From contig JBDNFQ010000213.1 in assembly GCA_041689715.1 (NCBI GenBank), positions 1-38,902 on the forward strand: DNA of 38,902 nucleotides. The letters are read 5' to 3'. Source of the stretch: Bacteroidia bacterium. GTDB taxonomy: Bacteria; Bacteroidota; Bacteroidia; NS11-12g; UBA9320. The translations under genes were made by a program, and so were the position numbers. Under the pieces are notes generated by a model. That model was given only the letters and a program-made list of their open reading frames with translations. It did no database searches and was not told the DNA's origin. Below are positions 1 through 38,902 of the stretch, in pieces (positions within the stretch are counted from its first letter, which is position 1; each line of letters opens with the position of its first letter).

Positions 1-41
1 AATAAAGGCCAAAGGGCATCTGCGAAGTTCATAAAACTTTA

Positions 42-1499
42 ATGTTTCTTAGACCTTCAACATATTCAAATATTGGACTGAGCACCTTGGTGCTCAGTTT
101 ATTTGTATTGGTGTCTTCTTGTAAAAAAGGAGAACAATTGCCGAATATGGCTCCAAATACACAGCTCTCGATAGAGAAGATTAATCTAACAGGAGAGAAT
201 AGACTCAATAGTACAGTAAACCTTTCTTGGTTTGGTACCGATGTAGATGGCTACATAGTGGGTTATGAGTTTAAAATAAATGAAGGTGAATGGCTGCCTA
301 CCAATCTGCAAGACAGCACATTCTTATTTAATATAGATCCAGACGAGGACTCTACGGATATAGATTTTTATGTGCGAGCTATAGATAATGAGGGCGTAGT
401 AGATGCTTCACCTGCTTATCTAAGAGTACCACTAAAAAATAGTCCACCTATAGTAACGTTTGATGAGGCTTCGTTACCTGCAGACACTACCAATCTTGTT
501 TTCACCTTTAGATATAAAGCCTCAGACCCTGATGGTAATTCAACTTTAAAAGAAATTTTTCTAAAAGTTAATACTGGCGATTGGAAGGCTATAGATTTAA
601 ATCAAAAACTGATAAGCCTAGTCCCAACTAACCCCATGTCTACTGGGGTAGGTACTGCAAATGTGTATTACGGCTTAGAGACCACACCAGCATTTACCAT
701 TACTGGTTATAATAATGGGGGTGACAATATCATTCAGCTTAAAGCATTAGATATTGCTAATTCTGAAAGTGCAATAGATAGTACGCCTAGTACTTATGTG
801 AGACCACAAACAAGTGACTTGCTCATAGTTAGTGGCCATAATCAGACGACGTCTAATGAATATACGGCCTTAGTCACTGCTAATTATGGTGGTGCAGATA
901 TAGTAGAATATCTAAAAGACGGCGGCAAATACCACCCGAAGTTTTGGGATCCTACATTTAAACTTCTTGCTTCTGAATACGACAAAATATTCATACATAC
1001 GGAAGAGGGCACTACAAGTAACCCGCTGACGGGCATAGATGCTAAGCTCCTAGATTTTGCAGCTCCTATCATACAATATTTAATAGACTCTGATAAAAAG
1101 ATATTAATATCTACCGCTTTTTCTAATAACGCTGATTTATCCACTATTGGTGGTATTCTTTCCATAGATAGTTTTAGTAGTAGTAGAGGACAAGCATTTT
1201 TTACCAATGATAGTTTGGCGGTAAGTACAGATGGAGATTATGCAAATTTGCAACCGACCAATTTCCTGTTGGCTGCAGATCCATTTTATCCAGCGTTAGA
1301 AGCAGAAGTGCTTTACAAAGCTCAGCTAACACCGAGTGGCGGATGGAAAGGTCCTAGAACCATTGCCATACGCAGACGAAATAGTGCATCTAATGTGAAC
1401 CTCGTACTCTTTACTGTGGAGCTACATAAATTAAATAAAATCAAGGCTAACCAAAACGCAGTAATCTCAAAAATACTCAATGAAGCATTTAATTGGTAG
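42..1499 (+). CDS. Lipoprotein of unknown function, likely surface partner of the downstream TonB-dependent receptor
   Basis: ATG at 42. Signal peptide with lipobox (LVLSLFVLVSS-C-KK). Two Ig/Fn3-like modules share a pattern (LSWFGTDVDGYIVGYEFKI...YVRAIDNEGVVD and FRYKASDPDGNSTLKEIFLKV...LKALDIANSES). A ~220-aa C-terminal region follows. The 3' end overlaps the receptor gene by 20 nt. Confidence 0.75.
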   Translation: MFLRPSTYSNIGLSTLVLSLFVLVSSCKKGEQLPNMAPNTQLSIEKINLTGENRLNSTVNLSWFGTDVDGYIVGYEFKINEGEWLPTNLQDSTFLFNIDPDEDSTDIDFYVRAIDNEGVVDASPAYLRVPLKNSPPIVTFDEASLPADTTNLVFTFRYKASDPDGNSTLKEIFLKVNTGDWKAIDLNQKLISLVPTNPMSTGVGTANVYYGLETTPAFTITGYNNGGDNIIQLKALDIANSESAIDSTPSTYVRPQTSDLLIVSGHNQTTSNEYTALVTANYGGADIVEYLKDGGKYHPKFWDPTFKLLASEYDKIFIHTEEGTTSNPLTGIDAKLLDFAAPIIQYLIDSDKKILISTAFSNNADLSTIGGILSIDSFSSSRGQAFFTNDSLAVSTDGDYANLQPTNFLLAADPFYPALEAEVLYKAQLTPSGGWKGPRTIAIRRRNSASNVNLVLFTVELHKLNKIKANQNAVISKILNEAFNW

Positions 1500-4293
1500 T
1501 ATACTAGCTCTAGTTATAAGCATATCTTGCTTTGCACAAACAGGTACTCTTAGAGGAACTCTGGTAGATGAAGAATCTGGAGAGAACTTGATAGGAGCAT
1601 ATGTGCGTATAGTGGGAACCTATGGAGCTGCTATTTCTGAGATAGATGGTAGTTTTAAGATAGAAAATATAAAGCCGGGCACGTATTCTGTGAACATCTC
1701 TTTTATGGGATATCAGCAGAAGGTATATAACGATATAGACATAGTGGGGGGTAAGGTTAAGGTGCTCGATGTAAAAATGACATCGCGTACTAACACTTTT
1801 GAAACAGTAAAAATCGTAGGTAAAAAGAAGATAGTAGATCTAGATGATGCTAAGAGTACTATTACTCTAAACAAAAAGGACATAGCGGATATGAACGTAC
1901 GAGATGTACAAGAAGTAGTTGCTATACAAGCCGGTGTTTCTAAGTCCCCAGACGGTATACAGATACGTGGAGCACGTGTATACGAAACATCTTTCAACGT
2001 GGACAATATTAGTGCTCAAGATCCTCTTGCAGGCACAGGATTTGGCGTGCAAGTAGCTAGTGGCAGTATAGGTGAGCTAGAACTGATAACGGGTGGTGCT
2101 GGAGCTGAGCATGACGGCGGAACAGCGGGTGTTATTAGCACTACTATCAAAGAAGGGTCAGATGAATTTGACATAGCAGGAAGTTGGCAAAGAGATAATT
2201 TTGGAGGCAATCCTAGTTCCGGTTGGAATACAGACATAGGAGAGCTATCATTCGGAGGTAAAATCAAGATTAAAAAGAGAAAATTTTATTACTTCAATAA
2301 CGTAACTCTAAATATTACAGATGATTATTTTGGGGCTACCGCTAATCAGCTGCACAGTTCTCTACTTTCTAATAATGATAGCATGTGGGCTCCACGTCAG
2401 ACTAATCAGTTTACACATACTTTTAAGGTATCGCACGAGCTCAATCAAAAGACTAAAATTACTATAACCAATCAGCATAGTTTAGGGATTAATCAAAATA
2501 CAAGAACATTACAAATCGTTGGTTTTGATGCCATTCTCGCTCCTGGGTTTCAGTTCAATAGAAGCTTAAATTTAAATAATGCTACTACGTACACACATCA
2601 CTCTAATCTTACAGCTATCAATGTAAAAAGAACTATCAATGATAAGCTAATAGGCAACCTGTCCTTGGGTAGGTTGTTTACCAATCTGAGAGCAGATGCC
2701 AATGGCAGACCCTTTCGCTCTGGAACTGTAGACCAAGTATATGATGAAGAAAGTATAGTAACGGATCCGATACAAATTTTTAACCCAAATGGGTTCGTAC
2801 AGTTTGTGCTACCTGGTCCAGGTCTCATAAATAATGGAGGTATTAGCTCTACGTGGCACGATCACTATGCACGTGAGTATACTATCAAAACTAGCTTTAA
2901 ATACTATCCAAAAGAGAAAACGCATCAGATGAATTTTGGGTGGGAACAGAAGTTAAATAGATACCAATGGATTGATGTTACTCGTCCATGGGTAGGGGCA
3001 CCTATACAGATAAACGACAGTGTGTCTACACCCAGCATAAGCATAGGATCGAGTAATGATATATGGAGCGTGAAACCCAATAATGGAGGGGTATTCTTCA
3101 GCGACAAGATCAATTATAAAGGCATCATAGCAAATCTTGGATTAAGATTTAACTATTGGGCTCCGGGTAAGTTTGTAGATGATGCGGTTAATAATCCGAA
3201 TGCCCCAGTTATAGATCAAATACGAAAAGACTATTTAGGCAATACAGTGAAATTTTTGGGAATGAGATATAAGGCTAGACTATTGCCAAAAATCAATGTT
3301 TCGTTTCCTGTGACTAGTAATAACGTACTGTACTTTAATTACAGTCATAGTATGCGTTTGCCACATCCCCGTTTTGTATATGCAGGTCTAGATCCTGAAT
3401 TTCAAGATAGAAGTTTCCTATCTTTCTTGGGAAATCCGGACCTGAATCCGGAGGTGAATGTAAGTTATGAAGTAGGATATAAGTCGCAAATAGGTAAGAA
3501 CCTCGGCTTAACACTAGCTGCGTATAACAATAATAGGTTTGATTATATAGTGAGCCGTAGGGTTATAGTACAAGATCAAACCGGTAGACCTGTGAGTAAG
3601 ACGATGTATATTAACCAAGATTATGCAAAGGTGCAAGGAGCAGAGGCTAATGTGATATGGCGTGCGACCAGCTACCTAAGGACATTTACTAATGTGGCGT
3701 ATCAACTAGCAAAAGGAAAAAGTAATAGTGCTAGAGAGAGTAGTTTGCAAATAGAGCAAAATGGTGAAGTGCCTTTAAGTACGGAACAATATCTTGCTTG
3801 GGATAGACCCTGGAATATCAATCTAGGGATAGTTTTAGCTCCAGATACTACGTTGAGAATTTATAAAAATTGGATGAAGGGCATGCAAATTTACTTTAGC
3901 TCTTCGTATCAAAGTGGTTTTAGATACACTCTGCAAATACGAGAGGGAGAGAATGATCTCGGAAGGCCACAATATCGCTCTGACCTTACTCAGTACCTTG
4001 AAGAGAGGGCCACGCCTTGGATTAATTCTGATGTAAAACTTACTAAAACTTTTGCATCCAAGAAGGGAAAAGGAATAACACTTAGCGTAGAAGCTCGAAA
4101 CCTATTTAACAATAAGAATGCTCAAATCATAAATGCTGTAACAGGCAGGGCTTGGGAACCTGGGGATGATTTGCCAAATGACCAAAGAGATGATAGATAC
4201 GTAGGTCCTGAGGAGAGCGGAACTCCACCCAATAATCCAGCTCGTTATCAAGCTCCAAGACAATTACTTTTTGGTGTAAGCTTTAGATTATAA
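1480..4293 (+). CDS. TonB-dependent outer-membrane receptor with N-terminal carboxypeptidase-regulatory-like domain
   Basis: Signal peptide (ISISCFAQ). CarboxypepD_reg-like beta-sandwich (GTLRGTLVDEESGENLIGAYVRIVG...GTYSVNISFMGYQ). Plug-like segment (IQIRGARVYETSFNVDNISAQDP). Long beta-barrel region ending ...RQLLFGVSFRL. Length 937 aa. Confidence 0.9.
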   Translation: MKHLIGSILALVISISCFAQTGTLRGTLVDEESGENLIGAYVRIVGTYGAAISEIDGSFKIENIKPGTYSVNISFMGYQQKVYNDIDIVGGKVKVLDVKMTSRTNTFETVKIVGKKKIVDLDDAKSTITLNKKDIADMNVRDVQEVVAIQAGVSKSPDGIQIRGARVYETSFNVDNISAQDPLAGTGFGVQVASGSIGELELITGGAGAEHDGGTAGVISTTIKEGSDEFDIAGSWQRDNFGGNPSSGWNTDIGELSFGGKIKIKKRKFYYFNNVTLNITDDYFGATANQLHSSLLSNNDSMWAPRQTNQFTHTFKVSHELNQKTKITITNQHSLGINQNTRTLQIVGFDAILAPGFQFNRSLNLNNATTYTHHSNLTAINVKRTINDKLIGNLSLGRLFTNLRADANGRPFRSGTVDQVYDEESIVTDPIQIFNPNGFVQFVLPGPGLINNGGISSTWHDHYAREYTIKTSFKYYPKEKTHQMNFGWEQKLNRYQWIDVTRPWVGAPIQINDSVSTPSISIGSSNDIWSVKPNNGGVFFSDKINYKGIIANLGLRFNYWAPGKFVDDAVNNPNAPVIDQIRKDYLGNTVKFLGMRYKARLLPKINVSFPVTSNNVLYFNYSHSMRLPHPRFVYAGLDPEFQDRSFLSFLGNPDLNPEVNVSYEVGYKSQIGKNLGLTLAAYNNNRFDYIVSRRVIVQDQTGRPVSKTMYINQDYAKVQGAEANVIWRATSYLRTFTNVAYQLAKGKSNSARESSLQIEQNGEVPLSTEQYLAWDRPWNINLGIVLAPDTTLRIYKNWMKGMQIYFSSSYQSGFRYTLQIREGENDLGRPQYRSDLTQYLEERATPWINSDVKLTKTFASKKGKGITLSVEARNLFNNKNAQIINAVTGRAWEPGDDLPNDQRDDRYVGPEESGTPPNNPARYQAPRQLLFGVSFRL

Positions 4294-4364
4294 TGCCTAT
4301 ACCACTTTTAGTCCTGCTCGTTGTTAGGTACATTAGAAAGAGAAGGAAACGCAGGGCTGATTAG
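4293..4364 (+). CDS. Candidate 23-aa hydrophobic/basic micropeptide (MPIPLLVLLVVRYIRKRRKRRAD), start overlaps the receptor stop (TAATG)
   Basis: Read by hand from the sequence. The ATG shares its A with the TAA stop of the TonB-dependent receptor. The peptide has a hydrophobic core followed by an Arg/Lys tail. It is below the ORF-track cutoff and I recognise no homolog. Confidence 0.2.
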   Translation: MPIPLLVLLVVRYIRKRRKRRAD

Positions 4365-4621
4365 GGTTAATACTTCGAATACTAAACAGCCTTTTGCATT
4401 ACATGTAGGGCGAGTATAAGGAGGACCTTCAGATAACGGTTAACTAACTGTATACGTATTTGAAGTTTCTCACTTAGAATTACGGGTGTAGTCTCGCCAC
4501 TATGAATTAGATAGGGTATTAGTTTCTCCTTCATATAGTTTACAGTAAAGTGTAAATAAAAGTAACATTTATTCTTACATTGATCACTTTTGAAAGTCGA
4601 ATATAATTTTACAGTTAAGAG

Positions 4622-4663
4622 TCTCTGGGGGTTCCTTTCAGGAGACGCCAGAGAGCTGAAAGG
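4622..4663 (+). promoter_or_regulatory. Candidate structured RNA element: two interleaved stems (7 bp and 8 bp) in the long ORF-free leader upstream of selO
   Basis: TCTCTGG (4622-4628) is complementary to CCAGAGA (4648-4654). CCTTTCAG (4634-4641) is complementary to CTGAAAGG (4656-4663). A third option pairs GTCTC (4621-4625) with GAGAC (4642-4646). The strand assignment is a guess based on the downstream gene. Confidence 0.3.
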
Positions 4664-4811
4664 CTAACTAGTTATGAGAATTCTAATACCCACCATAGTC
4701 CTAGAGTAAAATCTCTCCCTTATCATTGTACTAACATTAAATAGCACTTAGAAATGTCGGTTTATTAAGGTATACTATAGGTGATAGATTGACAAATTAG
4801 AGAAAGAATAG

Positions 4812-6380
4812 ATGAAAGATATACTCACTAGAGACATTAAAACACACTTTTCTAATGAATTACCAGCAGATCGTGAGGAAGAGAATTTCTCACGACAGGT
4901 GTACGAAGCTTGTTTTTCGTATGCTGAAACTAAAAAGCCTCGAAATCCAGAACTAGTTCATTTTTCTTCTCAGCTTTTACAAGAGCTAGGTTTAGGTATA
5001 GAAAACGAAGAAGACTTCACAAAAGTAATGAGTGGGGCAGAGAAGTTCAATGGATTTAAATCGTACGCCATGTGCTACGGTGGGCATCAGTTTGGTAATT
5101 GGGCTGGACAATTAGGTGATGGTAGAGCTATCAATATAGCAGAAATAGAGGCGAATGGTGCTAACTGGAAACTACAACTAAAAGGGGCAGGACCTACTCC
5201 CTACTCCAGAGGGTCTGATGGACTAGCGGTACTGAGATCATCCATAAGAGAATACCTATGCAGTGAGGCTATGTATAATCTAGGAGTGCCTACTACGCGA
5301 GCATTATCCTTAGTAAAAACGGGAGATTTAGTGACCCGTGACATATTGTACAATGGAAATCCCAAAGACGAAATAGGAGCGGTAGTGTGTCGTACAGCAC
5401 CTAGTTTTATCCGCTTTGGTAGCTTTCAGCTATTTGCTGCCAGAGGAGATACCAAGAACCTTAAGACGCTTTTTGATTATACTATAAAACATCACTATCC
5501 AGAGCTAGGGGAACCAAGCAAAGAAACCAATTTGCTTTTTCTAAAAGAGGTAGTCAATAGAACCATGAATATGGTCATCCATTGGCAGCGTGTGGGTTTC
5601 GTACATGGAGTGATGAATACAGATAACATGTCCATCCTTGGGCTTACTATAGACTATGGACCGTATGGCTGGTTAGAAGAGTATGATCCGCAGTGGACTC
5701 CCAATACTACAGATGCTCAGCATAGGAGATATCGATTTGGCAATCAGGCTAATATGGCTCTTTGGAACCTAACCCAGCTGGCCAATGCGATGTACCCACT
5801 GATAGAAGAAGTAGCTCTACTTCAGGAGATTTTAGAAGAGTCTCAACTAAGCTATACCATAAAGTACATAGAGATGATGGCTAGTAAGGTTGGTTTGGCA
5901 GATTGGTCGAGTATAGGCAAAGATTTTTTTATGGTACTAGAAGAGAGCTTGACGAAGTCTGAGATAGATTACACCATATTTTTCAGAGAACTATCCTGTA
6001 TGGGAAATAGTAGTACGGAAAAGTTTTGGGATATAGTGCAGAAAGCAAGCTACTTAGAAGCAGAAGAGATTGCACAGCACAAAGAAAACTGGATGATATG
6101 GCATAAGGAGTATGTAGACTATCTTATCGCCGAAGGCACTGACGAGCACGAACGAATAACGGCCATGAAACTAGTGAATCCTAAGTATGTACTTCGTAAC
6201 TATATGGCTCAACTAGCTATAGACGAGGCAGAAAAAGGAGACAATAAGGTAGTTGCAGAGTTATATGATTTATTGCTACATCCGTATGACGACCAGCCTA
6301 GTATGGAAAAATGGTATGCTAAACGTCCCGAATGGGCAAGGCATAAGGTTGGATGCTCTATGCTATCTTGCAGTTCGTAA
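4812..6380 (+). CDS. selO: Protein adenylyltransferase SelO (YdiU/UPF0061 pseudokinase-fold AMPylase)
   Basis: 522 aa. Family-typical N-terminus (F.NELPAD...FS.AE...P.LV.FS..L...LGL) and core (CYGGHQFGNWAGQLGDGRAI, LKGAGPTPYSR..DG.AVLRSSIREYL.SEAM, FIRFGSFQ, HGVMNTDNMSILGLTIDYGPYGW). Cys lies three residues from the C-terminus (...GCSMLSCSS). Confidence 0.9.
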   Translation: MKDILTRDIKTHFSNELPADREEENFSRQVYEACFSYAETKKPRNPELVHFSSQLLQELGLGIENEEDFTKVMSGAEKFNGFKSYAMCYGGHQFGNWAGQLGDGRAINIAEIEANGANWKLQLKGAGPTPYSRGSDGLAVLRSSIREYLCSEAMYNLGVPTTRALSLVKTGDLVTRDILYNGNPKDEIGAVVCRTAPSFIRFGSFQLFAARGDTKNLKTLFDYTIKHHYPELGEPSKETNLLFLKEVVNRTMNMVIHWQRVGFVHGVMNTDNMSILGLTIDYGPYGWLEEYDPQWTPNTTDAQHRRYRFGNQANMALWNLTQLANAMYPLIEEVALLQEILEESQLSYTIKYIEMMASKVGLADWSSIGKDFFMVLEESLTKSEIDYTIFFRELSCMGNSSTEKFWDIVQKASYLEAEEIAQHKENWMIWHKEYVDYLIAEGTDEHERITAMKLVNPKYVLRNYMAQLAIDEAEKGDNKVVAELYDLLLHPYDDQPSMEKWYAKRPEWARHKVGCSMLSCSS

Positions 6381-6436
6381 TGTTGGTATATATCGAACTT
6401 AGGAGTGTGTGATTTGTTACACTATAATAGAATAAG

Positions 6437-6925
6437 ATGAACACTAAAAAAGCATACATAGCAGGCGGTTGTTTCTGGGGAATGGAAGACCTCTTCAGAA
6501 CCCGAAAAGGAATACTAGATACAGAAGTAGGATACCAAGGAGGACAAAATGATAACGCAACGTATAGAAACCATCCAGGCCACGCAGAAGGGTTAGAGGT
6601 TACGTATGATGCTGACCAGACCTCTTTTAGAGAGATACTAGACTACTTTTTTAGAATACATAATCCTACGACCTTAGATCAACAAGGAAATGATAGGGGC
6701 TCAAGTTATCGATCAGCTATTTTCATTCAGAATGAAGAAGAGCAAAAGGTAGCGGAAGAGGTGATAGCCATCGTAAATGAATCGGGAAGATGGGATGGTG
6801 CAGCAGTCACTACGCTCGAGCCGTTTTCTACGTTTTGGGCGGCAGAGGCGGATCATCAAGACTATTTAGTTAAAACTCCAAATGGCTACACGTGTCATTT
6901 TGAGCGGTTTGATACGTTTCTGTAA
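6437..6925 (+). CDS. msrA: Peptide-methionine (S)-S-oxide reductase MsrA
   Basis: 162 aa. Catalytic GCFWG motif (AYIAGGCFWGMEDLF). Also GYQGG...TYRNHPGHAE...V.YD and DRGSSYRSAIF. Confidence 0.95.
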   Translation: MNTKKAYIAGGCFWGMEDLFRTRKGILDTEVGYQGGQNDNATYRNHPGHAEGLEVTYDADQTSFREILDYFFRIHNPTTLDQQGNDRGSSYRSAIFIQNEEEQKVAEEVIAIVNESGRWDGAAVTTLEPFSTFWAAEADHQDYLVKTPNGYTCHFERFDTFL

Positions 6926-6927
6926 GT

Positions 6928-7299
6928 ATGTTTAATATATTTAAAAGTAAAAAGAAGATAGAAATGGAAAGTTGGAATAAAATTACATCAGACGAAGCAG
7001 TAAAGGTTATCGTAGCAAAGTCACACGAAACTCCTCAGATTATATTTAAGGATAGTTTGACGTGTGGAATAAGTGCCTATGCTAAAAGTAGAATAGTGGA
7101 AGGGTACGAGCATATAGACGGTAAGGCTGACTTCAACCATCTTGATTTATTATCGTACAGGTCAGTGTCTAATTTTATAGCGGAGCATTTGGGCGTTTTT
7201 CATCAGTCTCCACAGATTATTATACTAAAAAATGGTGAGGTATCACATACGGTAACTCATCACTCTATAGATGCTAGTAAAATAGCTGCAGAGCTGTAA
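6928..7299 (+). CDS. ytxJ: YtxJ/BrxC-like monothiol bacilliredoxin (thioredoxin-fold, DUF2847)
   Basis: 123 aa. Single-Cys motif SLTCGIS resembles the TCPIS motif of YtxJ-family proteins. Size and thioredoxin-like pattern fit (PQIIILKNGEV). Starts 2 nt after the msrA stop. Confidence 0.7.
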   Translation: MFNIFKSKKKIEMESWNKITSDEAVKVIVAKSHETPQIIFKDSLTCGISAYAKSRIVEGYEHIDGKADFNHLDLLSYRSVSNFIAEHLGVFHQSPQIIILKNGEVSHTVTHHSIDASKIAAEL

Positions 7300-7310
7300 G
7301 AAATCTGACA

Positions 7311-8273
7311 ATGAGTAAAATAGGGCTAGGAACCGCTGCTATTGGAAGACCGATATACATCAATATTAAGGATGTGAAGCAATCTGAATCCTTTGATTTA
7401 AATAAGTTTAGAAGGGCTGGTGAAGAGCTGTTAGATTTTGCTTACGCAAAGGGAATTCGAATTTTAGATACTGCACCGGGATATGGTCTGGCAGAGGATT
7501 TAGTAACACAATGGCTGAAGAAGAGTAAGATTACAGATGTAGCAGTCTCTAGTAAATGGGGCTATACTTACGTGGCAGATTTCTCTGCTACAGCTATAGA
7601 GCATGAAGTAAAAGAGCACTCCTTAGCCAAACTCAACGAGCAGTGGGAAATAACAAAGGAGTTGCTGCCAAGTATTAACCTGTATCAGATCCATTCCGCT
7701 ACACTAGATACTAAAGTGTTGCAAAATGTAGAAGTACTGAATCGACTACACGAACTCAAGAAAACGCACAATATAAAGATAGGATTGACTACTACGGGTG
7801 CTAATCAACTAGAAGTAATGCGAATAGCTACAGATGTAGAAGTAGAGCATGAACGGTTATTCGATAGTTTTCAGGTGACGTATAATATCTTCGATCAAAG
7901 TATAGGGGAACTCTTAGGAACTAGTTCCGATAGCTATCCGGAGGATAGGAGAATTATAGTGAAAGAAGCACTTGCCAATGGGCGTGTATTTCCAAATTTA
8001 GCTAATTATCAGCATTATTCTACTCATTATGAACTACTTGAAAAGCTGGCTAAAAAATACGAGGTAGGAGTAGACGCAATTGCCTTACGGTTTTGTATGG
8101 ACAGTATCTCCGCGGAGATTGTGCTAAGCGGAGCAAGTAATAAGGAGCAATTGAGTGAGAACCTAAAAGCGTATGACTTCAAGCTCACTGCAGATGAAAT
8201 AGAAAGAATTAAGGAATTGAAAGTGGCACCTACAGTATACTGGCAAGAGCGAAAGGCTTTGGAGTGGAATTAG
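7311..8273 (+). CDS. Aldo/keto reductase family oxidoreductase
   Basis: 320 aa. IGLGTAAIGR N-terminus, LDTAPGYG...E, SSKWGY, YQIHS and other typical AKR signature segments. Starts 11 nt after ytxJ. Confidence 0.85.
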   Translation: MSKIGLGTAAIGRPIYINIKDVKQSESFDLNKFRRAGEELLDFAYAKGIRILDTAPGYGLAEDLVTQWLKKSKITDVAVSSKWGYTYVADFSATAIEHEVKEHSLAKLNEQWEITKELLPSINLYQIHSATLDTKVLQNVEVLNRLHELKKTHNIKIGLTTTGANQLEVMRIATDVEVEHERLFDSFQVTYNIFDQSIGELLGTSSDSYPEDRRIIVKEALANGRVFPNLANYQHYSTHYELLEKLAKKYEVGVDAIALRFCMDSISAEIVLSGASNKEQLSENLKAYDFKLTADEIERIKELKVAPTVYWQERKALEWN

Positions 8274-8325
8274 AGCGTAAAAAGTTTTGTGTATACTTAA
8301 AACTTAATTTAAAAGCGAGTAAAGT

Positions 8326-8386
8326 GTTAATCGTACTTCACGAAAAGCGATTTTAGGTTCGTTTTGTTAATCATACTTCACAAAAA
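8326..8386. repeat. Two 21-nt direct repeats with 40-nt spacing (GTTAATCGTACTTCACGAAAA and GTTAATCATACTTCACAAAAA), REP-like intergenic element
   Basis: Copies at 8326-8346 and 8366-8386 are identical at 19 of 21 positions. They lie between convergent genes. Confidence 0.7.
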
Positions 8387-8410
8387 CCAATAGAGCATCC
8401 AAAGTAAAAA

Positions 8411-8442
8411 GATCAGCGTTAATCCGGCAGATCAGTGTTATC
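8411..8442. repeat. Tandem short repeat GATCAGCGTTAATC / GATCAGTGTTATC, REP-like intergenic element
   Basis: Copies at 8411-8424 and 8430-8442, followed by a T-run. It resembles short dispersed intergenic repeats common in flavobacterial genomes. Confidence 0.6.
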
Positions 8443-8581
8443 TGTGTTCTAATTTTTTAGTGTTATGCGTTTTGAGATTCTGTATTACACTATTTCTTCT
8501 TCCCGGGACCCAAAAGCCGACCGTATCGAAGTCTATAGACGGTTTGTCCACAAATAAAAAATGGCGTATCACTCTTATAAT

Positions 8582-9013
8582 TCACTCTTCTTTCTTCAAT
8601 AAATTCTTCGAGAAGCAATTTGCATAATTGCGGGTAGTTTTCTTGCTTAACATGGAGCGTGCAATGAACGAACAATATTCGATTTCTCCTTTTGGATTCA
8701 CATAGAACTTATGCATTAGAGCTACTGCATCCTCGTTAGTCCTGAAATCAAATTTTTTCTGTCCTATAAAACTTGCAAGCTCACGGTTTATTGAGTTTAT
8801 TTCCTGTTTAAACTCCTCATATTTTGTGCTATCATCGTTCTCACTTCTGCAATTGGTATAGTGGTTAACTACTCCTGTTTTATTCAGGTAAAGTGTATCT
8901 TTAGTAGTATCAAGATTAAACACCTTTTGACTTTTTTGTGCAAAAACAGTAAAACTAGAAACAACGAAAAGGATAGCTAATGCGATTAGAAGATCAAGGT
9001 ATGAAGACTCCAA
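8582..9013 (-). CDS. Hypothetical secreted or membrane-anchored protein, possibly frameshifted near its 3' end
   Basis: 143-aa ORF with a TTG start and an N-terminal hydrophobic signal or anchor (LLIALAILFVVSSFTVFAQ). The overlapping ORF 8490..8675 in another frame reads more protein-like than the tail of this ORF. Confidence 0.5.
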   Translation of the reverse strand: MESSYLDLLIALAILFVVSSFTVFAQKSQKVFNLDTTKDTLYLNKTGVVNHYTNCRSENDDSTKYEEFKQEINSINRELASFIGQKKFDFRTNEDAVALMHKFYVNPKGEIEYCSFIARSMLSKKTTRNYANCFSKNLLKKEE

Positions 9014-9069
9014 ACTGCAATTAGTAAGCTCAATTGGATGTACAATTTAACCTTTTTGGTGCTTGGCCC

Positions 9070-10974
9070 TTACCCTTCGTACTCACTCAATACTAGCCAC
9101 CGATCACTCTTCGTGGTAATTTCGTGTAGTACTTTCCCTAATCTTTCGCTTGCTTTAGCTACGACGTAAAAGTCGGTCGAATTGGCTACTAACTCTGCTT
9201 CTAATGTACCTTTTTCTTCTTCCAAGTTTTCGAGTTCCTTTTCCAGGTTGTCAAATTCGTACTTCTCTTTAAAACTCAATTTATTTTTAGAAGCTTCTCC
9301 CGCATTCCTATCTGGATTTGGCTTTTCTGCTAAAGTTATTGCTTCTTGTTTGGCTGCTTTCTTTTGTTTTTTAGCAAAGTTTTCTTGATCTACTCTATAC
9401 TCTGTGTAGCTGCCATTGAAGTCTCTAATTATGCCTTGTCCTTCGAATACAAATATGTGCTCCACTATACGGTCTAAGAAATACCTGTCGTGACTCACTA
9501 GCAGTATACATCCGCCAAAATCGGCTAAAAAGGATTCCAACTTATTAAGCGTAAGAATATCTAAATCATTGGTAGGCTCATCTAGTATCAGAAAGTTGGG
9601 GTTCTGCATTAAAACAGTAAGTAGGTATAGCCGTCGTTTCTCTCCGCCACTTAGCTTATCTACAAGCTGGTTTTGCATTTTAGGTGGAAAGAGAAAGAGG
9701 TTGAGCATCTGACTGGCAGTTACTTTAGATCCATCTGCTAGAGTTATTACTTCTGCTACATCTTTTAGAACATCGATTACACGCTTTTGTGGTTTCAGGT
9801 TTTTCATACCTTCTTGGCTGTAGTAACCAAAAACAATAGTATCTCCACGATTAATTTTGCCACTGTCTGGTTGCTCCAGATCCATAATCATATTCAGAAA
9901 TGTGGACTTACCACATCCATTTTTTCCAACTATTCCTATGCGTTCTCCTTTTTTGAATGTGTAGTCAAATCCTTTAAGAATTATGGTATCATCATATGCT
10001 TTGTAAACCTTTTTAAGTTCCAGTATCTTACTGCCTATACGCGACATTTTTACAGATAACTCTAGGTCTTGTGTTTTCTTGCCACTTTTAGCCTTAGCTT
10101 CTATGTCATAGAAAGAGGATATACGGGACTTGCTTTTAGTAGTACGAGCTTTTGGGCTTCGTCTCATCCAATCGAGCTCCGTTTTCATAAGCTGTTGGGC
10201 TTTGCCTATCTCAGCTGTTTGTGCAGCCTCCATCTCAGCTTTCTTTTCTAAGAAATACGCGTAGTTGCCACTATAATTTTGCAATCTACCATCTGTCATT
10301 TCTATTATTTGGTTACAAACAGAGTCTAAAAAATATCTATCGTGGCTCACCATCAATATACTCATGTTAGAGTTGCTCAGATAATTCTCTAGCCACTCTA
10401 TCATGTCTAGGTCTAGGTGATTGGTAGGCTCATCGAGCATCAGCAAATCTGGATTTTGGAGTATGGCTAGACTGATAGCAAGACGTTTCTTCTGTCCACC
10501 ACTGAGTAAACTGATCTGCTGGTCATAGTTGGTTATCGTGAAACGAGTTAGCAGTTCCTTCAGTTTTCGCTCAAAATCCCATGCGTCGGCTTCGTCCATA
10601 GCCGCTGACGCATTTTCAAAGGCTCGCTGCGTATCTGTATTGTAATCGGCAGTTTGTGCTTCTAGAGACGCCTCATAAGCACGTATGGTCGCCATTATAT
10701 GTGTGCTGCTATTATCTATTAACTCTTGTATAGTGCCTTCTTCAAATACGGGTTCCTGAGGCAAGTAGGCAGACCGTATTCCTTTTCGTAAGCGTACTAT
10801 GCCGTTATCTGGCTCATCTACTTGTGCTAGTATTTTGAGAAGAGAACTTTTTCCAGTTCCATTATTAGCGACTAGTGCTATTTTATCTCCTTTGTTTATG
10901 CTGATGTCTAAGTTTTGAAAGAGTATTCTCTCCCCTAGATCTTTGCTCAGATTTTCGCCGTTTAGGTAGTTCAT
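9070..10974 (-). CDS. ABC-F family ATPase (two ABC cassettes plus C-terminal coiled coil, Uup/YbiT-like translation factor class)
   Basis: Two Walker A motifs (NGTGKSSLL, GKNGCGKSTFL). Two ABC signatures (LSGGQKKRLAI, LSGGEKRRLYL). Two Walker B motifs (LLMLDEPTNHLD, FLILDEPTNDLD). K/E-rich C-terminal tail. I set the start at the ATG at 10974 (MNYLNGENL...) because the longer ORF version would run through the terminator hairpin at 10999-11035. Confidence 0.9.
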   Translation of the reverse strand: MNYLNGENLSKDLGERILFQNLDISINKGDKIALVANNGTGKSSLLKILAQVDEPDNGIVRLRKGIRSAYLPQEPVFEEGTIQELIDNSSTHIMATIRAYEASLEAQTADYNTDTQRAFENASAAMDEADAWDFERKLKELLTRFTITNYDQQISLLSGGQKKRLAISLAILQNPDLLMLDEPTNHLDLDMIEWLENYLSNSNMSILMVSHDRYFLDSVCNQIIEMTDGRLQNYSGNYAYFLEKKAEMEAAQTAEIGKAQQLMKTELDWMRRSPKARTTKSKSRISSFYDIEAKAKSGKKTQDLELSVKMSRIGSKILELKKVYKAYDDTIILKGFDYTFKKGERIGIVGKNGCGKSTFLNMIMDLEQPDSGKINRGDTIVFGYYSQEGMKNLKPQKRVIDVLKDVAEVITLADGSKVTASQMLNLFLFPPKMQNQLVDKLSGGEKRRLYLLTVLMQNPNFLILDEPTNDLDILTLNKLESFLADFGGCILLVSHDRYFLDRIVEHIFVFEGQGIIRDFNGSYTEYRVDQENFAKKQKKAAKQEAITLAEKPNPDRNAGEASKNKLSFKEKYEFDNLEKELENLEEEKGTLEAELVANSTDFYVVAKASERLGKVLHEITTKSDRWLVLSEYEG

Positions 10975-10998
10975 TAAAGGCGGTAAAGGTAGCTGAAT

Positions 10999-11035
10999 AA
11001 AAAAATGCTCACAACTTAAGGTTGAGAGCATTTTT
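10999..11035 (-). terminator. Rho-independent terminator downstream of the DUF3108 gene
   Basis: AAAAATGCTC (11001-11010) pairs perfectly with GAGCATTTTT (11026-11035). An inner CAAC/GTTG extension is also present. On the minus strand the hairpin is followed by a U7 run. Confidence 0.7.
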
Positions 11036-11056
11036 CGAATGGTCTTAGGCGATATT

Positions 11057-11851
11057 TTATCGCTTACTACTAAAGTCATTTCTCAAACCAGTGGCTTTGG
11101 TAATATCTATTTTCACAGATCCTACATAGATATTTGCTTGTACTCTAATGGGTATTTTATTGTCATCTGCACTTACCCATATGGTCATATCATTCTCGTC
11201 TTTGAACACTCGGTCTACTACCAATTGTGGTCTTAGTTTATAGCATTCTATCTTACCTAGGTCAGTCTTTATAGTCTCTTTCCCTATGTACTTAAACTTA
11301 AGGTCGTATATCTCTTGGTCTAGGTAAATATTAATAGGAAAACTTTGTCCTGTGGCTGCATTTTGGAAATCAATAGTGCGTGCATAGTAGATGGAACTTA
11401 CTATATCTTGCAGGTATGCAGGCATATCCATATCTTTTTTTTTGCCTTTCAGCTTTTTCTTATCGTGGTCATAGAATACCAAGTCTTCGTCTCGGTAGTT
11501 ATCTTCCTCTACCTTTTTCCAATATTTTAATGGAGCTACACTCTGGCTGTCTATATAGCTTACAAAATGATCTCTCACTTTAAAGGCCCAATCGAAAGAG
11601 CGAAAGGTTTTACCGTAGGCACTTACTTGGTAGGTAGATCTTCCATTTACCTTAATAGGCTTTTCTGCAATGTTTACATCTACACTAGCAGCATTTATCC
11701 AGCCGTAGTGTACTCTGTATTTGAGCTGCTCACCATACGTGAAAGCTTCATTACTCTGCTTACGCAAATCATCATATTGATCTGTTTCGTTAGTATATGC
11801 ACTACCTACTATTAGAATAAATGCAAGTGTTATTAATTTTATGGTGTTCAT
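11057..11851 (-). CDS. DUF3108 domain-containing protein (secreted)
   Basis: 264 aa. Signal peptide (LITLAFILIVGSAYT). The pattern LKYRVHYGWINAASVDVNI...Y.V.A.GKT...FDW.FKVRD is typical of DUF3108 proteins. Confidence 0.7.
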   Translation of the reverse strand: MNTIKLITLAFILIVGSAYTNETDQYDDLRKQSNEAFTYGEQLKYRVHYGWINAASVDVNIAEKPIKVNGRSTYQVSAYGKTFRSFDWAFKVRDHFVSYIDSQSVAPLKYWKKVEEDNYRDEDLVFYDHDKKKLKGKKKDMDMPAYLQDIVSSIYYARTIDFQNAATGQSFPINIYLDQEIYDLKFKYIGKETIKTDLGKIECYKLRPQLVVDRVFKDENDMTIWVSADDNKIPIRVQANIYVGSVKIDITKATGLRNDFSSKR

Positions 11852-11912
11852 ATCTCTTGGCTTCTATCTGTACTAGTTCCATTTTTGTGCCAAATGGTGT
11901 TCTGCTATGATA

Positions 11913-11954
11913 AATCATTACAAAGTTGCTTATTTGCAGCTAATTGTAATGATT
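11913..11954. repeat. Perfect 11-bp inverted repeat (AATCATTACAA N20 TTGTAATGATT) ending 5 nt before the ATG of the 11960 gene; candidate operator or 5' stem-loop
   Basis: Arm 11913-11923 is the exact reverse complement of arm 11944-11954. It lies in the divergent intergenic region between 11851 and 11960. Confidence 0.5.
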
Positions 11955-11959
11955 AATTA

Positions 11960-13084
11960 ATGTTTTTAAGACAAATTTTCCTGTTGAGTTGCTTGACTTT
12001 TATGTGTAATATTATATACGGTCAGTACGAGAATTCATTCTTCGACCACGACAAATACGAGAAGACTTTAGACTCTAGTCACCTAAAATTTCATTTTGAT
12101 AATCTCAGTTATTTCAGAAATGCTGAGTACCTATCGAGAGTAGATAAGGGGTCCACGTACATTGGGTTTCAGGCTATGCCATATGTTCAGTATTCTTTTA
12201 ATGAGAAAGCTCAGATCTACGGAGGTTTTAATCTAAGGTACGATTTTGGTAATCCGGCTATTCAAAGTATTGAGCCCTATTTTAAGTTTACATATGATGA
12301 TGTGCTGCACCATAATATTGTTTTTGGCAGCTTGAATGGCACACTACAGCATAAAATGTTAGAGCCACTCTATGATTATGAAAAAGCAATAACGGACAGG
12401 TTTGAGCAAGGATTACAAATAAGTAAGCCGGGTAAATATCTCACCTATGATGCCTGGATAGATTGGCATGATATGATATACGACAATGATCCTAAAAATG
12501 AGCGATTTGTCGCAGGATACAATGTTTACCTCAATCCTATTAGCACAGAAAAGAATAAGCTAAGCCTCAATGCACAAGGGATAACCGTGCACAGTGCTGG
12601 CGAAATCGATATAAATAGCTCACCAAATTCAGTAGAGTATAATTTTGCTTACGGACTGGAATACACTCACTTCTTTAGTGAATACACTAATTTATTTATA
12701 AGTGGACATGCTGCTTTTTATGAAGATAGAAGCGATGACAAAGTTCATGGTATTATAGATGGGGTAGGGCAGCTTGGAGTGCTAAGGCTTACACACAAGG
12801 AGTATCAGTTTGTAGTCAACTACTGGGATAGTCACCAGTTCCAGGGGCCGTGGGGCGAGCAGCTATATCACTCTACTGGCAATAAGAGTTTCCCTATAAT
12901 GTATGACTATCGTAAAATGGTAGGAGCACGACTGGGCTATGAAGTTACTATTGGCAAAAATCTTGTGTTTTTGAACAGGCTAGGATTAAATTATAATGTA
13001 CATCCTAATAAGCTAGATGTAACTATGGAAAACTACCTGCGTTGGCACTTTTCTACTAAGAAAAAGAAAGTTACGCTGGATTAA
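11960..13084 (+). CDS. Hypothetical outer-membrane beta-barrel-like protein
   Basis: 374 aa. Signal peptide (LLSCLTFMCNIIYGQ). The body is rich in alternating aromatic/hydrophilic strands (YNFAYGLEYTHFF, LGYEVTIGKNLVFLNRLGLNYN). I recognise no family. Confidence 0.55.
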   Translation: MFLRQIFLLSCLTFMCNIIYGQYENSFFDHDKYEKTLDSSHLKFHFDNLSYFRNAEYLSRVDKGSTYIGFQAMPYVQYSFNEKAQIYGGFNLRYDFGNPAIQSIEPYFKFTYDDVLHHNIVFGSLNGTLQHKMLEPLYDYEKAITDRFEQGLQISKPGKYLTYDAWIDWHDMIYDNDPKNERFVAGYNVYLNPISTEKNKLSLNAQGITVHSAGEIDINSSPNSVEYNFAYGLEYTHFFSEYTNLFISGHAAFYEDRSDDKVHGIIDGVGQLGVLRLTHKEYQFVVNYWDSHQFQGPWGEQLYHSTGNKSFPIMYDYRKMVGARLGYEVTIGKNLVFLNRLGLNYNVHPNKLDVTMENYLRWHFSTKKKKVTLD

Positions 13085-13255
13085 AGTTGAGTTGTAAGTC
13101 TTTGTTATCCCTAGCAGAGTTGGATTTTCCGCAGTAGGAAAGGGTAAACAAAATATTTTAATACTAAGTTACTAAGAGCAAGTGGCTCCAAATATTCAGT
13201 CTAGAGGGAGTAAGTTTATAATATGCTCCGTAAATTTAAGAAAGTTCATTAAGAT

Positions 13256-13401
13256 TTCATCTTCGATAAAAAAGGATTCAGAGTGAAGCGTGGAATCTCC
13301 TTTTTACTATTAGTAAGAATCGTCATTCCAAAGCAAAGCTTGGAATCTACGTGATTCGTCAAATAAGGTCTTCATCTTCGATGAAAAAGGGGGATTCAGA
13401 G
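13256..13401. repeat. REP-like intergenic repeat pair (TTCATCTTCGAT[A/G]AAAAA-GG..GATTCAGAG) flanking a CATTCC..GGAATC-type hairpin
   Basis: Copy 1 is at 13256-13283 and copy 2 at 13371-13401. The ATTCCAA (13325-13331) / TTGGAAT (13340-13346) hairpin lies between them. Each copy is followed by an imperfect hairpin plus a T-run. Confidence 0.65.
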
Positions 13402-13553
13402 GATTAAACAAGTTGTTCCTTCTTTGTCCTGAATGTTTTTTGAGTGAAAAGAGAAAATTTATCGAAGGGTGGACTAACTAAGGATACTTAAAGACAGTTC
13501 AATACAAAACATAACTATTGTAATAGTGGCCATACGCTTACCGTGATTTCTGT

Positions 13554-13721
13554 CTAATTATACGTAAAAACAGGTTCGTTTTGTGATACAACTTCCCTTT
13601 TAGTCATAAGGGTATAGCCAATTATTACGCCTATTATACTACCTAAAATAGCAAGTGTATAACCAATAAAGACAAGGCCGAATTGGTGCTTCTTTGGGAA
13701 AGTTTGATTGCTAGGACTCAC
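13554..13721 (-). CDS. Candidate 55-aa single-pass membrane protein downstream of selD (GTG start)
   Basis: Hand translation gives VSPSNQTFPKKHQFGLVFIGYTLAILGSIIGVIIGYTLMTKREVVSQNEPVFTYN*. The Gly-zipper-like TM helix is convincing. There is no ATG start, it is below the ORF-track cutoff, and its 3' part overlaps a dispersed 13-mer repeat. Confidence 0.3.
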   Translation of the reverse strand: MSPSNQTFPKKHQFGLVFIGYTLAILGSIIGVIIGYTLMTKREVVSQNEPVFTYN

Positions 13722-13741
13722 TTAGTATCCGAAGATACTAA
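13722..13741 (-). other. 8-bp stem with UUCG tetraloop hairpin between selD and the small TM ORF
   Basis: TTAGTATC-CGAA-GATACTAA on the plus strand, which gives a UUCG loop on the minus-strand RNA. The U-run precedes rather than follows the hairpin, so it is not a canonical terminator. Confidence 0.4.
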
Positions 13742-13780
13742 AAAAGATAGGGATCTAAATGGAAGAAGTTTGCGTATTTG

Positions 13781-14812
13781 CTACGCCACATATATTAAAA
13801 ACTCGTCTTGCTCTGTCAGTTCGCCGAATGGTTGGGCATCGATTCCATTTGATTTTAATAGACTTTCTACCTCAGCGGCGGAGTCTGGTTCTACAGCTAT
13901 AAGGAGACCTCCACTCGTTTGTGGGTCGCATAGGATATCACGGTATGATGCATTAGCTAGTTTTACTTTTTCACCATAACTGTCCCAGTTTCTAGTGGTT
14001 CCGCCAGGTACACACTTCTGCTCTAGATAATATCCTACTTCATCAAAAATGGGAATTTCCTTATAGTTCAGTTTTGCAGATAATTGGCTGCCCTCGCATA
14101 TCTCTGTCAGGTGACCCAGAAGTCCAAATCCAGTAACATCGGTCATAGCGGTAATACCTTTTATGCCAGCTAGTTGTTGACCTATTTTATTTAGCTTAGA
14201 CATAGAATCAGGAGCTATATGCTCATGTTCTGCTAGCAGCTTACCTTGTTTTTGAGCAGTGGTGAATATACCAACACCTATTGGCTTAGTTAGGTACAGT
14301 TTACATCCTTTTGTAGCGGTGTTATTTTGTTTCAGGTTAGCTATATCTACACGGCCGGTTACAGCTAAGCCGAAGATAGGCTCAGGACTATCTATACTAT
14401 GTCCACCTGCTAGCATAATGCCCGCTTCTGCACACGAAGCACGACCACCTTCTAGTACTTGCTGGGCTACTTCTGGCGGAAGCTTATCTATAGGCCAGCC
14501 TAGTATTGCAATAGCTAATAATGGCGTTCCTCCCATTGCGTATATGTCACTTATGGCATTGGTAGCAGCTATTTTTCCGAAGGTAAATGGATCGTCTACT
14601 ATTGGCATAAAGAAGTCAGTAGTACTTATCACAGCAGATCCGTCACCCAAATCATAAACAGCTGCATCATCTCTACTATCATTGCCCACTAGTAGGTTTT
14701 TATCCGTATTGGCTGGCGTACTTGTTTTTAGCATCTTACCCAGCACCTTTGGCGATATTTTGCATCCGCATCCGGCACCGTGACTATATTGTGTTAGTTT
14801 TATTTCTTTCAT
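13781..14812 (-). CDS. selD: Selenide, water dikinase SelD (selenophosphate synthetase), Cys-type
   Basis: 343 aa. N-terminal [16 protein letters not shown] motif (Cys, not Sec, at the catalytic position). AIR-synthase-like fold motifs (DDAAVY, TTDFF.P.VDDP..FG.IAA.NA.SD..AMGG.P). Confidence 0.95.
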
Positions 14813-15825
14813 AAGTTCAGCTTTTCCAGTGCCAGAGCATTCTCGTAGTGGTTTGTATTGTTTCGCAAGATAGTGGTTACGGTGCGAGTAGCTTCTCTAT
14901 TTTTCCCTTTAGCATAAAGCTTATCGTAGTAAACAAGTGAAAGTAAAGCTACTTCGTAGTATTTTTTTTCTGAAAGTAATTCTAAAGCCAAATTTACCTT
15001 TTCTAAACCCAGTCTTTTAGATAGTTTTAGTATAGATTCAGCTAGTAGATGATCCCCTACTTGAGTGTATTCTTGGACTAAGTGTATAGCTCTCTTTTCT
15101 GCGGGTACATCTATGAAGATTAAGTTTGTGGCTCTCATTTGTGTATGAATAGGCTGCGGTACATTCACAGTGCCTATACTGTAGCTTTCGTCCTCTATCC
15201 AGATAGCCCGAGTTCTATCCAGTTTACTTATTTCTTGATGCAGGTCATTACTAAACTGCTCAGATGTCGGTTGAGGTTGTTCCCCTATCCCACCAAATGC
15301 AGAACCCTTGTGATGGGCAAGACCTTCTAAATCAATAACTTGATGCCCGAGTTTTTTTAATTCACTCAGGATATACGTTTTCCCACTGCCAGTGTAGCCG
15401 CCAAGTAGTCTGATTTCGATTGGCATAGCTAGTCTTTCTAGCACATAGCTTCTGTATGCTTTGTATCCTCCATTGATCACACTCAGTTTCCCAAAATCAT
15501 TATCTGACAGATGCTTAGCAAAAGATTGACTTCTCATTCCGCCTCGCCAGCAGTGGATTATGGCAGAGCCTTCTGGTGCTGCTTTTGTAGAATTATGTAT
15601 AAAATTAACTAGCTTAGGATTTACGAGTGCAGTCCCTAGTTCTATAGCTGCTTCTTTAGATACTTGCTTGTACGTGGTCCCTACTTGTATTCGCTCTTCG
15701 TCAGAAAATAAAGGAATATTGATAGCATTTGGGATATGGCCTTGCTGGTACTCTTTTGGTGAGCGGACATCAATTATGGGCCTAGTGCTGGATAGTGCTT
15801 CCGATATATTGATGTTATCAACCAT
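14809..15825 (-). CDS. selU: tRNA 2-selenouridine synthase (SelU/MnmH/YbbB)
   Basis: Rhodanese domain with active-site loop [11 protein letters not shown]-loop GGYTGSGKT. Its TGA stop overlaps the selD ATG (ATGA). The first ATG is at 15825 (MVDNINISE...). The ORF-track start at 15840 is a TTG. Confidence 0.9.
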
Positions 15826-15948
15826 GTTGTAGTTATACAAACCCTTAAAACTTATTTAGGTTCAAGGTTAAGCAATGTTTATCTATTGTATTAGAAAGTT
15901 GGGATATTCATGAAAAGAAGAAGTTATTCTAAGATGCTCGTATAAAGA

Positions 15949-16074
15949 TCACCTATTTGGGCAATCGCAATTCTTTGAAGGGCCTTTGTGACGATATCTT
16001 TTTTTAGACTTGCAGCTATCAAAAATGAGTGTTAGAGTAAGACCAAGAAGTAGTATAGCAAATGTTTTTTTCAT
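15949..16074 (-). CDS. Candidate 41-aa small lipoprotein (MKKTFAILLLGLTLTLIFDSCKSKKRYRHKGPSKNCDCPNR)
   Basis: Hand-translated ORF with ATG at 16074 and TGA at 15949-15951. Classic signal peptide plus lipobox (IFDS-C). Basic mature peptide with a C-terminal CDCP motif. It is below the ORF-track cutoff. Confidence 0.5.
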   Translation of the reverse strand: MKKTFAILLLGLTLTLIFDSCKSKKRYRHKGPSKNCDCPNR

Positions 16075-16114
16075 GCTTGTGTACGAAAGTAAAACGTAAC
16101 TACCGATGAGTTAG

Positions 16115-16122
16115 TACATTTG
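16115..16122 (+). promoter_or_regulatory. Bacteroidota-type -7 promoter box TACATTTG (TAnnTTTG) upstream of the DUF368 gene
   Basis: Perfect match to TAnnTTTG, ending 10 nt before the ATG at 16133. This implies a very short leader, as is common in Bacteroidota. Confidence 0.4.
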
Positions 16123-16132
16123 CCCATATTTT

Positions 16133-17092
16133 ATGAAAGAAACTATCTATACCATGCTAAAAGGTGCTGCTATGGGAGTAGCAGAGGTAATTCCTGGAGT
16201 CTCAGGAGGTACACTCGCTTTTATCACGGGAATCTACGAGAGACTACTAAATGCTATCAGTAATATCAATCTAGGCTTAATTAAAACTTGGAAAGAAGAA
16301 GGTTTTAAAAGTGTGTGGCAAAAGATAGATGGCTTGTTTCTCACTAAGCTATTGGCTGGCATGGCTATTGGTTTCTTAGTGGGACTCAAAATTATTGTGA
16401 AACTTCTAGAGACTCATCCTATTCTTATATGGAGTTTCTTTTTTGGGTTAATACTGGCGTCTATTCCTATGATAGCTAAAGAGGTAAAAAAATGGGGCGG
16501 TCTTGAGATAGCACTTCTGATACTTGGGGCTGCATTGGTATATTGGATTACTATAGCTGCACCTTCTCAAGGGAGCGAACATTTGGCTATGGTGTTTTTG
16601 GGAGGAGTGCTAGGGGTTTCTGCTCTTATGCTTCCTGGTTTGTCTGGTAGTTTTGTGTTACTATTACTGGGTATGTACACCATTATTATGCCTGCAATAG
16701 AAGAATTTACACACCATCCTTTTGGTCCTGAGACGACTATTATAGTCGTTTTCGCTCTTGGTATGCTAGTTGGTTTACTCAGTTTTGCTAAGGTACTCAC
16801 TCTCGCTTTTAAGAAATATCCTAACCCTACTATGGCTTTGCTTACGGGTTTTTTAATAGGCTCACTTAATAAAGTATGGCCGTGGCAGCATGTCATCGAA
16901 ATACGTTTAAACAGTAAAGGAAAAGAGGTGGTACTTTTTTCTGAAAGCGTTTTGCCATCTACATTCTCAGAGTTACCTGCTGATAATTTTTTATACGGTA
17001 ACGTTCCTAATATTATACCTGCTATTGCTATAATGGTAGCTGGTATTGCTCTTATTTATTTGATGAATAAATTTAGTGTAAAAGAAGTATGA
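16133..17092 (+). CDS. DUF368 family polytopic membrane protein (family recently implicated in undecaprenyl-phosphate translocation)
   Basis: 319 aa with multiple TM helices. Duplicated family motif (AEVIPGVSGGTLAFITGIYERL and LMLPGLSGSFVLLLLGMY). Confidence 0.85.
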   Translation: MKETIYTMLKGAAMGVAEVIPGVSGGTLAFITGIYERLLNAISNINLGLIKTWKEEGFKSVWQKIDGLFLTKLLAGMAIGFLVGLKIIVKLLETHPILIWSFFFGLILASIPMIAKEVKKWGGLEIALLILGAALVYWITIAAPSQGSEHLAMVFLGGVLGVSALMLPGLSGSFVLLLLGMYTIIMPAIEEFTHHPFGPETTIIVVFALGMLVGLLSFAKVLTLAFKKYPNPTMALLTGFLIGSLNKVWPWQHVIEIRLNSKGKEVVLFSESVLPSTFSELPADNFLYGNVPNIIPAIAIMVAGIALIYLMNKFSVKEV

Positions 17093-17814
17093 AGAAGTTT
17101 GGAGTAATTGGATTTCCTGTAAAACACTCTTTTTCTCCTGATTATTTTGCTGAGAAATTTGCAACTTTGGAGATTAATACATTTGACTATCAAGCGTATG
17201 AGATTGAAGACCTAAAAAAGCTAAAGGCTTTGGTAAAGAAGGAAAATTTAAGTGGTTTTAATGTTACTATTCCTTATAAGCAAAGTATTATTCCTATGCT
17301 CAAAGGTATAAGCAATGCCGCTAAAGCTATAGGAGCAGTAAATACTGTAACGGTAACTATAGAAGGTTGGTTTGGGGATAACACAGATTTTATTGGTTTC
17401 AGAAAAAGCCTTTCCAAGCTTACAGGTAATAAGAGACAAACTGCTTTGATCTTTGGTACAGGAGGCAGCTCCAAGGGTGTAAAGTATGCCTTACAGCAAT
17501 TAGGGATACAACATTCTTCAGTATCGCGAGGACTTATGGCAGAGTACACCTATGCAGATTTGACCGAGGAAGATATCGCAGAGCATTCTATACTTATTAA
17601 TACTACTCCTCTTGGATCTACTGCTATGGAAGAGGAATGCGTGGACATACCTTATAATGCTATTAACTCAAAGCATATTTGCTACGACTTGATTTATAAA
17701 CCAGAAGAATCACTCTTCTTAAAAAAAGCAAGTGAGCAGGGTGCCACCATAAAAAATGGATTGGAGATGCTAAAAATACAAGCAGACGAAGCTTGGAAAG
17801 TTTGGAATATCTAA
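17089..17814 (+). CDS. aroE: Shikimate dehydrogenase AroE (short Bacteroidota form)
   Basis: 241 aa. GVIGFPVKHSFSPDYF (the NPI.HS.SP-type motif). GFNVTIPYK. GAVNTV. Rossmann motif ALIFGTGGSSKGV. The start overlaps the DUF368 stop (ATGA). Confidence 0.85.
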   Translation: MKKFGVIGFPVKHSFSPDYFAEKFATLEINTFDYQAYEIEDLKKLKALVKKENLSGFNVTIPYKQSIIPMLKGISNAAKAIGAVNTVTVTIEGWFGDNTDFIGFRKSLSKLTGNKRQTALIFGTGGSSKGVKYALQQLGIQHSSVSRGLMAEYTYADLTEEDIAEHSILINTTPLGSTAMEEECVDIPYNAINSKHICYDLIYKPEESLFLKKASEQGATIKNGLEMLKIQADEAWKVWNI

Positions 17815-17840
17815 AATAGAGTATCTTGCAGGTTATTATC

Positions 17841-18401
17841 ATGAAAAAGCTTGTATTCGTATTATCATTGAGCATTATAGTTATTGGAACATATAGCTGC
17901 AGAAAACCACAGGTGCCTGTAATAGAGGAAGATACCAATAGTGGAAATGGCAGTGGTGGTGGAGGTGAAGTGCTCCCTAGTGAATATGTTGGTACTTGGG
18001 ACTATACTAAGATAGATTTGAAGAATGGTACTTTAGTGTCAATGGGTCAAAGTTTTGGTACGTTTACTGGTATAGGTACCGCTTTAAAAGGCAAAGTAGA
18101 AATAACTGAAAACCCAAATATATATATAACAGAAATTGCATTTACTGCAGATGTGAATGTTGTTGTTTTTGGACAAACACAACAACAACAAATACCAGTA
18201 GATAAACAAACTTCTAGTGGCACTTGGACAGAAGCTAATGGTGAAATTACCTTGACAGATGACAATGGTACTAAGGTAGGGATACTATCTAGTAACTCAA
18301 GTGAAATAATATTTACAGGCAATTTCAGTAACGAAGTGGCCCTTACTGCTCAGTTTGTGCTAGATGCAAACTCAGATGTAGAGTTTACGATTACAAAGTA
18401 A
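17841..18401 (+). CDS. Hypothetical lipoprotein (lipocalin-like beta-rich)
   Basis: Start chosen at MKKLVFVLSLSIIVIGTYS-C, which gives a signal peptide plus lipobox. A Gly/Ser linker (SGNGSGGGGE) precedes a beta-rich body. Confidence 0.6.
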   Translation: MKKLVFVLSLSIIVIGTYSCRKPQVPVIEEDTNSGNGSGGGGEVLPSEYVGTWDYTKIDLKNGTLVSMGQSFGTFTGIGTALKGKVEITENPNIYITEIAFTADVNVVVFGQTQQQQIPVDKQTSSGTWTEANGEITLTDDNGTKVGILSSNSSEIIFTGNFSNEVALTAQFVLDANSDVEFTITK

Positions 18402-18413
18402 TTCTAAAAGTTT

Positions 18414-18938
18414 CTAGTCTATCCAAGCTCCGCCACTTACAAATGTACGTTGGTAGTATCCTTGTCTTAGATTACTAATCATTACTCCTTTGCTAGAACT
18501 TGCATGAGCAAAATAGCCATCCCACAGGTACACCCCGACGTGGCTTATTCTAGAGCCGCCACTTGTGGCAAAGAATACTAAATCTCCTTCATATAAGGCA
18601 TGTTTTTTAATAGGCATAGAGTTAGTATATATTTCATTTGATACACGAGGAATATCCTTTTTATAAATCTGCTTATACACTCTGCTAGTAAATCCAGAAC
18701 AATCCGTTCCTTTTTTGGTGCTCCCGCCATAGCAATAAGGAGTACCACGCCAGTCTAGAGTAAAGGCCAGCAGGTCGTAGTTGGCTGTCTCATTCTCGGG
18801 TAGACCCAATTCAGAACAGATTTTTGATAGTTCTTTGATTTTTTGTGTATCTGCAGTGGAATATACAATGGTACTATCTTCTTGAGCTACGGAGCCCCAA
18901 GCTATAGATAAGAGAGATATGAGTACGAATAAACGCAT
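18414..18938 (-). CDS. NlpC/P60 (C40) family cell-wall peptidase
   Basis: 174 aa with a signal peptide. Catalytic Cys context (GGSTKKGTDCSGFTSRVY) and His (ISHVGVYL). Confidence 0.85.
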   Translation of the reverse strand: MRLFVLISLLSIAWGSVAQEDSTIVYSTADTQKIKELSKICSELGLPENETANYDLLAFTLDWRGTPYCYGGSTKKGTDCSGFTSRVYKQIYKKDIPRVSNEIYTNSMPIKKHALYEGDLVFFATSGGSRISHVGVYLWDGYFAHASSSKGVMISNLRQGYYQRTFVSGGAWID

Positions 18939-18974
18939 AGTATTATGTCATACTAAACATGCTATTGGGGACAT

Positions 18975-20078
18975 TTAGTATAGAGCTTGATACAAAGGAA
19001 GGATATTTTCCAATTTGTATTTCAATGAATGCACTTTAGCTTGAGCTTTAAACTTGGTAAGATTTTCACTTTTCAAGATAGTAAGGGCATCAGCTGCCAT
19101 TTTATCTACATCTCCTATATCGCTAGTGAACCCTGTAACCCCATCTATATTTACCTCTGGTAAACCACCTGTATTAGTGCTAATTACCGGGACTTCGCAT
19201 GCCATGGCCTCTAGAGCTGCTAGGCCAAAACTCTCCGTTTCTGATGGTATTAGGAATAAGTCGGCAATACTCAAAATCTCCTCTACGGCTTCTTGCTTTC
19301 CTAAGAAAATTACATCTTTACAGATAGCACAGTTTCTGCATTCTTCTTCTATAGATGCTCGCTCTGGACCATCTCCTATTAGTAGAAGTTTTGCCGGTAT
19401 TTTGGCTGCTACTCTCCTATATATAGCTAATACATCTGGTACTCGTTTTACTTTCCTAAAATTAGATGTATGTACTAATATTTTTTCACCATTAGGAGCA
19501 ATACCTTTTTTGAAATGGTCCTTTGGTTGCTTATTAAATCGCTGAAAATCTATAAAATTTGGAACAACATGAATTTCGCCGGTGTAGTTAAAGAAGGAAT
19601 AAGTGTCTTTTTTTAGACTTTCGGATACGGCTGTTACCACATCACTTTCCTGCAGTGAGTAAGTAACTACGGGTTCATATGATTTATCCTTGCCTACTAG
19701 GGTGATATCTGTACCATGAAGCGTGGTTACTATCTTCACTTTGATTCCCTCACGGGCTAGAATGTGCTTAGCAGTGGCCGCCGCCGCCGCATGGGGTATA
19801 GCATAATGTACATGTAGTACTTCTATATGATGTACTTTTACTATATCTACTATTTTACTAGTTAGGGCTATTTCGTAGGGAGCATACTTAAACAGGGGGT
19901 AGTTATTAAAACGTACCTCGTGATAAAATAAATTTTCTGTAAATGTATCTAGACGTACAGGCTGGTCATACGAGATGAAATGTATATTATGGTTTTGAGC
20001 AGCGAGTGCTTTTCCTAGTTCTGTTGCTACTACACCACTTCCACCGAAGGTAGGATAACATATTATGCCAATATTCAT
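18975..20078 (-). CDS. bshA: N-acetyl-alpha-D-glucosaminyl L-malate synthase BshA (bacillithiol biosynthesis glycosyltransferase, GT4)
   Basis: The N-terminus MNIGIICYPTFGGSGVVATELGKALA... is characteristic of BshA. GT4 C-terminal motif (PSETESFGLAALEAMACEVPVISTNTGGLPEV). Start set at the ATG at 20078. Confidence 0.85.
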   Translation of the reverse strand: MNIGIICYPTFGGSGVVATELGKALAAQNHNIHFISYDQPVRLDTFTENLFYHEVRFNNYPLFKYAPYEIALTSKIVDIVKVHHIEVLHVHYAIPHAAAAATAKHILAREGIKVKIVTTLHGTDITLVGKDKSYEPVVTYSLQESDVVTAVSESLKKDTYSFFNYTGEIHVVPNFIDFQRFNKQPKDHFKKGIAPNGEKILVHTSNFRKVKRVPDVLAIYRRVAAKIPAKLLLIGDGPERASIEEECRNCAICKDVIFLGKQEAVEEILSIADLFLIPSETESFGLAALEAMACEVPVISTNTGGLPEVNIDGVTGFTSDIGDVDKMAADALTILKSENLTKFKAQAKVHSLKYKLENILPLYQALY

Positions 20079-20367
20079 ATTAGTACTACAAAGATGTACG
20101 TATTGAAGTTTGGAAACTAACAAGATTGAATAAATATAAACTCATTGGCTCTTGGCTTAAGGAGTTTATACTAAAGCAGTAAGTAAAGTGAAATTTCTTA
20201 ATACCTTCCGTATATATGCAAAGTCGTCTTTTGGTTGAGTTCTGTTATCATACCGCCTCTCCTCAGATTGTATTATTCTTTTACCGCTAATAAGATCGAT
20301 TGCTTTAAAATCTCAGGCGTAAATAAAAATTTAAAGTATCCGTAATGGAACGGAGGGAATAATACTA

Positions 20368-23025
20368 TTAGAATAAGTTGGGGCCGAGCCATTTCTTCAT
20401 AATATCTAAATCAGATCCTTTTCGTTTTGCATACTCAGCTACTTGGTCTTCACTGATCTTGCCTACAGCAAAATACTTACTTTCAGGATGTGAGAAATAA
20501 AGACCAGACACAGATGCTGCTGGATACATAGCAAAGCTTTCTGTAAGGCTAATGCCGGTATGCTTTTCAACTTCTAGCAGCTCCCAAAGTGTGGCTTTTT
20601 CAGTATGGTCTGGGCTAGCAGGATAACCTGCTGCCGGACGAATCCCTTGATATTTTTCGCGAATAAGTTCATCATTGGTTAATTGCTCATCAGCAGTATA
20701 TCCCCATATGGATGTACGTACCTCATGATGCAGACATTCTGTAAAAGCCTCTGCAAGTCTGTCTGCTATAGCTTTTACTAGTATAGAGTTATAGTCGTCG
20801 TGGTTTGCTTCGTACTGCTCTATCATCTTCTCTATACCTATACCTGCAGTCACAGCAAAAGCTCCTAGGTAGTCTTGCTTACCACTACTCAATGGAGCTA
20901 TGTAGTCGGACAGAGATATGTTGGGTATCTCTTTTCCCATTTTACGCTGTTGGCGTAAGAAATTGAAAGTTGTACCTGTTTCAGAGAGTTTTACATCTCC
21001 ATTTTCTTCATTTGCAGGGAATATGCCTACCACGGCTTTAGCTTTTAGTTTCTTATTAGAGATGATGTCATCTAGCATGGCCTTAGCATCGGCAAATAGT
21101 TTTTTGGCTTCTTCTCCTACATATGGATCTTCGAATATATTGGGATACCTGCCACGTAGTTCCCAAGTCTGAAAAAAGGGTGTCCAGTCTATGTATTTAC
21201 TTACTGTCTCTAGGTCAAAATCTTCATACACCTTAATGCCAAGTTTCACTGGAGTAGGAGGGGTATAGTTAGCCCAGTCTAGTATTAATTTATTATCTAA
21301 AGCCTCCTTAAATGTAAGTATGTTTTTATCTGCTTGTCTTGCGGCATGTTGTACTGCTAACTCTGCATACTCTGCTTTTATATCTGCTTGAAACTTTGCT
21401 CTACTACTATCTCCTATGAGCTGACCAGCTACGGGTACAGATCTAGACGCGTCTAGCACGTGCACAATAGGTCCAGAGTAGTAAGGTGCTACTTTTACTG
21501 CTGTGTGTACTCTACTGGTCGTGGCTCCTCCTATCAGCAGCGGGTACTTCATTCCTCTTCGCTCCATCTCTGTAGCTACATCTACCATTTCATCTAGACT
21601 AGGAGTTATGAGTCCACTAAGGCCTATTACGTCTACATTATGTTTGATAGCTGCGTCTAATATTACATTAGCGGGTACCATTACACCTAAGTCTATTATT
21701 TCATAGTTATTACACGCTAATACTACACCTACTATATTTTTACCTATATCGTGTACGTCACCTTTTACGGTGGCTAGTAGTATCTTACCTTGTGTGCTAG
21801 CTGCAGATTTGTCTGCCTCTAAATAGGGCTGTAGATAGGCTACAGACTTTTTCATTACCCTGGCACTTTTTACTACTTGTGGTAGAAACATCTTACCCGC
21901 CCCGAATAGATCTCCCACTACATTCATACCCGCCATGAGTGGACCTTCTATGACATGAAGTGGTTTGTCATATTCTTGTCGTGCTTCTTCGGTGTCCTCA
22001 TCTATGTAATCTGTGATACCTTTTACCAGCGAGTGTTTCAGTCTTTCCTGTACACTTTGCTCTCTCCAGCTTATGTCTACCGTGAGTTTTTTGCCGCCGC
22101 CTTTTACGGTTTCTGCATAGTCTACCAGTCTCTCGGTAGCATCATCTCGTCTATTGAAGAGTACGTCTTCTACACGCATAAGCAAGTCTTTCGGTACTTC
22201 AGCATATACTTCTATCATACCAGCATTTACTATACCCATATCTAATCCTGCTTGTATAGCATGATATAAGAAAGCAGTGTGCATAGCTTCACGTACTACA
22301 TTATTACCTCTAAAACTAAAGGAGATATTACTTACACCACCACTTACTTTTGCGTAAGGTAGATTTTCCTTGATCCAGCGTGTGGCGTTTATGAAATCTA
22401 TGGCGTAGTCATTATGCTCCTCTATACCAGTAGCTACCGTTAGGATATTTGGGTCAAAGATGATATCAGAAGCCTGGAAGCCTACCTGCTCAGTAAGTAT
22501 TTTATAACTACGCTCACAGATGGCTATTCTCTTTTCATAGGAGTCTGCTTGGCCGTTTTCATCAAAAGCCATGACTACTGTAGCAGCACCGTATCTTTTA
22601 ATTTTTGTAGCCCGTTCTATGAAAGTTGCTTCACCGTCTTTTAGACTGATAGAGTTTACTATGCCTTTGCCTTGTATTACTTTTAGTCCTGCTTCTATGA
22701 TTTCCCACTTGCTAGAGTCTATCATCACAGGCACACGACTGATATCGGGTTCTGCGGCTATCAGATGTAGAAATTTGACCATGGCCTCTTTGCCATCGAG
22801 CATTCCTTCATCCATATTTACATCTATGACCTGAGCTCCATTCTCTACTTGTGAGCGGGCTACAGACAGTGCCTCGTCATATTTGTTATTTAATATGAGT
22901 TTGGCAAAGGCTTTGGAACCCGTAACATTGGTTCGCTCACCTATATTGATAAAATTTATATTAGGTGTCTGTACCATAGGTTCCAGACCGCTAAGTCGCA
23001 GGTAGTTTTGTATTGATTTTCCCAT
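20368..23025 (-). CDS. metH: Methionine synthase MetH lacking the N-terminal homocysteine-binding domain (pterin-binding, B12-cap/B12-binding and AdoMet-activation modules only)
   Basis: 885 aa. It begins at the inter-domain linker (LRLSGLEP...[19 protein letters not shown]), equivalent to about residue 340 of E. coli MetH. B12 motif [12 protein letters not shown]-terminal activation domain (GYPA.PDH.EK..L..LL). Confidence 0.95.
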
Positions 23026-23059
23026 TATCCGTATGTAGAAGTATTAGGTAATAGAGAAG

Positions 23060-23167
23060 CTTATCTGGTCCGTCTGTTGACGGATAGGATGTAGCACCTT
23101 GAGTATGAGTTGTCTTTCAGGTTGCTAAGACTTCTATGGGCCTAATCCCTCAGTCTTTCTTTATAAG
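23060..23167 (-). promoter_or_regulatory. SAM-I (S-box) riboswitch in the metH leader
   Basis: Minus-strand RNA: CUUAUAAAGAAAGACUGAGGGAUUAGGCCCAUAGAAGUCUUAGCAACCUGAAAGACAACUCAUACUCAAGGUGCUACAUCCUAUCCGUCAACAGACGGACCAGAUAAG. P1 is CUUAU/AUAAG. P2 is AGACU/AGUCU, enclosing the GAGGGA...GGCCC core. GCAACC and GGUGCUA junction boxes are present. P4 is CCGUC/GACGG. Confidence 0.85.
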
Positions 23168-23172
23168 TCCTG

Positions 23173-23180
23173 CAAATGTA
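23173..23180 (-). promoter_or_regulatory. Bacteroidota -7 promoter box TACATTTG just upstream of the riboswitch P1
   Basis: The plus strand reads CAAATGTA, so the minus strand reads TACATTTG, a perfect TAnnTTTG. It ends 5 nt before the riboswitch 5' end, which fits a transcription start at the base of P1. Confidence 0.45.
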
Positions 23181-23195
23181 TTAATTCTATTACAT

Positions 23196-23231
23196 AAAAA
23201 AACCCTTCTGTCGAGTGACAGAAGGGTTTTT
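23196..23231 (-). terminator. Rho-independent terminator after the 2,000-aa T9SS cargo gene
   Basis: 10-bp stem CCCTTCTGTC (23203-23212) / GACAGAAGGG (23217-23226) with a 4-nt loop. It is flanked by A7 and T5, so the minus-strand RNA has the hairpin followed by U7. Confidence 0.8.
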
Positions 23232-23257
23232 AATAACCTGATTTATAGGTTTTATTT

Positions 23258-26200
23258 CTATTGGTTTCTGATTAATTCAATCTGACCCTCTACAGGACCA
23301 AGACCTTCATTCTCTACATCAAATAGGAATTTATAATTTACAATATAGAAGTAAGTACCTTCTGGGCAAGTTGATCCCGTGTTATTTACTCTTCCATTCC
23401 AATTCGTATTTACATCTGTAGTTTCAAATACTCGCTCACCCCATCTGTTGAAAATCTTTATCTGGAATTCTTCTATAGATGTGCCATCTACAACGAATTC
23501 ATCATTCTTTTCGTCACCGTTAGGTGTAAAAACATTGTAGAATGTGATTTTTCTGGAGAAAGTATTGGTAATCATTTGACAAGTATCGTCAGGACATTCT
23601 GCGTCAGAAGTACTAACAACGTATAGACATACTTCAAAAGTTCCTACTTGGTCATTCCAATTGAAACATGGGTTGACTTCTAGTTTCTCTTCTAAGGTAG
23701 GTTCAAAGGTCCATCTGTATTTGTCTGGATTGGCTCCTGTAGATGTATTTGTGAAGCAAAAGTTAGGCTTAGCAGATGAATCTATAGTAAAGCCAGCTTT
23801 AACATCGTCTACTGTGATTTGTATAGTATCTCTGTCCCAACATCTAGGTATTATATCATACTCAGGTGCTACAATAACATTGTAGACCCCACCTTGTGGC
23901 CAACTGTAAGTGATGCTATTGTCTGGCAAAGTTTTACTGATACTATCATTCGGATCTAAGTACCACTTCATTCTAGTGTATCTAGGGTCCAATGTATCTG
24001 CGGTGAACGTAATCACCTCATTTACACATACAAAAGTATCAGAAGCTAGTATTTCTACTGGAGGTAGCGGATTCACTATCACGATAATCTTACGTTGGTT
24101 TATTATCTCGGCACTAGTATCTGGGAATATTCTGCTACATCTCTGTGATGTGCCTGGTATTAAATCCTCCTGAGTTAGATACAGCTCGTATGTGCCAGGA
24201 GTATAATAAGTATGACTATATTTATCTCCAATAGCAGACGGTGCAGTAAATGTGCCATCTCCCCAATCCATTTGGAAAGTAGGGGTACTCACATCGCCTT
24301 TACCGATATTGATAAGCAACACACTATCTCCGGCACATATGATAGCCGAGTCATTCTTATTCCAAACATCTAGGTCAAACTCAAACTGTGGCTGCGGACC
24401 TGGTATATAGATTCGTTGTGTTATTTCTTCTATACAACCTAGCTTAGACCATACTTTTAGTGTCACGTCAAAGAATCCGCCAGACGTAAAATTGTGAGAA
24501 GGGTTCTGTAATATACTCTTACGTGTACTGTCTCCAAAGTCCCATTCCCATCTTACTATACTCTCACAAGAAAGGTCTACACCATTCGTACAAGTATCCT
24601 TGTCTGCACATGGGTCATCTACAAAACTAGTGTCAAAGAATTGTAAAATAGAAGCACAATTGACAATGGTATCATCTAATGAAAATCCAGGATGTAGTTT
24701 AGATATATATACGGTAAGGAAAGTGGTATCTCTACAGTTTACACTATCCTTGGTCACTATGGTAATAGTATATGTTCCAGGATCTGTATAAATATTATTT
24801 GGATTAATTGATCTGTAGTCGTCCCATACCCCGTCTGTACTATCCCAATCTAGAGTATACGTCTCTATATTATTCGTATATCTGTCAAAATCTTGCCAGA
24901 ATGGGAAGACTTTAATAGGGTATGTAAAGGGATCTTCTTCACCATATTGGTAATAACGTTGATAGTAGTCTACATCGAGCACCAGACCCTGACAAATATT
25001 CTCGTTTTTCAGAGAATAGTCATTTAGGAATCCTACATTCAATAGACGTGCAGACCTGGCTTCACAACCCACTGTACTATTAAGGAAAAGGGTAGGCACC
25101 ATGGGCCCGTTTGCTGCTCTATAAATAGTGTCTTTTATAGTCGGGTCACATTCATTAGGAGTAATAATTTCTGGATATCTGTAGGAATATTTCCATACAC
25201 CAGTAATAGTATCCAATTGTCCGTTTCCAGAGGTGTCTTGTAGTAAGGTATCATACCCTTGGAGAGATGAATCTCTAAAGTGAAGTACTTCTGCTACTTC
25301 TATGAAATTGACAACATCATCTCTATTCGTATTAGGCATGGAGTCTACCCGAGAGATAGAGTCTTGTGCAGGGTTTATTTGAGATTTGATAACTGCACCA
25401 GCACCATCTTTAGCATAGGTAGTATCTTTAGTAAACTGAGGATCATATAATGTGCCTCTATATCTCTTGTTACCTGTTTGCCATACGGAAGAGTCTATTT
25501 TTTGGTGCCAAGGTTTTACCCCGAAAGTAAAGAATTGGCTGAGTCCGGTGGTATCTAAACAACCAACGGTACCATCTCCTAAATAGTAAGGGACATCTTC
25601 TGGTGGTATGTCCGCATATCTTAAACCAAGCAATTGGTCAAAAGCGTCTACTACAAGGTCATTGGCGTTACGCGTATTGGCTATTATTTGCCAATCTTTA
25701 ATAATAAGGGTAACAATAGTATCCAGTATTTTATTTCCTGTAATATCGCTCAATTCTCTTCTTACTACATAGTTGTATAACCAGTCTTCACCATTGTATG
25801 TATAGTTTTCGTCATTTCTTCCAGCTACTGGACCTGTGTACGGTTGGTAGTATTTAAACTCTTCTACGTATACAGCTAAGTTTGGTCCTCTGCCTATACC
25901 TTGGTAACCCCAAGCCCATCTAAGTGTTCTAATACTATCTTGTAATTCTTGGTCCATTTTGAAGTACGCAGTACCTCCGGCACACATAAAGTGTCTGCCA
26001 AGTCCGTCTGCAACAGGTTCTAATATTTCAAACTCTGGAGCTAAAGGAAGTATTCTGAATAAATCTGGGTAGTAAGAGGTGTCCATACATTCTGGTGGTC
26101 CACCCAATGGATTAGGAGGTCCGTTACCTACTATTAGTCCTAGGGTAAATGAGCCAAAAGGAGTACGCTTATATGGGTCGCCAATATCAAATTTAGTGTA

Positions 26201-29200
26201 TTCTTTTACAAATGTGGTACCTGTATTACCTACTAATGCATATGGCAAAACAAATGGTATAGCTGTACCCAAAGCACCGTCGGGTGCTTTTACTGCTCCA
26301 CCATTGTATACATTCCAAGAGGAAGTAAGTGCTGGAGGGAAAGCTAGTGTATCGTAGTTTACTTCAAACCACTGTTGCGTACAACCCGGTTTAGTATCAG
26401 CGATATCAAATTCTAGAACATACTGAAAAAATCCATTAGTATATGGACAAGGGAAACCTGAAGTCCATTCTAGCCCATCAGCACTCGGAGGAGTAAGAGC
26501 AAGTGACTTAGTACCTGTTGCATTACAATGAAGCGGGTGTATGGTGTCTTCTTGGTATAGTGTAATATTAAAGCATTCTGCATTATCTAAGAACCACTTG
26601 GCTCTATGTGCCGCTGAGTCTACGAATACTTGAGATCTAGTTTCTGTAACTAATATGCCGAACTTAACAACCTGAACAGGATAGTTAGATGGAGCAGCGT
26701 ACGTAGTATCTGGTGCCGTCTCTTCTACAGTTGCATTTACAGTAATACAATCATTTGGAGATAGCTTAAATTGCTCATTAGGCAGTAGAGTTACTGTAGC
26801 AGGACCTGTAATAGTACGTCCTGGGCCACCGCCACCTCCGCCAGCACCACCTGGAGGTGGTGGGAGCATCACAGTAGTAATAGTAACTCCAGTAGGAATA
26901 TCAAATTCCATATCATAGTATGTTACAGTCCACTTTGTGCTTCCGTTGCCCGCGAGCGGATTGTTTCTACCTAGCCAATCTTCATTATGGTACGTAGTAT
27001 CTGTAGCTATATTAGCAGCTACAAAAGTATCTAGTGCAGCATCCCAATAAAAATCGGTTCCACAGAATTTGCTTGGCGGTCTTCTTACAATCCAATTCCC
27101 TAATTTTCCATATGGATAATTTACGAATGCTGGAATAGTAATACCCATGTAGGTATATGAAGAATCTATAGGTACCGTAATTATAGTATCGCCTGGCACA
27201 ATCATAGGATTGGCAGAATATACATTTACAGGGTAACAGAAAGTATCCGGTTTGAATAATCTGACTTCTACTATAGGAGTAGTATAGTTTCTGCCATCTT
27301 GCATGGTTCTATACACCTCATCCCATGGCGTATACCAATGTATTGGGATACTATCTATTCTAAAGTTACAGTTAATACCAATATTTTTACTTACCCATGG
27401 TCTACTGTCTGTAGTACACTGAGGAGCAAATTGATCTCCCATATTCCATATTCTAAAAATATTAGGTCTATAATCTCTAATGTTTATCGTAGGGTCTACG
27501 GCTGTTTGGTCACCCGTACCAACACCCCCTTTTCCTACAGGAGGCACATAGTTAAATACGAAGCGTTTACGAGGATTGACGCCAAATCTATAACTCGTTC
27601 CACTAGCCGTAGGAGATGTAAGGTAACTTATTTTATGGTAGGTAGTTACGCCACCAAAAATAACTTTTAATGAGTCCTTGCCTGCATCCCAAGACACAGT
27701 ATATCCTTGTCTTGTGACGGTCGCTCCAGCAGCAAATTCTTCTTCATTAATTTTGAAGTTGCCACGAGGTTTTTCTTGCCAAGTTCTAAAGAAAAATTTG
27801 TAGTTTCCTGTTCCGTTATCAAATTCACGATCAAATGTGAAATCATAATAGTAAGTTGCAGAATCTTCATCTAATCTATTCCAATCGTTTTGATAAAAGC
27901 TCGAATTATTTACCATTTGCACAGAATCTCTAATCTCACATTGGTAAGCCTCATCTTGAGCTACACGGTTAAATGCTACCTCTATGGTAGACCCAGGTCC
28001 TATTACTTGCACGGTGTCGTATATGGTAACATCACATGGCCCAGCTATCAGTCTTAGACTTATCATCCACGGACCTGGACCGTATGATTTGGTAGGGGCA
28101 AGGGTTTTATTGTTCACGTTTGCAGGGCCAGATGGGGGATCGCCAAAGTTCCATAAAAACGAACTTACACCAGGTATAGCAGGTAAATTAGCTACACTAA
28201 ACTTAATAGGATTATCAGGTATACATGCTGGGTTAGGAGTAGATAGTATGTTGGGTTCCATAACTATATTAGTCACCGCAGCTTTGAAAGTAAATGTATC
28301 TGTACACCCGTATGCGGATACAACGAGAGAACCGTCGAACTGGCCGTGCACTCTATACATGTGTCTTATTTTATCATCATTAGCTGGGCCGGTCCACCAT
28401 ACTGTATTAATGGTGGCATTCCCGTCTACCCTATTTCCATCGCCGAATATCCAACTGAATGAATCTACATCGACTAAGGGGACTAATGAGGTGTTTTGAT
28501 AGATACCTAATGTGGAGTCGCAACCAGGATTGGGAGCTGGAGTAAGATTACTAAAGGATATACCTAAATCTGGATGGACGAAAATGTAATCTGTATACGT
28601 TACTTTCGAAACGCAACCACTGGTATCTTCAGACTCTATAACAAAGTCAAAAGTACCGCCTGTAGGGTCAGTAATCGTAACACAAAACTCAATAGGGAAC
28701 ACGGGATTAAGTGTATCGATACGGAGACCATTACTAAACAGATAAGTCTGTCGAGCTATGAGACCGCCAGGAGCTTTAGATGTGTCTTTAAAACAAAAGC
28801 TATTGTTAGCGAAACACTGCACAGAGTCGTTGGTTCTGTATAGGTGTATATCTGGAGAAGGGCTTATATTTACAGTTAAGGTCTTGGTACAATTACCTGC
28901 AGGACCGGTACCCGTAAAAGTTACCGTATAGGTTCCGGCTTTGGCATAACCATACGTAGGTTTTGCTACGTTACTAGTAGCTGATCCTGCCGGAGTAAGA
29001 CCAAAATCCCATAAAATGGTGGTAGTAAAACCAGGAGAGTTTGCATCAAATGAAATAAGCTGACCTTCACAAAAAGTACCTATAGTACCTTTAGTCCCAT
29101 CGGTGAGGGTCATCTCAGGAAAGCAATTTTGTGCAAAAGCAGAAAATCCAGCAAACACTAGCAATAGTGTTACGATATACTTAGATAGCACATCTTGAAT

Positions 29201-29215
29201 AAATGATTTTTTCAT
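23258..29215 (-). CDS. Giant secreted PKD-domain protein with T9SS type-B (gliding-motility) C-terminal sorting domain and a ~1,000-aa uncharacterised core
   Basis: The signal peptide is best from the ATG at 29215 (MKKSFIQDVLSKYIVTLLLVFAGFSAFA-QN). Alternative starts are ATG 29284 and TTG 29293. N-terminal PKD-like modules (WDFG..., WIFGDGN..., WNFGDPP...). C-terminal PKD-like modules (WEWDFGDST..., MDWGDGT..., RWTFEP...). The last ~97 aa are FYNVFTPNGDEKNDEFVV...IFNRWGERVF...WNGR...GTYFYIV. Confidence 0.85.
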   Translation of the reverse strand: MKKSFIQDVLSKYIVTLLLVFAGFSAFAQNCFPEMTLTDGTKGTIGTFCEGQLISFDANSPGFTTTILWDFGLTPAGSATSNVAKPTYGYAKAGTYTVTFTGTGPAGNCTKTLTVNISPSPDIHLYRTNDSVQCFANNSFCFKDTSKAPGGLIARQTYLFSNGLRIDTLNPVFPIEFCVTITDPTGGTFDFVIESEDTSGCVSKVTYTDYIFVHPDLGISFSNLTPAPNPGCDSTLGIYQNTSLVPLVDVDSFSWIFGDGNRVDGNATINTVWWTGPANDDKIRHMYRVHGQFDGSLVVSAYGCTDTFTFKAAVTNIVMEPNILSTPNPACIPDNPIKFSVANLPAIPGVSSFLWNFGDPPSGPANVNNKTLAPTKSYGPGPWMISLRLIAGPCDVTIYDTVQVIGPGSTIEVAFNRVAQDEAYQCEIRDSVQMVNNSSFYQNDWNRLDEDSATYYYDFTFDREFDNGTGNYKFFFRTWQEKPRGNFKINEEEFAAGATVTRQGYTVSWDAGKDSLKVIFGGVTTYHKISYLTSPTASGTSYRFGVNPRKRFVFNYVPPVGKGGVGTGDQTAVDPTINIRDYRPNIFRIWNMGDQFAPQCTTDSRPWVSKNIGINCNFRIDSIPIHWYTPWDEVYRTMQDGRNYTTPIVEVRLFKPDTFCYPVNVYSANPMIVPGDTIITVPIDSSYTYMGITIPAFVNYPYGKLGNWIVRRPPSKFCGTDFYWDAALDTFVAANIATDTTYHNEDWLGRNNPLAGNGSTKWTVTYYDMEFDIPTGVTITTVMLPPPPGGAGGGGGGPGRTITGPATVTLLPNEQFKLSPNDCITVNATVEETAPDTTYAAPSNYPVQVVKFGILVTETRSQVFVDSAAHRAKWFLDNAECFNITLYQEDTIHPLHCNATGTKSLALTPPSADGLEWTSGFPCPYTNGFFQYVLEFDIADTKPGCTQQWFEVNYDTLAFPPALTSSWNVYNGGAVKAPDGALGTAIPFVLPYALVGNTGTTFVKEYTKFDIGDPYKRTPFGSFTLGLIVGNGPPNPLGGPPECMDTSYYPDLFRILPLAPEFEILEPVADGLGRHFMCAGGTAYFKMDQELQDSIRTLRWAWGYQGIGRGPNLAVYVEEFKYYQPYTGPVAGRNDENYTYNGEDWLYNYVVRRELSDITGNKILDTIVTLIIKDWQIIANTRNANDLVVDAFDQLLGLRYADIPPEDVPYYLGDGTVGCLDTTGLSQFFTFGVKPWHQKIDSSVWQTGNKRYRGTLYDPQFTKDTTYAKDGAGAVIKSQINPAQDSISRVDSMPNTNRDDVVNFIEVAEVLHFRDSSLQGYDTLLQDTSGNGQLDTITGVWKYSYRYPEIITPNECDPTIKDTIYRAANGPMVPTLFLNSTVGCEARSARLLNVGFLNDYSLKNENICQGLVLDVDYYQRYYQYGEEDPFTYPIKVFPFWQDFDRYTNNIETYTLDWDSTDGVWDDYRSINPNNIYTDPGTYTITIVTKDSVNCRDTTFLTVYISKLHPGFSLDDTIVNCASILQFFDTSFVDDPCADKDTCTNGVDLSCESIVRWEWDFGDSTRKSILQNPSHNFTSGGFFDVTLKVWSKLGCIEEITQRIYIPGPQPQFEFDLDVWNKNDSAIICAGDSVLLINIGKGDVSTPTFQMDWGDGTFTAPSAIGDKYSHTYYTPGTYELYLTQEDLIPGTSQRCSRIFPDTSAEIINQRKIIVIVNPLPPVEILASDTFVCVNEVITFTADTLDPRYTRMKWYLDPNDSISKTLPDNSITYSWPQGGVYNVIVAPEYDIIPRCWDRDTIQITVDDVKAGFTIDSSAKPNFCFTNTSTGANPDKYRWTFEPTLEEKLEVNPCFNWNDQVGTFEVCLYVVSTSDAECPDDTCQMITNTFSRKITFYNVFTPNGDEKNDEFVVDGTSIEEFQIKIFNRWGERVFETTDVNTNWNGRVNNTGSTCPEGTYFYIVNYKFLFDVENEGLGPVEGQIELIRNQ

Positions 29216-29295
29216 ACGTGATTTGTTTTTATAGATATTATATTGTGAATCCAAAAAGTTTGTAAATTTAATGCGGTTGTTCATATTTTTCAAGT

Positions 29296-30546
29296 TTAGG
29301 GACGTTTTAGCGTAATTTTAATATTTTTAGACTGAGGTGTCTCACCATTTAGTGTGTAACTTATAGTGGCAATATATATTCCATTGAAACATTCGTTTCC
29401 TATGTTATATAATTTTCCGTTCCATCCTTCGTCTGGATTTTGCGAAGCATAAACCATCTTTCCTTCAGCATTAAAGATTTGAATACTGAAGTTATCATAG
29501 CCTGATATGTCTACCTTATATGTGTCATTGCTGCCATCAGCTCCAGGAGTGAAAACATCAAATATTTCTATGCTTCCTCTTCTTCTTATGGTTGTCTTAG
29601 TTTCTATTGGCACAGCACATAACTGGTTTACAGGTACGGCCTTTATGCTGTGCTCGCCCACTTGTTGTATTTGTGTAGTAAATACATGAGCGTTAGTTTC
29701 TTGCAGTACATTGTCTAAAAACCAATTTGCTATAACGCTTTTGTCATCTAGTGAGTACGAAAATTCAGAGTCGTTAATTTCTTTACTACGTATGGATGAC
29801 TTAAATGTTTGAATATAAACTGCTGTACTTGTAATGCTTACCTCATTTTTCAGCTTAAATACAACTTTCCCTTCTTGGGTACATTTGTATTCAAGAAAAG
29901 TGCTATTGGTGGCTAGCTGTCTATCATTCGCAAACCAATTTCCTTTTTCAGCAGACTTGAGTACTACGGTCTCTCCTAGGCATGGGTTTAGATTAGAAGC
30001 TATAATGGATAGTTTGGTCGCAGCAACGCTTATAGGCGGCACATCTTGCTTGTCCGTTTTATTATTCCCATCATTTACACTGTATTTTGTCTCGTTTGTC
30101 TTAGAGCTAACTCGTTCTTCTACGCTAGAAGATTTGTCTTCTTTTGGAGCAGTATTACTTGTATTTTTAGATTCAGCGGTATTTGTCTTAGCAGTATACG
30201 CAGTAGTGATAGTAGTTTCCGTGTTTTCTATTTTGGTTTTTTCTTTATCAGATAAGATAGCTACTTGCTGCTCTTTATTTTGAGTTTTTGGCAGGAGAAT
30301 TATTTCAGGGGTATTCTCATTGTAAATAACGATACCTACTGCTGCTATACCGCTGGCAAATAGGGCTACTTTTATTATGTTGGTAGCGGAGCCAAAATAT
30401 GCGGTAACTTGAGAAAGTAAACCAGCAGATTGCGAAGTGCTAGCTGCTACACTACTCCACACATCTGGCGGGGCAGGTGTACTATGCCCTTGCAAAGTAT
30501 CCTTTAGTAAATTTTCAAATTCTGATATGTCTTTGAATTTTTTCAT
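29296..30546 (-). CDS. Anti-sigma-like single-pass membrane protein that ends in a T9SS type-B C-terminal domain
   Basis: 416 aa. It starts 3 nt after the ECF sigma stop. About 55 aa of soluble N-terminus (…HSTPAPPDVWSSV…) precede one hydrophobic helix (IIKVALFASGIAAVGIVIY). An S/T/K/N-rich linker and a beta-rich domain follow. The C-terminal ~92 aa are IEIFDVFTPGADGSNDTYKV...IQIFNAEGKMVY...WNGKLYN...GIYIATISY. The anti-sigma role is inferred from position and topology only. Confidence 0.6.
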   Translation of the reverse strand: MKKFKDISEFENLLKDTLQGHSTPAPPDVWSSVAASTSQSAGLLSQVTAYFGSATNIIKVALFASGIAAVGIVIYNENTPEIILLPKTQNKEQQVAILSDKEKTKIENTETTITTAYTAKTNTAESKNTSNTAPKEDKSSSVEERVSSKTNETKYSVNDGNNKTDKQDVPPISVAATKLSIIASNLNPCLGETVVLKSAEKGNWFANDRQLATNSTFLEYKCTQEGKVVFKLKNEVSITSTAVYIQTFKSSIRSKEINDSEFSYSLDDKSVIANWFLDNVLQETNAHVFTTQIQQVGEHSIKAVPVNQLCAVPIETKTTIRRRGSIEIFDVFTPGADGSNDTYKVDISGYDNFSIQIFNAEGKMVYASQNPDEGWNGKLYNIGNECFNGIYIATISYTLNGETPQSKNIKITLKRP

Positions 30547-30549
30547 AGG

Positions 30550-31092
30550 TTAAAACCAATCTTGAAGCCACTCTTGTAATTGTTTGCGGGCCTTGAAAAG
30601 TTGAGTCTTGGAGGTGCTTTCGCTTATTTCTAAATAGTCGCTTATTTCTTTGTGTGAGTATCCGTCTACTATAAACATGTTGAACACTGTGCGATAGCCT
30701 TCTGGCAATTGCTGCACTAGGGTCATCATTTTTTCTGCATCCAGGCTTCCTGTTTCTATTTTAGCAGTGAGTGGTAGCTCATTGCTATTAAGCTCTGATA
30801 CGTCTAGGTGCATTTTGCGTTTGCGAATAAGTTCTATGCTAGAGTTCACAAATATGCGTTTCATCCATCCCTCAAAACTCCCAGTAAACTTGAATTTGCT
30901 TATGTTTTTGAACACCTTAATAAAGCCTTCTTGCAAAGCATCTTTGGCTTCATCTTCGTTGTTCATATATCTTAAACAGATGCTGTACATTGTTCCTGAG
31001 TGTATTTCGTATATTCTTCTAAATGCTTTGTTATCTCCATTACTGCAAGCCTTAATCAATGATATTTCATCGTGTGATTCACTAGTGCTCAT
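30550..31092 (-). CDS. ECF-type RNA polymerase sigma-70 family factor
   Basis: 180 aa. Sigma-2 region (FRRIYEIHSGTMYSICLRYMNNEDEAKDALQEGFIKVF, FEGWMKRIFVNSSIELIRK). Sigma-4 HTH (LPEGYRTVFNMFIVDGYSHKEISDYLEISESTSKTQLFKARKQL). Confidence 0.9.
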   Translation of the reverse strand: MSTSESHDEISLIKACSNGDNKAFRRIYEIHSGTMYSICLRYMNNEDEAKDALQEGFIKVFKNISKFKFTGSFEGWMKRIFVNSSIELIRKRKMHLDVSELNSNELPLTAKIETGSLDAEKMMTLVQQLPEGYRTVFNMFIVDGYSHKEISDYLEISESTSKTQLFKARKQLQEWLQDWF

Positions 31093-31143
31093 TGCTCTGG
31101 ATGTTATTTAGATGTACTCAGTTGGTTATTGGTTGCCTAAGAT

Positions 31144-31608
31144 TTATATTTTTTTTACGTGGTATTTTTCTGCTAGGTATTCCTTGAGGTTTTCTGCATA
31201 ATAACCTACGGCTTCTAGGGGCTCTATTATTTCTGTTTCATTCAGTCCTTCTAGCACTCTTTTAAACTGTATGCTTATGATACGCTGCTCAGAGTTGGCT
31301 ATGAATGAAGCACTAAATAGGTGAAAATTGAGATGTGCCAATTCTTCCATAAACGTAGCCAAATGCTCATCTGCCGGATACTCGCAGATAGGCGAGACTA
31401 TCTGAAAAATACTGGCTATATTTTGTCTATCGAAGTATTGCCACTGCGTAGTTTCTGCGGGTTGCCATATGTCTACATAGAGTTCTGTAGTATCTCCTCG
31501 CTTTATAAGGTACTCTCCTTCGTTTTCGCAACGAATTTGTTCGGGTTTTAGCTGCAGATGCTCTGCTACTACTTTCTCGAATAAGGTTATTGCTTCTTTA
31601 ATTTGCAT
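31144..31608 (-). CDS. Hypothetical cytoplasmic protein, possibly YbjN / type III chaperone-like fold
   Basis: 154 aa, acidic, with no signal peptide. The fold guess rests only on size and pattern and has low confidence. It lies 51 nt upstream of the sigma gene on the same strand. Confidence 0.55.
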   Translation of the reverse strand: MQIKEAITLFEKVVAEHLQLKPEQIRCENEGEYLIKRGDTTELYVDIWQPAETTQWQYFDRQNIASIFQIVSPICEYPADEHLATFMEELAHLNFHLFSASFIANSEQRIISIQFKRVLEGLNETEIIEPLEAVGYYAENLKEYLAEKYHVKKI

Positions 31609-31620
31609 AATTTAAAAGGA

Positions 31621-31628
31621 CAAAAATA
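31621..31628 (-). promoter_or_regulatory. Bacteroidota -7 promoter box TATTTTTG upstream of the 154-aa gene; possible start of the sigma / anti-sigma-like / cargo transcription unit
   Basis: The plus strand reads CAAAAATA, so the minus strand reads TATTTTTG, a perfect TAnnTTTG. It ends 12 nt before the ATG at 31608. I saw no comparable box in the 51-nt gap before the sigma gene. Confidence 0.4.
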
Positions 31629-31672
31629 AGACTATGCTTTGGTATGAGCCACGTGCATTGTACACTTCTGTT

Positions 31673-34498
31673 TTATTGTACTATGAAAGTGCGAGAAAGG
31701 GTAGATTCTTCATTGTTCAATCGTACGGTATATCTTCCTTTAGCAGGGTAGTATTTGCCTAATTTACCTACAAGTAGATTGTTGTTTGGGTTCTCCTGAA
31801 ACTTGAGCTCTATAGTATGCGAGTTATAACCCTTTTTGCCGCTTATGTTTTTTTCTAATAACAATGCTCCGATCTCATCTAGTATTTGTAAGGTGATTAA
31901 TCCGCTTTCTTTTAGGAAGAAGACGACATCTTTGCTTGGGGCTTGTACTTTCCAGTCGTAGCTCAACTTGCCCCAGTTTTCATTGTACTTTAGTGCATCC
32001 ATTTCTAACAATACAAATCCCGAATCTGTATATGTAGCACTTTGATATACAGTTTCTAGCTGTATTTTGTAAATGCTTCTACCGTGCGTGCCTACTATCA
32101 AGTCTCTGTTTTCTTTTTGTATGGCTAAATCGTGTATAGCTACAGGAGGCAGTTTACTGAATGATTGAAAAACTGCTCCTTGATCCACAGAGATATAAAG
32201 TGCAGCATCTGAACCTAAGTACAGAATATCCTCATTTGTAGCATCTTCTATTAGAGTATTCAAAGATTCTTTTGGTAGGTTCTTGCCGATTTGTTCCCAG
32301 GTATTTCCGTAATCATTTGATCTAAAAATATACGAATTAAAATGGTCCCAAGTGTGCCCATTGAGCACGGCATATACGCGTTCTTTTTTGTGCTGGCTTG
32401 CTATCACTTTTTGTACCCAAAGGTTTTGTGGTAGTTTGTTGGATATTTTGGTCCAGGATTCTCCGCCGTCTTTGGTCATGTGAATAAAGCCGTCATCAGT
32501 CCCTACATAGATATAGCCAAATTTAAATAGGCTTTCGGCTATGCAAGAGATAGTTCCGTAGCTTACATCTCCATCTTTCCTCCCATTACTCAGGTCTTCG
32601 CTTATTTCTTCGAATGTTTCTCCTTTATCCATACTGCGGTGTAGCTTATTGCTTGCCATGTATAGTATGTCTTGGTTATGCGTGGAGAGCAAAATAGGAG
32701 TTTGCCAATTCCACCGCAGTCTTTCGCTTTTAAGGTCATGCATAGGGTGTATGTAGTGATACTTTTTGTCCTTATCTATACGAAAATAGTTGCCAAATTG
32801 GTAGCCTGTATACACCGTATTGTCTCGGGTATCTACCTGTATCTGCATACCATCTCCACCGCCAATTCTCTGATACGGGTACTTGCCTTCTTGGTGCCAC
32901 GTGGTGCTGTATTGGTAATTGTTCGGGCCTTTCCACACGCCATTGTCTTGCAGACCCCCATATACATTGTACTTCTTTTTATAATCTACTGCTACAGTAT
33001 AAAACTGTCCTACCGATGGCGAGTTGCATTTAGTCCAGTTCACTCCGCCATCGTAACTTATATTCACGCCGCCATCATTTCCATTTATAAGATGCTTACC
33101 ATTTTCTGGATTTACCCAAAGGTAATGATGGTCTACGTGCACATTATCTCCACCTGCAAATGAGAAAGTTTTACCACTATCTATAGATTGTAGTGAGGGC
33201 ACACCTGCAATGAAAACATGGTTTTCTTGGCTAGGATTAGCATGTACTACACCAAAATAGTATCCGTATGAATAGCACACATTTTCGAGTACACCGTTAT
33301 GTGTTTTGTTCCAAGTTTTACCTGCATCTGTGCTCTTATATAGCTCTGCCCCGCGTACAGGATCTTCGAACATGGCCGCATTCTCATCTTGCAGATACTC
33401 AAATAAATCTTTAGGCACTAGCTCATTCTTCTTTACCATTTTTTGAATGTCCTTGGCGGTATACTTCCTTGGAAAGCGGTTTTGTTTTAGAAATTTATTG
33501 AGCAAAGAGTCGCTAATGTTTTTGAAAGAATCAATGCTCATTTCTTTAAAAGACTTTTTTGTCAATCCCTCACTTAGAGTTTCTACCTTTTTGTATTGCT
33601 CTTGGTTATCTATCAACGCATAAATAGTGGCTCCACTTACCGAAAGGCCTATTCTGCCTATGTTTTCACCAGAAGGGAAACCACCAGATTTATTCCATGT
33701 TTCGCCGCCATCCTCTGAGGTGTGTACCCCGCTATTTTTGCCGCCTTCCCAAAAATTCCAAGCCCTACGTGTTTTTTGCCACATGGCTGCATACAGTCTG
33801 TCTGGATTTTTAGGGTCTATCTCTAGATCTACGGCACTTGTATTCTCATCTATATAGAGTGCTTGTTTCCAGGTCTTTCCGCCGTCTATGGTTTTGTATA
33901 CACCTCTATCTTTATTTGGAGAAAATAAACTCCCCATAGTGGCTACATAGAGTATTCTATTGTCTGTAGGATGCAGGATAATGCGACTAATATGCTGTGT
34001 AGCAGTTAATCCTAAGTTTTCCCAGAGTTGCCAAACTTGCGGGTCGTTTATGCTAAAATCACACTTGAATATTCCAAAACCTGCATAGCTGGATCTACTA
34101 GAATTAGCCTCGCCTGTACCTACGTATAGTATCTTCTCTAACCAATTGACTGCTAAAGCACCGCAATGAATAGTGTATCCATTGTCATCAAAAACGGGAG
34201 TGAAGCTTTGTCCGTTATTCTTGGTTTCCCATACACCGCCGGTAGCGTAAGCTACAAAAAAGTGCTTGGTATCATATGGGTCTATGGCCATATCTACCAC
34301 ACGGCCACTCATTATCGTAGGGCCTATGTTGGCAGCTTCTATACCAAGATAAGATGAGGAGGCTTGTAGTTCTTGGCGTTTTTCTACTGCGGCTATTCGC
34401 TCGTTGTCGGAAGTCGGTTTTACAGGATTAGAGGGGTATTGGGCATTAGCTTTAATGCAGATAAGAATTAGACCAAATGCTAATATTTTGTGAAGCAT
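31673..34498 (-). CDS. Secreted BNR/Asp-box repeat protein (sortilin/VPS10-like double beta-propeller)
   Basis: 941 aa with a signal peptide (LILICIKANAQ). At least 9 Asp-box motifs of the S-x-D-x-G-x-T-W type (TIDGGKTWK, SEDGGETWN, STDAGKTWN, SIDSGKTFS, SYDGGVNWT, SMDKGETFE, TKDGGESWT, SNDYGNTWE, SVDQGAVFQ). The C-terminal ~80 aa are weakly reminiscent of a T9SS type-A CTD. Confidence 0.85.
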   Translation of the reverse strand: MLHKILAFGLILICIKANAQYPSNPVKPTSDNERIAAVEKRQELQASSSYLGIEAANIGPTIMSGRVVDMAIDPYDTKHFFVAYATGGVWETKNNGQSFTPVFDDNGYTIHCGALAVNWLEKILYVGTGEANSSRSSYAGFGIFKCDFSINDPQVWQLWENLGLTATQHISRIILHPTDNRILYVATMGSLFSPNKDRGVYKTIDGGKTWKQALYIDENTSAVDLEIDPKNPDRLYAAMWQKTRRAWNFWEGGKNSGVHTSEDGGETWNKSGGFPSGENIGRIGLSVSGATIYALIDNQEQYKKVETLSEGLTKKSFKEMSIDSFKNISDSLLNKFLKQNRFPRKYTAKDIQKMVKKNELVPKDLFEYLQDENAAMFEDPVRGAELYKSTDAGKTWNKTHNGVLENVCYSYGYYFGVVHANPSQENHVFIAGVPSLQSIDSGKTFSFAGGDNVHVDHHYLWVNPENGKHLINGNDGGVNISYDGGVNWTKCNSPSVGQFYTVAVDYKKKYNVYGGLQDNGVWKGPNNYQYSTTWHQEGKYPYQRIGGGDGMQIQVDTRDNTVYTGYQFGNYFRIDKDKKYHYIHPMHDLKSERLRWNWQTPILLSTHNQDILYMASNKLHRSMDKGETFEEISEDLSNGRKDGDVSYGTISCIAESLFKFGYIYVGTDDGFIHMTKDGGESWTKISNKLPQNLWVQKVIASQHKKERVYAVLNGHTWDHFNSYIFRSNDYGNTWEQIGKNLPKESLNTLIEDATNEDILYLGSDAALYISVDQGAVFQSFSKLPPVAIHDLAIQKENRDLIVGTHGRSIYKIQLETVYQSATYTDSGFVLLEMDALKYNENWGKLSYDWKVQAPSKDVVFFLKESGLITLQILDEIGALLLEKNISGKKGYNSHTIELKFQENPNNNLLVGKLGKYYPAKGRYTVRLNNEESTLSRTFIVQ

Positions 34499-34528
34499 GT
34501 GGCGAATGTACGGAGAATGAAGGGTACA

Positions 34529-34938
34529 CTATAGCTTGAATAATATAGGTATTATCATTTGGATTGGAATCGCTTTGCCATAGCAGGTTGCCATTTCGGA
34601 GATTTAGCAACAATATTTATGGCACAGTGCTAATCCAAAATCCTATGCACCTTCAGCAATACTAGTGAGTTGTCTATGGATAATTTTAGCATTGCTAACA
34701 TAGCCGGCGGTGTCTATAGTGAAGCCAATGATTACTAGCCCTCTATACTGCTGTCTTTAGCCTGTTGAGGATATTCTAGGCTCTCAGCAATACACTTATG
34801 TAAAGCGTCATCTCCACCTGGATATTCAGGTCTAGGTTCAGCATAGCTTATCAAAACTCCATCTTCTATTGTGTCTTTCTGAGCAAAAATGTGCAAACAG
34901 CTAAAAAAGCAGATAAGAAGAGTTATCTTTAACCTCAC
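34529..34938 (-). pseudogene. Decayed TonB C-terminal-domain protein gene (multiple frame disruptions)
   Basis: The intact ORF part (GTG 34938 to TAG 34735) gives a signal peptide plus PEYPGGDDALHKCIAESLEYPQQAKDSSIEG, then tandem stops (TAG TAA). The rest of the domain is readable in other frames: GLVIIGFTIDTAGYVSNAKII..., then ...AINIVAKSPKWQPAMAKRF, then GKAIPIQMIIPILFKL*. Confidence 0.6.
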
Positions 34939-36272
34939 TTCCCAAATGTAAGTCTTTCTCCTTTTTTACTTTCGTCAAATTTGCCAAAGGCATATGCTAT
35001 ATGACCAGAAACGATGGTCTGCTCTATGGTAGTTGTAAATATCTCGCCTTCTAATGGACTCCAACCACATTTGTATAAGATGTTGCTTTTGGCTACTTCC
35101 ATTTGTGTCTCTGGATTCAGGATTACTATATCTGCGTGATAGCCTACTCTCAGGTATCCTCGTTTTTGGACGCCGAACAAATCTGCCGGGGCATGACACA
35201 TCTTTTGAATTACTTTGTTCACCGTTATTTTCCCCATTTTAGCGTGCTCTAGCATCAGTTGCAAACTGTGCTGCACTAGTGGCAAACCGCTAGGTGCTTT
35301 TGCGTATTTATTTTGCTTCTCTTCCCACGTGTGTGGTGCGTGATCCGTTGCTATTATGTCAAAGTAATCATTGTTCAAGGCATACCACAGAGCTTTTTGG
35401 TCGGCTTCTGATTTAATAGCGGGATTACATTTGATCAAACTTCCTTTTTGACCGTAGTGCGTATCATTAAAAGTAAGATGGTGCACGCATACTTCTGCAG
35501 TGATTCGTTTTTCTGCTAAAGGTATTTTATTGGTAAATAGTTCTATTTCTTTAGCTGTAGATATGTGAAGGATATGTAGCCTTGCGTTGTACTCTTTAGC
35601 CAAATCGCTTGCCATTTTACTGCTTAGGTAGCAAGCTTCTTCATCACGTATAATTGGATGGGCATCCATCGGAATATCCTCGCCATATTTAGCTACGAAC
35701 TCTGCGGTTTTTTTTCTTATGGTAGCTTCATCTTCACAGTGAGTAGCTATGAGCATAGGCGTTTTAGAGAAGATGCTACGAAGTGTATCCTCATTGTCTA
35801 CGAGCATATTGCCTGTACTACTTCCCATAAACAGTTTGATGCCGCACACAGTTGCAGGGTCTGTTTTTAGTACTTCTTCTATGTTGTCATTAGTGCCACC
35901 CATAAAAAAGGAGTAGTTGCCTGCTGAGCATGCTGCTGCCCTAGCGTATTTCTTGGCTAGTTCTTCCTGTGTGGTAGATTGTGGGTTGGTATTGGGCATT
36001 TCCATATAGGAGGTAGTGCCGCCAGCTACAGCTGCCTTAGCTTCTGTATATATCTCTGCCTTGTGAGTGAGGCCCGGCTCACGGAAATGTACTTGGTCAT
36101 CTATGACCCCGGGTACTATCCATTTGCCTTCGGCATCTATGGTTTTATCTGCTTTTCTGCTTATTCCGTTTTTATTAATTTCTGCTATGAAGCCGTCTTC
36201 TACGTAGATATCTGCTACGTATTGTTGGTTTTCGTTAATTAAAAGCCCGTTTTTGATTAAAATTGATGCCAT
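34935..36272 (-). CDS. pyrC: Dihydroorotase (long, allantoinase-like type)
   Basis: 445 aa. Metal-binding DDQVHFREPG motif. TTSYMEMPNT, CGIKLFMGSSTG and ATDHAPH motifs. Confidence 0.9.
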   Translation of the reverse strand: MASILIKNGLLINENQQYVADIYVEDGFIAEINKNGISRKADKTIDAEGKWIVPGVIDDQVHFREPGLTHKAEIYTEAKAAVAGGTTSYMEMPNTNPQSTTQEELAKKYARAAACSAGNYSFFMGGTNDNIEEVLKTDPATVCGIKLFMGSSTGNMLVDNEDTLRSIFSKTPMLIATHCEDEATIRKKTAEFVAKYGEDIPMDAHPIIRDEEACYLSSKMASDLAKEYNARLHILHISTAKEIELFTNKIPLAEKRITAEVCVHHLTFNDTHYGQKGSLIKCNPAIKSEADQKALWYALNNDYFDIIATDHAPHTWEEKQNKYAKAPSGLPLVQHSLQLMLEHAKMGKITVNKVIQKMCHAPADLFGVQKRGYLRVGYHADIVILNPETQMEVAKSNILYKCGWSPLEGEIFTTTIEQTIVSGHIAYAFGKFDESKKGERLTFGK

Positions 36273-36274
36273 AT

Positions 36275-36715
36275 ATGGATAGCAAATTTAATATAAGGGT
36301 GTATGGAATATGGCTAAAGGGCGATAAAATATTAATAAGCAATGAAAATATTGATGGTTTTAAGATGCTCAAGCTACCAGGTGGAGGCTTAGAATATGGT
36401 GAAGGGCCAGTGGACTGTGTTATACGAGAGTTCAAAGAGGAACTAGGGGTAAGTATAGAGGTAAATAGCTTACTGCATACTACAGAAAATTTTATTCCAA
36501 GTGCTTTTAAGAAACACGAACAAGTGATTGCTATACACTATTTGGTTACTTCTAATGATGCCATTGCTTCTATGGAGATTACTCAACCTACTAGACTAGG
36601 AGGTAAAAACTATCTTATGTTTGAGTGGTGTACGCTTAACGCAGAGTTACTCACCAAATTGACTTTTGAGATGGATAGGCAAGCATTAATTCATCTAATA
36701 AAGAGGTGTTACTGA
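36275..36715 (+). CDS. NUDIX hydrolase
   Basis: Nudix box GGGLEYGEGPVDCVIREFKEELG. I prefer the ATG at 36275 because the earlier TTG/ATG starts (36263, 36266) would overlap the divergent pyrC start codon. Confidence 0.8.
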   Translation: MDSKFNIRVYGIWLKGDKILISNENIDGFKMLKLPGGGLEYGEGPVDCVIREFKEELGVSIEVNSLLHTTENFIPSAFKKHEQVIAIHYLVTSNDAIASMEITQPTRLGGKNYLMFEWCTLNAELLTKLTFEMDRQALIHLIKRCY

Positions 36716-38902
36716 GCCTTTAGCATTCTTAGCTGTGCCATCGCATCCTCTGTAGTAGATGGTGTAGAGGTATGGCACTACTGGTACTTTAGCTCCTCTG
36801 TAGTAACCATCCCAACTTGTTAGATTAGATTCTCTAGAGTCGAATACTTTCTCGCCCCATCTAGAATATATTGTGATAAAGTATCCAGGTTGTAAAACAG
36901 GGTTTTTGTATGGAAAAAGTTCGTTCAACCCGTCTTCGTTTGGGGTAAATGCATTAGGCAAGTACAGTTCATTTGGCAAAGCCTCTGGATCTACAGTTAG
37001 CAACAGGCTGTCTGCTCCAAAGCATCCATATCCGTCTGTTATTTTAAGTCTATATGTGCCGTCTAAAGCGGCAAGTATTTGTCTAGAAATTTCTTCTGTA
37101 CTCCACTCGTACTCAGCAAAACCTTCTGGGCCAGACAGCAGTGTAGGGGAGTTTATACAGACCGTGGTGTCATCTCCTAAGTCAAATGTGGGAGAGTTTG
37201 AAAAACTAAGTATTACAGAGTCTGTTTTCTCGCATCCGAATCGATCTCCAACGGTAACCTTGTATGTGCCAGGGCTGGTTACTCTAATGCTTCTAGAGTT
37301 AGCACCTGTATTCCAATTATAGGTATCTCCATCTGGTCCAGCATCTAAATTTATATCAAGCTCATCGCAAAAATGAGTATCCACTCCTAGTTCTAAGTTT
37401 ATGATAGGGTTCGTAATGGAAAAGGAGTCCGAGTTTATGCAGTGTCTCTGTGTTACTCTAACCCACTGTATGCCACCTTCAATTATTGTAGTGGCTGAAG
37501 TAGTAGCATTATTAGACCATAGATATTCTCCCTCTTCTATGTCGCCTACATCTACATCGTATCTAAATTCGTTGCAGTAAAAAGCATCTTCTATAAGAGG
37601 TTTAGTTGGCTGCCAAACTCTTGTGGTATCTCTAGCAGAGCAATTGAGATTTCTTACTACCACTGAGTACCTGCCGGGGTCTGTTATTCTTATACTTCTA
37701 GTCGTCTGGGGTGGCACAGTATTCCATTGATAGCTTAAATCTGGTAAGCCTACGTCAAGGTCAAAATCAATATTCTCACAGACGATTGTGTCTGGCAGCA
37801 GACTGAAAGCCGGTACGGGGTCTGAGCTCAGTGTTATAGTATCTGAGTAGCTACATTTACCGTAGGATACGTCGGCAATGTATATTCCTACTTTGTTTAC
37901 TGTAATCCTACTTCCTGTTTGACCATCGCTCCAGTTTACAGATACGGCATCTGGTGTTTTAGTGTCTAAAACCTGGATAAAATCGTTGCAGAATATGATA
38001 TCTCGACCTAGTTCAAAAGATTTAGATGATCGTATACGTACACCATACTTATAATCATCAGTACAGATATCGGAGGTCACTTCTAAAGTTATAGTATAGT
38101 CGCCATTTCCAGGATAAACGTACTCTACTTGGGTGGCCTTGTCATAAGTGGTAAGGGTGTCATTGGTAGTGGTGGGATCTCCGAAATCCCAAAAAAAAGT
38201 GGCTTGAAGTCCCGCTTTTACGATGCTTGTATTTATTACTTTTACAGTATCTCCGCACTCAAAAGAGTATGCTCCACCTACAGTCGTTCCATTAGGTATT
38301 CTATAGTTAGCTAAAATATCGAATTGGCAGTTGATTACACTTATTTGGTAGTCTCTAATTGTCTGTCCTATTAGTTTGCCATTTCTATATTCTTTAACAG
38401 AAATACCAATACTGAATTCACCTATTTGATTCGGAGTTATTGTGATTTCTCCAGTATTAGAATTAATGTTTAAGGACGGAGAACCGGGAATCTGATTTTG
38501 TACATTGAACGAATTTTTCCAGATAGCTTTTCTAAAAGGAGGGGCTTCATATTCTGATTGCTCATCCGGCCGTCGTCTGTTTTCAGGAAAGTCTGCTCCT
38601 CCTAAATAGGGAGTACTGAGACTGTATACTAATGAGTCCCCATCCGGGTCTAAAGCACTATGATTAATTGTAAGAGGAGCGTCAACACACACGTATATGG
38701 GGGGTATTTCCACAAAATAGGGACTGCTGTTAGAGGTAGCTTCAGGAGGTATCTTAGTCCACGCAGTAAATCCTGAGCTGCCTGGATTATTGATATTGTC
38801 AATTTTGTCATTTCTACAGCATCTCTGCCAGCTAAGTATTACTCCACTACTACCAGGATTAATAATACGAATAGTAGAATATAAAGAGGCCTTTACGCAT
38901 AC
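36695..38902 (-). CDS. Large T9SS type-B CTD cargo protein, 5'-partial (reading frame stays open to the window edge)
   Basis: The frame has no stop from 38713 to 38902 (…SWQRCCRNDKIDNINNPGSSG…), so the GTG at 38713 is not the true start. One PKD-like module (FFWDFGDPTTTND...GDYTITLEV). Five tandem ~65-70-aa Cys-bracketed repeats at 36992-38017 (C..-LD.G-...Y.W..G......I.V...G.Y.V.V....C...D). C-terminal LYLPNAFTPNEDGLNELF...IYSRWGEKVF...WDGYYRG...YLYTIYY. Confidence 0.85.
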   Translation of the reverse strand, partial: VCVKASLYSTIRIINPGSSGVILSWQRCCRNDKIDNINNPGSSGFTAWTKIPPEATSNSSPYFVEIPPIYVCVDAPLTINHSALDPDGDSLVYSLSTPYLGGADFPENRRRPDEQSEYEAPPFRKAIWKNSFNVQNQIPGSPSLNINSNTGEITITPNQIGEFSIGISVKEYRNGKLIGQTIRDYQISVINCQFDILANYRIPNGTTVGGAYSFECGDTVKVINTSIVKAGLQATFFWDFGDPTTTNDTLTTYDKATQVEYVYPGNGDYTITLEVTSDICTDDYKYGVRIRSSKSFELGRDIIFCNDFIQVLDTKTPDAVSVNWSDGQTGSRITVNKVGIYIADVSYGKCSYSDTITLSSDPVPAFSLLPDTIVCENIDFDLDVGLPDLSYQWNTVPPQTTRSIRITDPGRYSVVVRNLNCSARDTTRVWQPTKPLIEDAFYCNEFRYDVDVGDIEEGEYLWSNNATTSATTIIEGGIQWVRVTQRHCINSDSFSITNPIINLELGVDTHFCDELDINLDAGPDGDTYNWNTGANSRSIRVTSPGTYKVTVGDRFGCEKTDSVILSFSNSPTFDLGDDTTVCINSPTLLSGPEGFAEYEWSTEEISRQILAALDGTYRLKITDGYGCFGADSLLLTVDPEALPNELYLPNAFTPNEDGLNELFPYKNPVLQPGYFITIYSRWGEKVFDSRESNLTSWDGYYRGAKVPVVPYLYTIYYRGCDGTAKNAKGSVTPLY

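Follow-up and report, generated by a model that had tools for sequence, protein, structure and literature searches.

Four genes follow one another on the minus strand of the window (the whole 38,902-nucleotide stretch analysed here), and they encode, in order of transcription, the 154-residue protein p154, an ECF sigma factor, the 416-residue protein p416 and a giant T9SS cargo protein; Table 1 collects these and the other features discussed below. An earlier note on this DNA described four closely packed minus-strand genes, and all four open reading frames lie at the coordinates it gave and have the spacings it reported: p154 and the sigma gene are 51 nt apart, the sigma stop codon is 3 nt from the p416 ATG, and the p416 stop codon is followed by the giant gene after 2 nt if translation begins at a TTG, or after 80 nt if it begins at the ATG ahead of the signal peptide. 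The strong terminator that was said to end the unit is also there, as a perfect 11-bp stem followed by T7. Beyond it lies the SAM riboswitch leader of metH, and in close relatives synteny extends to unrelated flanking genes, e.g., metH and an amidohydrolase gene.

Table 1. Features of the p416 locus (positions are those of the window)
Feature	Position	Strand	Basis
Intrinsic terminator, operon end	23196..23231	-	AAAAACCCTTCTGTCACTCGACAGAAGGGTTTTTTT, direct reading
Giant T9SS type-B cargo, about 1,985-2,011 aa, PKD repeats + CHU_C	23258..29293	-	Pfam, TIGR04131
p416, 416 aa single-pass protein	29296-30546	-	ORF reading
p416 residues 326-416, T9SS type-B C-terminal sorting domain (CTD)	29299..29571	-	Pfam CHU_C, TIGR04131
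p416 residues 186-325, two Ig/FnIII-like beta-sandwich domains	29572..29991	-	AlphaFold, Foldseek
p416 residues 79-185, hypervariable low-complexity disordered tether	29992..30312	-	alignment, composition, pLDDT
p416 residues 57-75, predicted single inner-membrane helix (signal anchor, N-in)	30322..30378	-	hydrophobicity, charge
p416 residues 1-40, predicted cytoplasmic sigma-binding motif (helix, PxPP.VW, helix)	30427..30546	-	conservation, prediction, homology
ECF sigma factor, 180 aa, ECF21-like, of the clade partnering Dma-type anti-sigma factors	30550..31092	-	Pfam/NCBIfam, identity
Candidate ECF-type (autoregulatory) promoter, GGCAACC-N16-CATCTA, in the p154-sigma spacer	31109..31137	-	conservation
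p154, cytoplasmic, YbjN/CesT secretion-chaperone-like type	31144..31608	-	profile match, locus distribution
Housekeeping (sigma-A type) -7 box, TAnnTTTG, upstream of p154	31621..31628	-	TATTTTTG, direct reading

The sigma factor matches Pfam Sigma70_r2 (51.5 bits) and r4_2 (60.4 bits) and NCBIfam TIGR02937 (89.7 bits, cutoff 42.9). It is 45% identical (E 4e-58) to a Parabacteroides sigma factor whose gene lies 9 nt upstream of that for an OMP_b-brl_2 anti-sigma factor; we place it, provisionally as ECF21-like, in the clade whose partners are Dma-type anti-sigma factors. A search with the sigma factor alone gathered 80 loci, and 74 downstream partners were assessed. Partners with the outer-membrane barrel PF13568 (OMP_b-brl_2) account for 14 of 61 in this sigma clade, and genes for NigD_N-like lipoproteins come after them. 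Partners that, like p416, end in a CTD make up 13 of 61 complete partners ascertained in this way (21%) and fall in deep clades, a widespread variant.

The spacer directly upstream of the sigma gene holds the ECF-type promoter candidate, which is kept in 8/8 orthologous loci (the -10 element reads CGTCTA in one of them, L003). The exact motif occurs a single time in the window, before the sigma gene only, and a looser form, GGCAAC(C/T)-N16-..(T/A)CT(A/T), precedes related sigma genes at 12 distant loci. The TAnnTTTG box that the earlier note set as the upstream boundary is present and conserved in orthologous loci; the surrounding TTATTTTTG is kept in 6/8 of them, with near-variants in the other two (L007, L009), and p154 appears to be transcribed from this housekeeping-type promoter of its own. 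Thus the proposal that the four genes form one unit stands for sigma, p416 and the giant but not for p154: because the conserved ECF-type promoter candidate lies immediately before the sigma gene, the regulated unit of sigma factor, anti-sigma factor and cargo seems to begin there. p154 itself has neither a TM segment nor a signal peptide. At 15 loci, every one of the CTD type, its gene precedes the sigma gene by 50-80 nt, and it occurs at none of about 60 barrel-type or short-type loci, a distribution that marks it as an apparent recurrent accessory gene of CTD-type cassettes. The p154 family profile matches PDB 2plg over nearly its full length (E 3.6e-4). Pfam searches link 3/10 family members to YbjN, CesT_Tir_1 and TY-Chap1 (about 3e-5 to 7e-5) but give nothing for the copy in the window.

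The giant protein scores 115 bits with PKD_4, 78 bits with PKD, 73.6 bits with CHU_C and 47.1 bits with TIGR04131. Of its candidate start codons, TTG 29293, ATG 29284 and ATG 29215, the TTG or the upstream ATG is the probable one: a TTGA lies 1-7 nt past the partner's stop codon with the frame open in 8/8 orthologous loci, and an extension of about 26 residues ahead of the signal peptide is conserved. The signal peptide ends ...AFA|Q, in keeping with the pattern ...A(F/Y)(A/S)|Q seen among the giants. Across the sigma clade represented in the window, CTD-type partners are followed by a giant open reading frame. Such coupling to cargo is not general, however: in a second deep clade of CTD-type anti-sigma factors, no gene for a giant cargo comes next.

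The earlier note called p416 anti-sigma-like, and the survey of related loci strengthens that view. Conservation within the p416 family is highest over the N-terminal ~78 residues, where the structure model has predicted helices at residues 7-18 and 28-34. Among the 74 downstream partners found by the sigma-only search, 69 have a TM segment and 68 have the motif ..LF..L....PP...W..I followed by that segment; gaps between sigma stop and partner start cluster at -4 to +10 nt, the codons mostly overlapping or abutting. Adjacency to the sigma gene is conserved well beyond close relatives. The p416 N-terminus matches none of the Pfam and NCBIfam anti-sigma models. An HMM built solely from the cytoplasmic N-termini of barrel-type partners gives p416 26.6 bits (the best of 425 decoys reaches 8.2) and places 36/36 CTD-type N-termini above all decoys, with 14/15 in the reciprocal test; hhalign aligns the two types collinearly, residues 6-87 with 6-84. 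The equivalent residues 1-40 of Dma1 pull down the sigma factor Das1 (PMC10927553). Because its +1 position, its coupled start and stop codons and its N-terminal motif plus TM segment are kept across the whole sigma clade, the adjoining sigma factor very probably has its cognate anti-sigma factor in p416.

The single hydrophobic helix that the earlier note saw around residues 57-76, after about 55 soluble residues, is the only such segment in p416 (residues 57-75, Kyte-Doolittle 2.2), though it is not resolved in the AlphaFold model. K59 is invariant on its N side and acidic residues lie on its C side. Net charge across the class averages +0.97 on the N side and -0.81 on the C side, with the N-in direction in 29/37 partners; this bias is modest. 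That note had also asked whether the segment might be a cleaved signal peptide. It appears not to be, since it starts near residue 57, a signal-peptidase-like site is found in 0/37 CTD-type partners, and the charges favor N-in. The tether that follows shows no conservation in the alignment, consists to 73% of P/E/S/T/Q/K/N/G/D and has pLDDT below 50, and its length and composition, not its sequence, are preserved across deep clades. Fully extended, its 107 residues would by our estimate span roughly 37 nm, and a tether of ~105 residues is long enough to cross the periplasm. Residues 186-325 are all-beta (pLDDT about 95), with Foldseek matches to tandem Ig/FnIII arrays and bacterial adhesins; C189, W204, W275 and C310 are invariant, and in distant partners PKD domains replace the Ig-like pair at the equivalent position.

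The identification of a type-B CTD at the end of p416, made earlier from motifs, holds up against HMMs. With CHU_C (Pfam cutoff 27) the score is 55.3 bits for full-length p416 and 59 bits for its tail. TIGR04131 (cutoff 35) narrowly misses its threshold with the full-length protein (32.8 bits) but passes it with the isolated tail (36.5 bits), and no type-A model reaches its cutoff. The domain is modelled at pLDDT 85-93 and, in line with the resemblance noted before, is 36% identical to the giant's CTD over 72 residues (E 6e-13). The same architecture recurs in about 30 p416 orthologues, all with PF13585, and in 37 sigma/partner pairs overall, which puts it far above chance; CHU_C exceeds the Pfam cutoff in p416 and 8/10 distant partners and always stands at the extreme C-terminus of CTD-type partners. 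By these measures the p416 C-terminus is a bona fide type-B T9SS CTD. Within loci, the CTDs of anti-sigma factor and cargo show no co-variation (mean 120 for the same locus, 114.5 for other loci; the own giant's CTD ranks first for 2/12). This comparison, our single indirect probe of release through the T9SS, was thus negative and lends no support to a shared specific receptor. We lean towards a true interaction of the p416 CTD with T9SS components.

What the sequences show directly is the order of the genes, their domains, an N-terminal module homologous to that of barrel-type partners, and a conserved promoter motif. We read the locus, with some reserve, as an autoregulated ECF sigma/anti-sigma/cargo operon. 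The best combined explanation, which we hold to be rather likely, adds that its Dma-type anti-sigma factor is addressed to the T9SS; sigma binding, topology, T9SS engagement, proteolysis and signal direction are its conjectural parts. The ~40-residue cytoplasmic motif of p416 would hold the sigma factor at the inner membrane, and the distal end, because a type-B sorting domain replaces the barrel, would be addressed to the SprA translocon and/or a PorP/SprF-like type-B receptor, making p416 a tethered surrogate T9SS substrate. Engagement of the CTD, whether by the T9SS or by the type-B receptor, might strain or expose the tether, which would then be cut, much as in the regulated proteolysis of other anti-sigma factors and in the proposal for Dma1. 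Freed sigma factor would transcribe the operon from the ECF-type promoter and, the three genes being translationally coupled, raise all three products; new cargo of the same CTD class would compete for the same machinery and damp the signal. A precedent for autoinduction is a barrel-type pair of P. vulgatus, which envelope stress induces 33-fold (PMC9308784). The earlier suggestion that the sigma factor is set free when the T9SS engages or extracts the p416 ectodomain is a reasonable, unproven inference, and it is somewhat doubtful that engagement, rather than its loss, is the activating event.

The CTD fold could instead have been co-opted as a periplasmic sensor or docking module that never meets the T9SS: a Dma-like anti-sigma factor would be retained, its CTD would bind a periplasmic or outer-membrane ligand, and conventional envelope-stress proteolysis would free the sigma factor. 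This is unlikely in our judgment, although an inner-membrane anchor does not allow ordinary T9SS export, CTDs are Ig-like sandwiches reusable as binding modules, and general envelope stress triggers the barrel-type relatives (PMC9308784). T9SS genes, including PorP/SprF-like ones, were not found within the window, and the lack of CTD co-variation and of a cargo gene in one CTD-type clade (above) point the same way. Against it stand the full type-B signature above curated cutoffs in deep divergent lineages, its invariably terminal position, as in real cargo, and the joining of CTD-type anti-sigma factor and giant type-B cargo in one operon in the window's clade; that the sister class carries a barrel, another outer-membrane-targeting module, argues that such targeting is the selected property.

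p416 might also be a pro-protein cut soon after insertion, its Ig-Ig-CTD ectodomain becoming ordinary surface T9SS cargo (e.g., an accessory of the giant adhesin) and its N-terminal stub a short anti-sigma factor of the conventional kind, its stability under a control that does not involve the T9SS. The ectodomain does resemble small adhesin-like cargo, p416 would be co-expressed with the giant, and only C-terminal fragments of Dma1 reach outer-membrane vesicles, the full-length protein staying with cells and membranes (PMC10927553). We consider this quite improbable: the 37 partners lack a signal-peptidase-like site, and the fusion of both functions across deep clades with a tether so preserved, which would be pointless under constitutive cleavage, suggests that the physical connection matters. 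Least credible, and very improbable, is that p416 is no anti-sigma factor but ordinary T9SS cargo with an unusually long extension before its signal sequence, kept beside the sigma gene by local synteny. The failure of curated anti-sigma models, the giant's own conserved N-terminal extension and the inclusion of metH and the amidohydrolase gene in the synteny of close relatives would fit; the +1 module occurs in those 68/74 loci irrespective of which C-terminal domain it is joined to and which genes flank it, start/stop coupling is conserved, p416 lacks the giant's cleavage motif, and its N-terminus is homologous to barrel-type N-termini, the counterpart of which binds sigma in Dma1.

An anti-sigma factor of Dma-like architecture is highly likely. 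In the Dma family of Bacteroides (PNAS 2024), residues 1-40 bind an ECF21 sigma factor; an inner-membrane helix comes next, then a disordered tether and finally an outer-membrane β-barrel. These 'dual membrane-spanning anti-sigma' proteins partner sigma factors of the same clade, have experimental support as anti-sigma factors and extend from cytoplasm to outer membrane through the tether (PMC10927553, PMC13088901, PMC9308784), and the NigD_N-like genes after barrel-type partners match the published order das1-dma1-nigD2 (PMC10927553). The ~40-residue cytoplasmic motif, N-in TM helix and disordered tether are shared, as predicted for p416, whereas the BAM-inserted barrel of Dma gives way to two Ig-like domains and a type-B T9SS CTD, so that p416 appears to be the Dma design with a different outer-membrane-targeting module. 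This precedent softens the topological paradox raised earlier, since Dma proteins do reach the outer membrane, although p416, being anchored in the inner membrane, still cannot be a conventional T9SS substrate. It also supplies the characterised example that the earlier note missed for the general plan; for the CTD-bearing variant we found no paper describing such proteins. CTD-type anti-sigma factors look like a hitherto undescribed form of the dual-membrane anti-sigma factors, themselves a recent discovery, and one that may link gene expression to the T9SS.

The four minus-strand genes for p154 (a 154-aa protein), the ECF sigma factor, p416 (the 416-aa putative anti-sigma factor) and the giant T9SS cargo protein were read from ORFs, sequence and domain searches, and every factual particular of the gene layout, the TAnnTTTG box and the terminator that the earlier note had described was borne out. 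The sigma factor matches Sigma70_r2 (51.5 bits), Sigma70_r4_2 (60.4 bits) and TIGR02937 (89.7 bits, cutoff 42.9), and by its domain content it is a predicted ECF (group IV) sigma-70 factor of ~180 aa that has regions 2 and 4 only. The p416 gene starts 3 nt past the sigma stop codon, and the two genes abut or overlap in all orthologues and across the sigma clade. The gene order p154-sigma-p416-giant-metH is kept in every locus examined, as far as a 29%-identical orthologue. Since a SAM riboswitch leading metH comes next after the terminator, that terminator truly closes the transcript of the giant gene; a generic sigma-70 promoter/terminator scan returned promoter-like sites at chance level and missed this real terminator.

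Features of the operon and its downstream boundary
Feature	Position	Strand	Basis or remark
p154	31144-31608	-	ORF read
ECF sigma, 180 aa	30550-31092	-	Pfam/NCBIfam
p416	29296-30546	-	ORF read
Giant ORF, up to 2,011 aa	23258-29293	-	Pfam/NCBIfam
TATTTTTG box (TAnnTTTG) upstream of p154	31621-31628	-	Sequence read
Terminator, 11-bp stem then T7	23196-23231	-	Sequence read
SAM riboswitch, metH leader	23058-23169	-	Rfam RF00162, 69.4 bits, full length
metH	20368-23025	-	Directly beyond riboswitch and operon terminator

The window contains no T9SS core gene and no porP/sprF-like gene. It does encode a third protein with a type-B T9SS C-terminal sorting domain (CTD), 672 aa long with PKD and CHU_C (50.9 bits) matches, at 36695-38713 (-), 5 kb 5′ of the operon; orthologous loci have it too, and the CTD of p416 resembles the CTD of this protein much less (score 62.5) than it resembles that of the giant protein (score 125). 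Elsewhere in the window, at 4812-8273 (+) and 13781-15840 (-), lie redox/selenium-flavoured housekeeping genes (the protein adenylyltransferase SelO, MsrA, a BrxC-like monothiol bacilliredoxin and an aldo/keto reductase, together with an AIR-synthase-family, SelD-like protein overlapping a rhodanese-domain, SelU-like protein) that are unrelated to the operon.

The type-B CTD that had been proposed for the C-terminal region of p416 was recovered by HMM search: CHU_C/PF13585 scores 55.3 bits (Pfam cutoff 27), TIGR04131 scores 32.8 bits with the whole protein and 36.5 bits with the last 92 residues (cutoff 35), and the type-A CTD models score under their cutoffs. The barrel models PF13568 and PF13505, by which an OMP_b-brl_2 domain would be recognized, do not match p416, and among Pfam and NCBIfam models no classical anti-sigma domain (ASD, zf-HC2 or FecR) does so at E ≤ 0.1. 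A search with p416 minus its CTD returned ~30 orthologue clusters of 402-422 aa with full-length cover, all of which have PF13585; the exact family comprises ~7 GTDB species representatives only, all of them uncultured Bacteroidia MAGs. In their alignment residues 1 to ~78, including the one hydrophobic segment (residues 57-75), are nearly invariant even at 35-40% overall identity, ~80-185 are hypervariable and of low complexity, 186-325 are moderately conserved and the CTD is well conserved. Disorder-promoting residues make up 73% of residues 79-185, where pLDDT is below 50. AlphaFold, given the p416 family alignment, places short helices at 7-18 and 28-34, has low confidence over 24-176, is very confident of an all-β region at 180-325 and confident of a β-sandwich CTD. 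From these features p416 is predicted to have a single inner-membrane helix followed by a long disordered periplasmic region, with the limit that AlphaFold does not model the transmembrane (TM) segment as a helix. Foldseek matches to the β part are tandem Ig/FnIII arrays and bacterial adhesins. The Ig-like stalk as a copy of a segment of the giant protein was ruled out, as the similarity of the two proteins is confined to their CTDs.

A cleaved signal peptide would make p416 ordinary cargo, as the earlier note had pointed out, and the hydrophobic segment does not look like one. It begins at residue 57, behind a conserved 55-residue domain and with no in-frame ATG nearby, and a small-x-small-Q signal-peptidase-like site occurs in 0 of 37 CTD-type partners (a partner being the protein encoded directly after a related sigma gene, and CTD-, barrel- or short-type according to its C-terminal part); the giant protein has such a site (...AFA↓Q). 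Net charge around the TM segment in the same 37 proteins is +0.97 versus -0.81, and 29 of them favour an N-in orientation.

Many of the loci that were fetched for any type-B CTD have a related sigma gene (phmmer, 1e-35 to 1e-54) directly 5′ of a gene for a 290-470-aa protein with the motif ..LF(R/K)..L......P...W..(V/I)S, followed by a TM segment (residues ~40-85) and, past a linker of low complexity, by a CTD, and Pfam confirmed CHU_C in 8 of 10 distant partners. Four loci had been brought in by the CTD of the giant protein, and in these the small gene between sigma and giant has its own CTD too, which because of the route of retrieval is independent confirmation. For a survey blind to the CTD, a metagenome collection was scanned with a sigma-only alignment. 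The scan yielded 80 loci, whose sigma factors mostly share 40-49% identity with that of the window. The P..W..I motif precedes the TM segment in 68 of 74 downstream partners and a TM segment is present in 69 of the 74, so the adjacency to sigma that the earlier note asked about is conserved, the module standing at +1 in 68/74 loci; the gaps from sigma stop to partner start cluster between -4 and +10 nt. By Pfam, 13 (21%) of the 61 complete partners carry CHU_C and 14 carry OMP_b-brl_2, with further OMP_b-brl and DUF3575 matches, and none has a type-A CTD; the remaining partners are shorter, often with 2-8 tandem copies of the N-terminal motif. One predicted module, a cytoplasmic motif plus TM segment at +1 of one sigma clade, is joined via long linkers to varied distal domains, two classes of which are, as judged from their domain matches, addressed to the outer membrane.

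A rough neighbour-joining tree of the sigma factors places the CTD-type partners in two or three deep clades and the main barrel clade apart from them, with a few barrel types nested among the CTD types; this suggests an old diversification with occasional domain swaps. An 80-residue profile of the N-terminal module returned only 5 fragments from 5.8 billion sequences, because so short a profile cannot reach significance in a collection of that size. Two side observations were made on individual loci. The tandem cytoplasmic motif (..E..PP...W..I) is present in 2 copies in most short partners (e.g., L091:4579-5436; L numbers denote fetched loci), in 5 copies in L114:2957-4114 and in ~8 in L116:4543-6540, with a further tandem-motif partner at L042:8919-9974; one may ask if a single anti-sigma factor could bind more than one sigma molecule. 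In L007 (CP121331.1, a complete long-read MAG chromosome) the sigma ORF (7454-7909) is cut short and has an aberrant C-terminus, while the giant gene (9257-15445) is broken into 304-aa and 1,734-aa pieces; these breaks are most likely assembly indel errors, not true pseudogenes.

The closest published plan is that of the dual membrane-spanning anti-sigma (Dma) family of Bacteroides (PMC10927553, PMC13088901, PMC9308784). Pardue et al. (PNAS 2024, PMC10927553) studied Dma1 (BT_4721) of B. thetaiotaomicron, a protein annotated OMP_b-brl_2 whose gene lies with that of Das1, an ECF21 sigma factor. In a GST pulldown the N-terminal 40 residues of Dma1 sequester Das1; beyond them come a single helix in the inner membrane, a long stretch of disorder and, at the C-terminus, an outer-membrane barrel of 8 strands. 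The same authors proposed that sigma is freed by a proteolytic cascade (PMC10927553). Further examples are B. fragilis Reo/EcfO and a P. vulgatus pair that is induced 33-fold by envelope stress (PMC9308784). In our barrel class the partners are PF13568 proteins of Bacteroidales, named "porin family / PorT family" and encoded 9 nt 3′ of an ECF sigma gene, and they are the published Dma family. The 120 matches listed by the barrel-class profile search are Parabacteroides and metagenomic proteins, and since BT_4721 itself is not among them, this identification rests on architecture, on the neighbouring sigma gene and on the NigD_N-like gene that follows.

When an HMM was built from barrel-type partners, with only their cytoplasmic N-termini as input, p416 scored 26.6 bits against it and the best of 425 shuffled decoys 8.2; 36/36 CTD-type N-termini score above every decoy, and the reciprocal test succeeded for 14/15. 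With hhalign, residues 6-87 of p416 align with barrel-class residues 6-84 (E 5e-4, probability 31%). A Das-like sigma factor of Parabacteroides, itself encoded 9 nt 5′ of a PF13568 anti-sigma factor, shares 45% identity (E 4e-58) with the sigma factor of the window, and the sigma-based scan returns barrel-type and CTD-type partners side by side; both results are indirect evidence that the window's sigma may belong to ECF21, the Bacteroidota-restricted group that pairs with Dma proteins. The median linker measures 205 aa for CTD-type and 165 aa for barrel-type partners, and disorder-promoting residues make up ~60-66% of it in both classes. The earlier reading of p416 as an anti-sigma factor appears correct, on the basis of its +1 position, its N-terminal motif and this homology to barrel-type partners.

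The window's system and Dma are thus alike in an anti-sigma gene that directly follows a same-clade sigma gene and is coupled to it, in a homologous short cytoplasmic N-terminus, a single inner-membrane helix and a similar long disordered tether, in a distal module addressed to the outer membrane, in an apparently autoregulated sigma gene and in their restriction to the Bacteroidota. They differ in that p416 has two Ig-like domains and a type-B T9SS CTD where Dma has its OMP_b-brl_2 barrel, and with the barrel so replaced, delivery to the outer membrane would need T9SS, not BAM. They differ also in the downstream gene, a giant T9SS cargo and not a NigD-like lipoprotein, and in the YbjN/CesT-like upstream gene, which accompanies the CTD type only. 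Having no barrel, p416 lies outside Dma in the strict sense; it is built, and probably works, like Dma. The earlier note had called an inner-membrane anti-sigma factor with a T9SS tag topologically paradoxical; the paradox is largely resolved by the Dma family, reported in 2024.

Each partner class has its own downstream gene: giant cargo, NigD_N-like lipoprotein or 4HBT_2 thioesterase. A giant ORF follows a CTD-type partner of the window's sigma clade in 5 of 12 evaluable sigma-ascertained loci, as well as in loci collected earlier, and no giant cargo gene was found in the second deep CTD-type clade. Genes for NigD_N-like lipoproteins (PF22221, 88 bits) follow the barrel-type partners, as in the das1-dma1-nigD2 locus. 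The short-type partners (230-310 aa, no CTD or barrel) of L087-L147 are regularly followed by a gene for a conserved 145-aa 4HBT_2 thioesterase (PF13279, 69 bits), e.g., L091:5473-5910.

On the upstream side a p154 gene lies 5′ of sigma in 15 loci, all CTD-type, and family members stand at L030:1070-1552, L051:6335-6802 and L052:6282-6758; in the loci examined it is never found beside barrel-type or short-type pairs. A profile of the p154 family matches PDB 2plg (E 3.6e-4 over residues 5-148), and 3 of 10 family members match YbjN, CesT_Tir_1 and TY-Chap1 at ~3e-5 to 7e-5. The window's own p154 has no Pfam match, and its single-sequence AlphaFold model (pLDDT 43) is unusable. From the family profile and the matches of divergent members, p154 is probably a cytoplasmic member of the YbjN/CesT-like secretion-chaperone superfamily; the pairing of such a peptide-binding chaperone with a giant cargo and with an anti-sigma factor that bears a T9SS tag is puzzling.

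ECF promoters usually have an "AAC" -35 element and a "CGTC-like" -10 element. In an alignment of intergenic DNA from 8 orthologous loci the TAnnTTTG box upstream of p154 is conserved, and the 51-nt spacer between p154 and sigma has a conserved GGCAACC-N16-(A/G)C(A/G)TCTA, which in one locus includes the canonical ECF CGTCTA at -10. The form GGCAAC(C/T)-N16-..(T/A)CT(A/T) also precedes related sigma genes in 12 distant loci; within the window there is a single exact copy of the motif, at 31109-31137. Flavobacterial ECF-type promoters carry a CGT -10 box (PMC9723704). We infer that sigma probably autoregulates the sigma/anti-sigma/giant transcript and that p154 is probably served by a housekeeping promoter, from which read-through is possible.

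Several PKD domains are present in the giant protein, which scores 73.6 bits with CHU_C and 47.1 bits with TIGR04131. In 8/8 orthologous loci a TTGA lies 1-7 nt past the p416 stop codon with its frame open, and a peptide M.N...(K/T)FT(N/D)F(L), ~26 residues ahead of the giant protein's signal peptide, is conserved (29215-29293, minus strand); it stands at the same site, just after the partner stop codon, in L001, L003, L004 and L006-L009. The signal peptide is otherwise normal and ends ...A(F/Y)(A/S)↓Q. The codon-phase test of the extension is weak (1.6 / 1.9 / 2.0 distinct bases per phase). On the open TTGA frame and the conserved peptide, the giant gene probably starts at TTG with a ~26-residue extension and is probably translationally coupled to p416; the extension may serve to lengthen the signal region or as a peptide to which a chaperone binds.

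What has been observed are the parts themselves, the homology of the N-terminal module, and the conserved promoter and gene junctions; the sequence of events that follows is proposed. By the Dma precedent, the first ~40 residues of p416 would hold sigma at the inner membrane and its tether would cross the periplasm; we estimate that the 107-residue tether is ~37 nm long when fully extended, and the two Ig-like domains add several nm. Through the CTD the distal end would be directed either to a type-B receptor resembling PorP/SprF or to T9SS. Type-B CTDs bind PorP/SprF-like proteins, possibly at the periplasmic face (PMC9143113). Acting as a tethered surrogate substrate, p416 would on engagement have its tether strained or exposed, proteolysis would then free sigma and induce the operon, including the giant cargo, and newly made giant protein would compete for the same machinery. 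This reading, in which T9SS or the receptor grabs the CTD, the tether is destroyed, and freed sigma switches on a cargo that competes, is the one we prefer, but it is tentative and in our judgement less likely than not. A test for co-variation of the anti-sigma and cargo CTDs within loci, as would be expected if they share a receptor, was negative. It is possible that the sign is reversed and that loss of T9SS engagement is sensed as stress, in the way that envelope stress is by the barrel types. It is also possible that the CTD has been co-opted and never meets T9SS.

The matching of T9SS to cargo load is poorly understood outside the P. gingivalis PorXY-SigP/PorA pathway, and the arrangement should be of high interest to T9SS and ECF specialists. 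If the surrogate-substrate reading were true, T9SS would have its own counterpart of the FlgM/sigma-28 checkpoint, and for the first time a natural inner-membrane-anchored substrate on which T9SS acts. [quoted passage not shown] It would offer a handle on secretion-coupled transcription, made up of a single promoter motif with its sigma, its inhibitor and its cargo, and one would have to ask what the translocon or a PorP-like receptor does with a substrate still tied to the inner membrane. Many proteins annotated [quoted passage not shown] are probably regulators. The Dma family was defined by its β-barrel and studied in Bacteroides; the published Dma papers do not mention T9SS, and the T9SS-CTD version of the plan, joined to a giant-cargo operon and common in environmental Bacteroidota, is absent from them. 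No description of a CTD-bearing anti-sigma factor was found in the literature searched, a search outside which most subscription-journal papers fall, so that this absence is not proof.

Comparison with other known systems places p416 between several of them. Type-B CTD cargo is exemplified by F. johnsoniae SprB with SprF and P. gingivalis PG1035 with PorP/PorE (PMC9143113). Like such cargo, p416 has CHU_C/TIGR04131 at its extreme C-terminus, Ig/PKD-like domains before it and another type-B cargo next door. Cargo of this type carries a Sec signal peptide that can be cleaved off and is set free in the periplasm, whereas p416 has a ~55-residue cytoplasmic domain and a predicted uncleaved signal anchor, so p416 shares the sorting domain and apparently lacks the cleavable signal peptide; in addition, type-B cargo often has a porP/sprF-like neighbour, unlike the window. 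FecR/FecI-type trans-envelope signalling, which includes Bacteroidota SusC-like/anti-sigma/ECF systems (PMC9249621), likewise depends on an anti-sigma factor of the inner membrane. The C-terminus of this factor meets an outer-membrane protein in the periplasm, and a signal is passed on to an ECF sigma factor, with regulated proteolysis. However, FecR-like proteins contact the signalling domain of a TonB-dependent transducer through a folded periplasmic domain; they lack a secretion signal and differ from p416 in N-terminal domain and in sigma group. In PorA-PorXY-SigP signalling of P. gingivalis (PMC7712824, PMC12152298) a CTD-bearing protein also feeds T9SS/cell-surface information to an ECF sigma factor that controls T9SS-related genes. 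PorA differs in being a small type-A cargo with a signal peptide and the ligand of a two-component sensor kinase, and is neither itself an anti-sigma factor nor membrane-tethered. In the FlgM/sigma-28 flagellar checkpoint the anti-sigma factor is itself secreted by the machine whose late cargo genes the sigma factor controls. The likeness to p416 is one of concept only, in that transcription reports on secretion competence; FlgM is soluble, is fully exported via the type III apparatus and is unrelated in sequence, whereas p416 is anchored in the inner membrane, so that release of its sigma factor would need proteolysis or extraction.
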